Below are positions 1 through 64,000 of a stretch of 64,000 nt of DNA, piece after piece. Both the position numbers and the translations under genes were made by a program. How positions within the stretch are numbered: the first letter of the stretch is position 1; every line of letters starts with the position of its first letter. The notes under the pieces were generated by a model, which was not told where the DNA came from, ran no database searches, and saw nothing but the letters and a program-made list of their open reading frames with translations. The DNA is from an uncultured Clostridia bacterium. GTDB lineage: Bacteria; Bacillota; Clostridia; TANB77; CAG-508. The stretch spans positions 15,577 to 79,576 of the forward strand of contig CAKPJC010000001.1 of NCBI GenBank assembly GCA_934162535.1, read 5' to 3'.

Positions 1-852
1 ATTTCGCTTGATGGAGAATCTTGGGGTTCTAAGATAACAATAAATCAAGCAGCATTAGCTGCAGCAACTGCAAATATATACCAATGGCCAACAGCTTTAA
101 ATCCAGTATCTACTACAGGTACTACAAGTAGTGGTAAATTAGAAATGTTTGCAGGAGATGTTGATGCTACAGGAGCAAAACTAACAAATGCAGCAGCTGA
201 AACAGATTTGACAACTGGTGGAGTTGGAGGAAAATATATTGCATTTGATTTATATTTTAAAAATTCATCTTCACAAGCAGATGGTGATAAACTACAATTA
301 AATGCAGGAACATCAGTTGCAATTAATGCTGAAAATGGTAAAGCAGGAACAGGATTGGAAAATTGTATTAGATCAGGACTTGTATTGTATAGTAATTCAG
401 AGGTCATGACTGCTGATGGAACAACTGTAAGAAGTATTGCTCCTGGAACACCAGGTGTATGTATTTGGGAACCAAACTATAACAAACATATTGCAGAGGT
501 TGTAAAAAATGATGCTAGAGTAACATCAGCAGATGCAGTACTTCCAACATATGGATTAAAATCTGCAGGAAATGGAACAATTGAGGGAATAAATGAAGCA
601 ACACCAACAGCACCAGAAATAGGAGAGCAAAAAACATTACAAACAGAAGCATCACTTACTGATGCGCTAGAAATGAAAAACCTTGGTACTGATCCAATTA
701 TGTTAAAACCAAATGCAATAATGAAATCAAGAGTATATGTATGGATTGAAGGACAAGATGTTGACTGTATAGATACAGCATCAACAGGTAAACAAATAGA
801 CATAACATTGAAATTCACAAAACCAGAAGTACAACATGATGCTGGTCCATAG
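1..852 (+). CDS. secreted Thr/Gly/Ala/Asn-rich protein, 5' partial (open to window edge); candidate SipW-cognate TasA/camelysin-like matrix protein
   Basis: Frame 1 has no stop from nt 1 to 852, so the track's Met at 145 is internal. Composition resembles a low-complexity secreted protein. It lies same-strand and about 1.9 kb upstream of a clear SipW-type signal peptidase. A hairpin plus T-run follows it. Confidence 0.45.
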   Translation: MSLDGESWGSKITINQAALAAATANIYQWPTALNPVSTTGTTSSGKLEMFAGDVDATGAKLTNAAAETDLTTGGVGGKYIAFDLYFKNSSSQADGDKLQLNAGTSVAINAENGKAGTGLENCIRSGLVLYSNSEVMTADGTTVRSIAPGTPGVCIWEPNYNKHIAEVVKNDARVTSADAVLPTYGLKSAGNGTIEGINEATPTAPEIGEQKTLQTEASLTDALEMKNLGTDPIMLKPNAIMKSRVYVWIEGQDVDCIDTASTGKQIDITLKFTKPEVQHDAGP

Positions 853-867
853 TGAGATTATTAGAAA

Positions 868-899
868 AAAGAGTAATATAATATGTTACTCTTTTTTTT
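868..899 (+). terminator. rho-independent terminator (AGAGTAA-loop-TTACTCT followed by T8)
   Basis: Perfect 7-bp stem with a 9-nt loop and a run of 8 T immediately downstream of the stop at 850-852. Confidence 0.6.
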
Positions 900-1011
900 G
901 CTTTACGCAAATTGTTAAAAAACTAACAAAATTGTCAAAAAAATTCAAAAAATATATAGACAGAAAAGCAAATATTTAATATAATGTACACGAGAAAAGA
1001 GGTAGATAAAA

Positions 1012-1140
1012 ATGGACATGAACGAAATAGACCTTAACAAAATAGAAAATGAGGAAGTACTTGATTTATATACAAGAACAAAAGAATTCATAGAATTTTT
1101 AGATAATGAAATAAAATCAAATGAGGTGGAGAAAAAATAA
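1012..1140 (+). CDS. 42-aa acidic micro-ORF (MDMNEIDLNKIENEEVLDLYTRTKEFIEFLDNEIKSNEVEKK), translationally coupled (TAATG) to the downstream gene
   Basis: A good SD (AAAGAGG) sits 8 nt upstream of the ATG at 1012. The stop TAA at 1138-1140 overlaps the ATG at 1140 of the next ORF by 1 nt. Codon usage is native. Confidence 0.45.
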   Translation: MDMNEIDLNKIENEEVLDLYTRTKEFIEFLDNEIKSNEVEKK

Positions 1141-2756
1141 TGAGTAGTCCTATAGAAATATTAAATGAAAAAATCGATACAGACAAAGAGATACTATCTG
1201 TAATGCCAAAAAACACAAAGAAAAACGCTGAACTATATGTAAAAAAAGTAACAGAAATAAAAGAAGGGTATCAAAAATATTTAGAAGAAGTCATTACAGA
1301 AATAAAAAGAAGAGCACACAAAATAAACTCAATAAAAGAAAGTCCAGAAATAAAACAAGTAGAAAAAGAACTAAAAAAATTTGAAGGACTAGACTTGCTT
1401 GGAGCTGGAAATACATCATATGAAAAAATGAAACTTGACGAATTGTTATTCATACTACGCAGATTTTACAAAAATAATTTAGAGCAAGTAAATGAAAACA
1501 TATTAGCATGTATAAGAAGATTTGGAGAGGTAGGAGTTGAATTAAAAGTTGATGACTTCAACTACAGCCCATTTGCAAAAAGATATATGAAAAGATTTTT
1601 CAAAGAATACAAAAAAGGCGATGTAAACTCACAAAACATGAAAGACACATTTGAAAAACTATATTGGGAATGTCCAGACATAATAGTACATATAGAATTA
1701 AATATAAGATACTTATATTTAAAACACGAAAAAGAAATAGATAGACACTTTGCAAATGAAAACAAAGAAATATTAAGAGATTTAGAAACATCTGATAGAG
1801 ACTATCTTGAAAAATACAAAACGCTAAGAGCAAAACTAGATGACTTAAATAGTGTAGACAAAAAAGTAATGTTAGACAAATTCTTAAACAAAGAATTAGA
1901 TCCAAAAGACTATGAAGAAAGTGCAACAGAAAAGCAAATATCAAAAATGTTAGCAGAGCCATATGAAACATACACAAAAGCTGACTTAAATGAAATAACA
2001 GAAAACATAGTAAAGTTGTCAAAAACACTAGAAGAATTCCAAAACTATTTAAAATACAAATATGTATATGAAGCAGTATTAAAAATATATAAAGAAAAAG
2101 ACAAATACAAAAATGGATATGAAAAACAAAAAAAAGAAATACAAAAACTTGAAAGCAAACTTGAAAAAACAAATAAAAAATATGAAAACACTGATAAATT
2201 CAAAGAAATGTTTATATTCAAGAAAAACAGTGCAGAAAAATTAAAAACACTAACAATAGATATAAACAACCAAATATCTTCAATAAAAGAACTATATAGA
2301 AAAATAGACAGTATAAAGGTGTACGACAAATTTGCAAGTATGCTAACAGACAACTCAACAATACATGAAGCACTATTTCTAGCAGGCTCATTTTACACAT
2401 TTTTAGTAGAAACAATAATTGAAGAAATACAAGACATACCTGAAAAAGAAATAAACGAAAATGTAAAAGCAATAAGGAACTTTATTACAAGCCCATATAT
2501 AACAATAATAAACAATGTAACAATAAAAGAAGACAAAGACATGGCACTTATGATAAAAGACAAATATAATTTATTCAAAATAAACGTAAAAAAAGAAGAT
2601 TTAGAAGAAACAACAATAGGCTCATTAGTAAACACTGTTGATTCAATAATAAATGCATACAATATAGAAAACAGTGGTCTAGAAATAGATGATGTAAAAT
2701 TCATTTTAAAAGCAAATAAAATATTAGAAGACATAAATGCAGAACAAGACAAATAA
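1140..2756 (+). CDS. 538-aa Lys/Glu-rich, predicted coiled-coil cytoplasmic protein of unknown function, located between the TasA-like gene and sipW
   Basis: Long ORF with strongly periodic charged residues, no TM segment and no signal peptide. The ATG overlaps the stop of the upstream micro-ORF. Confidence 0.7.
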   Translation: MSSPIEILNEKIDTDKEILSVMPKNTKKNAELYVKKVTEIKEGYQKYLEEVITEIKRRAHKINSIKESPEIKQVEKELKKFEGLDLLGAGNTSYEKMKLDELLFILRRFYKNNLEQVNENILACIRRFGEVGVELKVDDFNYSPFAKRYMKRFFKEYKKGDVNSQNMKDTFEKLYWECPDIIVHIELNIRYLYLKHEKEIDRHFANENKEILRDLETSDRDYLEKYKTLRAKLDDLNSVDKKVMLDKFLNKELDPKDYEESATEKQISKMLAEPYETYTKADLNEITENIVKLSKTLEEFQNYLKYKYVYEAVLKIYKEKDKYKNGYEKQKKEIQKLESKLEKTNKKYENTDKFKEMFIFKKNSAEKLKTLTIDINNQISSIKELYRKIDSIKVYDKFASMLTDNSTIHEALFLAGSFYTFLVETIIEEIQDIPEKEINENVKAIRNFITSPYITIINNVTIKEDKDMALMIKDKYNLFKINVKKEDLEETTIGSLVNTVDSIINAYNIENSGLEIDDVKFILKANKILEDINAEQDK

Positions 2757-2770
2757 CTGAAAGGTAAAAT

Positions 2771-3376
2771 ATGAAAGATTACTATGATGGAAAAATAAAA
2801 AATAAACAAAAGAAAACAATCCTTAAAAGCATAATAGTAAAATTAATATATATATTATTAGTCCCAATAATAATTTGGGACATAATAATATTATTTCAAA
2901 CAATGAAAAATCCTTATGAAACACCAAATGTATTTGGAATAAAAACATTTTGCATAATATCAGGAAGTATGGAACCAGAAATATCTGTAAATGATGTAGT
3001 AATAATAAAAGAAACTCCAAAGGAGGAAATAAAAAAAGGAGACATAATATCATTTGATAAAAATGGAGACATAATAACACATAGAATAATATATCTTACA
3101 ACAAACAAAAATGGGGAAACAACATATATTACAAAAGGTGACGCAAATAATATTGAAGACGAAGGATATGTTGAATACAAAGATATAGAAGGCAAAATGA
3201 TAGGGAAAATACCTAAAATAGGAAAGATAATCATGGCACTAAAAAGCGAAACAACATTAATAATCACATTAGTAATTTTAATAACAATTTATATTGTAGA
3301 ACAAAGAATTGAACGCAAAAAAGACATAAGAAAAAACAAAAGAGAAAAATATGAAAAAGAAAAAAATAGCAATTAA
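2771..3376 (+). CDS. sipW: signal peptidase I, SipW-type (ER/archaeal-type S26B) with C-terminal TM and basic tail
   Basis: It has the SGSMEP catalytic-Ser motif, the GDIISF, THRI and TKGDANN blocks, and an N-terminal TM; all are hallmarks of B. subtilis SipW. Confidence 0.85.
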   Translation: MKDYYDGKIKNKQKKTILKSIIVKLIYILLVPIIIWDIIILFQTMKNPYETPNVFGIKTFCIISGSMEPEISVNDVVIIKETPKEEIKKGDIISFDKNGDIITHRIIYLTTNKNGETTYITKGDANNIEDEGYVEYKDIEGKMIGKIPKIGKIIMALKSETTLIITLVILITIYIVEQRIERKKDIRKNKREKYEKEKNSN

Positions 3377-3391
3377 GTTGCTATTTTTTCT
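3362..3391. terminator. bidirectional hairpin (AATAGCAA-TTAAG-TTGCTATT flanked by A/T runs) shared by convergent sipW(+) and the 579-aa gene(-)
   Basis: Perfect 8-bp stem. A5 lies on the left and T6 on the right. The stop codons of both convergent genes lie within or adjacent to the hairpin. Confidence 0.5.
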
Positions 3392-5120
3392 TGCCCTTAC
3401 CTCTTGAAGGTGGTACATTATAAACTATATTAAAACATGAGAATTTATCCAATTCATTGTCATCAAGACAATCAAGATAAATATCTAATTCTTTCAAATT
3501 TTTACATGCTGCAATAACAGCAGGATTTAAGTTAGATTGAAACATTAACTCAAAACCTAATTCAATTGCTTCTTTTAAATGTCCATGTTCTTTTTTCTTG
3601 ATTAATTGATATGCTTCTCTAAATCTTGACTTTATAGGATTTTTAAAGTTTTCTGTAGGAATAATATATTCATTTTGTATTAAATCCTTAACAGAAGAAT
3701 ATTTCTTTTTATTTTTCTTATATTGTCTTTGAACTTCTGCTAACTTGTATGGTAAGATAACTTGATTATCTTCTTCAGAGATTATTAATGTATCATTATC
3801 TTTCATTAAATCTATTTCATCTTCATCTTCATCCTCATCTTCGTCATCTATTTCAATTTGTTTTACAGGTTTTTTCTTTTTTGTAACAGGCTTTTCTTCA
3901 ACCACTTCTTCAGCAGGAGCTGGAGTAGGTGCTACTGGAGCAGGAGCTTGTACAGGCTCTGGTACTGCAACTGGTGCTGGTGCAGGTTGTGGTGTTACAA
4001 CAGGAGCTACTGGTTGAGGTTGTACTACCACTGGTTGCTGTACAGGTTGTGAAACTATTTGTTGTTGCATAATATGTTGTGGTTGAACAACAGGCTGTGG
4101 AATTTGTGCAACTAGTTTTTCTGGTAGTGGTTCATCAATAGATGGACTTACAGAATATGTTTTTGCATGTTTTGCTTTAGATTTTGCATTTGTATCAATT
4201 TTTTCAAATTCATCTGAAAATGTTATTTCATTTTTTTCAACAGATATACTTAATGTAGGGTTATTAACACCAATTTCTATAAAACTTTTGTTGCGATCAA
4301 TTCTTGATACATTTATATATGATGGTACTTCAATTGGCATGTTCGTTATTATAAAATACCCTTTGTTTTCACGAGATATTAATAATACATTTTCTGAGTT
4401 AGATATTTGTACTCCGATTGTTTTTATTGTAAAATTAAAGTTATCATCTTCTATGCAAACGGTTGCATCTTTTTCATTGAATAATACTTTGTATGTATCT
4501 TGTACTGTTGATATTGCAAGTATATCATTATCAGATTTTGGGAAGAAACACAAAAGATCTGATGATGCCTTATCAGTTATTTCTTTGATATTTCTTGTAA
4601 CATTTTTCTTTCCTTTTTCCCTGGTTATAGTGTCTCCCATAATAGCTTGTTTAGCTTCAGTTAATTTTGCCTTATTCTCTCCATTAGAACTTATTGCTTT
4701 GTTAGAGATCGCTGATAATTGCTCAAATGAGTTTATTGTTTTTTGCAATATTTCTCTAACAATTGTAATGTTCTTTTCAACTTTTGTAAATAATTTATTA
4801 TATTGTTCTACATTTTGTTTAAGAGAAGTTTTTTGTCCCAAAATTATATCTAGAATATTATATAAGTTTGTTAAATCTTGTGTGTTTATTCCAATTTGAA
4901 GTAGTGCTGTTTCAAGACTTGCTAATAACATATTTTTAAAAACCTCATCATTTGCAAATGTTGTTGAGATTTCTTCTACATATGTATTTATATAGCTTTT
5001 TAAACTGTTTTGGGAAAGTTGAAGGCCGTCAATTAGAGCCATTTCTTTTGTTATTATAGCATCGAATTGACTTGGGTTTTGTAGTTCTTCATCATAATTT
5101 ATCATAATTTTACTCCTCAT
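3381..5120 (-). CDS. 579-aa hypothetical protein with an N-terminal about 300-aa domain, a Pro/Gln/Val-rich linker (PQPVVQPQ...PAPAPVAV), an acidic DDEDEDEDEDE stretch and a basic C-terminal domain
   Basis: Long ORF with native codon usage. It is divergent from the giant-protein operon. I recognise no catalytic motif. Confidence 0.7.
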   Translation of the reverse strand: MRSKIMINYDEELQNPSQFDAIITKEMALIDGLQLSQNSLKSYINTYVEEISTTFANDEVFKNMLLASLETALLQIGINTQDLTNLYNILDIILGQKTSLKQNVEQYNKLFTKVEKNITIVREILQKTINSFEQLSAISNKAISSNGENKAKLTEAKQAIMGDTITREKGKKNVTRNIKEITDKASSDLLCFFPKSDNDILAISTVQDTYKVLFNEKDATVCIEDDNFNFTIKTIGVQISNSENVLLISRENKGYFIITNMPIEVPSYINVSRIDRNKSFIEIGVNNPTLSISVEKNEITFSDEFEKIDTNAKSKAKHAKTYSVSPSIDEPLPEKLVAQIPQPVVQPQHIMQQQIVSQPVQQPVVVQPQPVAPVVTPQPAPAPVAVPEPVQAPAPVAPTPAPAEEVVEEKPVTKKKKPVKQIEIDDEDEDEDEDEIDLMKDNDTLIISEEDNQVILPYKLAEVQRQYKKNKKKYSSVKDLIQNEYIIPTENFKNPIKSRFREAYQLIKKKEHGHLKEAIELGFELMFQSNLNPAVIAACKNLKELDIYLDCLDDNELDKFSCFNIVYNVPPSRGKGKKK

Positions 5121-5204
5121 TAAAATTCATAATACAAAACAAATTATAACATATAAAATATAAATTTCCAACAAAATTTCCAAAAAAAATATATTTTTTT
5201 TATT

Positions 5205-5290
5205 AAAAAAATGTAATAAAAATGTAAAGAAAAAGTAATATAAATGTAATATTAAATACAGAAAAAAATGTAGAAAAAAAAAGTAAAATA
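5205..5290. repeat. helically phased array of A(T/A)GTAA motifs (about 11-12 bp spacing) in a 213-bp divergent promoter region
   Basis: ATGTAA at 5211, 5222 and 5244, AGTAAT at 5234, ATGTAG at 5268 and AGTAAA at 5282, each embedded in A-tracts. Confidence 0.4.
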
Positions 5291-5333
5291 TGATATACTC
5301 TCAATCAGAAGTGTAAACTTGTCAAAAAAGTGA

Positions 5334-5894
5334 ATGGAGGGCAAAATGAGACGTTCAAAAAAAAGAAAAAACGGCATTTTACATTCAACAGGACAGCGAC
5401 GTAGAAACTACAAAAGAAGAAAAAAAATACTATTTTTTGACATAATACTAATTTTAACACTTATTATAATTTTTAATTTATTTGTAAAAAAAGAAGATGA
5501 AATACCAGTAGTAGAAAAATATAGTGAAGAACATCAAAAACAAATAATAAATGAAGAATTAGAGAAACAAAACATAACACAAGAAGCACAAAATAAAGAC
5601 ACAATAGAAATACCTGTGCCAGAAAAACAAAGTGGTTCAATGATAATAAATAAAATAACAATGTCAGAAATAGAAGATGGAAAAACAATATTAAGTTTTT
5701 TGATAGAAAATAAAGGGAAGAGTGATGGAGGTTCATCATTTCCTATTTTATTAAAAGGTGTAGATGGAAATGTAATTTTAAAAACATACATAGATGTACC
5801 AGTAATAAAAGCTGGGCAACAGACAAAAACAAACATAGTAATAGATGAAAAAATAAAAGATGTAGAAAGCACAGAACTCACAGATGAACAATAG
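5334..5894 (+). CDS. small bitopic membrane protein with a very basic N-terminus (RRSKKRKN...RRRNYKRRKK), one TM and an extracytoplasmic domain of about 120 aa; the true start is possibly ATG 5346
   Basis: The ORF has a GGAGGG SD just upstream of ATG 5346. It is the first gene of a probable operon with the giant protein. A TGaTATACT extended -10 lies at about 5293-5301. Confidence 0.6.
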   Translation: MEGKMRRSKKRKNGILHSTGQRRRNYKRRKKILFFDIILILTLIIIFNLFVKKEDEIPVVEKYSEEHQKQIINEELEKQNITQEAQNKDTIEIPVPEKQSGSMIINKITMSEIEDGKTILSFLIENKGKSDGGSSFPILLKGVDGNVILKTYIDVPVIKAGQQTKTNIVIDEKIKDVESTELTDEQ

Positions 5895-5903
5895 GAGGAA
5901 AGA

Positions 5904-8900
5904 ATGAAATACTTTGAGAAATATCAAAAAAGAAAATTTCATAAAAAAATAGTGAACACAGCTTTTTTATTAATATTCTCAATTATAGCAATAACATCAT
6001 ATTATACAGCTAATTTTTCAAAGGCAAAAGATATAATAGAAGTAAATGTTAATATAAAAGATACAATAATAAGTGAAAGCATAGAAAAATGCAAAGTAAA
6101 TGCGACAGAAGGAATTGATGGAGAATCATTTTATGTGAAATTACCAAAATATATTAATAACAAAAAGGTAATAAAATATTCATATAGCACAGAAAATGCA
6201 GGAGTATCAACAGATACAGAACAAACTGCGGAAAACGAGGTAGAAAAAGCTGTAAAAGCAGAACAAAATGTGCCATTAAACCAAATAGGACCAAATGACA
6301 TATTACCAGAAAGCAAAATATATTTAACATCAACAGAAGTAAAGAAACAAGAATTAACAATATTAGCACATTATGATATAAGAGAACAAAATGGCAAAAA
6401 TTTATATAATCAATATATTGAAGATACAAAAGATAATAACAAAATAACTGTATCAGGCTATATGCCGGAAAATGCGAAACTAATAATACAAGAAGTTGAC
6501 AAAAAAGAAGCTCAAACAACAATAAGACAACAAAGCCAAAGACCCATAATATTGGCAGTAGCATATGACATAAAAATTCAATGTGGAGAAGACATATATG
6601 AGCCATACGAATTTGACCAAAACATAAATGTAAAAATAGAAAAAGAAGATTTAAAAGAAAAAGAGACAAATGTATGGCATATAGATGACAAAAACAAAGT
6701 AGAAAAGTTAGAACAAAAGCCAGAAACAAATGATATAGAATTTGTAACAAATGGATTTTCAATATTTGGACTAGAAGATGTAGAAGCAACAGAATTGGCA
6801 CTTGATGGAATGGCAGATAGTATTTTAACAATAGATGATGCAGAATCAGATAAATACTACTGGCAAGGTCAAAATTACACAGAAGACACAACAGGAGAAA
6901 ACAAAAACATATACACGGAATATGCGAACGTTACAGTAAATTATCATGGATATGGATTAAATGAAGTAGAACCAGAAAAAATAGGATATGTATCATTAAC
7001 AGAAAAATATAATATAGTTACATACAAAAAAACTGCACCAATAGTTAGTGGAAACATATCTATTGAATTAGTAGATAATCCATTTATAGATAGACCAACT
7101 GGATACGGATTTGGTGGATGGACATCACCAGATGGGATAATATCAACAGATACAAAGACAAAAACACAAACAATTACTGCAACAGGTTCAAAAAATGTGA
7201 CACTAAACATATATGCAAACTGGAAAACAGCAACAGTAGTGTACTTGAACTCAGATGGAGGAAATGACAACTTAAATGATGGATTATCTCCTGAAACACC
7301 ATTTGGTTCATGGAGTAGAGCATATGAATATTTATATAACAACTCACAAGATAGAACTGACAGAGAAAACAACATAATAGTATTGACAGGAAACATAGAC
7401 TCAACTATGCATGGCTCAAGGACAGTAACAGGTTCACAAACAATGCTTGCAGATGTTACATATGAATCATCAACAACATTCACATCAGGAGAAAAATATA
7501 TATTAGCAACAGGGACAGGAGAAGGAAGCAATGCACTTGCTGGGATAAATGGAAGCATAGAAAATGCAACATTATCAACAACAGAAAAGCCACCAGCAGG
7601 AGCTGAATGGATAATCCAACAATCTGGAAATGGATATACAATAAAGAATAATGATAATTGGCAGTATTTACACCATTCAAGATATAGTGGATTATATTTT
7701 AGTGATTCGTCATTTACTTGGACATATGATATTAACAATAGAAGATTTTATTATCAGACTACTGGATGGAGAAGAACGACATATTATTTAAGATATAATA
7801 ATGGAACATGGACAACAACAACAAATGCGAATTCAGCACAAAGTTTTTATTTTCTAAAATGTAAAGTAGAAAATGAAAGACCAGGTCCAATTGTAAATAC
7901 AAAATCGGATAATATAGGAAGTAACAACAACTATACATCATCAAGAAATGTTGCCTCAACAATAACAAGTTTATATGGACATGTGGATTATAGAGATAAT
8001 GCGATAATGGACTTAACCCAAAATAATTATAGACATATATATGCATATGCGGATTTACAAATAGAATATTTGAATATAAATGCGACAGGCTACACAAGAG
8101 CATGCGGAACAGACGGAATATCAATAAGCACAAGATATCCAGTGTTTTACGGAAGAGCACACAATTTTAGAATAGGCAGAGGAATAAAACAAGCAGGAAC
8201 AAGCAATGATGCATCAACAGCAGGTGCAGTAATAGGAGGATTTGAATCAGGAACAACAGTAGGAAGTACATATAATTCAAATAATGCATATAAATTAGTA
8301 ATAGAATCAGGAAAATATTCATCAATACTTGCATGGAATATGCGTGATGAAACAGCGAGCTATTATGGAACAGTAAATTGGACTTTAGGAAATGATATAG
8401 ACAGAGTTTTAAAAGAGAATAGTCAATTAAAATCTTATTTTAGAAATACTGTAAATGCAGGAGGAGGAGTAAACGGCAGAGCAAATGTAAGAGATAAAGC
8501 ATATCTGATAAATGTAAAAAGTGGGACTTTTGGAGTGGATGCAGTAACAGATGGATATGGTGATGCATACACATCTGGAATTTATATGGGAGGATATGGA
8601 ACAGGTTCAAGTAGTGGCACAAGAGACATAAGTGATAGATATATGATAGTAGAAGGTGGATTAATATATAACATAAACTGTGGACTAAAGGTAGATAGTG
8701 GAAAGACAGATATATTAACAAAACTTTATGTAAAAGGTGGAGAAATATATAACATTGTCGGTGGAGCAGGATTATCAACTACATACGGTTCAAGAATACA
8801 ACAAATAACAGGAGGAAAAATAAGATATAGTGTAAGTGGTGGTTCAAATGGATATAGTGGGTCAGATGGTGATGGACAAATATCAAATTGCAATACATTG

Positions 8901-11900
8901 GTATATATAGGTGGAAATGCACAAATAGGGGATGAAACACTTGTAGGATATGTAACAGACAATAACACATCAAATGATGACCAAGGAAAATTATATCTAG
9001 TAGAAGCAGGATGCGTTTTAGGAGCAGGAAACGGAAGTAACCCTAATTATACAGCTGGTCAAGTAGACAATTCACATATTATAATTGCAGATGAAGCACA
9101 TATACTAAACAGTGTATATGGTGGTGGAAACTACGGAATAGTAGGTAATAGAAATGGAACAACAGCAAAAGCAACAATAGACATTTTAGGTGGAACGGTT
9201 GATAGAAATGTATATGGGGGCTCAAATAATAGTAGCATATTTGGTTCAACAACAGTAAATGTAAAGGGAGGACATGTTAAAGGGGCTGTATATGGTGGAA
9301 CAAACACATCAGGTACTGTAAGTTCAACAGCTACAGTAAATGTAACTGGTGGAATATTAGGAAATGACACAAATGCAGAAGATAATGAGGCATTATTTGG
9401 TGGAGGATATGGTCAAAGTACAACAGTTTCAGGAAAAGCAACAGTGAATATATTAGACACGTCTTCAAATGTATATATATATGGTAGTGCATATGGAGGA
9501 AGCTCACTTGGTAGAATGAACTCAAATGTTGAAGTAAACATTCAAGATATACCAGGAAACTCAAATATAATATCAATTGTAGGTTCTGTATTTGCAGGAG
9601 GAAAAGGAACAACAACAACATCTGCTACAATTGCAGGAAGTGCAACATTAAATATAGATGGAAGCAATTTACCAGATTGTAGTGTATTTGGTGGAAATGA
9701 TATAAATGGTACAACATCAGGTGCAATAACAGTTAATGTTGGTAGAACATATGAATCAAAACTAAAAAATGCATATGGTGGAGGAAATAAAGCAGGAATA
9801 ACAACAACAACTCCAAGTGTAAGAGTGTATTTACTAGCAAATTCAAATGTAACAAATGCATTTAATGGTGGTAGAGCTGCAAACCTAACATCATCAGGAA
9901 CATCTGATGCAACAAGAGCAATTTACTTACAAGGAGGAAAGGCTAAAAATATATTTGGTGGATCAGACTCATCAGGAACAGTTACAGCAAGTCATGTATA
10001 TATAGAATCAGGTACAGCAGAAAATGTATATGGTGGAAACAATATTGGAGGAACAACAAATACAACATATGTATATGTTACAGGAGGAACAGTAACAAAT
10101 ACATATGGAGGAGGTTACCAAGCGTCAACACCAGCAACAAATGTTAGCCTAACAGGAGGAACAGTAACAAACGGATTTGGTGGAGGAAATGCAGCAGATG
10201 TAACCAATACATCAATATCACTTGCTGGAAGTACTGCAACAAATATATATGGTGGCTCAAATGAAAAAGGCACAGTTTCAAGTACATATGTAACCATAAA
10301 TTCTGGAACAGTAACAAACGTATATGGAGGAAACAACGCAGGTGGAAAATCAGTAAATACAGAAGTAATAGTTAATTCTTCTACAGAAAATGTATATGGA
10401 GGAGGAAATGAGGCTATAACATCTGGAGACACACTTGTAACATTACATAATGCAACAATTACAGGAAGTGCATTTGGAGGAGGAAATGGTGCTGCAGCTA
10501 TAGTTTTAGGAAATAGTGTAATTACAGCCGATGGAACAACAAACATAGCACATGACCTATTTGGTGGAGGAAATGCAGCAGCAACAGGTTCATCATCAAA
10601 AACATCAAAAGTTACAGTTGACATATCAGGAGGAACAATAAGAGGAGATGTTTATGGAGCAGCAAACACATCAGTTGTTACAGGTGAAACACATGTTAAT
10701 ATAGGAACAACAGTTGTTTCAACAACAGGACTAACACAAGGAACAATAGATATTGCAGGAACAGTATTTGGTGGAGGAAAATCAAATACAGCTGGTTCAG
10801 AAGACTACGACTTCTCATTTGAGAGTGTTATAGGAAATACATATATAGACATAAATGCAGAAAATTATGACAATGGAACATATACATATAATATAAGAAA
10901 AAGTATATTTGGAGCAGGAAATGCTGCAACAATGTCAGGAGATGGATACATAAATATAACTAATTACGGAAAAGCTAGTGATATAAAACAAAACATATCA
11001 ATACAAAGAGCAACGACAGTTACAATAGACAATAGTGTAATGTATCTTGAAGGAACAACAGATAGGACAAACGAAATATCGACAGCTGTATATACATTAA
11101 ACAGAATAAAAGATTTAAAAGTAAAAAATAATACAACATTATATTTAGCAAGTGGTGCTAATATACTTGAAAAACTTACAAGTATAGACTCATCAGAATC
11201 AAAAGCAACAGTAACAATTGGTCCAAATGGAGTATTATCAAGAAATGTAGATAATAGAATTTACTTATTACAAGGAAAGAACTTAATTTTAAAAACAGAA
11301 GCTGGTGCACATGGTGAAGTATATGGAATGACATATGTAGGTTTATTCAAAGGAATACTTAATAGAGATACAGGAATATATGGAACAAACTATAATCATG
11401 GAGACACAGTTCCAGCAGATTATGAAGAATTTGCAAGAAATTCATATGTTCAAGGTAAACACTATGATGGGCATGATATAAAAATAGATGGTTTCTATAC
11501 AAACTATGAGGAAGATGGAGTCATTGCAACAAAATATATAGAACCAACACCAGAATCAGCACCATATTATCAATGGATATTAGGTAAAGTTTCAGATGAT
11601 ATATATTATGATGAAATAGAATTAATTGCAACAAAATATGCAACGACATCAACATATGTATTGGACTTAACAGGACTTGATTTCCCAAATATGACAGTAA
11701 ATGTTATAGGATTTGATACATCAGAATTAAGAAATGATGTAATATTAAAAGACAATAGTGAAATACCTAATATTGAAATGGATGCAACAAAAGCAAATAC
11801 AACATTTGGATTAACAATGACAGCAGGAAATACAGGATGGCAAACAAAAGGAACAACAGCATATTACACATCATCAGATAATCAAAATAATGGTACATTT

Positions 11901-13517
11901 AGTGGAACAGAACAATACTTAAGTGATAACTCAACAACAACACCATCATTCAGTTTCTACATGGGTCACTCAAAGAATGTAAGTACAAATGAGGTACTTG
12001 GTTCAGTAACAATACATTTACAAGTATCATATGTATCAGGAGATGAACTTATATTAAGAAATGTATATATACCATTAAGATTATCAACAAACAATACATT
12101 CAAATTAGCAACAGACTTCTATGAAGGAGCTATAACACCAGGTAAAAAATATAGCATGTTCCCAACAACAAATACAAGTATAACAAGTAACAGCTCATTC
12201 TCAGCATATTACTCATTATACTTAGGTGGATACTCACAAGACCAAGAATATTATGATAATTTTGTAGGATATAATCATTATCTTGTATCAAGCTGTGTAT
12301 TACCTGCAAAAACCAAAATAACATTTGTTGATAGGTCAAAAGATGAAATAAAATACTATTATTATATAGTAACAGACCAGGATGAACAAAACGCTAGAAA
12401 AGAATACAAATTCCAAGACTTTACTGCAATGGGAAGTACTGATGAAGGAACAGGAAGGACGGCTGAAAAATACAATAATGACTCAAGTTATTTGAATACA
12501 ACATTAGATATAGTATTAGAGGAATTTATATTCCAAGTGGACTTTGCAGATATTACATTAGCAAATACATTTGCAAATCAGTCACTAACGGTTCAATTAA
12601 GAGATATGTGGGATGATAGCGTTAAATTAAAAGTTAATACAGACCAATATCCAATGCTATTTAACTTATATAGTGACAAAGAAGCTATAAAGAGTGTAGA
12701 TGTAAATTCAAATAAAACATATATTTATATGGGAAATGAATTTAAAGTGGATTTAAAAACAGTATATGAATTCCAAACAGAAAATGCAGATACTGTATAT
12801 GATACAACACACTTTGAAGATCAGCTTGGTGTAAAAATAACTGTATTAGAAGGTAGTACACAATTATCATCAACAGACTTAACAGGTATATATGTAGAGT
12901 ATAATGGAAAAAGATATTATGCAAGAACTGATGGTTCATACAGAATAAAAATAGCAGATGCTGTTTCAAATGTATTAACTGACATGGTATTCTATACAGA
13001 AAATGGTAAACTAGATACGGCAACATATACATTCAAATTTGAGACATTTGGCTCAATAGATGGAGTATATTTCTCTAGCGCAATTGCAACAGATAGTATA
13101 AATATGCAAATAATAAATGCAGATTATGGTTTATCAGCTATATTAGATGATAAATCGGTACTAATAGACAAAGCAACAGGAATAACAAAAAATAATGATA
13201 ATGCTTTAGATTTTACAATAGGATATTCAGCAGAATTTACAAATCCTAAAATATGTGTATCATTATATAGAAGAGATTATTCAAGCATATATAGTTCAAA
13301 ATATAATTTAATAGACTTAGCAAATTATGTTTCAAATACTCTAACACCAACGGCTGTTGAAAAAGAATATTTGGTAACAGATAATCCACAAGCTACACAA
13401 AATTTTGTATTAAGACTAAAAGATAATCTTACAACGGGAACATATAAAATTGTATTCTCACTATATGATGGAGAAAATTACATAGGAAATATAGACAAAA
13501 TGATTATCATTAAATAA
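5904..13517 (+). CDS. giant (2537-aa) secreted or surface protein with an N-terminal signal anchor, a central tract of about 700 aa of about 22-residue beta-helix-type repeats (..V.GG.V.NVYGGxN..) and no LPXTG motif; putative adhesin or matrix fibre protein
   Basis: Uninterrupted 7.6-kb ORF with an SD (AGGAGG) before the ATG and an N-terminal hydrophobic segment. Dozens of degenerate YGG[GSN]N / FGGGN repeat units occur between about aa 980 and 1700. The C-terminus ends ...DKMIIIK with no sortase signal. Confidence 0.8.
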   Translation: MKYFEKYQKRKFHKKIVNTAFLLIFSIIAITSYYTANFSKAKDIIEVNVNIKDTIISESIEKCKVNATEGIDGESFYVKLPKYINNKKVIKYSYSTENAGVSTDTEQTAENEVEKAVKAEQNVPLNQIGPNDILPESKIYLTSTEVKKQELTILAHYDIREQNGKNLYNQYIEDTKDNNKITVSGYMPENAKLIIQEVDKKEAQTTIRQQSQRPIILAVAYDIKIQCGEDIYEPYEFDQNINVKIEKEDLKEKETNVWHIDDKNKVEKLEQKPETNDIEFVTNGFSIFGLEDVEATELALDGMADSILTIDDAESDKYYWQGQNYTEDTTGENKNIYTEYANVTVNYHGYGLNEVEPEKIGYVSLTEKYNIVTYKKTAPIVSGNISIELVDNPFIDRPTGYGFGGWTSPDGIISTDTKTKTQTITATGSKNVTLNIYANWKTATVVYLNSDGGNDNLNDGLSPETPFGSWSRAYEYLYNNSQDRTDRENNIIVLTGNIDSTMHGSRTVTGSQTMLADVTYESSTTFTSGEKYILATGTGEGSNALAGINGSIENATLSTTEKPPAGAEWIIQQSGNGYTIKNNDNWQYLHHSRYSGLYFSDSSFTWTYDINNRRFYYQTTGWRRTTYYLRYNNGTWTTTTNANSAQSFYFLKCKVENERPGPIVNTKSDNIGSNNNYTSSRNVASTITSLYGHVDYRDNAIMDLTQNNYRHIYAYADLQIEYLNINATGYTRACGTDGISISTRYPVFYGRAHNFRIGRGIKQAGTSNDASTAGAVIGGFESGTTVGSTYNSNNAYKLVIESGKYSSILAWNMRDETASYYGTVNWTLGNDIDRVLKENSQLKSYFRNTVNAGGGVNGRANVRDKAYLINVKSGTFGVDAVTDGYGDAYTSGIYMGGYGTGSSSGTRDISDRYMIVEGGLIYNINCGLKVDSGKTDILTKLYVKGGEIYNIVGGAGLSTTYGSRIQQITGGKIRYSVSGGSNGYSGSDGDGQISNCNTLVYIGGNAQIGDETLVGYVTDNNTSNDDQGKLYLVEAGCVLGAGNGSNPNYTAGQVDNSHIIIADEAHILNSVYGGGNYGIVGNRNGTTAKATIDILGGTVDRNVYGGSNNSSIFGSTTVNVKGGHVKGAVYGGTNTSGTVSSTATVNVTGGILGNDTNAEDNEALFGGGYGQSTTVSGKATVNILDTSSNVYIYGSAYGGSSLGRMNSNVEVNIQDIPGNSNIISIVGSVFAGGKGTTTTSATIAGSATLNIDGSNLPDCSVFGGNDINGTTSGAITVNVGRTYESKLKNAYGGGNKAGITTTTPSVRVYLLANSNVTNAFNGGRAANLTSSGTSDATRAIYLQGGKAKNIFGGSDSSGTVTASHVYIESGTAENVYGGNNIGGTTNTTYVYVTGGTVTNTYGGGYQASTPATNVSLTGGTVTNGFGGGNAADVTNTSISLAGSTATNIYGGSNEKGTVSSTYVTINSGTVTNVYGGNNAGGKSVNTEVIVNSSTENVYGGGNEAITSGDTLVTLHNATITGSAFGGGNGAAAIVLGNSVITADGTTNIAHDLFGGGNAAATGSSSKTSKVTVDISGGTIRGDVYGAANTSVVTGETHVNIGTTVVSTTGLTQGTIDIAGTVFGGGKSNTAGSEDYDFSFESVIGNTYIDINAENYDNGTYTYNIRKSIFGAGNAATMSGDGYINITNYGKASDIKQNISIQRATTVTIDNSVMYLEGTTDRTNEISTAVYTLNRIKDLKVKNNTTLYLASGANILEKLTSIDSSESKATVTIGPNGVLSRNVDNRIYLLQGKNLILKTEAGAHGEVYGMTYVGLFKGILNRDTGIYGTNYNHGDTVPADYEEFARNSYVQGKHYDGHDIKIDGFYTNYEEDGVIATKYIEPTPESAPYYQWILGKVSDDIYYDEIELIATKYATTSTYVLDLTGLDFPNMTVNVIGFDTSELRNDVILKDNSEIPNIEMDATKANTTFGLTMTAGNTGWQTKGTTAYYTSSDNQNNGTFSGTEQYLSDNSTTTPSFSFYMGHSKNVSTNEVLGSVTIHLQVSYVSGDELILRNVYIPLRLSTNNTFKLATDFYEGAITPGKKYSMFPTTNTSITSNSSFSAYYSLYLGGYSQDQEYYDNFVGYNHYLVSSCVLPAKTKITFVDRSKDEIKYYYYIVTDQDEQNARKEYKFQDFTAMGSTDEGTGRTAEKYNNDSSYLNTTLDIVLEEFIFQVDFADITLANTFANQSLTVQLRDMWDDSVKLKVNTDQYPMLFNLYSDKEAIKSVDVNSNKTYIYMGNEFKVDLKTVYEFQTENADTVYDTTHFEDQLGVKITVLEGSTQLSSTDLTGIYVEYNGKRYYARTDGSYRIKIADAVSNVLTDMVFYTENGKLDTATYTFKFETFGSIDGVYFSSAIATDSINMQIINADYGLSAILDDKSVLIDKATGITKNNDNALDFTIGYSAEFTNPKICVSLYRRDYSSIYSSKYNLIDLANYVSNTLTPTAVEKEYLVTDNPQATQNFVLRLKDNLTTGTYKIVFSLYDGENYIGNIDKMIIIK

Positions 13518-13610
13518 GATAAAACGCAGTTTCTATGTAGAAACATTATACCAATAGAAAGTTCGAGAAAAAATCCTATTGGATAAAATGATTAGTTGAA
13601 AGGGGTATTT

Positions 13611-15089
13611 ATGAAAAAATCAAACAAAACAATAATAATAGTAATTTCAATTGTTTTAGTAATAATGTTAATTGTTGGGGGGGTTGCATATGCATATATA
13701 GCAACAGACTTATTTAAAAGTAATAAAGAAATGTTTTTTAAATATTTTTCACAAGTTACAGATAAAGATACAGGAATAATTAACAAAAATCTAAATGATT
13801 ATTTTACTAAAAAAAGTAGTGAATCATATCAAAATAGAGGAAATATAAAATTTAACTATTCAGATAATACAGGTACAAATATGATGGATTCAAAAATATC
13901 TGACAAATTAAATGAATTATCAATTGAATTTGATGGAATATCAAACAAAGAAAAAAATATTACAAATAGAAATATTACAATTAATTATGGAAATGATGTA
14001 ACATTTCCAATTAAATATATAAAAGATCAAGAACTACATGGTGTACAATCTAAATATATAGGAAGTAAATATGTTTCTATTAGGAACAGTAATTTGCAAC
14101 AATTGGCTTCTAAACTTGGAATGGATACAACATTTATTCCTAATAAAATAGAGATTTCAGAAAAAAAGGAAAAAATAAAATTTACTGAAGAGGAATTAGC
14201 AAAAATAAAAAGCACATATGGTCCAATTATTGAGCAGGGGCTAACAGATGATAATTTTTCAAAGGAAGCAAATAATAAAGGAGAAAGCAATTATATATTA
14301 GCAGTTTCTGGAGACCAATTAAAAAATATAATGATAAACTTATTAGAGGCATTTAAACAAGATAAAGATTTAATAAAAAGATTAAATGAAAATATTAATT
14401 TAACTGAAATAAATACATCAAAACAAATAACGCAACAACAAATAAGCGAGATATTAAAAGAATTACAAGAAAAAGATTCATCAGAATTTAAAGAATTGAA
14501 AATTATGATTGGCTATTCAAAAAAATCTGTAAATGAAATTATGATACAATATGACCAAATAGTAATAAATATGAAAAAAGAAAAAAATAGTAATAGTGAA
14601 AAATATTCAGTAAATTTACAGATAAATAATAATGAGGAACAGGAAGATGTAAAAGACATTAGTACTGTAAGAATTGATTTTGAAGCAAATTATAATGGAT
14701 TAGATGAGTTAAAAGATGTTTCGGGAGAATATATGATAAAAATAAAAGCTATAACAAATGATAATACAGATTTACAATATCAGTATAATATAACAAATGA
14801 GGTACAATTTAATGATTCTATAGATGTTGTAAAACTTGATAATAGAAATACTTTTATTTTAAATGATGTTGAAGATAATGTACTTACCAGCTTTTTAACA
14901 AAAGCGAGCGAAAGAATTCAAACAGTAAATAAAGAACAAATGCAACAATTAGGATTAGAAGAAGATGAAAATCCATTATTATATACAAATTTTATTACTT
15001 ATTATTATGTTGAAACAATAAAATCAGTACAGTCAATTTATGAGAATTCAGTGAAACCATATGAAATGAATAGTAAAGGTAACGAATAA
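13611..15089 (+). CDS. membrane-anchored (N-terminal TM) extracytoplasmic protein of unknown function, last gene of the giant-protein operon
   Basis: The SD GAAAGGGG lies 5 nt before ATG 13611; the track start at 13596 overlaps the SD. No terminator separates it from the giant gene. A strong terminator follows. Confidence 0.65.
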   Translation: MKKSNKTIIIVISIVLVIMLIVGGVAYAYIATDLFKSNKEMFFKYFSQVTDKDTGIINKNLNDYFTKKSSESYQNRGNIKFNYSDNTGTNMMDSKISDKLNELSIEFDGISNKEKNITNRNITINYGNDVTFPIKYIKDQELHGVQSKYIGSKYVSIRNSNLQQLASKLGMDTTFIPNKIEISEKKEKIKFTEEELAKIKSTYGPIIEQGLTDDNFSKEANNKGESNYILAVSGDQLKNIMINLLEAFKQDKDLIKRLNENINLTEINTSKQITQQQISEILKELQEKDSSEFKELKIMIGYSKKSVNEIMIQYDQIVINMKKEKNSNSEKYSVNLQINNNEEQEDVKDISTVRIDFEANYNGLDELKDVSGEYMIKIKAITNDNTDLQYQYNITNEVQFNDSIDVVKLDNRNTFILNDVEDNVLTSFLTKASERIQTVNKEQMQQLGLEEDENPLLYTNFITYYYVETIKSVQSIYENSVKPYEMNSKGNE

Positions 15090-15131
15090 GAGAGTATAAA
15101 TATTATAAAATTTATGGATATGTGATTAAAA

Positions 15132-15160
15132 ATAGCAAGAAACACTTGCTATTTTTTTTT
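15132..15160 (+). terminator. rho-independent terminator (ATAGCAAG-AAACA-CTTGCTAT followed by T9)
   Basis: Perfect 8-bp stem followed by a run of 9 T. Confidence 0.7.
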
Positions 15161-15197
15161 AGTAATAGTACAATAATAGAGGAAAAGGAGGAAAGAA

Positions 15198-15857
15198 ATG
15201 GTAGAAATATCAACATCAATCCTAACAGTAGAAAAAGGAAAAGAATCAGAAGTATTTTTCGCACTAGAAAAATCCAAAATAGACTACTTTCACATTGACG
15301 TAATGGACGGAAAATTCGTAGAAAAAGACACATATCAAAAAATGTTAGAATATAGTAGTTATATTAGGAGAATATCAAACTTACCAATGGATGTACATCT
15401 TATGGTAGAAGATGTAAAGCAAGCGATAGAAGACTTCTCAACAGTAGAACCAAACATAATAACATTTCATTTAGAGGCATGTAAAACAAAAGAAGAAGTA
15501 ATGGATAGAATACAACAAATAAAAGAAAATGGTTCAAGAGTAGGAATAGCAATAAAGCCAGAAACAAAAATAGAAGAAGTATATGAATATTTGCCATACA
15601 TACATGTGTGTTTAATAATGACTGTAGAACCAGGAAAAGGAGGACAAACATTAATAACAGATATGTTAGCAAAAATATCAACACTAAAAACTTACATAGA
15701 AAAGAACAATATAGAAATAGATATTGAAGTTGATGGTGGAATAAACATAAAAACAGCACCAAGGGTAAAAGAAGCAGGAGCAGATATTTTAGTTGCAGGA
15801 ACTGCAATTTTAATAGCATCTGACTATAAAGCTATTATAGATGAACTAAAAAGTTAA
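15198..15857 (+). CDS. rpe: ribulose-phosphate 3-epimerase
   Basis: HIDVMDG, HLMVEDV and VDGGIN blocks, about 219 aa, with a strong SD. Confidence 0.85.
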
Positions 15858-15874
15858 ATAAGGAGGAAAAAATT

Positions 15875-17182
15875 ATGTTAAATTTAAAACTTAATTTAGA
15901 AAACACAGGGATAGATGAAAAAGCTATAATGAAATACAAAGACAAGGTAGAAAAAATCCATGAGGATTTACACAAGAGAGCATCAGACGAAAAGGATTTT
16001 GTTGGATGGCTTAATTTACCAACAGAATATGACAAAGAAGAATTCAAAAGAATAAAAGAATCTGCAAAAAAAATACAAGAAGAATCTGAAGTTTTAGTAG
16101 TAATAGGAATAGGTGGTTCGTATTTAGGAGCAAGAGCTGTAATTGAGAGTTTAACAAGTACATTTTATAACATGCTCCCAGAAGGAAAAAGAAAATATCC
16201 ACAAATACTATTTGCTGGAAACAATTTAAGTCCAAATTATCTAAATGAACTAATAGAAGTATTAGGAACAAAAGACTTTTCAGTAAATGTAATATCAAAA
16301 TCTGGAACAACAACAGAACCAGCAATTGCATTTAGAATATTTAGAGAAATGCTAGAAAATAGATATGGAATAGATGAAGCAAGAAGTAGAATATATGTAA
16401 CAACAGACAAATCAAGAGGAGCACTAAAAACACTATCAGAAAAAGAAGGATATGAAACATTTGTTATTCCAGATAATGTAGGTGGCCGTTATTCTGTATT
16501 AACAGCAGTTGGACTATTACCAATAGCTGTTGCAGGAATAAATATAGATAAACTAATGGAAGGTGCAAGAACAGCACAACTAAAATATGAAGATTCAGAC
16601 TTAAAATACAATACATGTTATCAATATGCAATTACAAGAAACATTTTATATAAACTATATAAAAATACTGAAATATTAGTAAACTATGAGCCAAAACTAC
16701 ACTCATTTACTGAATGGTGGAAGCAATTATTTGGTGAGAGTGAAGGTAAAAACCAATTAGGTATATTCCCAGCAGGTGTTGATTTTACAACAGATTTACA
16801 CTCAATGGGACAATATATTCAAGATGGAAGAAGAAACTTATTTGAGACAGTATTAAGTATAGAAAAACCACATTCAAATTTAGAAATAAAAGAAGAAGAA
16901 GATAATTTAGATGGGCTAAACTATCTAGCTGGAAAAACATTAGACTATGTAAATAAAAAAGCTATGGAAGGAACAATAGCAGCACATGTATCAGGAGATG
17001 TACCAAATATTGTAATTGAATTACCAAAATTATCAGAAGAAACAATTGGACATTTAATATATTTCTTTGAAAAAGCATGTGCAATGTCTGGAATGATATT
17101 AGGAGTAGATCCATTTAATCAACCAGGAGTAGAAGAATATAAGAAAAATATGTTTAAATTATTAGAGAAACCAGGGTATTAA
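15875..17182 (+). CDS. pgi: glucose-6-phosphate isomerase
   Basis: [13 protein letters not shown] and GESEGKN motifs, about 435 aa, typical of short bacterial Pgi. Confidence 0.85.
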
Positions 17183-17212
17183 ACCTTGGTTTCATATTAA
17201 GTGAGGTAAAAG

Positions 17213-17944
17213 ATGATAGTACAACATGAATATAGAATAAAAGTATCAGATGTAGGTAAAGAAAATAAAGCGACAAATAAAGCAATATTAGCAATATTAG
17301 AAGATGTAGCATGTATACATTCAGATATTGCAGGATATGGAGTAGAAAATATTGATGAAACACATGTAACTTGGTTATTATTAGAGTGGAAAGTACAAAT
17401 AATAAAAAGACCTAAATATGGAGATAAAGTTATTGCAAAGACCTGGTCAAAAGAATCAAAAAAATGTTATGCTTTTCGTGATTTTGAAGTATGCAACGAA
17501 AAGGGAGAAATAATAATAAGGGCAAGTTCAAAATGGGTACTAATGGATGTAGAAAAATGTAAAATTGTGACAATACAAGATGAAATAATGGGTAAATATG
17601 AACCAGAACTTGATTTAAAATCATTTGAAGATGAAGAATTTAAGAAGAATAGAGAGCCAGAAAAATGTGAAATGCAAACACTGTATAAGGTTAAGAAAAA
17701 TGATATAGACATAAATAATCATATGCACAATATCAATTATATAGATTTAGCAAATGAAATATTACCAGAATATATTTGTAAAAAAGGCGAATTAGATTAT
17801 ATTAGAATAACATATAAGAAAGAAATAAAATTAGGAGAAACAGTAATATGTAAGTTTGCTCATAATGAAGAAAAAAATTCAAATATAATCACAATAAAAA
17901 GTGAAGATGACAAAACATTACATGCTATAATAGAATTAACATAA
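17213..17944 (+). CDS. acyl-ACP thioesterase family protein
   Basis: N-terminal hotdog-fold pattern (HEYRIKVSDVG...NKATNKAIL...) and two-domain length of about 243 aa, characteristic of bacterial FatA/B-like thioesterases. Confidence 0.6.
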   Translation: MIVQHEYRIKVSDVGKENKATNKAILAILEDVACIHSDIAGYGVENIDETHVTWLLLEWKVQIIKRPKYGDKVIAKTWSKESKKCYAFRDFEVCNEKGEIIIRASSKWVLMDVEKCKIVTIQDEIMGKYEPELDLKSFEDEEFKKNREPEKCEMQTLYKVKKNDIDINNHMHNINYIDLANEILPEYICKKGELDYIRITYKKEIKLGETVICKFAHNEEKNSNIITIKSEDDKTLHAIIELT

Positions 17945-17964
17945 AACCAAGCTTTCACTTGACT

Positions 17965-19293
17965 TTATGTATCCTCAGAATATTTAAGTATTTTTAGTAA
18001 TTTTGTTCCACTAAGAGTAAAGTCAATAATTTCACTAATAAATATAGAAATAATATAACCACTAAAACCTAAAATAGGAACTAAAAAGTAAATAAATGCA
18101 ATACTTACAACACAGTCAAACACATTAATAGCCATAACACTAACTTGTGCATCTAGTCCTTTCAATATACTATCAATTACAATGTCCAAGTACATTACTA
18201 CAATAAGAGGAGAAAGTATTTTTAAATATTTTGCAATTTCTAATTTATTGTAAAGTATTTGACTTAGAGTATTTGCAAATGCAAAAATTAATATGGCGAT
18301 TATAACTGAAAATATAAAAGTACCTATTAAAACTATAAAAGATATATTGCGTATTTTTTTATAGTTTTTTTCTATATGAAATCTAGAAAATTCAGGAACA
18401 AGTAAACTACTAAAACTTGTTACAAGTATTACAGGGAACATTATAATAGGCATTGCCATACCATTTACAATACCATATGCAATTAACGAATTAGAAGAAT
18501 TCATACCACTTTTCTGCAGACTAGATGGAATAATTAACTGTTTTATGGTTGACAAACCAGAACGCAAGTATGATGTGAGTGCAACAGGTATTGTAATTCT
18601 TAAGATACGTTTATTATAAGAATCTAAATCCTTAAACCTTGATTCAACTAATTCCTTCCTCTTATCTAATTTATACAAAATATATAAGTATATAAAGGAA
18701 AGTACTTCAGAAATTACATCAGCAAGAATTAGAGAATAACATGCATAATTAATCCCACTAGGCATAAGAGTACTAAGCAAAAAAGCAGTACAAACTATTT
18801 TTACGAATTCTTCAAAGAACTTTGCTATTGCATTTTTATAAACACGTCGAACAGCTGTAAAATAACCATTAACAGCAGAAGACATAGAAATAAATGGTAA
18901 TGCAATACATATTAGGTAAATTACATTTTTACTAATGTGATTATTTAAACATGTTTTAACAATAAAATCACTTCCTAAAAAAAATATAATACTTGCACTT
19001 ATTCCAAAAACTAAACTAAAAAAGATACATCTTTGAGCTGCTTTTTTTGCACCAACCTCATTGTTACTTGCAAGTTCTTCTGCAACAATTCTTGTAGCAG
19101 AAATATTTATTCCAGCAGATGCAAGTGTAATGCCAAACAAGTAAACAGTCATTACAAGAGTAAATACTCCAACAGCTTCTTCGCCAATAGTATTAGATAT
19201 ATAAATATTAAAAAACATTCCAATTATTTGTAAAATTATTGAACTAAACAATAATATTAATGTATTAAATATAAAAAGTTTTAGTGTTTTCAT
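17965..19293 (-). CDS. MOP-superfamily polysaccharide/lipid II flippase (SpoVB/MurJ-like)
   Basis: Polytopic membrane protein with about 12-14 TM segments and a MATE/Wzx-like layout. ATG start at 19293 with an AAAGGG SD; the track uses an upstream TTG. Confidence 0.6.
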   Translation of the reverse strand: MKTLKLFIFNTLILLFSSIILQIIGMFFNIYISNTIGEEAVGVFTLVMTVYLFGITLASAGINISATRIVAEELASNNEVGAKKAAQRCIFFSLVFGISASIIFFLGSDFIVKTCLNNHISKNVIYLICIALPFISMSSAVNGYFTAVRRVYKNAIAKFFEEFVKIVCTAFLLSTLMPSGINYACYSLILADVISEVLSFIYLYILYKLDKRKELVESRFKDLDSYNKRILRITIPVALTSYLRSGLSTIKQLIIPSSLQKSGMNSSNSLIAYGIVNGMAMPIIMFPVILVTSFSSLLVPEFSRFHIEKNYKKIRNISFIVLIGTFIFSVIIAILIFAFANTLSQILYNKLEIAKYLKILSPLIVVMYLDIVIDSILKGLDAQVSVMAINVFDCVVSIAFIYFLVPILGFSGYIISIFISEIIDFTLSGTKLLKILKYSEDT

Positions 19294-19374
19294 AATAAAT
19301 AAAACCCTTTCAAAATAGCTATTTAATAATATTTTCAATATTATTAAATATGCTATAAATAAAAGGGTTTATAA

Positions 19375-20952
19375 TTATTTATGTTTTTGAATTATTTGCT
19401 TTTGTGGTTTATAGGTATCCGTTGACAATAGAGTCTTTGAAACTACTTTACCACTTTGATAAAGAACTCTATATGTAGAACATTTATATCCATATTTACC
19501 AGTTTGTTTTATAACCTCTGTGCCTTCTGGAATTGAAGAGACATATTCATATGTTGTATCAAAATCATTTTTTTGTGTTGTTTCTACAACAATATCTACA
19601 TTATATTTAGGAGTTTCTTCAACACCTTTAATTGCAATTGTTATAACACCTGTATTAATTGAGGCATCTATTCTTATAGGATAATTTCTAGAGTTTTTAA
19701 ATTTAAAATCAACACTACCATAAGAAACTGTTGCATCACAACCCATAGGTAAATAGTTTACTGTCATACTGTGATTTTTTCTTTCTACAATATCCAAGTT
19801 AGCAAGTAGAACACTATAATATAAATTAGAGGAAATTTGACAAATTCCACCACCAACTCCATAATCTAATTCTCCATCAGAATATATAATGGCTTCTTTA
19901 AAACCAGCTTTTGTTGAACGTTCACCAACTATTTTATTAAATGAAAATGTTTCTCCAGGAGCTACAACGATACCATTAATTTTATTAACTGCAATTTCCA
20001 AATTAGTAGCTCTGTTAGTATTTGTTATGTCATATTTTGTAGAAAAAGAGGATATTGTATTTACAAAAATATCTTCTCCTAAATCTGCAACTGTAATATC
20101 AGCATCTTTATAAACAAGAGGAATAGATATTTCATTTTCTTGTGAATTATTAACAAGATTTTTTACTTCATCAATTGAGTTAGCGAAATCAATACCTTTT
20201 TTTTCTACTACAATAGAATAAGTGTCTTTAGCAATTGATGCATTCACAGGCTCAGAATATATATCATCATGAATTTTCTCAACTGAAACAACATCAGGCT
20301 GTACATAACTAATAGGTAAAGATATTTCAGATTTGCTTTCATTTATTGACGATATTATAAGATTTTTTGCCATATCTTTATCTAGTTTATTACCAGCAGT
20401 GCCTTTACTTAATATCAAATTAGACCCATCTATATAATATGTAGGATTAACAACCAGATTTGGTATTTCAACACTTATATTATCAATAACATTGTCTAAT
20501 TTATCAGAATTGTATTGTATTGGTGCTTCTATATTATTTTTTGTAAATAATGAGCATAAAATTCTAAAGTTATTTGTAAGTATGTTTCCTGTACGACCAA
20601 CTCCATAGGCATTTTCTAATGCTGTTGCAATATCATATGAAAAGTCTATTTCAGCAGGTTGTATGCTTGTTTCATATCCATCATTTTTTATTTTTATTTC
20701 TTTTTCAAGTTTTTCATTAAATGCTTTTTCAAGTTTAGTTCTTGCTTCTTCCGTTGATAGTGAAGAAACAGAGATTCCATTTATATATACATTATTTATT
20801 ATTTTTGAACTTCCCATATTTAAAATTGAAAAGAATGTTGATATAAATATAACGCATAATATGATTGCAAATTTTAAAATTATATTCCAATTAAATTTTT
20901 TTATTTTTATCTTTTTTCTATTATTGCGACTTCTTAATCGTCTTTTATCCAT
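19375..20952 (-). CDS. VanW-family protein with N-terminal TM anchor
   Basis: It has the VanW signature GVGGGICQISSNLYYS, a basic N-terminus and a single TM segment. Confidence 0.75.
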   Translation of the reverse strand: MDKRRLRSRNNRKKIKIKKFNWNIILKFAIILCVIFISTFFSILNMGSSKIINNVYINGISVSSLSTEEARTKLEKAFNEKLEKEIKIKNDGYETSIQPAEIDFSYDIATALENAYGVGRTGNILTNNFRILCSLFTKNNIEAPIQYNSDKLDNVIDNISVEIPNLVVNPTYYIDGSNLILSKGTAGNKLDKDMAKNLIISSINESKSEISLPISYVQPDVVSVEKIHDDIYSEPVNASIAKDTYSIVVEKKGIDFANSIDEVKNLVNNSQENEISIPLVYKDADITVADLGEDIFVNTISSFSTKYDITNTNRATNLEIAVNKINGIVVAPGETFSFNKIVGERSTKAGFKEAIIYSDGELDYGVGGGICQISSNLYYSVLLANLDIVERKNHSMTVNYLPMGCDATVSYGSVDFKFKNSRNYPIRIDASINTGVITIAIKGVEETPKYNVDIVVETTQKNDFDTTYEYVSSIPEGTEVIKQTGKYGYKCSTYRVLYQSGKVVSKTLLSTDTYKPQKQIIQKHK

Positions 20953-21080
20953 TGTAAAACCTCCAGTGTAAACAAGATTTATAGTATTTTCAATGTAATT
21001 ATATAAATAAAATGTGTAAAAGTCAATGGATAAAATACCCTAAAAAACTAACAAATTTTGTGATATGCTTAACAGGGGGG

Positions 21081-21108
21081 TTGCAAAATATAAAATATGT
21101 GATATAAT
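21081..21108 (+). promoter_or_regulatory. sigma-A-type promoter for tig (TTGCAA-16-TGaTATAAT, extended -10)
   Basis: Hexamers read directly from the sequence at 21081-21086 and 21103-21108, with a TG at -15/-14. Confidence 0.45.
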
Positions 21109-21145
21109 ATAAAAGCTAAAAGTAAGGCAAGAAAGGAAGATTATA

Positions 21146-30346: not shown

Positions 30347-31444
30347 ATGTCAAAAGATTTGAATTATATATACAAAGTTTTAAGAAAGATTTTAAATATA
30401 ATATTAATACTAATAGGTACATACTTAGGAATAAAAATGGCTATTTTTTATATGCCATTTTTAATAGCATTCATAATTTCGTTGATGGTTGAACCAGCGA
30501 TAAAATATTTAATGAAAAAAACGAATATGACAAGAAAAATGTCATCAATAATTATATTTATAATAGTGTTTTCAATAATAATAGGATTAATTATATGGGG
30601 GATAGTTTCATTAATATCAGAATCTACAAATTTATTACAAACATTAAACTTATACATAGACAAAACATATACACAAATACAAGATGTTATAAAAAGGGTA
30701 TCAGTAACAAAAATTAATGTATCAAGTAATATTGTAAATCTTGTACAAGATAGTTCAAAGGAAATACTAATAAGACTTTCATCATGGCTTACAAATTTTT
30801 TAACAAAGTTAATAGAGATGATAACATCGTTGCCAGCAATAGGAATATATACAGTAATAACAATACTATCATTATATTTTATATGTACAGATAAAATATA
30901 TATATTAGATTTAATGGAACATCATATGCCTAAAAAATGGGTAAGAAAAATAGGAACACACATAAGAGAAATAACAAAAAGTTTAGGTGGATATTTAAAA
31001 GCAGAAGCAATACTTATACTTGTATCATTTGTAATATCTGTTATTGGTTTATATATTTTTAAATTCACTGGGATGAATATGAAATATCCATTATTAATAG
31101 CACTTGGAATAGCATTTGTTGATGCATTACCAATTCTTGGTTCAGGATCTGTTATGGTACCTTGGGGAATAATTTCAGCACTAAATGGAGATATACAATT
31201 AGGAATGGCAGTAATAATATTATGGATTATAATGTCAATAGTAAGACAATTTTTAGAACCTAAAATAGTTAGTGGAAAAATAGGAATACACCCAATATTT
31301 ACTTTAGTTGCAATGTATACAGGATTTAAAATTATGGGAGTAATGGGGATGCTTATAGGCCCAATAGTATTAATAATCTTGAAAAATATATTTGCAACAG
31401 TATTAGAACAGGGATTAGCAAAAAGTATTGTTGAAAAAATGTAG
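30347..31444 (+). CDS. AI-2E family transporter (YtvI/PerM-like sporulation integral membrane protein)
   Basis: About 8 TM segments and a conserved C-terminal GPIVLIILKN region typical of AI-2E/UPF0118 proteins. Confidence 0.7.
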   Translation: MSKDLNYIYKVLRKILNIILILIGTYLGIKMAIFYMPFLIAFIISLMVEPAIKYLMKKTNMTRKMSSIIIFIIVFSIIIGLIIWGIVSLISESTNLLQTLNLYIDKTYTQIQDVIKRVSVTKINVSSNIVNLVQDSSKEILIRLSSWLTNFLTKLIEMITSLPAIGIYTVITILSLYFICTDKIYILDLMEHHMPKKWVRKIGTHIREITKSLGGYLKAEAILILVSFVISVIGLYIFKFTGMNMKYPLLIALGIAFVDALPILGSGSVMVPWGIISALNGDIQLGMAVIILWIIMSIVRQFLEPKIVSGKIGIHPIFTLVAMYTGFKIMGVMGMLIGPIVLIILKNIFATVLEQGLAKSIVEKM

Positions 31445-31501
31445 AATAATTATAAAAAAAGCTCATACATTTTAATAGAAAGATGAAATGGAGGGCTTTT
31501 T

Positions 31502-32053
31502 ATGTTTATATATAATTTCAAAATTAGAGGAGGAATTGCACTAAGAATAATATTGATATTATTATCTATTTTTATGCTAGTAGTGTTTTCAATATCAATT
31601 TATAGAATTTTTATAACAAGTGGAAAATTCAAAGTAAAAGATAATATAGGAGAAAAAGAAATTACGAAAATCGAACCACAGAATTATACAAACATATTAC
31701 AAGCAGTACATGATAATCCAGATTCATATATTGGAATGAAAGTTGAATTTACAGGATATATGTATAGACTATTTGATTTTGAAAAAGATGAATTTGTTAT
31801 TGCAAGAGATATGAGCATAAATAATGAGAAAACACAAACGGTTGTTGTTGGATTTTTATGCCAATATAAAGATGCAGATAATTTTGAAGATGGAACATGG
31901 GTAAATTTAATAGGTGTAATAGAAAAAGGAAAATATCATAATCAGGAAATACCAGTACTAAAAGTTACAAATATGGAAAAATCAGAAAGGCCAGATGTGA
32001 CAGTAGTAAATCCACCAGACAATACATATATACAAACAAATGGGATATTTTAA
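31502..32053 (+). CDS. membrane-anchored hypothetical protein (N-terminal TM, about 150-aa extracytoplasmic domain)
   Basis: ORF with an SD and an N-terminal hydrophobic segment. It lies just downstream of the AI-2E transporter gene. Confidence 0.6.
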   Translation: MFIYNFKIRGGIALRIILILLSIFMLVVFSISIYRIFITSGKFKVKDNIGEKEITKIEPQNYTNILQAVHDNPDSYIGMKVEFTGYMYRLFDFEKDEFVIARDMSINNEKTQTVVVGFLCQYKDADNFEDGTWVNLIGVIEKGKYHNQEIPVLKVTNMEKSERPDVTVVNPPDNTYIQTNGIF

Positions 32054-32103
32054 TAGAAAAATCCAAAAAATTAACATAAAATGTGAAAAAAGTCGAAATT
32101 CTA

Positions 32104-32132
32104 TTGATTTACAGGCAAAATCCATGTATAAT
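32104..32132 (+). promoter_or_regulatory. near-consensus sigma-A promoter (TTGATT-17-TATAAT) for the GC-rich beta-CASP gene
   Basis: Hexamers at 32104-32109 and 32127-32132 with a 17-nt spacer. It is followed by the SD AAGGGAG and ATG 32188. Confidence 0.55.
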
Positions 32133-32187
32133 AGTAATGTAGGCAATTACGAATCTTGAAAACAATAAAATTCAAGGGAGTGATTTT

Positions 32188-33708
32188 ATGAAAGCCAGAA
32201 GAGGTTTATCTCTGGACATAACAGCTCTACACAAGGAAGTAACAGGCTCGTGTCTGTACGTCACTGTGAGAGAAGGAGATAACCGGCAAGTAAACTTCTT
32301 GGTAGACTGTGGATTATTCCAGGAGTCCCAGTACGACTATTTGAATGCGGAGCCATTCCCGTTCAATAGCGAAAATGTTGATTTTTGTGTTGTTACACAC
32401 AATCACACAGATCACATTGGGAAACTCCCACAACTCGTTAAAAGTGGGTTCACTGGAAAAATCTACGCTCCAGAATCTACGGCAGAATTATTGCCGTTGG
32501 CAATCCAAAACACATTCGAAATCATGAAGGAGGACTATAAAAAGCAGGGAAAAAAGTTGCTGTACACGGAGGATGATGTTGAAGCTGTTTACAATCAGCT
32601 GGTACCGTGCAAGTATGAAAAGACATTCTATGTTGATTCTAATATCAGCATAACGATATTCGATAATGCACACTTAATTGGTGCAGGGATGATATATGTT
32701 CGAATTTGCGAACAAGGAGAGAAGGAAATTAATCTCCTATTTACGGGAGATTACAAGAAAAAAAACGTATTCAAACAAGTAGCTCGACTGCCCAAGTGGA
32801 TAAGAAAAAAGCCGATGATTATCGTATCTGAGGCAACATATGGAACGACAGACTCCTACGAAGTTGAAAAACACTTTGAAGAGGACGTCGAAAGATTAAC
32901 CAAAGAGCATAAAAACATGCTCATATCTGCGACGGCTCAGGGGCGAGCACAAGAGCTTCTGTATGCCCTGAAGAGGCTTCAAGACAGAGAGAAGCTGAAT
33001 ACGGAAATTCCAATCGGCTTGGACGGAAAGCTGGCACATCAGTATACTCGGATGTATAGAAGTGGTAGGTTGGAAGTTAGCAAAGACAAGATAGACTTCT
33101 TACCAAGGAACTTCTTCTGGTTGAATAAGGACAACCGAGAAGAGTTCTACGCAAACAATAAACAGAAGATTATTGTTTGCACTTCGGGAATGTTGGATCA
33201 TGGTCCAGCACAGCTATATCTTCCGAGAGTACTCGAAAGAACGGACTGGGCAGTGTATGTAACATGCTATTGTCCTGAGACAACATTCGGGTATAGGTTA
33301 CAAAATGCCAAGAACGGTAAGGTAAAAATCCAAGGAAAAGAGGTTCAAGTAAGAGCTCAGGTGCTAAGTACGGCAGAATATTCTGCACACGCCAAGGCTG
33401 ACGAGATCGAACAATTCATTAAAGAGTTCGAGAATCCTTGGCTGGTACTTCTTAATCACGGAGATACAGGAGTGACCAAACAATTCGCGATGCGCCTTGA
33501 ACTCAAGGATGTTGCAAGAAGAGTTGAAATACTTGGGTCTCACACAGTGAGAATTACCAACGGAACTGAAGCAAAGGTTCTTGGTTCCAAACTCAACAAT
33601 GAAGCAAAGCCTAAAATTAAGAAGAATAAAGCAACTAACATGAAGAAAGTAAAAGGAAAGAAGGAGAATCTCAAAAAGAGATTCAGAGGAGCATTTAGGA
33701 GGAAATAA
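32188..33708 (+). CDS. metallo-beta-lactamase-fold beta-CASP family hydrolase (RNase J/CPSF73-like nuclease fold) with a Lys-rich C-terminal tail; anomalously GC-rich and foreign codon usage
   Basis: HNHTDH (motif 2), the SEATYG acidic motif, EYSAHA (His motif B) and LNHGD (His motif C) in the correct order. By eye the GC is about 45% with CTG, CCG, CGG and GTC codons. It has its own promoter and terminator. Confidence 0.75.
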   Translation: MKARRGLSLDITALHKEVTGSCLYVTVREGDNRQVNFLVDCGLFQESQYDYLNAEPFPFNSENVDFCVVTHNHTDHIGKLPQLVKSGFTGKIYAPESTAELLPLAIQNTFEIMKEDYKKQGKKLLYTEDDVEAVYNQLVPCKYEKTFYVDSNISITIFDNAHLIGAGMIYVRICEQGEKEINLLFTGDYKKKNVFKQVARLPKWIRKKPMIIVSEATYGTTDSYEVEKHFEEDVERLTKEHKNMLISATAQGRAQELLYALKRLQDREKLNTEIPIGLDGKLAHQYTRMYRSGRLEVSKDKIDFLPRNFFWLNKDNREEFYANNKQKIIVCTSGMLDHGPAQLYLPRVLERTDWAVYVTCYCPETTFGYRLQNAKNGKVKIQGKEVQVRAQVLSTAEYSAHAKADEIEQFIKEFENPWLVLLNHGDTGVTKQFAMRLELKDVARRVEILGSHTVRITNGTEAKVLGSKLNNEAKPKIKKNKATNMKKVKGKKENLKKRFRGAFRRK

Positions 33709-33722
33709 AACATAAAATCATA

Positions 33723-33750
33723 AAAGGAGACCCTAGTTGGGTCTCCTTTT
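33723..33750 (+). terminator. rho-independent terminator (AAAGGAGACCC-TAGTT-GGGTCTCCTTT followed by T2)
   Basis: Perfect 11-bp GC-containing stem immediately after the stop at 33706-33708. Confidence 0.7.
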
Positions 33751-33927
33751 CATAAGGATTTTTAATAGAATATTTAAAAAAATTTCCGGTTTTTACTTAA
33801 CAAAAAGAATAAAAAAATAATATAAGAATAAAAAATTGAATTTTATGTAAAAATTTTCAAAAAAACTTGAAAAAACTAGTTAATCATGTTATATTAGAAT
33901 GGTATCTATGAAAGGAAGGATAGAAAG

Positions 33928-36678
33928 ATGGGAGTAATTAACAAAATATTTAAGAGCTACAGCGAAAAAGAAGTAAAGAGAGTAATGCCAATAGTAGAAA
34001 AAATAAATGCATTAGAAGATGAGATGACAAAACTTAGTGATGAAGAACTAAAAAATAAAACAGATAAATTAAAAAATGAATTAAAAGAAGGGAAAACTCT
34101 TGATGACATATTACCAGAAGCATTTGCAGTTGTAAGAGAAGCTTCAAAAAGAGTATTAGGAATGAGACACTTTGATGTACAATTAATAGGTGGAATAATA
34201 TTACACCAAGGTAGAATTGCCGAAATGAAAACAGGTGAAGGAAAAACATTAGTAGCAACACTACCAGTATATCTAAATGCACTTACAGGAAAAGGAGTGC
34301 ATGTAATAACAGTAAATGATTACCTAGCCAAAAGAGATAGTGAATGGATGGGAAAACTTTACAAATTCTTAGGGCTATCAGTAGGACTTGCAATAGCAGG
34401 AATGAACCCAAAAGAAAAACAAGAAGCATATGCATGTGATATAACATATGGAACAAACAATGAATTTGGATTTGATTACCTAAGAGATAACATGGTAATA
34501 TACGAGAACCAATTAGTACAAAGAGGACTAAATTATGCAATTGTCGATGAGATAGACAGTATATTAATAGATGAAGCAAGAACACCACTTATAATATCAG
34601 GTAGAGCAAACCAATCATCAGACCTTTACAAAAAAGCAAATGACTTTGTAAAAAGACTAACACCAAGAGTAATAGTAGAAGAAGATGTAAAAGATGAAGT
34701 ACAAGCAGAAGACAACGAAAAATATGATTATATAGTTGACTTAAAAGCAAAATCAGCATCATTAACACTAAAAGGAATAAAAAAAGCAGAAGAATTCTTC
34801 AGACTAGAAAACTTCAATGATATAGAAAACTCAACATTAGTACACCATGTAAATCAAGCATTGAGAGCACATGGAGTTATGAAGAAAGACATAGACTACA
34901 TAGTAAAAGATGGAGAAGTACTAATAGTTGATGAATTTACAGGACGTATAATGTATGGAAGAAGATACAACAATGGATTGCATCAAGCAATAGAAGCAAA
35001 AGAAGGAGTTAAAATTGCAGATGAATCAAAAACATTGGCAACAATAACATTCCAGAACTATTTCAGAATGTATGATAAATTATCAGGTATGACAGGTACT
35101 GCTATGACAGAAGAAGCTGAATTTGAAGAGATATACAATTTAGACGTTATATCAATACCAACAAACAGACCAATGATAAGAAAAGATGAACATGATGTAA
35201 TATACAAAAATGAAAATGCAAAATTTAGAGCTATTGTTGAAAGCATAAAAGAAAGTCATAAAAAGGGACAACCAGTACTAGTTGGTACAGTATCAATAGA
35301 AAAATCTGAAAAATTAAGTGCTATACTAAAAAAAGAAGGAATTAAACATGAAGTATTAAATGCCAAATTCCATGAAAAAGAAGCTGAAATAATAGCACAA
35401 GCCGGAAAATTTGGAGCAGTAACAATAGCAACAAACATGGCAGGTCGTGGTACAGATATTATGCTTGGAGGAAACAGTGAATATCTTGCAAAACAAGAAA
35501 TGAGAAGAAACAAAGTTCCAGAAAACCTAATAGAAGAATCAAATACTTATTATGAAACAGATGACCAACAAATATTAAGAGCAAGAGAAGAATTCAAAAA
35601 ATTAGAAGAAAAATATTCTAAAGAAATAAAAGAAGAAAAAGAAAAAGTAATTGAAGCTGGAGGACTAAAAATAATTGGTACAGAAAGACATGAATCAAGA
35701 AGAATTGATAATCAGCTTCGTGGACGTAGTGGACGTCAAGGAGATCCAGGAGAATCTAAATTCTATATAGGGCTAGATGATGACTTAATGAAAATATTTG
35801 GTGGAGACATGATTACAAAGGTATATAATTCAATAGGAATGGATGAAAATGTACCAATACAAAATAGAATGATAAGTAATGCAGTAGAATCTGCACAAAA
35901 GAAAGTTGAAGGAAGAAACTTCAGCATTAGAAAAAATGTATTAAAATATGATGATGTAATGAATGTCCAAAGAGAAGTAATATACAAACAAAGAAGACAA
36001 GTTCTTGATGGAGAGAACCTAAGCGAAAGCATTAAGAAAATGATAGAATCATTATCAGAAGAAGTTGTATTAACATATGCTAGCAATGATGGAGAAGAAA
36101 TTAATGTTGAATCATTAGATACAGACATAAGAAACATATTCGGAATTGAAATGGCAGAATTTATAAAAGAAAATTCAAAAGATTCAAATGCTATAATTTC
36201 AAAATTACAAGAACTAGCATTAAACAAATATGCAGAAAAAGAAACTGAAATAGGTAGTGAATATCTAAGAGAACTTGAAAGAGTTGTTATGCTAAAAGTT
36301 GTTGACCAAAAATGGATGGATCATATAGACAGCATGGACGAACTAAAAAATGGTATAGGACTTCGTGCATATGGACAACAAGATCCAGTTGTTAAGTACA
36401 GAACAGAAGGAATGGAAATGTTTGAAGAAATGGTACTTGATATTAAACATGATATTGTTCAAATTCTTATGAATCTTCGTAAACAAGAAGATGTTAAGAG
36501 AGAGGAAACAGCTAAAATAACAGGTGCAGCTTTACAAGCAATAAATAGCGTAGATTCTGGAGAACAAATAAAATCAGATGTAAACAGAACAGTTGTAAAT
36601 CAAGAGCCAAAAATTGGAAGAAACGACCCATGTCCATGTGGAAGTGGTAAGAAGTATAAGAATTGCTGTGGGAAGTAA
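33928..36678 (+). CDS. secA: preprotein translocase ATPase SecA
   Basis: DEAD-like motor motifs ([31 protein letters not shown]) and the C-terminal zinc motif [14 protein letters not shown], 916 aa. Confidence 0.95.
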
Positions 36679-36775
36679 GAAAAAATAAGAACATTTCTAA
36701 AGTTCAAAAATTATCAAGAGGGTTCAGATTTCATAACTTATCCACAAAATATTAAGAATTTGTAGCAAAATAAAG

Positions 36776-36810
36776 GTGTCAACAAGAAATAATTTGTTGA
36801 CACTTTTCAT
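36776..36810 (+). terminator. rho-independent terminator after secA (GTGTCAAC-12 nt loop-GTTGACAC followed by T4)
   Basis: Perfect 8-bp stem followed by TTTTCATCTTT. Confidence 0.55.
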
Positions 36811-36832
36811 CTTTAGGAAGGAATGAGAAAAA

Positions 36833-37327
36833 ATGAAAGAAGAAAAAATAAACCTATGGAATGAAATAATAGAAAAATTAAGTGAAAAAAAACTAACAAT
36901 ATCAACAATGGAAAGTTGTACTGGAGGTGGAATAGCAAATGAAATAACAAATATTTCTGGAGCATCAATGATATTCAAAGAGGCATATGTTACATATAGC
37001 AATGAGGCGAAAATAAAGCAAGGAGTAGCAAAAGAAAAAATAGAAAAATACACTGTATATAGTCCTGAAGTTGCAAAAGAAATGGCAAGAGCAGTAAAAC
37101 AAAATACAAAGTCAGCTATATCAATTGGAGTAACAGGTCAACTAGGAAGAATAGATCCAAACAATCCAGTTGATAAACTAAATACGGTATGGTATGCAAT
37201 TCTTAATAACAAAAATGAATATATGGTTCAAGAAGTACATGTACCAGATGCGAAAAGAGAAAAACAAAAAGAGATAGTAATAGAGGACATAGCGAAAAAA
37301 CTTTTAAAAAACCTAGAAAGCGAATAA
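36833..37327 (+). CDS. CinA C-terminal domain protein (nicotinamide-nucleotide amidohydrolase PncC-like)
   Basis: TMESCTGGGIA, GAS.IFKEAYVTYSNEAK and SIGVTG blocks typical of the CinA C-terminal domain. Confidence 0.8.
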   Translation: MKEEKINLWNEIIEKLSEKKLTISTMESCTGGGIANEITNISGASMIFKEAYVTYSNEAKIKQGVAKEKIEKYTVYSPEVAKEMARAVKQNTKSAISIGVTGQLGRIDPNNPVDKLNTVWYAILNNKNEYMVQEVHVPDAKREKQKEIVIEDIAKKLLKNLESE

Positions 37328-37356
37328 AAGAATTATTATAATATTAGGAGGTAAAT

Positions 37357-38115
37357 ATGAAACAAAATATTTATGATGACGAAAAATTCTTTGAAAAATA
37401 TGACGAACTCAGAATAAATCAAAAAGGTTTAAATGCGAATGACCTAATTGAAATACCAGCATTTAGAGCAATAATGCCAGATGTAAAAAATAAGAGATTA
37501 CTAGATTTAGGATGTGGCTATGGAGAAAATGATAAATATTACAAAGAACTAGGTGCAAAAAGTGTGTTAGGGGTAGATATTTCTACACATATGATAGAAA
37601 TGGCTAATAAAAATAATAAAATGAAGGATGTTGAATATAAAGTAATGGCGATGGAAGATATATATCAGATTAATGAAAAATTTGATGTAGTAATATCATC
37701 ATTAGCATTTCATTATATAAAAGACTATAACAAATTAATATCAGATATTTATAAATTAATGAATAATGGAGGATATTTAATATTTTCACAAGAACATCCA
37801 TTTACAACATGTATAAAATATACGGAAAATGTAAAAAAGGGGCATACAATAATAGACAATAAATATTTTGGTTTATTTTCAGATTACAACAGACCAGGTT
37901 TAAGAACGAAAGAATGGTTTGAAGAGGAAGTAATAAAATATCATAGAACATTCACTGAAATTATTAATATACTTATTAATAATGGTTTTACAATAGAAAA
38001 AATTGAAGAACCTATTGCGAGCCAAGAAGCGGTAGCAAAAAATCCGAAATATATAAATCAACTAGACAGACCGTTTTTCTTAATAGTAAAAGCAAAGAAG
38101 AATGCTATAAAGTAA
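37357..38115 (+). CDS. class I SAM-dependent methyltransferase
   Basis: Motif I LDLGCGYGEN, a post-I acidic residue and motif II DVVISSLAFHY. Confidence 0.75.
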   Translation: MKQNIYDDEKFFEKYDELRINQKGLNANDLIEIPAFRAIMPDVKNKRLLDLGCGYGENDKYYKELGAKSVLGVDISTHMIEMANKNNKMKDVEYKVMAMEDIYQINEKFDVVISSLAFHYIKDYNKLISDIYKLMNNGGYLIFSQEHPFTTCIKYTENVKKGHTIIDNKYFGLFSDYNRPGLRTKEWFEEEVIKYHRTFTEIINILINNGFTIEKIEEPIASQEAVAKNPKYINQLDRPFFLIVKAKKNAIK

Positions 38116-38132
38116 AAAGAGAGGAAATAAAA

Positions 38133-38642
38133 ATGAAAATAAATGTAGTAATGGTAGAACCAGAAATACCACAAAACACAGGAAACATAGCAAGGACATG
38201 TTCAGCAATAGGGGCGAAGCTTCATCTAGTGCATCCTTTAGGATTTCAAATAAGTGACAAATATTTAAAAAGAGCAGGGTTAGATTATTGGGACAAACTA
38301 GAAATAGAAGAACATGCATCATTAAAAAGTTTTTTAGAAAAATACAAACCAGAAGAACATAATATGTTTTTTGCTTCAACGAAATCAAAAAGATGTTACT
38401 CAGATGTAGATTATAGTCAAATGGAAGAAGTATTTATACTATTTGGGAAAGAGACAAAGGGACTTCCAGAAGATGTACTACAAAAATATATGAATAAAGA
38501 CATAAGAATACCAATGAGAGAAACATTACGTTCATTAAACTTATCAAATTCAGTAGCAATAATAGTATATGAAATATTAAGACAAGTAAAATTTGAAGGG
38601 TTACAAGAAACAAGTGAATACTTTAAAAAAGAATTATATTAA
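38133..38642 (+). CDS. trmL: tRNA (cytidine/uridine-2'-O)-methyltransferase TrmL (SpoU/TrmH family)
   Basis: EPEIPQNTGNIARTC, FGKETKGLP and LNLSNSVAIIVYE SPOUT motifs, 169 aa. Confidence 0.8.
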   Translation: MKINVVMVEPEIPQNTGNIARTCSAIGAKLHLVHPLGFQISDKYLKRAGLDYWDKLEIEEHASLKSFLEKYKPEEHNMFFASTKSKRCYSDVDYSQMEEVFILFGKETKGLPEDVLQKYMNKDIRIPMRETLRSLNLSNSVAIIVYEILRQVKFEGLQETSEYFKKELY

Positions 38643-38715
38643 ATATAAAAACCAAATTGACAAAAACAATAAAAAAACATAGAATAATTGTAAAAAATAA
38701 GTGAAGGAGGATTTT

Positions 38716-39180
38716 ATGGATGATATATTTTTAGAATTAATAGACAGAAGAAAAAAAGTTGAAATCGAAATCATACAAGACTGTAATAAATATACAGAAA
38801 AATATGGACTAAAACTAACTGACAAGCAAATAGCAAACATAATAGAAAAAAAGAAAGAAGTATTGAAACAAACAGGAAGAGTAGAATTTGGAAAAAGTAT
38901 AATAGACCAAATAATACAGAAATTTTGTGATTCACCATACTTAAATCAAGAAAATTATGAAGAAACAATACAGGACTTAATAGAGATATTTTATGAATAC
39001 AAAAATGAAACAAAAGATTTAATAACTGATGAAGAATTAATAGAAATCATGAAAAAAGGATTTGATGGAAAAGCTAGTGGAGACACTAAATATCTGGAAG
39101 GTACAATAATGAGTAAACTAAAAGAGGATATACTAAATGGAAAACCAGTAGAAAATATAATAAAAGGAGAGTTCAAGTGA
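38716..39180 (+). CDS. hypothetical protein; likely the intact N-terminal part of a decayed longer gene
   Basis: The GAAGGAGG SD lies 4 nt before ATG 38716; the track's GTG at 38701 overlaps the SD. The ORF ends at TGA 39178-39180, after which coding-like sequence continues in broken frames. Confidence 0.55.
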   Translation: MDDIFLELIDRRKKVEIEIIQDCNKYTEKYGLKLTDKQIANIIEKKKEVLKQTGRVEFGKSIIDQIIQKFCDSPYLNQENYEETIQDLIEIFYEYKNETKDLITDEELIEIMKKGFDGKASGDTKYLEGTIMSKLKEDILNGKPVENIIKGEFK

Positions 39181-39565
39181 AAGAACTTTATAAAATATCT
39201 AAGATAGAAAAAGAAAATCTTGATTCAAAATCCAGAGTTTAAAGCGTATGACAAAATAATAACAGCAGACTATCCAATATACAATGAAAAAGCATATAAA
39301 TATGATGGAATAGAATTTATAAGGCGATATGTAAATTCAATATACTTAGAAAATCAATTTTGCTAAAAGTTCAGAATTGAAAAAATTGAGGACTTATTAT
39401 TAGGATATTCAGAAAACTATTAAAAACTAGTTATATGAAAAATTACTAAAAGGTGAAAAGAAATTGCAAGAATATTGTGAAAGCAATTTTAAAATGATTG
39501 TAAAACAAATTGAAAATGGTGTAAAAAACAAAACATTAGATAAAGTATTTATGCCATATTATTAA
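39181..39565 (+). pseudogene. decayed continuation of the 38716 gene: coding-like segments interrupted by an in-frame TGA, a +1 frameshift, an in-frame TAA, a further frameshift and an in-frame TAG
   Basis: Translated fragments are KELYKISKIEKENLDSKSRV*, FKAYDKIITADYPIYNEKAYKYDGIEFIRRYVNSIYLENQFC*KFRIEKIEDLLLGYSENY* and DIQKTIKN*LYEKLLKGEKKLQEYCESNFKMIVKQIENGVKNKTLDKVFMPYY*. No ORF over 45 codons occurs in 385 bp of otherwise gene-dense sequence. Confidence 0.5.
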
Positions 39566-39583
39566 AATAGGGGGAAAATAAAA

Positions 39584-40267
39584 ATGAAGAAAATTGGAAA
39601 TATCCTTTGGGGAATAGTATTAATTATAATTGGAATTATAATAGGAGGAAACGCACTAGGAATTACAAATATAGACATATTTTTTGATGGATGGTGGACA
39701 CTATTCATAATAATACCATGTTTTATTGGACTAATAAAAGATAATGATAAAACAGGAAGCATAATAGGATTAATAGTTGGAATTGCATTATTATTAGGAT
39801 GCCAAAATATATTAGACTTTGATTTAGTATGGAAGCTAGCATTTCCAGCAATATTAGTAATACTAGGAGTGTCAATAATATTCAAAGATACAATTGGTGG
39901 AAAAATAAATCAGGAAATAAAAAATCTAAATGAAAAAAGAAATGATGAAAACAAATATTGTGCAACATTTGCAGGGCAAAATGTAAAATTCGATGAAGAA
40001 GAATTTACAGGTGCAGACTTAACAGCTGTATTTGGAGGTGTTAAATGTGATTTAAGAAGAGCAATAATAAATTCAGATGTAGTAATAAATGCAAGTAGTA
40101 CATTTGGTGGAATAGAAATATATGTGCCTACAAATGTAAAAGTAAAAATAAAATCTATTTCGATATTTGGAGGTGTAGAAAATAAGACAAACACAAATGC
40201 AGATGAAAATAGTCACACAATATACATAAATGGAACTGCAATATTTGGAGGTGTTGAAGTAAAATGA
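39584..40267 (+). CDS. LiaF/YvqF-like membrane protein (N-terminal TM segments plus C-terminal DUF2154-type beta domain)
   Basis: About 4 TM segments followed by repeated FGG(V/I)E/K beta-strand blocks (VFGGVKCDL, TFGGIEIYV, IFGGVENK, IFGGVEVK). Confidence 0.6.
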   Translation: MKKIGNILWGIVLIIIGIIIGGNALGITNIDIFFDGWWTLFIIIPCFIGLIKDNDKTGSIIGLIVGIALLLGCQNILDFDLVWKLAFPAILVILGVSIIFKDTIGGKINQEIKNLNEKRNDENKYCATFAGQNVKFDEEEFTGADLTAVFGGVKCDLRRAIINSDVVINASSTFGGIEIYVPTNVKVKIKSISIFGGVENKTNTNADENSHTIYINGTAIFGGVEVK

Positions 40268-41097
40268 CAACAGCCCAAAAAATAATAAAATATTTAGCAA
40301 CTGCACTTGCCATATTCTTAATTATTGGAATAATATCAGCCATATTAAATTGTGGATATGCAATCTTAAAAGCAACAGGATTAATTAATAAAGAGAAAAA
40401 CAATTATAATGGAGAAACAATAATAATATCAGGAGAAACAACAGATATATCAAGATTAAAAATTGAATTAGAAACAGCAAGTCTTGAAATTAAAGAAGGA
40501 GAGAACTTCAAAGTAGAAACAGATAATCCAAAAATTGAATATAAAGAAGATAATGGAATTATAGAAATAAAAGAACAACATCAAAGTTGGAAAAATAACA
40601 ATAAGAATAATTCATTAGTAGTATATATTCCAGGAAGTATGAAAGAAATAACTAACACAAAAATTGAAACAGGAGCGGGAAATGTAACAATAAATAAACT
40701 TAATACACAAGAATTAAATCTAAAATTAGGTGCAGGAGAAGTAATTATTGAGAATACAAAAGTAACTCAAAATCTAGAAATTGATGGAGGCGTTGGCAAA
40801 AATACTATAAGGTCAAGTGAAATAAATAACCTAATTGCAGACCTAGGAGTTGGAGAATTTAATTTTTATGGAAAACTTACTGGGAAAAGTGATATAAATT
40901 CAGGAGTAGGGGCTGTAAATTTGGGAATAACAGGGACAAAAGAAGACTATACATTTGAATTTAACAAAGGGGTAGGAAATATATATATTGATGGAGAAAA
41001 AATTAGTCAAGAAGGTAAATACGGAAGTGGAAATAATTATTTAAGCATTGATGGAGGAATAGGAGAAATCAAAATAAATTTTGACAAGGAAAAGTAA
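40264..41097 (+). CDS. DUF4097-type putative adhesin-like beta-repeat protein (LiaG-like) with N-terminal TM
   Basis: Repeated G.G.V/I beta-strand blocks (GAGNVTI, GAGEVII, DGGVGKNTI, GVGEFNF, GVGAVNL, GVGNIYI, DGGIGEIKI). Its start overlaps the upstream gene by 4 nt (ATGA). Confidence 0.6.
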   Translation: MTTAQKIIKYLATALAIFLIIGIISAILNCGYAILKATGLINKEKNNYNGETIIISGETTDISRLKIELETASLEIKEGENFKVETDNPKIEYKEDNGIIEIKEQHQSWKNNNKNNSLVVYIPGSMKEITNTKIETGAGNVTINKLNTQELNLKLGAGEVIIENTKVTQNLEIDGGVGKNTIRSSEINNLIADLGVGEFNFYGKLTGKSDINSGVGAVNLGITGTKEDYTFEFNKGVGNIYIDGEKISQEGKYGSGNNYLSIDGGIGEIKINFDKEK

Positions 41098-41101
41098 AAA
41101 A

Positions 41102-41130
41102 TTGAAAAAACAGAATAAAAATGGTATAAT
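41102..41130 (+). promoter_or_regulatory. sigma-A promoter (TTGAAA-17-TGgTATAAT, extended -10) for the GC-rich 84-aa gene
   Basis: Hexamers at 41102-41107 and 41125-41130 with TG at 41122-41123. The SD AAAGGAGG lies at 41160-41167. Confidence 0.55.
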
Positions 41131-41173
41131 ATATGCATAAAGTCCAATAGGACTAATAAAAGGAGGAAGCAAA

Positions 41174-41428
41174 ATGAGTTCTTACGGAACAGTACGGTAT
41201 GTAGAAAGCATACTGGAGCCACCAGAAAGTGCCGAGTTTCTCCTGAGGGAACGTTCAGATGACGTCGTACTCGAGAGGTATGAAGGGTACAGATATTCAG
41301 AGGTAATCTTTGAATTCAAACCCAATGCACTTATTCCGGAGAACATCCGGAACACCCTTAAGAAAGCAAGAGAACTTATTAACAGCCATAAGACCATATG
41401 GGTAGTGAGAGAACCTAGAAAAAAATAA
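41174..41428 (+). CDS. 84-aa hypothetical protein with anomalously high GC and foreign codon usage
   Basis: The ORF has a strong SD, its own promoter and its own terminator. By eye the GC is about 43%, with ACG, CCG, CTC, GTC and CGG codons untypical of the host. Confidence 0.65.
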   Translation: MSSYGTVRYVESILEPPESAEFLLRERSDDVVLERYEGYRYSEVIFEFKPNALIPENIRNTLKKARELINSHKTIWVVREPRKK

Positions 41429-41440
41429 AATCCTCCTAAA

Positions 41441-41469
41441 AGGCCACCAAAAATAAGGTGGTCTTTTTC
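41441..41469 (+). terminator. rho-independent terminator (AGGCCACC-AAAAATAA-GGTGGTCT followed by T5)
   Basis: 8-bp stem with one G-U pair, followed by TTTTT. Confidence 0.65.
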
Positions 41470-41592
41470 TGATATAAAGAATATGGAGTTCAACAAAAAA
41501 ACAAAAAAATGTTTGCAAAATACTTGACAAAACAAAAAAGAAATAATAAAATAACGACGAACATAAATTTGGGTAGATAAAAGGAGGAGTAT

Positions 41593-43224
41593 ATGATAAC
41601 AAACTTACACATAAAAAATATAGGAATAATAGAAGAAATTGAAATAGAACTAAATAAAGGAATGAATGTACTAACAGGAGAAACAGGAGCAGGAAAAAGT
41701 TTAATAATAGATTCATTAAACATAATATGTGGAGGCAGATTTTCAAAAGAAATGATAAGAAGAGGAGAAAATTATTCATATGTAGAATTATGTATGTATG
41801 CTCCAGAAGATCCAAACTCAAAAGAAGGAAACATCATAATAACAAGAGAAATATATAGTAATGGGAGAAACATGTGTAAAATAAATGGCAGATTAACAAC
41901 AGTAGCAGAACTAAAAAAATTCATGTCAAACTACATAGAAATACATGGACAAAATGACAACCAGCAATTACTAGACAACAGAACACACATAAAATATTTA
42001 GATAGCTTTATAGGTAAAGAAATAGAAAGAGAAAAAGAAAAATATCAAGAAAAATATATAAGATACAACCAAATAAAAAAAGAATTAAGAGAAAACTATG
42101 GAGACGAAAAAGAAAAACAAAGAAAAATTGACTTATTAAAATATCAAGCAAATGAAATATCAGAAGCAAAATTAAAGGATGGAGAAGAAGAAAAACTAGA
42201 AGAAAAAAGAAAAATAATAGCCAACTCTGAAAAAGTAGCCAAAAATCTAAAAGAGGCAGAAGAAGCAATAGGGGAAAACACAATAGATATAATAGGAAAT
42301 GCAATAAAAGCGTTAGAAAAAATAGAAAACATAGACATCAAATATCAACAAACAGCAGAAGAATTAAAAAATATATATTATGGGCTACAGGAAGTATCAA
42401 GAAACATATATGAATACAGTGAAGACATAGAATATAATGAGCAAGAAATAAATGAAACAGAAAACAGGCTAGATACAATATACAACCTAAAAAGAAAATA
42501 TGGAAACAACATAAAAGAAATATTAAAATATCAAAAAGAAGTAGAAGAAGAAATAGAAAAAATAGAAAACCTAGAAGAACACAACAGTAAACTAAAACAA
42601 GAACAAAAAGAAATAGAAAAAGAAATGAACATAATAGCAGGAAAAATAAGTGAAACAAGAAAAAAATATGCACAAGAACTAAGTTACAAAATAAACCAAG
42701 AGCTAATAGAACTTGAAATGAAAAATGCTCAAATCAATGTAAGAGTAGACTACAACATAAACGAATACTATGAAAATGGAAAAGATGAAGTAAAAATATA
42801 CATAAAAACAAATATAGGAGAAAAAGAAAACGAACTTACAAAAATAGCATCAGGAGGAGAAATGTCAAGAATAATGTTAGCAATAAAAAAAGTACTAGCA
42901 GAAACAGACCAAATGCCAACACTAATATTTGACGAAATAGACACAGGAATAAGTGGAAAGGCAGGAGTAACAGTAGCAGAAAAAATAAAACACATATCAA
43001 AAACACATCAAGTGCTATGTGTATCACACTTACCAGCAATAGCAGCAAATGCAGATTATAATTACTATATAAGCAAAAAAGTAGAAAATGACAGAACAAG
43101 AACAGAAATCAAATTATTAAATGAAAAAGAGACAATATGTGAAATAGCCAGAATATCATCAGGAGAAATAAATGAAATAACACTTAAATATGCAAGTGAA
43201 TTAAGAAATAAAAAAGCATCATAG
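41593..43224 (+). CDS. recN: DNA repair protein RecN
   Basis: N-terminal Walker A GETGAGKS, a long central coiled coil and the C-terminal SMC signature region (ASGGEMSRIMLAIK...LIFDEIDTGISG). Confidence 0.9.
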   Translation: MITNLHIKNIGIIEEIEIELNKGMNVLTGETGAGKSLIIDSLNIICGGRFSKEMIRRGENYSYVELCMYAPEDPNSKEGNIIITREIYSNGRNMCKINGRLTTVAELKKFMSNYIEIHGQNDNQQLLDNRTHIKYLDSFIGKEIEREKEKYQEKYIRYNQIKKELRENYGDEKEKQRKIDLLKYQANEISEAKLKDGEEEKLEEKRKIIANSEKVAKNLKEAEEAIGENTIDIIGNAIKALEKIENIDIKYQQTAEELKNIYYGLQEVSRNIYEYSEDIEYNEQEINETENRLDTIYNLKRKYGNNIKEILKYQKEVEEEIEKIENLEEHNSKLKQEQKEIEKEMNIIAGKISETRKKYAQELSYKINQELIELEMKNAQINVRVDYNINEYYENGKDEVKIYIKTNIGEKENELTKIASGGEMSRIMLAIKKVLAETDQMPTLIFDEIDTGISGKAGVTVAEKIKHISKTHQVLCVSHLPAIAANADYNYYISKKVENDRTRTEIKLLNEKETICEIARISSGEINEITLKYASELRNKKAS

Positions 43225-43302
43225 AATTAAGATAATATTAATAAAAAAATATAGAAAAAAAAGAAACAAAATGGTATAATAAATCCGAAAGAAGGGAATA
43301 AA

Positions 43303-43830
43303 ATGCCAGAACCTATTGAAGTTACAAAAATGAAACAAAACTCAGAAAACAAAGAATATGTTATTGAAAACGTAAAAAAAACAGGAGCGTTACTAGAATT
43401 TGCATGTGACCAACTAAAAGATGATAAAGAAGTGGTAATGGAAGCAGTAAAAAACAATCCAGAGGCACTAGAATTTGCAAGTGACAGACTAAAAGGAGAC
43501 AGAGAAATAGTATATGAGTCAGTAAGTAATGTGGGGTGGACATATTGCTATGCAAAAGAAAACCTACTAGATGACAAAGAATTGCTAATATCAGGACTAA
43601 AGAAAAACGGTCAAATACTATATTTTGCTACAAAAGAAATGAGAGACGATAAAGAAGTGGTAAAAGAGGCAGTTGCAAATAAACCAATAATAATAAAATA
43701 TGCAAGTGATAGGCTAAAAGAAGACAAAGAGATAGGAAATATAGCAATGCAAAAAAACAAAAAATGCTATGAATTTTTAGGACCGGAACTAAAAAAAGAT
43801 GAAGAAATACTAAATGTATTAAATTCATAA
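43303..43830 (+). CDS. DUF4116 repeat protein
   Basis: About six 25-30-aa repeats of the form (L/F)(E/K)FA(S/C)D.LK.D(K/R)E(V/I)V..AV. Confidence 0.6.
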   Translation: MPEPIEVTKMKQNSENKEYVIENVKKTGALLEFACDQLKDDKEVVMEAVKNNPEALEFASDRLKGDREIVYESVSNVGWTYCYAKENLLDDKELLISGLKKNGQILYFATKEMRDDKEVVKEAVANKPIIIKYASDRLKEDKEIGNIAMQKNKKCYEFLGPELKKDEEILNVLNS

Positions 43831-43864
43831 AAGAAAGGGGGAAGTCGAGTAAAGCTCGGTAAAA

Positions 43865-44470
43865 ATGATAAAATTGAGGAAAATAAATAAGGGACTTATA
43901 CTAACAATAATAGTAATATTAGCATTAGTGATATATTTAGTAGGGGTTGAAAAGCAAAGAGAAGCAGACAAACAAGAAATAAAAAATGCATGTGAGGAAT
44001 TTTTAAAATTTAGAGACAAATACACTGTGTTACCAGAACAAGAACAAACAGTAACAACACCTATATCAGAACAGGTAAAAGAACAAGCTGAAAAAGAATT
44101 AAAACAAGAACTTGAAAAACAAATGATAAATAATAATGAGGCAATAGAAATACAATACGATTATTTATTATCAACACTACAAAAGGGATATGAAAATGAA
44201 AATATAAAATCAAAATGTAAAAGAACAATAGACAAAATAACAGAATATGAATTTGACGGAAATCAAGTAACTGTAAGATTTAATTCAACAGAAGAATTAA
44301 CATATAAATACATAGATCAAGAAACAGGAAAAGAGATGGAAAATCAAGAAAAAAATAATTATATTGGAAACGAAATTATATTACAAAAAGTAGATAAACA
44401 GTGGAAAATAGTATATTCAACATTAATTGAGAGTGATAGTTTACAATTTGTTGATACAATAATGAGATAA
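43865..44470 (+). CDS. membrane-anchored hypothetical protein (N-terminal TM)
   Basis: ORF with an N-terminal hydrophobic segment, located upstream of an ABC transporter pair. Confidence 0.55.
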   Translation: MIKLRKINKGLILTIIVILALVIYLVGVEKQREADKQEIKNACEEFLKFRDKYTVLPEQEQTVTTPISEQVKEQAEKELKQELEKQMINNNEAIEIQYDYLLSTLQKGYENENIKSKCKRTIDKITEYEFDGNQVTVRFNSTEELTYKYIDQETGKEMENQEKNNYIGNEIILQKVDKQWKIVYSTLIESDSLQFVDTIMR

Positions 44471-44478
44471 AAAAAGAG

Positions 44479-45414
44479 GTGAAAGAATTGAATAAAACAG
44501 TGCTTGAAATAAAGAACTTAAATAAATCATATGGCAAAAGAAAAATAATTGATAATATAAGTTTAGAAGTCAAAGAAGGAGAAATATTCGGATTTTTAGG
44601 ACCAAATGGTTCAGGTAAAACAACAACAATAAAAATGATTTTAAGACTTATAGAAATGGACTCTGGAGAAATAAAAGTAAATGGATATGACAACAAAAAG
44701 CAATTTGAAAAAGCAATGGAATGTATTGGCGCAATAGTAGAAAATCCAGATATGTATAAATACATGTCTGCAAAAGATAATTTGAAATTACATGCAAGAA
44801 TAAGAAATATAAAACCAGAAAGAATAGATGAAGTTATAAAACTAGTTGGACTAAAAGGAAGAGAAAATGATAAAGTTTCAAAATACTCATTAGGTATGAA
44901 ACAAAGACTTGGGTTAGCGTTAACACTATTACATAATCCTAAAATACTAATATTAGATGAGCCTACAAATGGATTGGATCCAGCAGGAATAAAGCAATTG
45001 AGAGACATATTAAAAGAAATATCTCATAAAAAGGGGGTTGCTGTATTTGTATCATCACACATATTATCAGAAATGCAATTAATGTGTGATAGAGTGGCAG
45101 TTATAGATAACGGAAAAATCGTAAAAATTCAAAAAGTAAAACAACAAATAAATGAAGAAGAATTAGAAAAAGTAGAATTAAGAGTAATAGAAAAAGAAAA
45201 AGCAAATCAAATACTAAAAGAAAAATACAATATAACACCTAGCAAAATTGATAATGAAATAGAATTTACAGTAAAAGAAAAAGAACTAGCAGAAATAATA
45301 AAAGAATTAGCAGTAAATGATGTAGGAATAAGAGCGATAATACCAAAAGAGCATACACTTGAAGAAATATTCTTTGATGCAACAAATAAGGGGGAAGATG
45401 ATGAAAATATTTAG
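44479..45414 (+). CDS. ABC transporter ATP-binding protein (BcrA/ABC-2 subtype); start probably TTG 44488 or GTG 44479
   Basis: Walker A GPNGSGKTT, signature LSLGMKQRL and Walker B ILILDEPTNGLD. Confidence 0.85.
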   Translation: MKELNKTVLEIKNLNKSYGKRKIIDNISLEVKEGEIFGFLGPNGSGKTTTIKMILRLIEMDSGEIKVNGYDNKKQFEKAMECIGAIVENPDMYKYMSAKDNLKLHARIRNIKPERIDEVIKLVGLKGRENDKVSKYSLGMKQRLGLALTLLHNPKILILDEPTNGLDPAGIKQLRDILKEISHKKGVAVFVSSHILSEMQLMCDRVAVIDNGKIVKIQKVKQQINEEELEKVELRVIEKEKANQILKEKYNITPSKIDNEIEFTVKEKELAEIIKELAVNDVGIRAIIPKEHTLEEIFFDATNKGEDDENI

Positions 45415-46825
45415 ATTATTTATTAATGAAAATATAAAAACCTGGAAAAAGTTTTCAACCAAAATGTTAATAGTTATTGTTTTACTTTCAATTGTTGCAG
45501 TACTTGGAATGGCAAAGCTAATGGGAAGTCTTGAAGGTAATATCCCATATGTTATTGATAATAATAATGAAGAAAGCATAAAAATGCAAATTGAATATTT
45601 AAAAGAAGAATTAAAAAATGCAAATCTTGACGAAGAAAGTAAAGCACAAATACAATCACAAATAGATGAATATCAAATTTATTTGGACTATGGAATAGAA
45701 CAATATGGAAATACATGGAAAAATGACATAGTCAATCAAATAACAAATGCAAAATTAAGTGGGGAAACAGAAAAAGTAAATCAATTAATAGGAATATTAA
45801 AAGAAAACAGTTTTGAAAAATATGTAGAAAACCAAAAAGAAATATTGCAACAAGATTTAAAAAATAAAATTATCACAGAACAAGAATACAATGACAGTAA
45901 ACAAATACTAGAATTAAAAGCAAAATATGATATTGGAAAAAATGCAAGAGAAGATAGCTGGAAAAATGATGTAATAAAAGAAATTGAAAATTGTCAAAAA
46001 AGTATAAGAACAGGAATAAATCAAACAACAAGAAAAGTACTAAAAGTTGAAGAAAAACAAGAATTAGAAAATATTATAAAAATTGATATATATAGATTAG
46101 AAAACACAATACCACCAGCACAGCAAGACTCAAATAATAATTATAGAATGAGATATGAAATGATGGCATCAACATTTGGAATAGCAATAATATCAATAGT
46201 AGCAATAATCATAGCTGGTGGTGCAATATCAACAGAAACATCAGAAGGAACCATAAAATTCTGGGCACTAACGCCAAACAAAAGGTGGAAAATACTAACC
46301 GCAAAATTATTATCATTATTATTTTATATAATAGTAATAACACTAATATGTTCAATATTTAGCATAATAATTGCAAATGTATTTTTTGATGATAGAGGAG
46401 AAACCTATCTATATATGCACAATGGTCAGGTAAAAGAAATTGGAAATACATTATATACAATAGAGCAATACTTAGTAAAATCAATACCAATAATCATATT
46501 TGCACTATTTGCAATGATGTTATCAGTTGTGACAAGAAACACGGCAGTTTCAGTAAGTATAGGAATAGCACTATATATGGGAAATGGAATTTTCATGGCA
46601 ATAATAAATAATTTTGTACACAAAGATTGGGTAAAATATATACCATTTAACAATCTTGACATAGCAGATAAAATATTTCCAAATTCAGCAAAATTATTAG
46701 ATATGGGATTTAACACATTTGCAAAATCAACATCTCTAGGATTTTCATTTACAGTACTAGGAGTATGTGCAATATTAATGTTAGTTACAATGTATGATAG
46801 TTTTAACAAAAGAGATATAATATAA
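45398..46825 (+). CDS. ABC-2-type transporter permease with a large extracytoplasmic domain between TM1 and the C-terminal TM bundle
   Basis: N-terminal TM, a hydrophilic domain of about 230 aa, then about 5 TM segments. ATG 45398/45401 is preceded by AAGGGGGAAG and overlaps the ATPase stop. Confidence 0.7.
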   Translation: MMKIFRLFINENIKTWKKFSTKMLIVIVLLSIVAVLGMAKLMGSLEGNIPYVIDNNNEESIKMQIEYLKEELKNANLDEESKAQIQSQIDEYQIYLDYGIEQYGNTWKNDIVNQITNAKLSGETEKVNQLIGILKENSFEKYVENQKEILQQDLKNKIITEQEYNDSKQILELKAKYDIGKNAREDSWKNDVIKEIENCQKSIRTGINQTTRKVLKVEEKQELENIIKIDIYRLENTIPPAQQDSNNNYRMRYEMMASTFGIAIISIVAIIIAGGAISTETSEGTIKFWALTPNKRWKILTAKLLSLLFYIIVITLICSIFSIIIANVFFDDRGETYLYMHNGQVKEIGNTLYTIEQYLVKSIPIIIFALFAMMLSVVTRNTAVSVSIGIALYMGNGIFMAIINNFVHKDWVKYIPFNNLDIADKIFPNSAKLLDMGFNTFAKSTSLGFSFTVLGVCAILMLVTMYDSFNKRDII

Positions 46826-46977
46826 AAACAGTAGAAAATAAAAAAATAGCAGAAACACTTGATTTTTATGGAAAAATATAGTACAATGGTTGTGTAAAAA
46901 ATACCTTAAACTTAGCTCAATAAAAGACACCTAGTATTGAAGCTCGGTATAAGGAGGAAAAATTAGGAGGTGTAATT

Positions 46978-47241
46978 ATGACAGTAGAAAAGAAACAAGA
47001 AATCATCAAAAACTTTAGAAGAGATGAAAAAGATACTGGTTCATCAGAAGTGCAAATAGCTCTATTAACAGAAAGAATAAATGAATTAACAGAGCACTTA
47101 AAAGTTCATAAAAAAGACAATCATTCAAGAAGAGGACTTCTAAAAATGGTTGGAAAAAGAAGAAACTTATTAAATTACTTAGCTAAAAAAGACGAAGAAG
47201 CATACAAAGCACTAGTTAGAAAATTAGGACTAAGAAAATAA
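46978..47241 (+). CDS. rpsO: 30S ribosomal protein S15
   Basis: [22 protein letters not shown]...[14 protein letters not shown], 87 aa. Confidence 0.95.
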
Positions 47242-47253
47242 TTAAAAAGTTGT

Positions 47254-47288
47254 AAGAGGCGTGTGCAACAGAGCTAACGCCTCTTTTG
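47254..47288 (+). terminator. rho-independent terminator after rpsO (AGAGGCG...CGCCTCT followed by T4)
   Basis: GC-rich 7-bp stem with a structured 16-nt loop, followed by TTTT. Confidence 0.6.
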
Positions 47289-47445
47289 ATATAATAAGTA
47301 AAAAATTATTATAAAATAGGTAAACTTAGATTAGAAAAGTAGCTTGTATAATGTTTTAACGAAAATTAAAATATTATAGAGGTTACAATCTAATAAAGTT
47401 TACTTGAAAAAATAGGTGTAAATAAAATGAAAAAGGAGAAAAATT

Positions 47446-49590
47446 ATGTTTAAAAATTATGAAACAGAATTAGCAGGAAGAAAACTTACAATAGAAACAG
47501 GTAAACTTGCAGGATTAGCAAATGGAAATGTAGTAGTAAAATATGGAGACACAGTTGTAATGGTAAATGTTACAGCATCAAAAGAACCAAAAGATGGAAT
47601 AGACTTTTTTCCACTATCAGTAGATTATGAAGAAAAATTATACTCAGTAGGAAAAATTCCAGGTTCATACACAAAAAGAGAAGGAAAACCAAGTGACAAA
47701 GCAATACTTGTATCAAGAGCAATAGATAGACCATTAAGACCGCTATTTCCAAAAGACTTTAGAAATGATGTAGTGGTAGTTGCAACAGTATTAAGTGTAG
47801 AACAGGACAATTCACCAGAGGTTGCTGCAATGATAGGTGCTTCAGCAGCATTATCAATATCAGATATTCCATTTGGAGGACCAACAGCAGCAGTAAATGT
47901 TGGACTAGTAGATGGAGAAATAGTAATAAACCCAACAGAAGCACAGAGAGAAAAAAGCGATTTAACACTTACAGTAGCAGGAACAGCAGAAAAAATAGCA
48001 ATGATAGAAGCAGGAGCAAATGAAGTTCCTGAAGATGTAATGTTAGAAGCAATAAAAAAAGGTCATGAAGAAATCAAAAAAATATGTGAATTTATACAAA
48101 AAATAAAAGAAGAAATAGGAAAACCAAAATTTACATACAAATCATTTTCAGTTGAACATGATTTATATGAATATATAGAAGTAAACTTCACAGAAAAAAT
48201 GAAACAAGCTGTACAAGCAGTTGAGAAAGAAGAAAGAGATGAAAAAGTTTCAGCACTTTCAGAAGAGATAGAAAAAGCCATAGCAGAAAAAATGGGAGAA
48301 GAAGTTGTTGCAGAAAGAGCACAAGAGATAGGAGAAGCAATATACAAACTAGAAAAGAAATGTGTAAGAGACATGATATTCTATGAACATAAAAGAGTAG
48401 ATGGCAGAGCAATAGACGAAATAAGACCACTATCATGTGAAGTTGGTATTTTACCTCGTACACACGGAAGTGCTGTATTTACGAGAGGTCAAACACAAGT
48501 ATTATCAGTAGTAACACTTGGAATGATGAGTGAAGAACAAGAACTAGATGGAATAGATACAGAAAAATCAAAAAGATATATGCATCAATACAATTTCCCT
48601 GCATATAGTGTTGGAGAAGCAAGAGCATCAAGAGGACCAGGAAGAAGAGAAATAGGACATGGGGCATTAGCAGAGAAAGCACTAGTACCAGTACTACCAT
48701 CAAAAGAAGAATTCCCATATGCAATAAGAGTTGTATCAGAAGTATTATCATCAAATGGTTCAACATCACAAGCAAGTATATGTGGAAGTACATTAAGTTT
48801 AATGGATGCAGGTGTTCCAATAAAAAGACCAGTTGCAGGAATATCAACAGGACTTGTAACAAATCCAGAAAATCCTGATGATTATGTAATGCTAACAGAT
48901 ATTCAAGGGTTAGAGGACTTTTTCGGAGATATGGACTTCAAAGTTGGAGGAACAGAAAAAGGTATAACAGCAATACAGGTAGACATAAAAATAGACGGTT
49001 TGACATATAAAGTAATTGAAGAAGCATTTGCGAGAACAAAAGTAGCAAGGCAATATATATTAAATGATATAATGAAGCCACAAATAGCAGAACCAAGAGA
49101 AGAAATTTCTAAATATGCACCACATATAGTAACAACACAAATAAAAGTTGAAAAAATTAAAGATGTTATTGGAAAAGGTGGAGAAACAATAAATAAAATA
49201 ATAGATGAAACAGGAGTAAAAATTGACATAGAAGATGATGGACAAGTATTTATATATTCAGCAGACCAAGAAAAAGCATATCAAGCTTTAGACATGATAG
49301 AAAACATAGTTAGAGAAATAGAAGTAGGTCAAATCTATTATGGAACAGTATCAAGAACAACAAGCTTTGGAGCATTTGTTGACATTGGTGGTGGAAAAGA
49401 GGGACTAGTTCATATATCAAAAATAGCTAAAGAAAGAGTAAATAAAGTAGAAGATTATGTGAAAGTAGGAGATAAAGTTCCAGTAAAAGTAATTGGAATA
49501 GATGATCAAGGAAAGATAAATCTTACAATGAAAGACTTAGTTGATGAGAAATCAGAAGAAACAGAATCAGAACAAAATAATGAGAACTAA
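47446..49590 (+). CDS. pnp: polyribonucleotide nucleotidyltransferase (PNPase)
   Basis: Two RNase PH domains, a KH domain (GKGGETINKI) and a C-terminal S1 domain (GQIYYGTVSRTTSFGAFVDIGGGKEGLVHIS), 714 aa. Confidence 0.95.
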   Translation: MFKNYETELAGRKLTIETGKLAGLANGNVVVKYGDTVVMVNVTASKEPKDGIDFFPLSVDYEEKLYSVGKIPGSYTKREGKPSDKAILVSRAIDRPLRPLFPKDFRNDVVVVATVLSVEQDNSPEVAAMIGASAALSISDIPFGGPTAAVNVGLVDGEIVINPTEAQREKSDLTLTVAGTAEKIAMIEAGANEVPEDVMLEAIKKGHEEIKKICEFIQKIKEEIGKPKFTYKSFSVEHDLYEYIEVNFTEKMKQAVQAVEKEERDEKVSALSEEIEKAIAEKMGEEVVAERAQEIGEAIYKLEKKCVRDMIFYEHKRVDGRAIDEIRPLSCEVGILPRTHGSAVFTRGQTQVLSVVTLGMMSEEQELDGIDTEKSKRYMHQYNFPAYSVGEARASRGPGRREIGHGALAEKALVPVLPSKEEFPYAIRVVSEVLSSNGSTSQASICGSTLSLMDAGVPIKRPVAGISTGLVTNPENPDDYVMLTDIQGLEDFFGDMDFKVGGTEKGITAIQVDIKIDGLTYKVIEEAFARTKVARQYILNDIMKPQIAEPREEISKYAPHIVTTQIKVEKIKDVIGKGGETINKIIDETGVKIDIEDDGQVFIYSADQEKAYQALDMIENIVREIEVGQIYYGTVSRTTSFGAFVDIGGGKEGLVHISKIAKERVNKVEDYVKVGDKVPVKVIGIDDQGKINLTMKDLVDEKSEETESEQNNEN

Positions 49591-49613
49591 AAGAAGCAGT
49601 AATGCTTCTTTTG
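49591..49613 (+). terminator. hairpin terminator after pnp (AAGAAGCA-GTAA-TGCTTCTT then TTG)
   Basis: Perfect 8-bp stem; the T-run is partly within the stem. Confidence 0.45.
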
Positions 49614-49626
49614 TGTATCAAATAAA

Positions 49627-50346
49627 TTGGGAAGGAAGGGAAAAATGAAAAATCAGTTTACTAGAACAGAATTACTAATTGGAAAACAAAATGTAGAGAA
49701 ATTAAAAAATTCAAAAGTAATAGTATACGGAATTGGTGGAGTAGGCTCATTTGTTGTAGAGGGACTTGCAAGAGCAGGAATAGGACATATTGTGATAATT
49801 GACTTTGATAAGATTGATATTACAAATATAAATAGGCAAATAGAAGCAACACATTCAACGATTGGAAAAAACAAAATAGATGTCATGAAAGAAAGAATAC
49901 TAGACATCAATCCAGATACAATAGTAGAAGCATATTTACCAAGTGAAATAAAAGATGGAGAAACATCTATAATAAATTCGAAAACAGATTATGTAGTTGA
50001 TGCAATAGACACAATGAAAGTAAAGCTTGAAATAATAGAAAAGGCAAATAAAGAGGGAGCTCCAATAATATCTGCTACAAGTGCAGGAAATAAACTTGAA
50101 CCAACTAAATTTGAAGTTGCAGATATATATAAAACATCAGTATGTCCAGTATGTAAAAAACTGAGAAAGGAATTAAAAAATAGAGGAATAAAAAAACTTA
50201 AAGTTGTATATTCAAAAGAAGAGCCACACAAGTTATATTTAGATGAAAATATAAAAGAAAAAACAATAGGAAGTATATCATTTGTTCCATCAGTAGTAGG
50301 ACTTATTATTGCAAGTGAGGTAATAAAAGATATAATAAAGAAGTAA
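49627..50346 (+). CDS. tcdA: tRNA threonylcarbamoyladenosine dehydratase (ThiF/MoeB-family, TcdA/CsdL-like)
   Basis: Rossmann motif VYGIGGVGS, DFDKIDITNINRQ and a CPVC pair. Confidence 0.75.
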   Translation: MGRKGKMKNQFTRTELLIGKQNVEKLKNSKVIVYGIGGVGSFVVEGLARAGIGHIVIIDFDKIDITNINRQIEATHSTIGKNKIDVMKERILDINPDTIVEAYLPSEIKDGETSIINSKTDYVVDAIDTMKVKLEIIEKANKEGAPIISATSAGNKLEPTKFEVADIYKTSVCPVCKKLRKELKNRGIKKLKVVYSKEEPHKLYLDENIKEKTIGSISFVPSVVGLIIASEVIKDIIKK

Positions 50347-50379
50347 CCAAGTTTATGCTAGAATAGCAAAAAAGGGGGG

Positions 50380-51237
50380 TTACTTCTTTTGATGTAAATT
50401 CAGATTTTTATATAAACTACATATATTACAATCATTGCATATTTCAAACTTATTATCAAAAATTAATTTTAACGTGTTAATAAATTCAAGATTAATAAAA
50501 CTATTGGATGAATGTAAATAAATTTTAGAAGGTAGCAATTTTAATAAAGTATTTAAAATATAGTCATTATCAGAAAAACTTACATCTGAGAGATATTTAG
50601 CATTCAATTCACTTTTATCTATTTTTATTAATTGTAAATGTTCATCAAGTAAAGTTAAATCATCATTAATGCATACAATATGAACTGTTGAAGAACGAGG
50701 AACTTGAGAATGAACATATAGATTGACAAGCGAAATAAACTCAAGATATTCTCTTTCAATAATAAATTCATTAACTGATAAATTAACTAAATCTTCTAAT
50801 ATATTTCTATAATTATATAATCTGAAATTTATAAATCCAGTAATAATAATAGAATGATGTGAAGAAATATAATCATAAAATGCGTCAAAAATAGCTAACT
50901 GTCTACTTTCAAAAGAAAAAACATCATCACAAAGATTATCTTCACACATATCAAGTATTTTTGAAAATTCATTATTATCAAAATAAAAATAATCAGAAGA
51001 AAGAATATTTTTTATAATATCTAATTCAAAAAAGTCAATAACTAAATAAGAAAATATTGTGGCCAATTTTGTGTAGAAAAGTTCAGTATCGATTCCTTTA
51101 TAATGAATAATTATATTTTTGTATAAATTGAACTCATTGCATGAAAAAGATACATTTAACATATTAAAATTTTTAAACTCTTCCTGTAAATAATTCAATA
51201 AATCTTCATTATTCGTTTTTATACATAATGAATTCAT
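50380..51237 (-). CDS. hypothetical protein (about 285 aa), possibly YtxC-like sporulation protein
   Basis: ATG at 51237 with an AAGGAG SD; the track's longer start lacks an SD. I see no catalytic motifs. The YtxC suggestion rests only on size and context near infC. Confidence 0.5.
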   Translation of the reverse strand: MNSLCIKTNNEDLLNYLQEEFKNFNMLNVSFSCNEFNLYKNIIIHYKGIDTELFYTKLATIFSYLVIDFFELDIIKNILSSDYFYFDNNEFSKILDMCEDNLCDDVFSFESRQLAIFDAFYDYISSHHSIIITGFINFRLYNYRNILEDLVNLSVNEFIIEREYLEFISLVNLYVHSQVPRSSTVHIVCINDDLTLLDEHLQLIKIDKSELNAKYLSDVSFSDNDYILNTLLKLLPSKIYLHSSNSFINLEFINTLKLIFDNKFEICNDCNICSLYKNLNLHQKK

Positions 51238-51374
51238 AACAACTCCTTTAAATATTGTATATATAGTATTTGCTATATAATGAAATTTATACAATATAAT
51301 ATTCAAGAAAACTGGTAATGAAACTTGTATAAACAAATAAGAAAAAAAGCCACTTTAATGTAGCTTTCATATAT

Positions 51375-52964
51375 TTATAATTTGTGATAAATATTATAAT
51401 CTATATCAGGAAATATACAATCTTTGGCTTGTATATTTTCAAGAAATTCTTTATCAATTTCTCCTTTTTTTATTTCATAATATAATTTTGTAAATCTACC
51501 TATATGATCTTTGATTCTTTTTTTTGCATAATCAACCATAGTACCATTTGTAATAATAAATAGCCAGCAACTGGTTTGGGCCAAAAGTAGTTCACGGCTG
51601 GCCTGATTAAGAGCATCTTTTATTATACCATCAGCATTTGGGTAAGTTGTTGCAAGTTCAACCATTCTTTCACCAGCTTTATGTAGGTGACGATGAACAT
51701 AATCGTTTGTAGGGTTTAGCCAAACACCACTATAGCCATTTGCACCCCAACTTGAACGACATGGAGTACTTACTTGAATTTCTGGATATTTATCAATATA
51801 TTCAGATGGTGTAATTAATTCAAAATTACATTCGTCAAAATGTATTTTCTTAAATAAAATATATATCCAATATGGACCTTCATACCACCAATGACCATAC
51901 AATTCAGCATCATAAGGACATAAAATAATAGGTGGGGTATTCATATATTTTGATACATTTTCAATTTGTGCGTTTCTTGAATCAAGGAAATGACCAGCTT
52001 GTCTTTCAGCAGAATCATGAGCCCATTGAACATCATAGTAATCTTTTTGATCTGTTTTTCCTGTAATTCTGTAATATTTTATACCTGTGTGAACTCTAAC
52101 ACCATTATGTGCGATATAAGGTTTTATATAATCATAATCAGCTTCATATCCAATATCTCTATAAAATTCACGATAATTGAAATCTCCTGGATATCCATCA
52201 ATAGAACTCCAAACTTGTTGAGATGATTTCATATCACGACCAAAACAAACAAGTCCTTCAGGAGAAACGATAGGTGCACAGGTACCATAAATTGGTGTAG
52301 GGTCAGCATATAAAATTCCATGAGACTCTATAATTGCATACTCAATGCCGAATTCTTTTAGATATTTATCTGCTTCTGGAACATATCCACATTCGGGCAA
52401 CCATATTCCACGAGGTTTCCTTCCAAAAAATCTTTCATATGTTTGAACACCAACTGCAATTTGTGCTCTAACAGTTTCTTCAGTAACATATAAAATAGGG
52501 AAATATCCATGTGTAGCACCACATGTAATTATTTCTAGTACTCCTATATCTTGGAAATGTTTAAATTGCTCTATTATATTGCATTTCCATACGTCTCTAA
52601 ATAAATGCAAATCATTTTTGTATCTATCATAATAGTAATGAGATAGTCTATTAACTCTTTCATTACCTTTTGTTCTTTCTATTTCTTTTTCAGAAAGTTC
52701 AATTAGTTTTTCTAGGTAGTTTATATATTTTTGTTGTAATAATTTATTATCAAACATAGAAAGTAGAGTAGGGGTAATTGACATTGTTATTCTAAAATTT
52801 ACCCCTTCATCTACTAATTTTTGATAACTTTGTAATAATGGTATATATGTTTCTGATATAGCTTCATATAGCCACGATTCTTCAAGATAATCATCACTTT
52901 CTGGGTGATGTATAAATGGAAGATGTGCATGTAATACGAAACTTACATATCCTTTTTTTTGCAT
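51375..52964 (-). CDS. glycoside hydrolase family 57 protein (alpha-glucan branching/amylase-like, DUF1957-containing)
   Basis: N-terminal GH57 signature (FVLHAHLPF...HHPE), 529 aa, with the conserved partner gene (DUF4912) adjacent. Confidence 0.7.
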   Translation of the reverse strand: MQKKGYVSFVLHAHLPFIHHPESDDYLEESWLYEAISETYIPLLQSYQKLVDEGVNFRITMSITPTLLSMFDNKLLQQKYINYLEKLIELSEKEIERTKGNERVNRLSHYYYDRYKNDLHLFRDVWKCNIIEQFKHFQDIGVLEIITCGATHGYFPILYVTEETVRAQIAVGVQTYERFFGRKPRGIWLPECGYVPEADKYLKEFGIEYAIIESHGILYADPTPIYGTCAPIVSPEGLVCFGRDMKSSQQVWSSIDGYPGDFNYREFYRDIGYEADYDYIKPYIAHNGVRVHTGIKYYRITGKTDQKDYYDVQWAHDSAERQAGHFLDSRNAQIENVSKYMNTPPIILCPYDAELYGHWWYEGPYWIYILFKKIHFDECNFELITPSEYIDKYPEIQVSTPCRSSWGANGYSGVWLNPTNDYVHRHLHKAGERMVELATTYPNADGIIKDALNQASRELLLAQTSCWLFIITNGTMVDYAKKRIKDHIGRFTKLYYEIKKGEIDKEFLENIQAKDCIFPDIDYNIYHKL

Positions 52965-52986
52965 AATTTTCTCCTTACTTTATTCT

Positions 52987-53967
52987 CTACATAAATCTTG
53001 ATGATGACATATTTCCAGATGATGGATTTCCACCAGAAGAAGGATTAGAGATTTTTTCAAATAGTGATATATCTTCATTTTCATATATTCCAGAATATAG
53101 AGCTTTTAACAACTCTTCACTAATATAAGGAACATTCATATATTTTCTTGTTGTAGGTAAGTTTTTGATAATATCAAATAATGAAATTGATTTTTCTACA
53201 TTAGTTTTTACATTTCTGAAATTTATAGTATTATTTGCATTTGTGTTAAATAATACATGGTCATTTGGTGATTCTATTTCATTTGATGAAGATACATATA
53301 TATAATCTGTATGAATTGTTTCTTGAATTTCTTTAGTTGCTTCTTCACTATAATGATTTGGCCTTCTTCCAAGCTCTACTCTATAATCACATTTACTATC
53401 ATTAATGTGTAAATACCAGCTGTTTGCAAAATCATTAATTGGAATCTCAAAACTATAATTCATAGTATCATTATGTACAATTAAAACAGGCCTTGTAATA
53501 TTGAAGAAATTTTCACCATATTTATTTATATATTCTTCTCTATCTTTATCAGAAATATCCCAATACACAAATAAAGTGTCTGGTGTTTGATAAAGTATTT
53601 TTACAATTGTTTCATTATATCTGTAAGGTAAATCGTAATATTCTACAATATCTACAAATTTATTTTCCTCTTCGGCTTTTTTTACTGATGAAGTAGATGC
53701 CTTTTTGACTTTAGGTGTTGAAGTCTTTTTTGATTTTGATGAAGCAACTTTTTTTGTTGTTTTTGTAGATTTTGTTGTTGCTTTTTTAGCTTTTTTCTCA
53801 TTTTTTTCTTTTTTGGTATCTTCTTCTTTTGATGATACTTTACTTACATCAGATTTAGCTTTTACTGCTAACTTTTTAGTAGCTTTTTCTACAGCTCTTT
53901 TTAATTGTTCGATTTTGTTTTCATCATTCTTTTTTCTTTTTGATGTTTCTTTAGTTTTTGATGGCAT
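52987..53967 (-). CDS. DUF4912-domain protein with a Lys/Ser/Thr-rich N-terminal region, GH57-associated
   Basis: ATG at 53967 with an AGGAGGG SD. C-terminal DUF4912-like blocks (FVYWDIS...LIVHND...SWYLHINDSKCDYRVELGRR). It is adjacent and co-oriented with GH57. Confidence 0.6.
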   Translation of the reverse strand: MPSKTKETSKRKKNDENKIEQLKRAVEKATKKLAVKAKSDVSKVSSKEEDTKKEKNEKKAKKATTKSTKTTKKVASSKSKKTSTPKVKKASTSSVKKAEEENKFVDIVEYYDLPYRYNETIVKILYQTPDTLFVYWDISDKDREEYINKYGENFFNITRPVLIVHNDTMNYSFEIPINDFANSWYLHINDSKCDYRVELGRRPNHYSEEATKEIQETIHTDYIYVSSSNEIESPNDHVLFNTNANNTINFRNVKTNVEKSISLFDIIKNLPTTRKYMNVPYISEELLKALYSGIYENEDISLFEKISNPSSGGNPSSGNMSSSRFM

Positions 53968-54074
53968 AATTACCCTCCTATGTAAAAGACAATATTTTTC
54001 TATATCATATACTAAAAAAATAATAATTTCAATAGATAATCTAAAAAAAAACAAAAAAAATTAACGAAAAAGTA

Positions 54075-54103
54075 TTGACAAACAAAAGTCACGATAGTAT
54101 AAT
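54075..54103 (+). promoter_or_regulatory. consensus sigma-A promoter (TTGACA-17-TATAAT) of the infC-rpmI-rplT operon
   Basis: Perfect hexamers at 54075-54080 and 54098-54103 with a 17-nt spacer. Confidence 0.75.
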
Positions 54104-54202
54104 AAAATATGTTACAAGAAGAAGTTATCCACTTCTCACCTTATCTATGTGGAAAAAGGTTAGAAAAATATTAGATATATTACATATAGCTATATTTGTG
54201 TG

Positions 54203-54235
54203 GAATTGACTTGTAACAGAGTCAATTTTTTTTTA
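54203..54235 (+). promoter_or_regulatory. leader attenuator/terminator (GAATTGAC-10 nt-GTCAATT followed by T9) in the infC 5' leader; candidate L20-responsive leader
   Basis: The hairpin plus 9-T run lies about 100 nt downstream of the promoter and about 45 nt before the infC start. This is the arrangement known for L20-mediated attenuation in Bacillus. Confidence 0.55.
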
Positions 54236-54278
54236 CGAAATAAAGTAAAAAAACGAAAATTTTTGGGAGGTGTTTTAT

Positions 54279-54788
54279 ATAAAACAAGAATTACCAATAA
54301 ATGGTCAAATAAGAGCAAAGGAAGTTCAATTAATCAGTGATGAGGGAGAAAAATTAGGAATAGTTCCAATAAGCAAAGCACTAGACCTAGCTATGGAAAA
54401 AAAACTAGACTTAGTATTAGTTGCTCCAAATGCACAAGTACCTGTATGTAAGATAATGAACTATGGCAAATACAAATTTGAGCAATCAAAAAAAGAAAAA
54501 GAAGCCAAAAAGAAACAAAAAGTTCAAGAAACAAAGGAAATACGAATAACTCCAAACATTGAAGAACATGACTTTGGATTCAAATCAAGAAATGCAAGAA
54601 AATTTCTAGAAGATGGCAATAAAGTAAAAATAACAGTAAGATTTAGAGGAAGAGAGTTAAATAACACAAAAATGGGTGAAGCAGTACTAAATAAATTTAT
54701 TAGCACATTGGAAGATGTTTCAAATGTAGAAAAAAAGCCAAAACTAGAAGGTAAAAATATGTTTATTATACTAGCTAAAAAAGCTTAA
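54279..54788 (+). CDS. infC: translation initiation factor IF-3, initiating at ATA 54279
   Basis: IKQELPINGQIRAKEVQLISDEGEKLGIV... matches IF-3. The GGGAGG SD (54265-54270) lies 8 nt before the in-frame ATA. The track's GTG at 54270 overlaps the SD. Confidence 0.9.
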   Translation: MKQELPINGQIRAKEVQLISDEGEKLGIVPISKALDLAMEKKLDLVLVAPNAQVPVCKIMNYGKYKFEQSKKEKEAKKKQKVQETKEIRITPNIEEHDFGFKSRNARKFLEDGNKVKITVRFRGRELNNTKMGEAVLNKFISTLEDVSNVEKKPKLEGKNMFIILAKKA

Positions 54789-54825
54789 TAATATATAAAT
54801 AAAACAATTGAAAGGAGCGATAAGC

Positions 54826-55029
54826 ATGCCAAAACTAAAAACAAACAAAGCTGCAAAAAAGAGATATTCTTTAACAGCTAAAGGAAAAGTAAAAAGAACA
54901 ACAGCTAACAGAAGACACTTATTAGCAAATAAAACAAAAAGACAAAAATTATCAGCAAGACGCCCAGGAGCATATGCAGATAAATCTTGTGAAAATACAA
55001 TAAAGAAATTATTACCATATGGTAACTAG
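54826..55029 (+). CDS. rpmI: 50S ribosomal protein L35
   Basis: MPKLKTNKAAKKRY... with an AAAGGAG SD 8 nt upstream; the track start at 54808 precedes the SD. Confidence 0.9.
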   Translation: MPKLKTNKAAKKRYSLTAKGKVKRTTANRRHLLANKTKRQKLSARRPGAYADKSCENTIKKLLPYGN

Positions 55030-55054
55030 AAAATAGATTGAGGAGGGAAAAGAA

Positions 55055-55405
55055 ATGGCAAGAGTAAAATCAGCAATGACAACAAGAGCAAGACATAAAA
55101 AAGTATTAAAACAAGCAAAAGGATATTATGGAGCAAAACATTATAGATTTAGAAATGCAAACCAAGCAGTATTAAAATCATTAGCTTATTCATATGTTGG
55201 AAGAAAAGATAGAAAAAGTAATTTCAGAAAACTATGGATAGCAAGAATAAATGCTGGAGCAAGAATGAATGGAACAACATACAGCAAATTAATCGCAGGA
55301 CTAAAAAAAGCTAATGTAACAATAAACAGAAAAATGTTAGCTGAAATAGCTGTGACAGATCCAAAAGCATTTACAGAAATAGTAGAAATAGCAAAAAAAG
55401 CATAG
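55055..55405 (+). CDS. rplT: 50S ribosomal protein L20
   Basis: [28 protein letters not shown]..., 116 aa. Confidence 0.95.
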
Positions 55406-55414
55406 GAAATAGGG

Positions 55415-55456
55415 AGACATTATTTTGAATTAAATTCAATATAATGCCTTTTTTTT
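55415..55456. terminator. bidirectional terminator between rplT(+) and spoVAE(-): long imperfect hairpin followed by T8
   Basis: CATTATTTTGAATT-AA-ATTCAATATAATG (14-bp stem, 1 mismatch) followed by CCTTTTTTTT. Confidence 0.6.
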
Positions 55457-55841
55457 ACTCTTTTTTCATTTTAGGCTTAGAAATCAATGAAGCAATATAT
55501 CCAAAGAAGATTGCAGAAGCAATACCACCAGCAGAAGCAGTAATACCACCTGTAAATGCACCAATTATGCCACTCTCATGAACACCCTTGATTGCACCTT
55601 TAGCTAGATTATAACCAAAACCTGTAAGGGGAACAGTTGCACCAGCACCAGCAAAATCAACTAAACATTGATAAAGACCTAGTCCACCTAATATTGCACC
55701 AGTTGTAACATAAATGACTAAAATTCTAGCAGGAGTTAATTTAGTTTTATCAATCAATATTTGACCAATAACACACAATAAACCACCAACAATAAAACAC
55801 TTTAATAGAGAAAACCAATTAATACAATTTAAAAAATCCAT
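55455..55841 (-). CDS. spoVAE: stage V sporulation protein AE (SpoVAEb-type)
   Basis: Small four-TM protein with the FIVGGLLCVIGQ block and a Gly-rich C-terminus, following spoVAD and spoVAC in conserved order. Confidence 0.8.
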   Translation of the reverse strand: MDFLNCINWFSLLKCFIVGGLLCVIGQILIDKTKLTPARILVIYVTTGAILGGLGLYQCLVDFAGAGATVPLTGFGYNLAKGAIKGVHESGIIGAFTGGITASAGGIASAIFFGYIASLISKPKMKKE

Positions 55842-55850
55842 ATAAACCTC

Positions 55851-56852
55851 CTACATCTCTATACTAACTGCATGTGCAATTCCAGGAATAGACTCTCCTT
55901 GTTGTGAGGAAGTTGAATTAGTCAATGCACCTGTTGCAATTAATAATAATCTATTAATCTTCTTTTGTTTTAATTGTTTGAAAAAATACCCGGAGAAAAC
56001 AGTTGCACAACAAGCACATCCACTTCCACCAGAATGAGTATCTTGTTTTTCTTTATCAAAAATCAAAACACCACAATCATTATAATTTGATTTAATATTG
56101 TAACCTTTGGTAAGAGCAAGTTCTGTCAGAATATCTTTACCAACATGACCGAGGTCTCCTGTGATAATTGCATCATAATAAGAAGGAGAACGACCAGTAT
56201 CTTTAAAATGACAAATAAGAGTATCTAATGCAGAAACAGCCATTGCAGCACCCATATTATTTGCATCTTTTATTCCCATATCAACAATTTTTCCTGTTGT
56301 AGCATGTGTAATAAAAGGACCAGAACCAGACTTAGATAAAATTGCAGCACCTGCACCAGTAACTGTCCATTGAGAAGTGGGAGGACGTTGATTTCCTAAT
56401 TCTAAAGGGAACCTAAACTGTTTTTCAGCACTACAAAAATGACTAGAAGAAGCACATAATACATGTTCGGCACATGCTTCTGTGAGAATAGCTCCAAGGC
56501 TTAATCCTTCAACAAATGTTGAACATGCACCAAATATACCAAAAAGAGGGATATTTAGTTCTCTTAATCCAAAACTTGATGAAATACACTGATTTAATAA
56601 ATCACCTGCAAAACAATATTCTATACTAGAAGAAGGAATCCCCGATTTAGATATAGCAGTATTAACTGTTTCTTTTATAATTTTACTTTCGGATTTTTCC
56701 CAAGTTTTTTCTCCCCAAAATTCATCATCTAAACATTTGTCAAAATATTTTGCTAATGGACCTTCAGATTCTTTGGGACCGACAATAGAAGCAACATCTG
56801 TTATACAAGGTGGAATATCAAATTTTATAGATTGTTTTCCTAACTTTTGCAT
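55851..56852 (-). CDS. spoVAD: stage V sporulation protein AD (thiolase-fold)
   Basis: About 333 aa with GACSTFVEG active-site-like Cys context and a Gly-rich C-terminus. ATG at 56852 with an AGAAAGG SD 9 nt upstream. Confidence 0.85.
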   Translation of the reverse strand: MQKLGKQSIKFDIPPCITDVASIVGPKESEGPLAKYFDKCLDDEFWGEKTWEKSESKIIKETVNTAISKSGIPSSSIEYCFAGDLLNQCISSSFGLRELNIPLFGIFGACSTFVEGLSLGAILTEACAEHVLCASSSHFCSAEKQFRFPLELGNQRPPTSQWTVTGAGAAILSKSGSGPFITHATTGKIVDMGIKDANNMGAAMAVSALDTLICHFKDTGRSPSYYDAIITGDLGHVGKDILTELALTKGYNIKSNYNDCGVLIFDKEKQDTHSGGSGCACCATVFSGYFFKQLKQKKINRLLLIATGALTNSTSSQQGESIPGIAHAVSIEM

Positions 56853-56880
56853 AAAAATCATCCTTTCTGTAAAAATTAAA

Positions 56881-57345
56881 TTAAACTAAAGTTATGCATT
56901 GAGTGTTAAAAATAAGATAAACAAGTCCTACAATTATTGAAGCAGAAATACCGAAAACAAGAACAGGACCTGCAACTGTAAACATTTTTGCACCTACACC
57001 CATAACATATCCTTCAGACTTATATTCCATTGCTGGAGAAACAATAGAATTTGCAAAACCAGTAATAGGAATTAATGAACCTGCACCAGCAAATTTTCCT
57101 ATTTTATTAAAAATATTTAACCCTGTTAAAAATGCACTAATGCCAATTAAAATAATAGAAACAATAGTACCAGATAATTCAGTTGAAAAGCTTTTTGACT
57201 TACAAATATCAAGAATAATCTGCCCAACAGAACAAATTAAACCACCAACCCAAAAAGCATTAAAACAATTTTTAAGAATAGGAGAATTAGGTGACTTTTT
57301 ATCAACATAATTTTGATAATCTTTTTTAGAATCTAATGGATTCAT
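56881..57345 (-). CDS. spoVAC: stage V sporulation protein AC
   Basis: About 154 aa with four TM segments, the AFWVGGLICSVGQ block and an AAGGAGGT SD. Confidence 0.85.
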   Translation of the reverse strand: MNPLDSKKDYQNYVDKKSPNSPILKNCFNAFWVGGLICSVGQIILDICKSKSFSTELSGTIVSIILIGISAFLTGLNIFNKIGKFAGAGSLIPITGFANSIVSPAMEYKSEGYVMGVGAKMFTVAGPVLVFGISASIIVGLVYLIFNTQCITLV

Positions 57346-57411
57346 ATAAACCTCCTTTATTATAAACTAAAGGAAGTATATCCAAAAAAAGAAATAAATA
57401 TACAACAAGAC

Positions 57412-57466
57412 ATTACAAAAATATTACAAAAATATTACAAAAATATTACAGAAATATTACAAATAA
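57412..57466. repeat. 11-bp tandem repeat (ATTACAAAAAT x3 perfect plus 2 degenerate copies) between the divergent spoVA and pil operons
   Basis: Copies at 57412-57422, 57423-57433, 57434-57444, 57445-57455 (1 mismatch) and 57456-57466 (degenerate). Further ATTAC motifs occur at 57476 and 57485. Confidence 0.8.
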
Positions 57467-57496
57467 AATAATTAGATTACATTTTTACAAAATCTA

Positions 57497-57524
57497 TTGA
57501 CTTTTTTAACAAAAAAGATAAAAT
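57497..57524 (+). promoter_or_regulatory. candidate sigma-A promoter of the pilus operon (TTGACT-16-TAAAAT)
   Basis: Hexamers at 57497-57502 and 57519-57524, followed by the SD GAGGGGG and ATG 57562. Confidence 0.4.
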
Positions 57525-57561
57525 AAAAGTAAGTGTAATTAATTTTAATGAGGGGGAAAAA

Positions 57562-59181
57562 ATGCCAAGTTATTTAGGAATGTATATTGAAGACAATTTA
57601 ATAAAATATGCCAAAGTATCAAAAGAAAAAGAAAAAGTAAAAATAGATTCTTTTGGTATTAAATTCTATTCAAATATATCACAAGCGGTAAAACAAATAA
57701 TAGAAGAAACATACAGTTTCAAAACCCCGATAAGTGTGAATTTGACTGAGGAAACATACCAATATTTTAATATGTTTTCTTTATTAAATAAAAAAGACTT
57801 AGAAAAAGCAATAAAACTTGAGTTTGAATCTTATTGTACAGATAAGGGCTATAATTCAAACTCTTTAGAAACTAGATATGCTATAGTAAATAATGCAGAA
57901 GATAAAGAAAAATTAAAAGTAATTAATATAAGTGATAACAAAATAGAATTAAACAAAGTGCAACAAAAATTAGATGGATATAGAATTGGAACAATTGCAC
58001 CAGTTGCAATGACAATTCCAAACTTAACAAGTCCTGAAAAAAAGGAAAATTCACTAATAGTTAATATTGAAGAAAAAACGACAATTACAACTGTAATAAA
58101 CGGAAATGTATATGAAGTTGAAACACTAGATGAAGGAAGTAAACAAATACTTGAAAAAATAAATTTAAAGGAAAATTCATATTCGAAAGCATATGAAATA
58201 TGTCAAAACACAACAATATATACAGCAGATGTACAAGACTTTGTGGAAGAACAAAGCAGGTATTTAGAAGACATAATGCCAACACTATATAATATAGTAG
58301 GAAGAGTACAAAAAATAATAAATGAGAGTGTAGAAAAAATTGGAAAAGTATATATTACAGGAACTTTGTCATGTGTTAATAATATTGACTTATATTTTCA
58401 AGAATATTTGGGAAAAGTAAAATGTGAAATACTTAAACCATATTTTGTACAAAATATTATAAAAGATGTTAATATAAAAGAATATGTTGAAGTAAACTCT
58501 GCTATATCATTAGCATTACAAGGGCTAGGAGAAGGAATAAGTGGAATAAACTTCAAAAAGAAAACATTTAATGATAGTTTTTGGAATATCACAATAGGTG
58601 GAAAGGATAAAGATAGTTCAAAAAATAGTAAGATTTTTGGGGACTTTAATCTAAATGATTTTACAGAAAAATTATCAAAAACTGAAGTTGGAATTATAAG
58701 AAGCCTAGTATCATTATTAATATTTATAATAATATATAGTGCATTTTCAGTTTTGCTAACAAAGCAAATTGATAAAAAAGAAATAGAGGTTGACAGTATA
58801 ACAACCAAAATAAATGCTCAAATATCAAGAGTAAAAACAGACACAACAGCATTAAACTCAAAAACGACACAATATACTACACTAATATCAGATTTACAAG
58901 CCGTAAATGAAAAAATAAGTGATATGAATGCTAGTAAAAACTTAATACCAAACTTATTAAACCAAATAATGAGTGCTATAGATGAGACAGTACAAATCAC
59001 ATCTATAGAAAATACAACAGGAAGGCATATTGTAATAGTTGCTCAGTCATCAAAATATCCAGGACTAGGATATTTCAAGACAAGATTAAAAACTAAAAAC
59101 ATACTTCAAAATGTTGTTTCAGGAAGTAGTGTAAAACAAAATGGAGTAATAACTGTTACGATTGAAGGTGATTTGCCATGA
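57562..59181 (+). CDS. pilM: type IV pilus assembly protein, fused PilM (actin-like ATPase fold) and PilN-like (TM plus periplasmic domain)
   Basis: N-terminal PilM-like block (LGMYIEDNLIKYAKV...), a TM segment near aa 385-410, then a coiled PilN-like region. It sits at the head of a pilus cluster containing pilD and pilB. Confidence 0.7.
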   Translation: MPSYLGMYIEDNLIKYAKVSKEKEKVKIDSFGIKFYSNISQAVKQIIEETYSFKTPISVNLTEETYQYFNMFSLLNKKDLEKAIKLEFESYCTDKGYNSNSLETRYAIVNNAEDKEKLKVINISDNKIELNKVQQKLDGYRIGTIAPVAMTIPNLTSPEKKENSLIVNIEEKTTITTVINGNVYEVETLDEGSKQILEKINLKENSYSKAYEICQNTTIYTADVQDFVEEQSRYLEDIMPTLYNIVGRVQKIINESVEKIGKVYITGTLSCVNNIDLYFQEYLGKVKCEILKPYFVQNIIKDVNIKEYVEVNSAISLALQGLGEGISGINFKKKTFNDSFWNITIGGKDKDSSKNSKIFGDFNLNDFTEKLSKTEVGIIRSLVSLLIFIIIYSAFSVLLTKQIDKKEIEVDSITTKINAQISRVKTDTTALNSKTTQYTTLISDLQAVNEKISDMNASKNLIPNLLNQIMSAIDETVQITSIENTTGRHIVIVAQSSKYPGLGYFKTRLKTKNILQNVVSGSSVKQNGVITVTIEGDLP

Positions 59182-60038
59182 GAAAAATATTATTAGGATT
59201 AGTATCAGTTATGCTATTTGCACTTTCAGTATATACAGCAATATATGGATTCTCAATTGGGTCACTGGAAGTGAAAAGTATACCAGCAATAAAAGAAGAA
59301 AACATGAGATTGGATAACAAAATACAAACAGCATCAAATTTAAGAACAAAAGATTATCCACAAAATGTAACATTACTTGAGAGTGCATATAAAAAACTAA
59401 TGTCAGAAAAAGAAAGCTATGAACAACTATTAAAATTAGGTGTTGATGAAAATGGGTTACCATTAAATAAAATTCAAGAATATGAAATGGAAAAAATATG
59501 GGTTGCAATGGGTAATTATGCACAAAAAGAAGGTGTAGACCTAAAAATGGATATTACATCAAATAACTCAGTAAGTAAAACATATGATTTGAAGTTTACA
59601 GCAACAGGAGGATATATTCAAATTACAGACTTTTTATATGATGTAGAAAGAGACACAACACTTGTATTTAAAATCGAAAACTTCAAAATGGTTCCAGGGG
59701 AAAACACTGACAATCTATCAGCAACATTTACATGTAAGGATATTAAATTAAATATCGCTGATGCGCTTGGAAGTAGTAGAAACAACAGTGATTCAGAAGA
59801 TAAAAAAGAAGATAGCACAACAGATAACAAATCACAAACAACAAATGATACAAATACAAATGCTAATACAAGTTCAAGCTCAGCAAAAAGTTCAAATGCA
59901 AATTCAAGTACAAGTACAGGAACAAACACAACATCATCAAGTTCAAGTACTAACAAAAGTGTAAATACAAGCACAAATACTAGTACAAACACATCAAGCA
60001 GTAACACAAGTACAAGTACTAATACAAACAGAAATTAG
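59178..60038 (+). CDS. PilO-like pilus assembly protein with a C-terminal Ser/Thr/Asn-rich low-complexity tail
   Basis: N-terminal TM, a coiled segment and a PilO-like core. The last about 90 aa are almost entirely S, T and N. The start ATGA overlaps the pilM/N stop. Confidence 0.55.
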   Translation: MRKILLGLVSVMLFALSVYTAIYGFSIGSLEVKSIPAIKEENMRLDNKIQTASNLRTKDYPQNVTLLESAYKKLMSEKESYEQLLKLGVDENGLPLNKIQEYEMEKIWVAMGNYAQKEGVDLKMDITSNNSVSKTYDLKFTATGGYIQITDFLYDVERDTTLVFKIENFKMVPGENTDNLSATFTCKDIKLNIADALGSSRNNSDSEDKKEDSTTDNKSQTTNDTNTNANTSSSSAKSSNANSSTSTGTNTTSSSSSTNKSVNTSTNTSTNTSSSNTSTSTNTNRN

Positions 60039-60052
60039 AAAGGAGTGTAATT

Positions 60053-60514
60053 ATGACAAAAACAATTATTAGAGAAGCAATTATAGCACTTTTAGTATGT
60101 TTAGCAGTACTATTAATATTAAGTGTAGCGTTATATAACTACATTCCTACAAACAAGGTCGTACCTGAAACTGTTGAATATTCACCAACAAAAGAGATAC
60201 AATCACAATTAAATTCAGCAGTTGACGATAACTCAAGTGAGATATTAATGACATATGAAATAACAGCACAAGACCTTGATAATTTTGAAAGGACAAATCA
60301 ATACAATCCAGGAAAAGCAAATCCATTTGCACCAGAAAAACAAGAAGAAAATAACAACAATGGAAACAGTAGTAATGGAAATAGCAATTCTGGAAATTCA
60401 AATAATTCTGGAAGTACAGGAAATAACAGCAGTGGAAGTACTAGAGGAACACCTGTAACACCAGCAAATGGTAGTTCAGAGGGCAAACTATTTGAAGGAG
60501 GATCTTCCAAATAA
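60053..60514 (+). CDS. membrane-anchored pilus-associated protein with an Asn/Ser/Gly-rich C-terminal tail
   Basis: N-terminal TM followed by a short domain and a low-complexity tail (NNNNGNSSNGNSNSGNSNNSGSTGNNSSG). Confidence 0.5.
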   Translation: MTKTIIREAIIALLVCLAVLLILSVALYNYIPTNKVVPETVEYSPTKEIQSQLNSAVDDNSSEILMTYEITAQDLDNFERTNQYNPGKANPFAPEKQEENNNNGNSSNGNSNSGNSNNSGSTGNNSSGSTRGTPVTPANGSSEGKLFEGGSSK

Positions 60515-60684
60515 ATAGGGGTATATTTATAATAAAATAAATATATACAAATACTTAAGAAAAAAGGGGGGAATACTTCTAAAAGAGAAAAAAGTAGAAA
60601 TACTTTATAAGATTAGTTATTAAAATTTTAAAATACAAAATCTGCAAAAGCAGAAAAAGAAAAGAGAAAAGGAGAGATTTTATT

Positions 60685-61230
60685 ATGAGAAACCAAAAAG
60701 GTATCACATTAGTAGCTTTAGTAGTTACAATAGTAGTTTTATTAATTTTAGCAGGAACATCAATTGCAATGTTAAAAGGAGATAATGGTATAGTAACAAA
60801 TGCTCAAAAAGCAACAGTATCAAATAAAGAAGGACAAGTTGTAGAAAATATAAAAAATGCATATAACACAGTAAAAACAAAAGTTATAGTTGGAGCATCA
60901 ACAAATCCTAATTATGATGCACAAGCTGCTGCAACAGAACAAGAAATTGCAAATACAATTGCTACAGAAATATTAGGTGAAGAAACAACGCTAACAGCAG
61001 GAACAGCAAAAGACAAAGATGGATATAAAATAACATATAATGCAACAGCAGGTTCAACAGCAGGTTCAACAGCAGGAACAATAGTTATTGAATATGGAGA
61101 TTCAACTTTTAAAAATGGTGTAACATTTGCTGGAAAACAAATGGGTACAATACAAGCAACAATAACAATTGAAAAAGCTAATGCTTCATTAAGTTGGACA
61201 GGGGGTCCATATTTCATAAATAATAGATAA
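60685..61230 (+). CDS. type IV (pseudo)pilin-like protein with a class III-type signal (MRNQKG|ITLVALVVTIVVLLILAG...) lacking Glu+5
   Basis: KG followed by the hydrophobic ITLVA..., a 181-aa size, a strong GGAG SD and a very stable terminator. Position +5 is Ala instead of the canonical Glu. Confidence 0.55.
   Translation: MRNQKGITLVALVVTIVVLLILAGTSIAMLKGDNGIVTNAQKATVSNKEGQVVENIKNAYNTVKTKVIVGASTNPNYDAQAAATEQEIANTIATEILGEETTLTAGTAKDKDGYKITYNATAGSTAGSTAGTIVIEYGDSTFKNGVTFAGKQMGTIQATITIEKANASLSWTGGPYFINNR
61046..61078 (+). repeat. in-frame 12-bp tandem repeat (ACAGCAGGTTCA x2.75) encoding (AGST)n within the pilin-like gene
   Basis: Two perfect copies at 61046-61057 and 61058-61069, plus a partial copy at 61070-61078. 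Confidence 0.8.
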
Positions 61231-61257
61231 GATACAGATATTAATAAAAACTACACA

Positions 61258-61285
61258 ACAGGCATATACAAAAGTATATGCCTGT
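61258..61285 (+). terminator. strong hairpin terminator after the pilin-like gene (ACAGGCATATAC-AAAA-GTATATGCCTGT)
   Basis: Perfect 12-bp stem with a 4-nt loop; there is no long T-run, so termination may be partial. Confidence 0.5.
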
Positions 61286-61318
61286 ACTAATATAAAAACA
61301 CAAAAGAAAGGCAAGGAA

Positions 61319-62125
61319 ATGAACACATATTTTTATATAATATTATTTATAATGGGAACACTATTTGGAAGTTTTTACACATTAGCAATGTACAGAATAC
61401 CAAGAAATATAGATATAATAAAAAAACATTCTTATTGTCCTAATTGTAATCACAAATTAGGCTTCTTTGAACTGATACCGGTACTAAGTTATATATTTCT
61501 AGGAGGAAAATGCAAAGAATGTAAACAAAAAATAAGAATAAGATACTTATTACTAGAAATACTTGGGGGAATATCATTTGTAGTATTAGCAATAGCACTA
61601 AAAATAAATATATATACAATAAACATTCCAATAGCAATAATATATGGGATAACAATATTATATATTACTGCAATAATACTTATAGCCGGAATAGATAAAG
61701 AATATAGAAAAATAGATAAAAGAGTACTTGCATATGGAATAATCATATCACTAATATATATGATATATCTATATACAGTAGGAGAAACTAGTATATATAG
61801 ATATGCTATATATCTAGCAATATATATAATTTTATTATGTATAGATGCATTTTTACTAAGGAAAAAAGCAGAAGATAGCTACACAATAGATATATTGTTT
61901 TTTCTAACAATAATACTTATAGTAACAGACTTCAAAATATTTATTATGACTGTAATTATGACAATAATGGCAATAGCAATATATATGTTAATAAGAAGAA
62001 TTGAACTTAAGAAAAAAGGAAATATAAAACCAAAACTAAAAGAAGTACCAATAGGTTTCTATATAGGAGTTAGCAACATTGTAGTACTATTTGGTATGAC
62101 GATATTAACGAATTATATGATTTGA
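61319..62125 (+). CDS. pilD: prepilin peptidase (A24 family, PilD/ComC-like) with an N-terminal zinc-binding CxxC...CxxC motif
   Basis: CPNCNHKL...CKECKQKI tetra-Cys, a polytopic membrane domain and a catalytic Asp context (IAGIDKEY). Confidence 0.85.
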   Translation: MNTYFYIILFIMGTLFGSFYTLAMYRIPRNIDIIKKHSYCPNCNHKLGFFELIPVLSYIFLGGKCKECKQKIRIRYLLLEILGGISFVVLAIALKINIYTINIPIAIIYGITILYITAIILIAGIDKEYRKIDKRVLAYGIIISLIYMIYLYTVGETSIYRYAIYLAIYIILLCIDAFLLRKKAEDSYTIDILFFLTIILIVTDFKIFIMTVIMTIMAIAIYMLIRRIELKKKGNIKPKLKEVPIGFYIGVSNIVVLFGMTILTNYMI

Positions 62126-62145
62126 AGCAAACAAGGGGGCTAACA

Positions 62146-62574
62146 ATGAAATCAGAGAAAGGTGTAACATTAACATCAGTAATGGTATATATAATAGCAC
62201 TAACAGTTGTAGTTATAACAGTGGGAAGGATTATGACATATTTTTATAAAAACGTAAACAATGTAACAGAAGATACAAACTCAAGTGGTGCGTATATAAG
62301 TTTCAATAGCTATTTTACAGAAGAAATAAATATTGAAGGAAATGATGTTGAAGAATGTGCTACAGATTCAACAACAGGAGAAAGCTATATTATATTTAGT
62401 AAAACAGGAAATCAATACACATATAAAGATAAAAACATATATAAAGAAAAAGTAAAAATAGCCAAAAATATTAATGAGTGTGAAATTTCCTATAATGAAA
62501 CAACAAAAGTAATTCAAGTAAATATGAAAATAAAAGGAAAAACATACAGCAATTACTATACAGTAGCAAAATAA
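62146..62574 (+). CDS. second prepilin-like protein (MKSEKG|VTLTSVMVYIIALTVVVITVG...), also lacking Glu+5
   Basis: The AAGGGGG SD lies 5 nt before ATG 62146; the track start at 62122 lacks an SD. KG is followed by a hydrophobic helix. About 142 aa. Confidence 0.5.
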   Translation: MKSEKGVTLTSVMVYIIALTVVVITVGRIMTYFYKNVNNVTEDTNSSGAYISFNSYFTEEINIEGNDVEECATDSTTGESYIIFSKTGNQYTYKDKNIYKEKVKIAKNINECEISYNETTKVIQVNMKIKGKTYSNYYTVAK

Positions 62575-62593
62575 TGTTAAGGAGGAAAAGCAT

Positions 62594-64000
62594 ATGGATA
62601 TGAGAAAACGTCAACCGATAGGAATTGAGCTTGTAAAAAGAGGAATAGTAGATAAAAACGATATAGAAGAGGCATTAAAGGAACAACGCAAAAATCCAAA
62701 TAAAAAACTTGGAGAATTATTATATGAATTAAAAGTATGTGATGCACCAACACTTATTAGTGCGATAGGAGATATAATAGGGGTACCAGGAATTATATTA
62801 TCAGAAGAGCTAATAAGAATAGATGTATTAGAATATATTTCACTTGAAATTGCAAGAAGAAATAAAGCTATACCATTTGCAATAGAAAATGGTAAAATAA
62901 AAGTATGCTTTGCAGATACAACAAATGCAAGAAATATTGAATCAGTAAGATTATTAATGTTAAACAAGGGACTTGTAATAGAACCATATATAACATTTGA
63001 AGGTATAATAACAAATATAGTCACAAGACTTGGAGGAACAGCAGAAAAAGACATGGCAAATATTGGACAAGACAATAATATTACAGAAATTGTAGATTCA
63101 ATAATAAAAACTGCAATGGAAAAAAGAGCAAGCGATATTCATATAGAACCATTAAGAAATGAAGTAAGAGTAAGGTACAGAATAGATGGTGAATTATTTA
63201 CAGCAACATCATTACCAAAAGACAAACAAGCTCAAATAATAGGAAGACTGAAAGCAATATCAAACATGCACCAAGAGAAACAAGAATCACAAGATGGTAG
63301 AATATTAATATATGAAGATTATAATATTCGTGTATCTTCACAAAAAAATGTTTATGGAGAAAAATTTGTTCTAAGACTACTAAAGAAAAATTCAAATATA
63401 AAAAATATATTTGAATTAGGATATCCAGGATCAGAAACACAACTTGAAAAAAGTATAAATAAAAGAAATAGTATAACAGTAATTGCTGCTCCAACTGGAG
63501 AAGGTAAAACAACAACACTATATAGTTTTATAGATTATCTAAACAGACCAGAAATAAATATAACAACAATAGAAGATCCTGTAGAAATACGTATAGATGG
63601 ATTAAATCAAATAGAAATAGATGCAAGAACAAGTTTCTCAGATTCATTAAGAACCGTATTAAGACAAGACCCTGATATAATATTAGTAGGAGAAATAAGA
63701 GACAAAGAAACAGGAGAAATAGCTATACAGGCAGGGCAAACAGGACATTATGTATTATCAACAATCCATACAATAGATGCAGTAGAAGTAATAACAAGAC
63801 TAAGAAAAATGGGATTACTAGACTATGATATAGCAAGTACGCTTGCAACAAGTATATCACAAAGGCTTGTTAGAAAATTATGTCCAAAATGTAGAAAAGA
63901 AAGAGATTTCACAACAGATGAAATAGAAAAAATAAATGCAATAGGAAAAAGATATAATGTACAATTTGACTTAAAAGGCAAAAAAACATATGATGCAATA
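62594..64000 (+). CDS. pilB: type IV pilus assembly ATPase PilB (GspE family), 3' partial at the window edge
   Basis: Not in the ORF track because it runs off the window. SD GGAGGAAAAG before ATG 62594. Walker A AAPTGEGKTTTL, DPVE, the His box TGHYVLSTIHT and the tetra-Cys CPKCRK. The frame is open to nt 64000. Confidence 0.88.
   Translation, partial: MDMRKRQPIGIELVKRGIVDKNDIEEALKEQRKNPNKKLGELLYELKVCDAPTLISAIGDIIGVPGIILSEELIRIDVLEYISLEIARRNKAIPFAIENGKIKVCFADTTNARNIESVRLLMLNKGLVIEPYITFEGIITNIVTRLGGTAEKDMANIGQDNNITEIVDSIIKTAMEKRASDIHIEPLRNEVRVRYRIDGELFTATSLPKDKQAQIIGRLKAISNMHQEKQESQDGRILIYEDYNIRVSSQKNVYGEKFVLRLLKKNSNIKNIFELGYPGSETQLEKSINKRNSITVIAAPTGEGKTTTLYSFIDYLNRPEINITTIEDPVEIRIDGLNQIEIDARTSFSDSLRTVLRQDPDIILVGEIRDKETGEIAIQAGQTGHYVLSTIHTIDAVEVITRLRKMGLLDYDIASTLATSISQRLVRKLCPKCRKERDFTTDEIEKINAIGKRYNVQFDLKGKKTYDAI

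Follow-up and report, generated by a model that had tools for sequence, protein, structure and literature searches.

How might a Gram-positive cell export, and keep at its surface, a protein of 2,537 residues that has no sortase signal? The question is raised by a gene within a 64,000-nucleotide stretch of DNA (the window) from an uncultured Clostridia bacterium; its product is referred to here as the giant protein. Human and animal guts commonly harbor low-GC Clostridia that are uncultured and have small genomes. The chromosome of one relative measures 1.55 Mb. Roughly 7.6 kb of such a small genome is spent on the giant gene, which is kept in at least 55 species-level genomes. Its product is invisible to sequence searches: neither the whole protein nor its N-terminus, trefoil segment, or C-terminal third, taken separately, found a match in Pfam, NCBIfam, or the PDB. 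The giant gene is part of a conserved cluster, not described before, that is centered on SipW-type signal peptidases in these bacteria. This placement offers a concrete candidate route by which a giant Gram-positive protein could be exported and attached when it has no sortase signal, and may bear on how gut Clostridia attach to mucus, food particles, and other cells. The features of the locus are collected in Table 1.

Table 1. Features at the giant-gene locus, in window coordinates.
Feature	Position (nt)	Strand	Basis or remark
g0, C-terminal 283 aa, cut at window start	1..852	+	translation, full-length relatives
42-aa acidic small ORF	1012..1140	+	stop overlaps g1 start
g1, 538-aa protein, conserved partner of the giant protein	1140..2756	+	linkage in 48/55 loci
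SipW-type signal peptidase I, 201 aa	2771..3376	+	TIGR02228 and catalytic motifs
g3, 579 aa, Pro/Gln-rich linker, divergently transcribed	3381..5120	-	kept in 17/55 loci
186-aa (or 182-aa) protein, K/R-rich N-terminal segment, one TM segment	5334..5894	+	subclade-specific
Giant gene	5904..13517	+	2,537 aa, ATG start
Signal peptide, aa 1-41	5904..6026	+	cleavage site predicted from conserved S39/A41
aa 442-555 block, 'ATVVYLNSDGGNDNLNDGLSPETPFGSW...'	7227..7568	+	highly conserved in the family alignment (A1); no HMM match
Putative beta-trefoil (ricin-B/fascin-like) lectin-type module, aa 556-650	7569..7853	+	BLASTP to modules of relatives
GG-repeat core, aa 1070-1626	9111..10781	+	repeat statistics, AF2, Gly columns
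About five predicted tandem Ig-like beta-sandwich domains, aa ~1930-2537	11691..13514	+	AF2 strands, pLDDT dips at borders
DUF6583 membrane-anchored protein	13611..15089	+	PF20224, 71.9 bits (cutoff 27), full length covered
Terminator-like hairpin with T-run	15128..15156	+	

The Giant Gene

The giant gene is real and intact, and its product is predicted to be a very large, rod-like protein that is secreted to the cell surface. A GGAGG sequence lies 8 nt 5' of its ATG. Contigs from three independent samples, assembled independently, specify an identical 2,537-aa product, and about 100 full-length relatives are conserved along their entire length, all of them in metagenome-assembled genomes (MAGs) of Clostridia/Bacillota. 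An earlier note, made from the sequence of this DNA, had described a 7.6-kb ORF with this translation, and had raised the prospect that resequencing might find it interrupted; the description is correct and the ORF is uninterrupted. An ORF so long and repetitive could be suspected of being an assembly artefact or a pseudogene, or, as phage proteins also contain Ig-like arrays, the tail-fibre gene of a prophage. All of these are exceedingly improbable: the ORF recurs in the three assemblies with no DNA-level tandem repeats detected within it, dozens of species hold intact orthologues, and the neighbors are housekeeping genes (rpe, pgi, tig, clpP, clpX, murD, secA, pnp) with no phage gene among them.

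Predicted Domain Architecture of the Giant Protein

In the predicted order of domains, the signal peptide is followed by some 400 aa of N-terminal sequence, a Gly-rich solenoid rod of about 1,100 aa with an inserted trefoil, and about five Ig-like sandwiches. Motifs of the form [YF]GG[GSTN] occur 17 times in aa 880-1700, against 0.96 expected and a maximum of 7 in 5,000 shuffles. They recur with a period of 24-26 aa and a consensus of roughly x-G-T-V-x-x-x-x-V-x-I-x-G-G-T-V-x-N-x-[VI]-[YF]-G-G-[GSN]-N, in which the Gly positions do not vary between relatives. About 19 well-formed units fall within the repeat core, the remaining units being degenerate, and the most regular run comprises eight units (aa 1333-1530; nt 9900-10493). 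Beta-solenoids are expected to show tandem repeats of about 12-30 aa, with Gly or Asn at fixed positions and apolar residues in alternation, and at the level of sequence the giant protein agrees with this. An AlphaFold2 (AF2) model covering aa 1340-2537 is all-beta with a pLDDT of 87.2, rising to 90-97 over aa 1340-1620, where every repeat shows the same in-register strand pattern; three short strands are modeled per repeat in aa 1502-1625. An identical strand pattern in each repeat is what a beta-solenoid gives, and the predicted solenoid probably spans about aa 660-1790 (nt 7881-11273). The earlier note had counted dozens of GG repeats of about 22 residues and likened them to beta-helix repeats. 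Their abundance is indeed far above chance, the confident model with its solenoid-type strands favors the structural comparison, and the repeats are not random low-complexity sequence; the period proved to be longer, and the repeats are confined to the central part of the protein.

The well-conserved block that precedes the trefoil resembles the way in which right-handed beta-helix proteins begin, and we presume that it starts or caps the predicted beta-helix at its N-terminal end. The adjoining segment, aa 556-650, appears to be a beta-trefoil lectin-like module. It matches repeated modules of two relatives (P0071 and P0064) by BLASTP with E values of 2e-11 to 4e-7, and modules of that type match Pfam Fascin (PF06268; 25.0, cutoff 23.1) and RicinB_lectin_2 (PF14200; 28.3, cutoff 25.6). 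The segment itself has no direct Pfam match even at E<=5. The profile of the A1 alignment found only weak matches in the PDB, to chains of beta-trefoil 'lectin-like fold protein' (E ~0.06).

The C-terminal third had been described as non-repetitive, which holds for its sequence; in predicted structure it consists of about five tandem Ig-like sandwiches. The top Foldseek matches of this region in the PDB are the Ig-like domains of PrgB (8beg; E 2e-10), together with complement MG arrays, integrin legs, CFA/I pilins, and adhesin extender repeats, and a viral fold search returned DUF11, Big-1, and BACON arrays. No Pfam match was found for aa 1751-2537 even at E<=5, and aa ~1930-2537 contain neither a transmembrane segment nor a wall-binding motif.

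The N-Terminus as an Export Signal

The giant protein begins with a K-rich n-region followed by an h-region at aa 15-35, the sole hydrophobic segment of the protein, and then YYTANF-S39-K40-A41 / K42. These elements suggest export by the Sec pathway, with cleavage predicted after A41. S39 and A41 are kept in at least 90% of the family alignment. Among 36 full-length relatives, compared down to about 30% identity, a small-x-small site lies 6-10 residues past the h-region in all 36, and [ST][KRN][AS] follows the h-region in 31 of the 36 against a background of 0.10. A conserved small-x-small site directly after the h-region argues for cleavage, so that of the 'signal anchor' proposed in the earlier note the hydrophobic segment stands and the anchor becomes doubtful. 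The first 70 aa taken alone do not match TIGR04088, the SipW-cognate signal, at E<=1, and they lack the YAWF motif carried by the neighboring proteins; it is therefore conceivable that a housekeeping signal peptidase processes the protein, or that it is not cleaved.

The other familiar means of surface attachment are absent, as the note had claimed. No LPXTG-like motif (regular expression [LIN]Px[TSA][GANS]) was found anywhere in the protein, and SLH, choline-binding, and all other Pfam or NCBIfam domains were represented by zero families at E<=1.

A SipW-Centered Gene Cluster

The peptidase gene of the window matches the archaeal/ER-type family TIGR02228 at 93.5 bits (cutoff 51.85), and its SGSMEP, THR, and GDAN motifs are intact. 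Its score against the Bacillus SipW equivalog NF046067 (83.5, cutoff 190) is below cutoff, which makes it SipW-like and not a Bacillus orthologue. Linkage was counted in 55 species-level loci from MAGs of gut Clostridia: 50 of them link a SipW-type gene to the giant gene, and 48 each do so for g0 and g1, all 55 loci coming from one related lineage, so that part of this synteny could be inherited and not selected. Three different gene orders occur among these loci, and the flanking genes are shared only within subclades. The cluster has up to three SipW paralogues, one of them without catalytic motifs. Sequence comparison makes the window peptidase orthologous to the paralogue beside the giant gene, since it is nearest to those paralogues that adjoin g1 or the giant gene (median 97-125 bits; 51 bits for the upstream cD>cC paralogue). 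The SipW export route listed as a candidate in the earlier note thus gains strong support, from linkage that outlasts rearranged gene order and from this orthology. A dedicated SipW beside the giant gene probably explains export without a sortase signal.

The g0 family comprises exported proteins of about 340 aa with an invariant K/R-rich, hydrophobic N-terminus ending in STYA/WF[ST]AN, a signal of the TasA class. One homologue (locus L046) scores 18.1 bits against TIGR04088 (cutoff 19; E 0.0023; residues 15-40), and the homologues of another locus (L003) have no match to it among those listed. TasA-class 'TYA/WF' signal peptides are common to the small exported proteins of the cluster: g0 and, encoded upstream of the window, cA, cB, and cC. 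All four are remote paralogues (hhalign probabilities 88-96%). AF2 models g0 as a beta-sandwich (pLDDT 85.8) to which no PDB entry is significantly similar; the TasA fibre 8aur ranks 43rd by Foldseek (E 0.22, TM 0.28). Pfam, including the TasA/camelysin family PF12389, gave no match, and the g0 profile found only weak matches to C1q among all PDB sequences (E of at least 0.15). A TasA-like nature of g0 is thus supported by neither the profile comparison nor Foldseek. The N-terminus of the giant protein aligns with the g0 profile at 88% in hhalign, in a match that covers only the signal peptide and first strand and could be driven by composition. Together with a BLASTP E value of 0.036 between its N-terminal domain and g0, this is only a hint that the domain may be a g0 paralogue.

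The gene g1 lies before or after the giant gene depending on the locus. Its family forms 532 representative clusters, all of about 500-550 aa. The window protein has no match in Pfam, NCBIfam, or PADLOC; on reading, it shows no obvious signal peptide and is described as cytoplasmic. In 18 loci the 42-aa ORF stands directly 5' of g1, even in some that have g1 downstream of the giant gene, and it is called as a gene in one (L056). The upstream part of the cluster includes a membrane McrB-like AAA+ protein accompanied by a DUF2357 protein. None of the upstream genes cA-cG was found elsewhere in the window, and contigs of the same species likewise end at g0.

Other neighbors are less constant. The loci bearing g3, for which no family match was found, all belong to nearer subclades. 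The 186-aa gene ends 10 nt before the giant gene and occurs in only 5-7 of the 55 loci; its TM protein was accordingly rejected as a general partner. The DUF6583 gene shares the transcription unit of the giant gene within the window, and its product had been put forward as a membrane protein of 497 aa that might serve in secretion or anchoring. The gene is present, its start is more likely the ATG at 13611 (492 aa), and with linkage in only 3 of the 55 loci the protein was rejected as a conserved partner. The terminator-like hairpin probably ends a transcription unit that comprises the 186-aa, giant, and DUF6583 genes. A promoter scan of the AT-rich window DNA was uninformative (101 sites, 100.5 expected).

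Comparison with Known Systems

Gram-positive fibrillar adhesins, exemplified by the PrgB stalk (8beg) and adhesin extender repeats (6xi3), resemble the giant protein in being very large and exported by an N-terminal signal, and in combining an extended stalk, built from beta-rich repeats or Ig-like domains, with a putative ligand-binding module, here lectin-like. In predicted structure, the C-terminal third is matched best by Ig-like arrays of just this kind. In contrast to these adhesins, the giant protein has no LPXTG/sortase signal, SLH, choline-binding module, or C-terminal TM segment, its predicted stalk is mainly a Gly-rich beta-solenoid outside Pfam models, and its gene resides in a SipW cluster.

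A literature search for giant proteins linked to SipW turned up only the TasA and BsaA systems. As in the tapA-sipW-tasA operon of Bacillus subtilis and the sipW-bsaA-bsaB-bsaC operon of C. perfringens, a dedicated archaeal/ER-type peptidase is encoded here beside secreted substrates, several of which are small and share an unusual signal ending in T-Y/W-A / aromatic. SipW operons make matrix material in Bacillus and C. perfringens (10.1101/2024.11.04.621531; see also PMC10151520). The C. perfringens operon also encodes a large non-TasA cargo that is presumed to be a SipW substrate, the larger accessory cargo being BsaC of about 70 kDa (10.1101/2024.11.04.621531). Unlike these operons, the present cluster has up to three SipW paralogues and adds g1, the 42-aa ORF, and the upstream AAA+ and DUF2357 proteins; its giant cargo, a predicted beta-solenoid, exceeds BsaC in size about fourfold. 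Similarity of g0 to TasA/camelysin is detectable in neither sequence nor fold, which leaves the analogy of a fibre or donor strand unproven.

Repeats of PATR (TIGR02601/PF12951) and Pmp (PF02415) proteins are likewise Gly-rich, span about 20-25 aa, and are expected to stack as a beta-helix. Their signatures are GGAI/FxxN, whereas the giant protein has [VI][YF]GG[GSN]N with an internal GG[TS]V. The earlier note had drawn this parallel and suggested comparison with TIGR02601. Neither PATR (TIGR02601/PF12951) nor the chlamydial Pmp repeats (PF02415/TIGR01376) matched the whole protein at E<=1 in Pfam and NCBIfam libraries that should contain them, and with no sequence match in Pfam, NCBIfam, or the PDB membership in these families fails. 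That the giant protein is an autotransporter, Pmp, or PATR-type passenger domain has its Gly-rich beta-repeats of about 25 aa in its favor. Against it stand the want of any HMM match, a C-terminus modeled as tandem Ig-like sandwiches where a type V translocator would have its beta-barrel, and hosts that are without exception monoderm Clostridia/Bacillota; there is next to no likelihood of it.

Proposed Function and Alternatives

We put at about even the chance that the giant protein is a Sec-exported, probably SipW-processed, fibrous, lectin-bearing adhesin of this uncharacterized surface-protein cluster. The protein would be exported by SecA/SecYEG through its N-terminal signal, a SecA gene being present in the window. 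The adjacent SipW paralogue might then cut at S39-K40-A41 / K42, as suggested by the conserved site and by linkage that survives rearrangement. Retention at the surface could, speculatively, come from non-covalent association with g0-type proteins, perhaps by way of the conserved beta-strand that would become the new N-terminus. To judge from the domain types, the lectin-like module may bind host or dietary glycans or other cells, with the rod and Ig-like array serving as a spacer of tens of nanometres.

Alternatively, the hydrophobic segment may be an uncleaved type II membrane anchor from which the rod projects, with SipW serving g0-type proteins only; such an anchor was the first candidate in the earlier note. 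A single N-terminal hydrophobic segment in a protein with no other anchoring device would fit this, as would the missing TIGR04088 match and YAWF motif. A small-x-small site kept in every relative compared would be unexpected in a plain anchor, however, and a distinct SipW paralogue stays beside the giant gene or g1 despite rearrangements; an uncleaved anchor is accordingly possible and somewhat unlikely. The protein might instead be exported, cleaved, and shed with g0-type proteins into the matrix of a biofilm or aggregate, as befits a protein with no wall- or membrane-retention motif past the predicted cleavage site and the matrix-forming role of SipW operons elsewhere. The observations fit shedding and a cell-bound adhesin alike. 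Cell-bound fibrillar adhesins are, however, usually built as a rod with a lectin module and an Ig-like stalk, and shedding is judged quite unlikely.

Beyond a cell-bound adhesin, the giant protein could be the cargo or distal component of an undescribed Gram-positive appendage, a proposal that is unlikely as it stands. SipW-processed g0, cA, cB, and cC would polymerize or form a platform, on which the new N-terminal strand of the giant protein would dock. Assembly would be controlled by the SipW paralogues, one specific for the S-K/R-A site of the giant protein and one catalytically dead, acting with g1, the 42-aa protein, and the membrane-bound McrB-like AAA+ ATPase and its DUF2357 partner. 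If true, such an appendage would represent sortase-independent mounting of a 280-kDa adhesin on a monoderm cell and would carry the TasA/SipW paradigm beyond small matrix fibres to adhesins of giant size.

The Repeat Beyond the Clostridia

Several of the linked families merit family models of their own, namely g0, g1, the 42-aa ORF, and the GG repeat itself. A search with the repeat core alone gave 552 matches, many of them hypothetical proteins of Bacteroidales with the consensus VYGGGNxA...GG.I..VFGGG. These unannotated 'VYGGGN'-repeat giant proteins of gut Bacteroidales have the same type of repeat as the giant protein. Only the repeats are common to both, at 15-30% coverage, and the Bacteroidales proteins carry other modules: Fn3_assoc, CHB_HEX_C_1, Flg_new_2, and Peptidase_M26_N.

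Repeats and Family of the Giant Protein

The giant protein has a lysine-rich N-terminus followed by its only hydrophobic segment (aa 15-35, the sole Kyte-Doolittle window above 1.6). A motif scan over all 2,537 residues found no LPXTG-like motif, in agreement with the earlier note, which had described a protein without a sortase signal. The GG-containing repeats reported there also stand, with 17 [YF]GG[GSTN] motifs in aa 880-1700 against 0.96 expected from shuffling (highest count in 5,000 shuffles, 7). The proposed period of about 22 residues does not: self-identity is maximal at lags of 24-26 aa and aa 1333-1530 form eight near-perfect units of 24-25 aa each, so the period is 24-26 aa. Approximately 19 repeat units are recognizable across aa 1070-1626.

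No Pfam or NCBIfam family matches the protein at E<=1, nor did a PDB sequence search return a match. A search of 5.8 billion proteins yielded 103 relatives, most of them full-length (2,500-3,200 aa) and almost none with a Pfam domain; 26 align over the whole length at 50-89% identity. Fifty-five loci were found in GTDB representative genomes, all uncultured gut Clostridia/Bacillota MAGs. Among these are 'Ca. Scatovivens' and a closed chromosome of 1.55 Mb; the sampled hosts are humans (Hadza and Nepali) and five kinds of animal (sheep, goat, roe deer, rabbit, and chicken). The repeat itself ('VYGGGN...GG.I..VFGGG'), covered by no Pfam model, is also present in hundreds of unannotated giant proteins, mostly from gut Bacteroidales, where it is combined with Fn3_assoc, CHB_HEX_C_1, Flg_new_2, or Peptidase_M26_N.

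Domain Architecture

An AlphaFold2 model of aa 1340-2537, built with 35 relatives, has a mean pLDDT of 87.2 and a pTM of 0.65. From approximately aa 1930 the modeled C-terminal region consists of about five beta-sandwiches in a row. Its top Foldseek PDB matches include PrgB Ig-like domains (8beg, E 2e-10), complement MG arrays, integrin legs, CFA/I pilins, and adhesin extender repeats; viral library matches are to DUF11, Big-1, and BACON arrays. Upstream of the modeled part, aa 556-650 is a predicted lectin-type beta-trefoil module, because it aligns (E 2e-11 to 4e-7) to modules of relatives that exceed the Pfam cutoffs for RicinB_lectin_2 and Fascin, and the family profile weakly matches beta-trefoil chains in the PDB. 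The module occurs once in the window protein and at least five times in larger relatives of ~3,150 aa, and differences in size within the family seem to stem mainly from how many copies are present. By our reading, aa 442-555 ('VVYLNSDGGNDNLNDGLSPETPFGSW') are similar to the segment with which right-handed beta-helix proteins begin, and aa ~395-440 ('GYGFGGWTSPDG...YANW') look like an InlB B-repeat, with no HMM match confirming either assignment. At an assumed ~4.8 Å per coil, ~40 coils and five Ig-like domains would form a rod of several tens of nanometers.

A Conserved Gene Cluster

Linkage was assessed by tblastn of the window neighbors against the 55 loci and by clustering of all ORFs in them. 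Three families accompany the giant gene: an exported protein of ~340 aa (g0), the g1 protein, and a SipW-type signal peptidase (see table). Loci lacking one of these are mostly contigs that end early. Gene order differs by subclade (g0-g1-sipW-giant, g0-g1-giant-sipW-sipW, or g0-giant-g1-sipW) and families beyond the cluster are not conserved, the next-largest occurring in at most 21 loci; the linkage therefore exceeds inherited synteny.

Features of the window
Feature	Position (nt)	Strand	Remarks
g0	1-852		cut by window start; linked to giant in 48/55 loci
42-aa acidic ORF (MDMNEIDLNKIENEEVLDLYTRTKEFIEFLDNEIKSNEVEKK)	1012-1140	+	stop overlaps g1 start
g1, 538 aa	1140-2756		linked to giant in 48/55 loci
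SipW-type signal peptidase	2771-3376	+	linked to giant in 50/55 loci
579-aa protein	3381-5120	-	long Pro/Gln/Val-rich linker, conserved C-terminal domain
Giant, 2,537 aa	5904-13517	+	ATG start; GGAGG 8 nt 5' of start
DUF6583 gene	from 13611		ATG after AAAGGGG, preferred over TTG 13596
SecA, full-length	33928-36678	+	20 kb downstream of giant locus

In 18 loci the 42-aa ORF is found directly 5' of g1, including loci in which g1 follows the giant gene; it probably encodes a real, translationally coupled small protein. The DUF6583 protein, proposed earlier as a 497-aa co-operonic partner, is present in just three of the 55 loci and does not hold up as a general partner; its product is likely 492 aa. 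A 186-aa TM protein (5-7 loci) was likewise rejected as a general partner. The 579-aa protein is kept between sipW and giant, on the opposite strand, in 17 loci; no family match was obtained for it, and no signal peptide is evident from reading its sequence. Tandem duplicates of g0 are found in three close relatives (e.g., L003:2710-4758). One of three same-species contigs carries an upstream gene fragment immediately 5' of a full-length g0 and the other two end before reaching g0; tandem copies of g0 may cause assemblies to break near the window start.

Signal Peptides and SipW

The window SipW scores 93.5 bits on TIGR02228 (cutoff 51.85) and retains the SGSMEP, THR, and GDAN motifs. Elsewhere among the loci, its closest relatives are the paralogs that neighbor g1 or giant (median 97-125 bits); the paralog between the upstream genes cD and cC is more distant (51 bits). 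A second post-giant paralog (L046:19162-19776; group in 21 loci) matches none of the three motif patterns and is a possible pseudo-peptidase.

The g0 N-termini are K/R-rich, then hydrophobic, then carry an invariant 'STYAWF[ST]AN'; one homolog scores 18.1 (cutoff 19) on TIGR04088, the SipW-cognate signal model. By hhalign (probabilities 88-96%), the upstream proteins cA, cB, and cC are remote g0 paralogs, and their N-termini are related as well. The giant N-terminus does not match TIGR04088 and differs from those of g0 type. A small-x-small site (SKA, SRA, TKS, TRS, SSA, or FS-E) nevertheless lies 6-10 residues past the h-region in all 36 full-length relatives, in the form [ST][KRN][AS] in 31 of them (background 0.10), and is followed by alternating, beta-strand-like sequence. 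The predicted site in the window protein is S39-K40-A41|K42, with S39 and A41 at least 90% conserved.

An AF2 model of a g0 ortholog is a beta-sandwich (pLDDT 85.8, pTM 0.81) with no significant PDB neighbor by Foldseek. A TasA-like identity is not supported, the TasA fiber (8aur) ranking only 43rd (E 0.22, TM 0.28), and g0 profile searches of PDB and Pfam were negative. The cluster is organized like tapA-sipW-tasA and sipW-bsaA-bsaB-bsaC (10.1101/2024.11.04.621531), but its proteins cannot be assigned to the TasA family.

Proposed Role and Alternatives

Our preferred reading, in which we place roughly even confidence, is that the giant is a fibrous, adhesin-like protein which is exported by Sec, loses its signal peptide through cleavage by the cluster SipW, and works with g0-type proteins. 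Export follows directly from the sequence; site conservation and gene linkage point to cleavage, with SipW as probable peptidase. More speculatively, g0-type proteins might hold the protein at the surface, and the new N-terminal strand might be used in a donor-strand-like manner, as suggested by a weak profile match covering the signal peptide and first strand only.

The lone hydrophobic segment could instead serve as an uncleaved signal anchor, a distinctly less probable alternative set against the conserved small-x-small site; a shed matrix component, which would fit a protein with no sortase motif, is less probable still. An autotransporter-like passenger, as the GG repeats might suggest, is very improbable, the C-terminal region being modeled as Ig-like beta-sandwiches. 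The same holds for a phage gene, the viral library matches notwithstanding; the window outside the giant locus holds housekeeping genes (including rpe, pgi, tig, murD, secA, RNase J, pnp, and a GH57 enzyme). Assembly artefact is ruled out, since the ORF contains no DNA-level tandem repeats and contigs of three independent samples encode the identical 2,537-aa protein.

Giant fibrillar surface proteins are already known, and so are SipW operons. What is new is a 280-kDa predicted beta-solenoid protein stably coupled to dedicated SipW paralogs and TasA-signal-type proteins. No component of this set is recognized by Pfam. The system is dark-matter biology with a testable mechanism, so far short of a new principle.

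Surrounding Genes

The window has ~28% GC and no tRNA genes; ordinary chromosomal genes make up the rest of it, among them those for the GH57 enzyme, a branching enzyme, and for an AI-2E transporter. Upstream of g0, outside the window, most loci carry cF332-cE508-cD376-sipW-cC205-cB202-cA240. The first three (L046:679-4406) have equivalents in ~35-40 loci. The cE508 product is a membrane-anchored McrB-like AAA+ protein (NF008457, E 7.5e-5; PADLOC candidate-defense PDC-M26A, E 1e-34) with two TM segments and a coiled coil; cD376 matches DUF2357 (E 2.7e-12), which in McrC-like proteins is the N-domain, and a nuclease domain appears to be lacking. These three genes may serve in defense, as a module next to the surface cluster, or may provide this cluster with an assembly ATPase.

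Follow-up and report, generated by a model that had tools for sequence, protein, structure and literature searches.

A probable stand-alone ribonuclease of the CPSF73 branch on an exchangeable cassette upstream of secA in an uncultured gut Clostridia species

The gene that lies between a DUF1980_C gene and secA in an uncultured gut Clostridia species (28% GC) probably encodes a stand-alone ribonuclease of the CPSF73 branch of beta-CASP enzymes, which is carried on an exchangeable cassette and has an accessory RNA role. The window, the whole stretch of DNA that was analyzed, comprises 64,000 nucleotides, and a preliminary description of it had drawn attention to a GC-rich single-gene island with a beta-CASP nuclease-like protein, for which a horizontal acquisition and a function in defense were proposed. 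We arrive at a different view of the function and at a more differentiated view of the acquisition, and the enzyme can now be placed within its superfamily.

The coding sequence (32188–33708, plus strand, stop codon included) is an open reading frame for 506 amino acids. It is preceded by a predicted sigma-70-type promoter (32104–32132, plus strand; TTGATT, 17 nt, TATAAT) with 10 of 12 matches, and followed by a predicted intrinsic terminator (33722–33750, plus strand; AAAAGGAGACCC / GGGTCTCCTTTT), whose GC-rich stem of 12 bp is 100% complementary over 12 nt, encloses a 5-nt loop, and is accompanied by a T-run. The near-consensus promoter and the GC-rich terminator that had been described are thus both present, and the span noted first, 32104–33750, extends from the −35 hexamer of this promoter to the end of the terminator hairpin. 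In the AT-rich region, promoter-like sites are not found above chance (8 found versus 9.9 expected); most of the other cassettes inspected are nevertheless preceded by a similar TTGATTT…TATAAT promoter-like sequence, which is missing at the empty site of the related locus L017. The scan listed the terminator palindrome on the minus strand, and an almost identical hairpin also follows the gene in the nearest relative, L020. The 5′ untranslated region contains a weak feature, a hairpin read from the sequence (32155–32180, plus strand; arms CTTGAA at 32155–32160 and TTCAAG at 32171–32176), which abuts the Shine–Dalgarno sequence GGGAG at 32176–32180. By eye, comparable 5′ hairpins with differing stem sequences occur in several relatives. 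A conserved hairpin that sequesters the Shine–Dalgarno sequence was considered and rejected, as RNAalifold gave no consensus and the enrichment over shuffled sequences was not significant (Wilcoxon p=0.07).

As an evolutionary unit, the cassette covers positions 32054–33860 (no strand assigned), as defined by a step in identity and synonymous divergence relative to L020 and by the corresponding interval that is empty in L017 and L037. It reaches from just past the DUF1980_C stop codon to just short of the native secA promoter (33867–33895, plus strand; TTGAAA, 17 nt, TG-TATATT), which marks the right conserved flank and is kept in all relatives, empty slots included. On the 5′ side, the neighbors are a CBS gene, an AI-2E/YtvI-type permease gene and the DUF1980_C gene, and on the 3′ side secA, with cinA also near, so that the location between the ytvI neighborhood and secA is as described. 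No known RNA was detected with Rfam in the region 26000–38000. An imperfect direct repeat is found at the cassette borders, with the left copy (32048–32072, plus strand; TTTTAATAGAAAAATCCAAAAAATT) spanning the DUF1980_C stop codon and the right copy (33760–33784, plus strand) directly 3′ of the terminator, where it opens an AT-rich stretch of about 100 nt that is missing from L020. The two copies are identical at 21 of 25 positions at a spacing of 1712 nt; the repeat was not found at the relatives' loci that were compared, and it could be due to chance in AT-rich DNA.

The protein belongs, as a complete beta-CASP enzyme, to the CPSF73/aCPSF1/TTHA0252 class. Its catalytic core (residues 1–460; 32188–33567, plus strand), recognized by Pfam, invariant alignment columns, an AlphaFold2 model and Foldseek, consists of a metallo-beta-lactamase domain with an inserted beta-CASP domain (Pfam match at residues 254–371) and an RMMBL segment (residues 386–438). 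All three Pfam models score above their cutoffs: Beta-Casp (PF10996) with 58.6 bits versus 27.7, covering the whole model from 1 to 120, RMMBL (PF07521) with 35.6 versus 21.6 bits, and Lactamase_B with 32.2 versus 22.7 bits. The motif set of the preliminary description, HNHTDH (71–76), SEATYG (214–219), SAH (399–401) and NHGD (423–426), is confirmed in full, as all four motifs fall on invariant columns of a family alignment of 60 sequences. The metallo-beta-lactamase motifs 1–4 (D40; H71/H73/D75/H76; H162; D188) are invariant or nearly so in the 60 homologues, and the beta-CASP motifs A, B and C (E215, H401 and H424) are invariant. The AlphaFold2 model has a mean pLDDT of 88.5 and is confident over most of residues 21–460, where the block means mostly exceed 85. 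The core is followed by the Lys/Arg-rich C-terminal tail that had been described with about 45 residues (residues 461–506; 33568–33705, plus strand), defined by composition and pLDDT: its 46 residues contain 15 Lys, 4 Arg and 3 Asp/Glu, with a pI of 11.3, and residues 471–506 are predicted to be disordered (pLDDT below 50). Members of about 500 residues in the clade of the window protein likewise have a basic tail of differing sequence, and subtypes of 471 and of 483–489 residues have none.

It had been left open between RNase J, CPSF73 and Artemis which type of beta-CASP fold the protein has. The CPSF73 branch was confirmed, and RNase J was rejected. Although RNase J (J1/J2 of Firmicutes) shares superfamily and metal-binding motifs with the protein, the RNase J model TIGR00649 reached only 24 bits versus a cutoff of 400, mainly in the N-terminal metallo-beta-lactamase part (residues 61–250), and RnjA reached 19.9 bits versus 820. 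The RNase J C-terminal domain is missing, as already described, and the disordered basic tail is found in its place. All of the top 50 Foldseek matches are TTHA0252, aCPSF1/FttA, CPSF73/CPSF100, Ysh1, IntS11 or Cas14, and none is an RNase J; TTHA0252 (TM score 0.86–0.87, normalized to the target), aCPSF1 and CPSF73 lead this list. The top sequence matches in the PDB are aCPSF1, IntS11, TTHA0252 and Cas14. The protein carries both marks of the RNA-specific CPSF73/aCPSF/TTHA0252 branch, the motif C histidine (H424 in NHGD) and the RMMBL segment, and a specificity for RNA rather than DNA, as predicted from sequence and model, rests on this histidine, the RMMBL match and the fold similarity.

The closest known counterpart is TTHA0252 of Thermus thermophilus, a stand-alone bacterial CPSF-like beta-CASP RNase of 431 residues, which has the same two-domain architecture without KH or other N-terminal domains, shares every motif including the motif C histidine, and is the best structural match by target length. 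The two proteins differ in sequence (about 24% identity) and in the disordered Lys/Arg tail of about 45 residues that the window protein adds; furthermore, the window gene resides on an exchangeable cassette, and the copies in relatives are often accompanied by a ClpX paralogue. With aCPSF1/FttA, CPSF73 and IntS11, which are among the top PDB sequence matches (E values of 1e-33 to 1e-22), the protein has the catalytic core and RMMBL in common, but it lacks the KH domains and the C-terminal domains that build the CPSF100/IntS9 dimers. The NCBIfam equivalog for aCPSF1 (TIGR03675) scores 192 bits versus a cutoff of 580 and matches only at model positions 183–617, the catalytic part. The best NCBIfam match is Cas14, the beta-CASP nuclease of type VII CRISPR-Cas, which is similar in fold and aligns over residues 16–444; its model NF045584 gives 211 bits versus a cutoff of 800 and is unmatched in its C-terminal region (model positions 430–612). 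As, in addition, no CRISPR array was found among the tandem repeats of the window and no cas-type genes (cas5/cas7) among the genes called nearby, an assignment to Cas14 was rejected.

About 30 related species, in which SecA is 84–95% identical to that of the window, differ in what they carry between the DUF1980_C gene and secA. The slot can be empty, with an interval of 130–211 nt in L017 and L037, or contain the beta-CASP gene alone, the beta-CASP gene with a ClpX paralogue in either order, a PIN-PhoH2 gene, or other cargo, namely a basic protein of 112 residues, an unknown protein of 494 residues, or a multi-gene insert of about 7 kb that we read as a polysaccharide-type operon. In about 12 of 32 related species the slot contains no beta-CASP gene, and in five of these it contains no PhoH2 gene either. 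The PIN-PhoH2 RNase-helicase (YlaK/PhoH2 type), which occupies the same slot in seven related species, likewise tends to raised GC3 and likewise pairs an RNA nuclease with a P-loop ATPase, but fold and chemistry are unrelated and it is one fused protein, not two genes as in the case of beta-CASP and the ClpX paralogue. Within the host species, no strain-level absence was seen: the gene is present on every contig read, follows the identical DUF1980_C gene in all of the 10 places shown out of 22 contigs, and differs little or not at all between many samples.

A horizontal exchange of the cassette is supported by the comparison with L020. The sliding nucleotide identity is 80–95% in the flanks, drops at the borders (32054 and about 33860) to 45–75% within the cassette, and approaches zero in an AT-rich stretch specific to the window (33763–33852). 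Synonymous divergence is 0.42–0.81 (dS) in four flanking genes and saturated in the cassette (pS 0.87). This step in identity and dS indicates that an allele was replaced, rather than vertically inherited. The beta-CASP proteins share only 30–66% identity where SecA shares 86–99%, and the tail-less subtype is scattered and incongruent on the SecA tree. The cassette has features of an islet: presence/absence or replacement with sharp borders, and a host-atypical composition, although the excess is family-wide.

Based on these findings, we propose that the gene product would be an active stand-alone two-metal ribonuclease of the CPSF73/aCPSF1/TTHA0252 branch, as sequence and model predict. By analogy with this branch, it would cut single-stranded RNA endonucleolytically and/or trim it in the 5′-to-3′ direction, with catalysis by the HxHxDH motif, a His, an Asp, the motif A Glu, and the motif B and motif C His residues, and the disordered Lys/Arg tail may add non-specific affinity to RNA or ribosomes. 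The gene resides on a self-contained cassette of about 1.8 kb with its own promoter, a weak hairpin next to the Shine–Dalgarno sequence and its own terminator, in a slot that in relatives contains other alleles, often with the ClpX-paralogue ATPase, a PIN-PhoH2 gene, or nothing, and the present allele would have arrived by recombination in the conserved flanks and not by descent from an ancestor shared with L020. The most likely cellular role would be accessory RNA turnover or quality control, as suggested by the neighbors in other lineages. Outside the clade of the window protein, the family occurs beside genes that we read from their N-terminal sequences as FBA, peroxiredoxin, LysRS, RecJ, SmpB and PhoH2-like genes, and in four loci of other lineages a PhoH2-like gene is directly downstream of the beta-CASP gene; it is these housekeeping-like neighbors, together with PIN-PhoH2 as alternative occupant of the slot, that point to RNA turnover. 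The rare-codon spelling, perhaps together with the weakly supported 5′ hairpin, may limit how much of a potentially harmful nuclease is made, an idea derived from the CAI-like index of the gene (z=−5.5).

Presence/absence, allele replacement and extreme divergence are also the pattern of conflict genes such as those of defense systems, and this counts against an accessory role in RNA turnover. The preliminary description had suggested an anti-phage or anti-plasmid effector, and in a more specific form the nuclease would degrade RNA on infection as part of an undescribed system that in full consists of a beta-CASP RNase and a ClpX-paralogue ATPase and is represented here by the nuclease alone. 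The atypical composition, the gain, loss, replacement and gene-order inversion in the slot among the related species sampled, an allele divergence far above that of the flanks, and Cas14 as the nearest curated NCBIfam model are in line with this proposal. It also agrees with the occurrence of the ClpX paralogue, which is adjacent to the nuclease gene in unrelated genomic contexts and in 15 of the 49 metagenome loci that could be assessed; an obligate pairing is to be rejected with this number, as solo genes are common. However, PADLOC-DB 2.0 gave no full-length system match for the nuclease, the partial matches being LmuA with 30 bits (70 residues, 17–86) and RTasMBL with 16 bits, and for the ATPase partner in relatives only partial low-scoring matches were obtained, the best being DolB with 34 bits. 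Among the other occupants of the slot, PADLOC found nothing convincing, and no recognized defense system was seen. Phage records and IMG/VR contain no close relatives (at best 32% identity, and at most 29% for full-length matches), and relatives on plasmids, annotated as “MBL fold metallo-hydrolase”, share at most 30% identity. In our literature searches, no paper paired a beta-CASP gene with a ClpX-like gene in defense, and for beta-CASP enzymes in defense only papers on type VII CRISPR were found. Together with the housekeeping-like neighbors in other lineages and the fact that every contig read for the species carries the gene, whereas defense genes typically vary between strains, these results make an effector function unlikely, and we did not retain this part of the preliminary description.

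The composition of the gene had been taken as a sign of foreign origin, and the anomaly as such is clear. GC3 is 0.440 in comparison to a mean of 0.139 (sd 0.026, maximum 0.199) in the 51 other genes of the window (z=11.5), and the GC-rich, non-native codon usage was thus correctly recognized; the gene is neither an RNase J/Y-type paralogue kept in all relatives nor is its anomaly statistically unsupported. The only other outlier in composition in the window is an open reading frame at 27522–28298 on the minus strand. Of the 34 family lineages in AT-rich hosts, 33 likewise have a GC3 excess (sign test p=4e-9). A donor of higher GC content is not visible, and no homologue with more than 66% identity was found among 5.8 billion proteins. 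This family-wide excess and the lack of a visible donor weaken the argument that foreign codons indicate a recent import; of the horizontal acquisition that had been proposed, the exchange stands on the identity and dS step and the variable slot. The excess tends to be larger in solo genes (0.16) than in genes paired with the ClpX paralogue (0.08), which is only a trend that is not corrected for phylogeny (p=0.06).

These data would also fit an old, fast-evolving resident housekeeping paralogue whose GC-rich codons are held by selection without any horizontal transfer. In addition to the family-wide GC3 excess and the missing donor, the two nearest homologues occupy the same slot in sister species, many sister pairs are the same in the beta-CASP tree as in the SecA tree, and polarized synonymous changes revealed no GC-to-AT excess over the flanks (ratio of 0.57 for beta-CASP versus 0.51 for SecA and 0.68 for DUF1980, in counts of low power with a parsimony bias in all genes). 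However, the abrupt rise in synonymous divergence at the cassette borders, from 0.4–0.8 outside to saturation inside, is beyond what faster protein evolution can produce, and the absence of the gene from the slot in more than a third of the related species, its inverted order with the ATPase in some species and the incongruence of the tail-less subtype argue in the same direction. We therefore regard a purely resident origin as distinctly unlikely. A decaying mobile-element or prophage remnant without present function, which had also been suggested, is very improbable: the single-gene island of atypical composition, the imperfect 25-nt direct repeat at both borders, and the integrases that some strains and relatives carry downstream of secA would be compatible with it, but the reading frame is full-length with all catalytic residues and motifs intact and has its own promoter and terminator, purifying selection is evident in vertically related pairs (dN/dS 0.10–0.15 in L032/L036 and L103/L031), the gene is conserved across samples of the species, neither the cassette nor its immediate surroundings contain an integrase, a transposase or a tRNA among the called genes, and no close viral homologues were found in phage records or IMG/VR.

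Returning to the stand-alone ribonuclease on an exchangeable cassette, a broader idea may be formulated, although we consider it speculative and unlikely. The beta-CASP RNase cassettes, alone or with the ClpX paralogue, which retains its ClpP-docking (I/L)GF loop, could constitute a single, so far undescribed class of conflict modules that target RNA in AT-rich gut Clostridia. PIN-PhoH2 would be interchangeable with them in the slot, and species would exchange these modules by recombination. The GC-rich codons would then not represent a scar of recent import but would be kept actively, as they either hold a toxic nuclease in check or protect the mRNA of the nuclease from AU-directed cleavage.

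In summary, the gene itself adds one more uncharacterized bacterial CPSF73-like ribonuclease, and the locus exposes a small and well-bounded recombination slot upstream of secA in uncultured gut Clostridia with small genomes, in which RNA nucleases are exchanged, alone or together with ATPase partners, next to core genes that remain nearly unchanged. A GC3 excess in almost all lineages without a visible donor means that “foreign codons” are not proof of recent transfer, and it raises the testable question of whether the codon usage of nuclease genes is under selection when the genome is very AT-rich. The pairing with the ClpX paralogue, if functional, would represent a new nuclease–unfoldase partnership.

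The feature at 32104-33750 contains a forward-strand ORF (32188..33708) for a 506-aa protein, in which the Pfam models Beta-Casp (58.6 bits, whole model), RMMBL, and Lactamase_B each score above their curated cutoffs. The motifs HNHTDH (residues 71-76), SEATYG (214-219), SAH (399-401), and NHGD (423-426), together with D40, H162, and D188, lie on invariant columns of a 60-sequence homologue alignment. The C-terminal 46 residues include 15 Lys and 4 Arg (pI 11.3), and residues 471-506 are the sole long low-confidence stretch of the AlphaFold2 model (mean pLDDT 88.5, pTM 0.87). A promoter, TTGATT-17-TATAAT (32104-32132, forward strand), and a perfect 12-bp hairpin with a T-run (33722-33750, forward strand) frame the gene, and promoter start and hairpin end coincide exactly with the limits of the feature. 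GC at third codon positions (GC3) is 0.440, as compared to 0.139 ± 0.026 (maximum 0.199) in the 51 other genes of the window (z=11.5), and the codon-adaptation index built on these genes is also atypical (z=-5.5). Sequence, Pfam, and GC3 thus confirm the motif set, basic tail, promoter, terminator, and GC-rich, atypical codons that the preliminary description had noted. Short hairpins abut the Shine-Dalgarno sequence in the window (32155-32180) and in the cassette 5' UTRs of related loci (L020, L021, L012, L032, L036, L096, L098); their stem sequences differ between lineages, and the pattern, suggestive by eye, could not be aligned and was not significant against shuffles (p=0.07).

By both sequence and structural model, we place the protein in the CPSF73/aCPSF1/IntS11/TTHA0252 branch. 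The top PDB sequence matches are aCPSF1, IntS11, TTHA0252, and Cas14, and Foldseek ranks TTHA0252 (TM 0.86-0.87, target-normalised), aCPSF1/FttA, and CPSF73 highest, with RNase J chains absent from the top 50. Identity with Cas14 (NCBIfam score 211, cutoff 800), aCPSF1 (192, cutoff 580), or RNase J (24, cutoff 400) was rejected. The window contains no CRISPR array, and Rfam gave no match around the gene. Among bacterial CPSF-like enzymes, the protein belongs to the stand-alone TTHA0252 type, from which it differs by the added basic tail. In the beta-CASP family, the motif C histidine and the RMMBL segment confer RNA specificity, and RNA specificity is therefore predicted for this protein.

The gene with its promoter and terminator forms a cassette (32054..33860) in the slot between the DUF1980_C gene and secA, and the content of this slot differs among the ~30 related species surveyed (SecA 84-95% identical to that of the window). 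The slot is empty (130-211 nt) in loci L017 and L037, and in three species its sole occupant is a strongly basic protein of 112-116 aa without family match, whose gene has its own promoter-like sequence and terminator (L016:10653-11003, L034:2984-3322, L039:7623-7961). A solo beta-CASP gene is found in the window, L020, L021, L022, and L024; the gene for a ClpX-like ATPase comes after the beta-CASP gene in L012, L018, L026, L031, L032, L035, L036, and L038, and before it in L007, L045, and L103. Seven related species have a PIN-PhoH2 (RNA helicase-nuclease) gene with GC3 up to 0.44 directly upstream of secA (L027-L030, ~10650-12130; L023:16184-17632; L025:16185-17633; L033:13840-15276), and a PhoH2-like gene directly follows the beta-CASP gene in four loci of other lineages. 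L023, L025, and L043 combine one of these occupant types with a 7-kb multi-gene insert that we interpret as a polysaccharide-type operon. Most cassettes inspected carry a promoter-like sequence resembling that of the window, as well as a terminator, and in every case the secA promoter on their right side is conserved. In L024, a ~580-nt insert with long terminal inverted repeats (gaacctctttcggtgtctgccataaccc...) lies between beta-CASP terminator and secA promoter (~12290-12860) and looks like a miniature inverted-repeat element.

In comparison with the nearest relative, L020 (SecA 95% identical), the DNA is 80-95% identical as far as 32053 and beyond ~33860, and 45-75% identical in between; synonymous divergence is 0.42-0.81 in the secA, DUF1980_C, permease, and CBS genes, whereas synonymous sites of the beta-CASP gene are saturated (pS 0.87). 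The two alleles therefore split long before their genomes, and at least one of them was placed by recombination through the conserved flanks. Beta-CASP and SecA trees are congruent for several sister pairs and disagree for a tail-less subtype (L022, L026, L043) that is scattered over the SecA tree. The evidence hence supports the proposed horizontal acquisition, as the replacement of one allele by another at a slot whose content differs between related species. It does not support a mobile-element remnant, as dN/dS values of 0.10-0.15 in pairs with apparently vertical inheritance (L032/L036, L103/L031) indicate purifying selection rather than decay. No integrase, transposase, or tRNA gene flanks the cassette in the window, and an imperfect 25-nt direct repeat (21/25) at both borders (32048-32072, spanning the DUF1980_C stop codon, and 33760-33784) was not seen in the relatives' loci and may be due to chance.

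The gene and its neighbours are found in human-gut metagenomes, and every species-representative genome with the neighbouring DUF1980_C gene is a MAG of uncultured Clostridia; one of these MAGs is a closed chromosome of 1.55 Mb. Within the species, the beta-CASP gene appears fixed: among 22 contigs read, it (504 instead of 506 aa in one) follows the gene of an identical DUF1980_C protein in 10 of 10 places shown. In one strain of the species and in a related species, secA is immediately followed by phage-type integrase genes (L106:10426-10552; L100-L102, ~10620-11880), where the window has cinA, and this region looks like a strain-variable integration site.

A second GC3-rich gene of the window is a 258-aa ORFan (27522..28298, reverse strand; GC3 0.421, z=10.7) without Pfam, NCBIfam, or PADLOC match and with just two matching clusters among 5.8 billion proteins (98% and 70% identity). 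All contigs of the species carry it, and its place is taken in L020 by a 27%-identical protein, which makes this locus a second hypervariable GC3-rich slot, 4 kb from the cassette. In the very long ORF 5904..13517 (forward strand, 2537 aa), GC is raised at codon positions 1 and 2.

The ATPase adjoining the beta-CASP gene in many relatives (for example L012:9535-10629, L007:6660-7814, L096:7461-8624, and L098:7464-8618) is a ClpX paralogue. ClpX models give it 208-230 bits, less than their cutoffs require, and its best PDB match is E. coli ClpX (E about 1e-49). The zinc-finger domain and the RKH loop are missing; both Walker motifs (A and B) and the pore-loop tyrosine are retained, and an (I/L)GF tripeptide stands where ClpX has its ClpP-docking loop. 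The pair occurs in either gene order and also in two unrelated neighbourhoods of other Clostridia. The pairing is not obligatory: the ATPase is adjacent in 15 of the 49 metagenome loci for which sufficient flank was available on one or both sides, and it is not seen within the DNA fetched in any of the 34 of them with ~1.1 kb or more readable to either side. The window has a genuine clpX alone, 8 kb upstream, and no ClpX paralogue. In the literature, we found no description of a beta-CASP and ClpX-like pair.

On balance, an accessory function in RNA metabolism seems to us more likely than one in immunity. The main rival reading is a defence gene, since conflict genes, too, typically turn over, are replaced, and diverge to an extreme degree, but we consider it unlikely. 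PADLOC gave only weak, partial matches for the nuclease, the ATPase, PIN-PhoH2, and the small proteins; phage records and IMG/VR contain only relatives of at most 32% identity (full-length matches at most 29%) and plasmids only relatives of at most 30%. Tail-less 471-aa members in other Clostridia have recurrent neighbours, which we read from N-terminal sequences as probable genes for fructose-bisphosphate aldolase, peroxiredoxin, lysyl-tRNA synthetase, RecJ, SmpB, and PhoH2-like proteins. No recognisable restriction, abortive-infection, or signalling system occupies the slot in any related species surveyed. The earlier proposal of an anti-phage or anti-plasmid effector therefore finds no support, and the literature we found on beta-CASP proteins in immunity describes only type VII CRISPR-Cas.

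The GC-rich spelling is not peculiar to the window but family-wide. With members of loci L007-L204 grouped at 80% protein identity and each gene compared to the median of its flanking ORFs, GC3 is in excess in 33 of 34 non-redundant lineages of AT-rich hosts (median +0.11, sign test p=4e-9), in 20 of them above every flanking gene; ~30%-identical homologues in GC-normal genomes have no excess. GC3 is raised too in the ClpX paralogue and PIN-PhoH2 genes of the slot, and solo genes tend to a larger excess than paired ones (0.16 vs 0.08, p=0.06). Among 5.8 billion proteins, no homologue exceeds 66% identity, the nearest two (65% and 60%) lie in the same slot of sister species, and no GC-richer donor was detectable. 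The alleles of the window and L020 both have GC3 of 0.41-0.44 despite synonymous saturation. These loci may repeatedly receive genes from an unsampled source of higher GC content. Alternatively, selection may keep GC3 high, for example so that less of a harmful nuclease is translated or so that its mRNA is protected in an AU-rich transcriptome. A polarised synonymous count, underpowered and parsimony-biased, gave no GC-to-AT excess over the flanks.

In conclusion, the beta-CASP gene encodes a known kind of enzyme in an undescribed family context: its cassette is exchangeable, a ClpX paralogue is an optional partner, the tail is basic, and the GC3 excess extends to the whole family.

Follow-up and report, generated by a model that had tools for sequence, protein, structure and literature searches.

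The locus analysed here raises the question of whether a bacterial type IV pilus can be built from subunits that carry no glutamate at position +5 from the cleavage site. According to reviews, bacterial type IV pilins have Glu5 'almost invariably', and subunit docking and charge neutralisation are modelled on the basis of this residue. An earlier note on this DNA (a stretch of 64,000 nucleotides, hereafter the window) had pointed to two pilin-like reading frames lacking Glu+5, and had proposed that they encode minor pseudopilin-like proteins, subunits of an E5-independent filament, or PilD substrates that are not pilins.

Pilin1 (60685..61230, forward strand, 181 aa) starts with a class III signal peptide, MRNQKG|ITLVALVVTIVVLLILAGTSIAML, preceded by a strong Shine-Dalgarno site (AAAGGAGAG), and pilin2 (62146..62574, forward strand, 142 aa) starts with MKSEKG|VTLTSVMVYIIALTVVVITVG. 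Both reading frames lie where the earlier note had placed them, except that the listed pilin2 frame begins at TTG 62122; the true start is assigned to ATG 62146, because this codon is preceded by AAGGGGG and is the one chosen by gene callers on all related contigs. The short basic leaders ending in Gly (MRNQKG| and MKSEKG|) are invariant among homologues, and no Asp or Glu is found in the hydrophobic stretch of either protein. In pilin1, about 20 uncharged, mostly hydrophobic residues follow the cleavage site, and the protein matched the Pfam N_methyl model PF07963 with 23.3 bits, above the cut-off of 21.2. The hydrophobic stretch is also present in pilin2, which was matched by no Pfam or NCBIfam model; TIGR02532 matched neither protein, and the NCBIfam models reached no threshold on pilin1.

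The residue at +5 is Ala in pilin1 (ITLVA) and Ser in pilin2 (VTLTS), so that the reported lack of Glu+5 was borne out, and it extends across the homologues. Among the best 120 pilin1 homologues, 119 have Ala and one has Ser at this position, and Ala+5 was also found in 122 proteins from 84 loci; Ser+5 is kept by nearly all of the 63 pilin2 homologues. With this conservation in both families, the lack of an acidic +5 residue is, as judged from the alignments, a family trait and neither a local mutation nor the product of chance.

The genes are arranged in the order PilM?/N, PilO-like, a 153-aa membrane protein, pilin1, PilD-like, pilin2, PilB, PilT and PilC, the part beyond the window end being read from contigs that carry an identical PilD. 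The same order is strictly kept in about 36 loci of other species, all of them uncultured gut Clostridia. The extension ATPase PilB (62594..64000, forward strand) is cut by the window end and has 545 aa on full contigs; it matched PF00437 (2.6e-86), the MshEN domain PF05157 (31 bits) and TIGR02538 (6.6e-102). On the contigs with identical PilD it is followed by PilT (368 aa; 318.2 bits against TIGR01420, whose cut-off is 319.1) and PilC (447 aa), which matched GspF/PilC models. The locus thus holds PilB, PilT and a PilC/GspF protein, the set expected of type IVa machinery, which confirms its identification as a Gram-positive type IV pilus locus; by gene content, the pilus machine is complete and self-contained.

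The upstream genes were less easily assigned. The first gene in all of the syntenic loci encodes a putative PilM?/PilN fusion (57562..59181, forward strand, 539 aa) with a cytoplasmic domain, one membrane helix and an external coiled-coil. The window copy has no Pfam or NCBIfam match, and nine of 14 orthologues matched PF05137 PilN (best E 2.8e-05). A profile of this family found no PilM among PDB sequences, and neither PilM nor PilO gave a signal by sequence. The next protein (59178..60038, forward strand, 286 aa), bitopic with a Ser/Thr/Asn-rich tail, has no Pfam or NCBIfam family match and is called PilO-like because of its position, which is kept in all cluster loci. For what had been called 'clearly' pilM/N and pilO, the PilN part is tentative, being matched in some of the orthologues, and the PilM and PilO labels are given from position and architecture. 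An accessory membrane protein follows (60053..60514, forward strand, 153 aa), also bitopic, with an Asn/Ser/Gly-rich tail and an N-terminal membrane helix that has no Gly cleavage motif; it is present in all cluster loci and matches no Pfam or NCBIfam family.

The pattern of conservation in pilin1 is uneven along the protein. Across 1361 homologues, residues 1-40 are nearly invariant and the heads are about 45% identical, and no other pilin in the cluster has an alpha1 segment as conserved as this one. In six strains whose PilD proteins are 100% identical, pilin1 identity is 87-93%, all changes lying past residue 73, and the remaining cluster proteins are at least 98% identical. In relatives, two to nine tandem copies of pilin1 are present. 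Between pilin1 and the PilD-like gene lies a 12-bp perfect stem-loop (61258..61285, forward strand; -18.6 kcal/mol, z = -7.3 against shuffles), a candidate attenuator or stabiliser of the 3' end of the pilin transcript. Of 32 related loci, 27 have a strong hairpin (<=-17 kcal/mol) directly 3' of the last pilin1 copy, and two different sequences form its stem. A search of Rfam over the window and cluster gave no family at threshold for the hairpin and no riboswitch or other known RNA. The c-di-GMP riboswitch that sits upstream of C. difficile pilA1 is thus not evident here.

Because of its hyperconserved alpha1, strain-variable head, tandem amplification in relatives and conserved 3' hairpin, pilin1 is unlike a minor pseudopilin and fits, on these comparative traits, a subunit of an E5-independent filament. 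Pilin2 is present once per cluster locus, directly 5' of PilB. Operon-encoded, low in copy and devoid of Glu5, it resembles, by analogy, the minor pilins of the known tip class that lacks this residue, its placement at the tip being a proposal; the K subunit and S. sanguinis PilA, both tip minor pilins without Glu5, provide the precedent (PMC10191384, PMC9934059). The minor-pilin option of the earlier note therefore suits pilin2 and not pilin1, and its E5-independent filament option the reverse.

Structure prediction with AlphaFold2 gave for both proteins the long N-terminal helix and beta-sheet head that had been looked for. The pilin1 model (pLDDT 87.7) has helices at 5-73 and 82-97 plus a beta-sheet, and that of pilin2 (pLDDT 84) has a helix at 9-61 and eight strands. 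In a Foldseek search of both models against the PDB nothing scored below E = 0.1 and no solved pilin was matched, so the 'pilin fold' label refers to overall architecture; Foldseek performs poorly on a long helix with a small head, and this null result is no proof of a new fold.

The presence of a canonical pilin elsewhere in the locus would change this picture, and the earlier note had named an E5 major pilin just beyond the window as what would overturn its view. No such gene was found in the approximately 10 kb downstream of the window, read on contigs with identical PilD, where PilC is followed by unrelated genes, for a ROK kinase and a radical-SAM enzyme. A relaxed six-frame scan of the 64-kb window detected no other class III-like N-terminus, and a PilFind-style scan no convincing one with an acidic +5. 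When the latter search was extended to the window plus 84 loci (1.44 Mb), no pilin of the G|FTLIE type appeared. The sole proteins with an acidic +5 were a third pilin of the relatives, an Asp+5 protein that the earlier note had missed. This pilin is single-copy, with an N-terminus less conserved than that of pilin1, and it is present in most related clusters and absent from the lineage of the window. A tblastn search with the relatives' third pilin gave no trace of it in the window and flanks; on the gene content compared, it has been lost in this lineage. Because most related clusters retain one Asp+5 pilin, an acidic +5 subunit may be significant for the pilus system in general.

The PilD-like protein (61319..62125, forward strand, 268 aa) combines an intact zinc-finger N-domain with a divergent membrane domain. 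The zinc-finger domain, which is linked to methyltransferase activity, matched PF06750 at E = 2.9e-29, and all 21 family members compared have its CPxC...KC..C motif unchanged. In contrast, Peptidase_A24 (PF01478) had no match in any of these 21 members at E<=10, and the top 120 homologues matched PF06750 only, without PF01478. Alignment with canonical PilD by hhalign extended over the full length with a probability of 100%. In this alignment the conserved D126 falls on the first catalytic Asp, and the GxGD region on 'YTIDI' (188-192), from which the GxGD glycines are gone. Position 191, which the alignment may misplace by one residue, is occupied by Asp in about 32% of 186 family members and by Asn, Gly, Ser or Gln in the other two thirds or so. 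A search of PDB sequences with the family profile returned nothing relevant.

The protein thus departs from a canonical peptidase, which would match PF01478 and carry two catalytic Asp, the second in GxGD; this degenerate domain had also escaped the earlier note. The interpretation of a simply dead peptidase was softened, as the window copy keeps both Asp candidates (D126 and D191), the latter at or next to the canonical site, and intermediate relatives show a normal GxGD in addition to the family GIDKE motif. Because of the degenerate domain, and of a second catalytic Asp that is unconserved in the family, prepilin processing by this operon's own enzyme is uncertain. One related genome, at least, has a canonical A24 peptidase as a separate gene, 2 kb from two Ala+5 proteins.

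The N-terminus of pilin1 is not restricted to pilins of ordinary size. It also begins dozens of longer proteins encoded at other places in related genomes, and in about 45 of the 84 loci such proteins, of 250-657 aa, are encoded far from pilus genes. BspA-type LRR_5 domains were detected in two of them, both from the same locus, and one has a long coiled-coil; a Pfam scan of ten long Ala+5 proteins gave no domains apart from coiled-coil noise. By analogy with modular pilins, these proteins are probably inserted in the same filament, where they would display adhesive modules. The proposal of PilD substrates that are not pilins is to this extent partly upheld.

The reading that we favour, with a probability of roughly 0.55, is that of a Glu5-independent bacterial type IV filament, in which pilin1 would be the major and pilin2 a minor subunit, assembled by a complete type IVa-like machine. 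PilB would drive extension and PilT retraction, with PilC as the platform and the PilM?/N- and PilO-like proteins as accessories. The filament would be made from a pilin family that is never acidic at +5. The invariant hydrophobic alpha1 of pilin1 would form its core and leave the variable head exposed, and pilin2 would act as a low-copy pilin of the tip or nucleator type. As the operon has no Asp or Glu+5 pilin, the subunits could not be registered or neutralised by the usual salt bridge that Glu5 makes with a neighbour's N-terminal amine; assembly might proceed through hydrophobic packing of alpha1, in the manner of many archaeal type IV filaments, or through another neutralisation of the N-terminus. 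The longer proteins with the same alpha1, including those with BspA-type leucine-rich repeats, would enter this filament. Gene content, motifs, conservation, synteny and predicted folds underlie this reading, from which we infer cleavage after Gly6, polymerisation, the major and minor roles and adhesion. Against it counts the finding that Glu5 mutants of major pilins do not homopolymerise in the bacterial pili studied (PMC4471445).

An extension of this reading to the whole clade is more tentative. It would posit a retractile pilus of gut Clostridia with a non-acidic +5 major pilin, dozens of modular adhesin-pilins per genome on the same alpha1, and a PilD that has kept its zinc finger without GxGD chemistry, cleavage and modification being split between two enzymes or carried out by a new catalytic arrangement.

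It is unlikely that both proteins are minor pilins or pseudopilins and that a true Glu5 major pilin is encoded elsewhere in the genome, as in systems with scattered genes. The genome was covered over the 64-kb window and the flank of about 10 kb, which leaves room for such a gene; Glu5-less tip pilins are well known (PMC10191384, PMC9934059), Glu5-less mutants co-assemble with wild-type subunits (PMC4471445), and most relatives encode one Asp+5 pilin in the cluster. However, the scans of the window, the downstream region and the 1.44 Mb of related loci yielded no Glu5 pilin, the traits of pilin1 listed above (top alpha1 conservation, tandem copies, diversifying head, conserved hairpin) are those of a major subunit, and the Asp+5 pilin is a single-copy protein, less conserved at its N-terminus and lost from this lineage. 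Somewhat less improbable is the idea that the Ala+5 proteins are surface or secreted proteins with a class III signal peptide, processed, extracted or displayed by the PilB/PilC machine in the manner of a type II secretion-like pseudopilus or an archaeal bindosome. The long, distantly encoded proteins, some with LRR modules and one with a long coiled-coil, would be accommodated by it, and for C. perfringens a secretion route that depends on pili has been put forward (PMC11580942). In contrast, the conserved retraction ATPase PilT is typical of dynamic pili, the short pilin1 proteins match ordinary pilins in size and predicted shape, and helix-helix packing within a polymer gives the best account of why the helix is so extremely conserved across paralogues; moreover, S. 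sanguinis PilB and PilC are known examples of modular pilins that become part of true pili (PMC8179133, PMC9934059).

Very improbable, in our view, are uncleaved N-termini that would serve as anchors of type II membrane proteins beside an inactive PilD-like protein, Glu5 being needless where no new N-terminal amine is made. The unrecognisable Peptidase_A24 domain of the family and its substitutions at the second catalytic Asp agree with such a scheme, but the (K/R)G|(I/V)T motif, invariant over hundreds of proteins, implies recognition of the site, and the window copy retains D126 and D191. The standalone A24 peptidase near two Ala+5 proteins also speaks against it, and PilB, PilT and PilC would be left without a role.

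Under the favoured reading of a Glu5-independent filament, the closest known systems are the Gram-positive type IVa pili of C. perfringens and C. difficile (PilA) and of S. sanguinis (PilE1/E2 with PilA/B/C). Shared with these are PilB, PilT, PilC, a PilD-type enzyme, PilM/N/O-like proteins and several pilins with a short basic leader to Gly and predicted long-helix and beta-sheet subunits; a single Glu5-less minor pilin and modular pilins with grafted adhesive domains are further likenesses, and PilB has an N-terminal match to the MshEN domain family. To our knowledge, all major pilins described in those systems have Glu5 and usually Phe1, whereas the abundant-looking family here has Ile/Val1 and Ala5. 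The locus also differs in a PilD peptidase domain unrecognisable to Pfam, in PilM and PilO being undetectable by sequence and in predicted heads that Foldseek matched to no solved pilin. Pilin2 resembles the tip or nucleator pilins (the GspK/PilK/PilX 'K' subunit and S. sanguinis PilA) in being single-copy, operon-conserved and non-acidic at +5, and, like pilin2, PilA is missed by PilFind-type rules (PMC9934059). No sequence (Pfam/NCBIfam) or Foldseek similarity of pilin2 to GspK or PilA was detected; it is also small (142 aa) compared with the large K subunits, and has no H-I-J set beside it.

Archaeal type IV pilins, which often lack Glu5 (PMC4471445), and archaellins share with these proteins a fully hydrophobic helix behind a class III signal peptide, and many paralogous substrates with one type of N-terminus. 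Membership in this group was rejected: pilin1 matches the bacterial N_methyl motif, no archaeal pilin or flagellin Pfam family was matched, and PilB/PilT models give the ATPases far higher scores than FlaI does. The PilD-like gene, moreover, has the bacterial zinc-finger N-domain, which FlaK/PibD enzymes lack. The 'conserved pilin' cluster of TANB77 (Kim et al. 2024, PMC11680825) also comes from uncultured low-GC gut Clostridia, possibly the same or a related host group, and also has unannotated pilin-like proteins. It is a different cluster, Tad-type, with CpaF/TadA-TadBC and other genes where PilB/PilT/PilC are found here.

In a full-text literature search the N-terminal peptide GITLIALV and its variants occurred in no paper, and the subject of major pilins without Glu5 led only to general reviews and to PilA, the minor pilin of S. 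sanguinis. If the clade-wide reading holds, its pilus would be the first bacterial type IV filament known to form without the salt bridge from Glu5 to the N-terminus. Such a natural, widespread system would allow a direct test of whether that bridge is essential or one solution among others, and would link bacterial pili to the Glu5-less filaments of archaea. PilFind demands Asp or Glu at +5, and proteins of the pilin1 and pilin2 type are therefore invisible to it. As the NCBIfam models also stay below threshold on pilin1, hundreds of surface proteins of common uncultured human gut Clostridia go unannotated, and the BspA-type repeats on some of them may shape attachment to the host or to food particles.

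Pilin1 (181 aa, 60685-61230, N-terminus MRNQKG↓ITLVALVVTIVVLLILAGTSIAMLKGDNG, the arrow marking the putative cleavage site) is followed on the same + strand by the PilD-like gene (268 aa, 61319-62125), by pilin2 (142 aa, N-terminus MKSEKG↓VTLTSVMVYIIALTVVVITVG) and by PilB, which starts at 62594 and continues past the window end; membrane proteins of 539, 286 and 153 aa are encoded upstream of pilin1. The ORF listing of pilin2 begins at TTG 62122; the ATG at 62146 is taken here as the start, since a proper ribosome-binding site precedes it and related contigs start the gene there. The claim of the earlier note that both prepilin candidates lack Glu at position +5 of the mature protein was confirmed, and neither hydrophobic stretch contains Asp or Glu. 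Pilin1 matches the Pfam N_methyl motif (23.3 bits, cut-off 21.2), no family model matched pilin2, and a relaxed six-frame scan of the 64-kb window revealed no further class III-like N-termini. According to reviews, the hydrophobic stretch of bacterial pilins is 'almost invariably' interrupted by Glu5, which archaea often lack, and major pilins mutated at Glu5 fail to homopolymerise (PMC4471445); a salt bridge between Glu5 and the N-terminus of the adjacent subunit is described as neutralising charge inside the filament (PMC10191384).

The absence of Glu5 is a family trait, more general than the earlier note had seen. At E<=1e-3, homologues of pilin1 numbered 1361; among the 120 best, the N-terminus is nearly invariant, KG(I/V)TL(I/V)ALVVTIVVLLILAGTSIAMLxGDNGIITNAQ, with Ala at +5 in 119 and Ser in one. 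Ser+5 was found in nearly all of the 63 homologues of pilin2. When 84 related loci were searched with a regular expression in which +5 was left free, Ala was counted 122 times, Ser 32 times and Asp or Glu never. Scanning a single genome for each species gave at least 528 loci, commonly several per genome; those listed are all from assemblies of uncultured gut Clostridia, Clostridium (including Clostridium sp. CAG:440) or Eubacteriales, from human, rabbit and other sources.

Many contigs from human gut metagenomes, as well as the MAG GCA_977036495.1, encode an identical PilD-like protein, and the gene order is identical on five contigs with the exact protein. A Glu5 pilin just downstream, which the earlier note had set beforehand against its own claim, was absent: pilin2 is followed there by PilB (545 aa), a PilT-family ATPase (368 aa; TIGR01420, 318 bits, cut-off 319) and a PilC/GspF platform protein (447 aa), and then by a ROK kinase, a radical-SAM enzyme and unrelated genes. 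Around 36 of the 84 loci repeat the order of the window exactly (539-aa protein, PilO-like, 153-aa protein, one to nine tandem pilin1 genes, PilD-like, pilin2, PilB, PilT, PilC).

At 27 cluster loci, an extra single-copy, pilin-like gene of 130-170 aa was found between PilD and pilin2 (L007 11425-11835, L010 9090-9485, L015 11957-12382 and 24 more). Its N-terminus, ...KSEKG↓(F/Y/I)TG(I/V)D(I/V)..., has Gly at +3 and Asp at +5, or Glu in one locus. A PilFind-style rule ([GAS]x4[DE] plus 14 uncharged residues, from PMC3244431), applied to the 1.44 Mb of the window and related loci, detected this third pilin as the sole convincing class III protein with an acidic +5, and none in the window. The window operon thus holds no acidic +5 pilin. 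The third gene would not fit between the PilD stop codon (62125) and the start of pilin2 (62146), and tblastn found no remnant of it in the window or its flanks. It is also missing from L006 and L014; these loci and the window lineage have lost it.

Among all cluster pilins, alpha1, the N-terminal helix, of pilin1 is the most conserved part, whereas its head is only about 45% identical between species. In six strains with 100% identical PilD, pilin1 is only 87-93% identical, with all differences after residue 73, whereas identity is 98% or higher for the 539-aa protein, PilO-like, the 153-aa protein, pilin2 and PilB; such a pattern suits a constrained core that carries an exposed head free to diversify. 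Relatives carry tandem pilin1 genes, up to nine in L006. A perfect 12-bp hairpin lies 3' of pilin1 (61258-61285; -18.6 kcal/mol, z = -7.3), and one of -17 kcal/mol or better is found between the last pilin1 copy and PilD in 27/32 related loci, most apparent exceptions being cut by over-long ORF calls. Two unrelated stem sequences, ACAGGCATATAC... and AGCCATACGCACAC..., occupy this site; the + strand has no U-tract after the stem-loop, and Rfam gave no match. With this hairpin, pilin1 would be expressed more strongly than the genes downstream of it. Alpha1 conservation, variable head, tandem amplification and hairpin are independent lines that point to pilin1 as the putative major subunit. Pilin2 is single-copy, moderately conserved over its whole length and placed just before PilB, which fits, by analogy, a minor pilin of the Glu5-less tip or nucleator class (K subunit, S. 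sanguinis PilA).

AlphaFold2 models built with family alignments, the check proposed earlier, predicted a pilin-like outline for both proteins: helices 5-73 and 82-97 and then a beta-sheet in pilin1 (pLDDT 87.7), and helix 9-61 followed by eight strands in pilin2 (pLDDT 84.0).

The PilD-like protein strongly matches the bacterial A24 N-terminal zinc-finger domain (PF06750, 2.9e-29), and the peptidase domain PF01478 was detected neither in it nor in its 21 orthologues (E<=10) or 120 nearest homologues. A library-wide search from it reaches canonical PilD proteins with both domains, and by profile-profile alignment it is homologous to canonical PilD along its full length (probability 100%, E = 3.5e-40). 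It keeps the first catalytic Asp (D126, within GID); canonical GxGD aligns with YTIDI (188-192), without the glycines, placing Asp191 at the second catalytic position in a register uncertain by one residue. Among 186 family members, Asp and Asn each occupy position 191 in about 32%, and the remainder have Ser, Gln, Glu, Gly or Ala there. Another residue, Asp176, hardly varies among the 21 cluster orthologues (116/211 in a wider set). The related locus L083 encodes a standalone canonical A24 prepilin peptidase (5487-6239, 250 aa, MGLGDVKL, PF01478 61 bits) that lacks a zinc finger. Two long Ala+5 proteins are encoded 2 kb downstream of this peptidase, with Xaa-Pro peptidase-like and EF-P-like ORFs in between; the peptidase may be the real processing enzyme of that genome. 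Because a separate canonical peptidase exists in one related genome, two enzymes may divide the work between them, as a lead rather than a finding.

The reading we favour, at a probability of roughly 55%, is a Glu5-independent bacterial type IVa-like pilus in which pilin1 would be the major and pilin2 a minor subunit, with the alpha1 segment of pilin1 shared by numerous putative modular pilins; cleavage, methylation and polymerisation would be steps of its assembly. About 45 other loci of the 84 encode lone proteins of 250-657 aa, away from pilus genes, whose first 40 residues are common with pilin1 (L012, L014, L016, L021, L034, L042, L048, L049, L058 and L062 among them). No Pfam domain other than coiled-coil, which is long in L049, was found in ten of them; the two in L083 (8373-9725 and 9995-11248) carry BspA-type LRR_5 repeats. 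Such lone proteins would suit surface or secreted proteins with class III signals that form no true pilus, a reading we consider unlikely. Slightly less probable still is a Glu5 major pilin encoded elsewhere in the genome: the known Glu5-less bacterial exceptions are tip minor pilins (PMC10191384, PMC9934059), as this would demand, and the amplification of pilin1 speaks for a major subunit at the locus itself. Uncleaved membrane anchors would agree with the missing PF01478 match and sit poorly with the retained D126 and Asp191; we regard them as very improbable.

No paper was found on the pilin1 N-terminal peptide or on a Glu5-less major pilin family in Clostridia, and in public sources both pilins are without name, one PilD homologue being called 'prepilin peptidase'; the finding is of real interest to pilus biologists. 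The 'conserved pilin' cluster of TANB77 (PMC11680825) was rejected as a match, being a different, Tad-type cluster.

The nine pilin1 paralogues of L006 (7080-11678; 177-189 aa, some 25-35 nt apart, with a common N-terminus) may indicate a heteropolymeric or phase-variable pilus. The PilB N-terminus (62594-62770) matches the MshEN domain (PF05157, 31 bits) and scores 33.9 bits against the MshE-related c-di-GMP-binding motif NF053729, just below the threshold of 38, a hint that c-di-GMP may control assembly. Long low-complexity tails rich in Ser, Thr, Asn and Gly (59700-60038 and 60350-60514) end PilO-like and the 153-aa protein, respectively, and may be wall-spanning linkers. Directly before the pilus operon lie infC-rpmI-rplT and, on the opposite strand, a spoVAC/spoVAD/spoVAE(B) set (55455-57345 (-) and 54270-55405), so the host is probably a spore-former. 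The 2537-aa product of an ORF at 5904-13517 has a signal-anchor at its N-terminus and a high content of Thr, Gly, Asn and Ser; Pfam gave no match to it at E<=1e-5, and a giant surface protein is probable. The next ORF (13596-15089) encodes a DUF6583 protein. The GC content of the window is about 28%.
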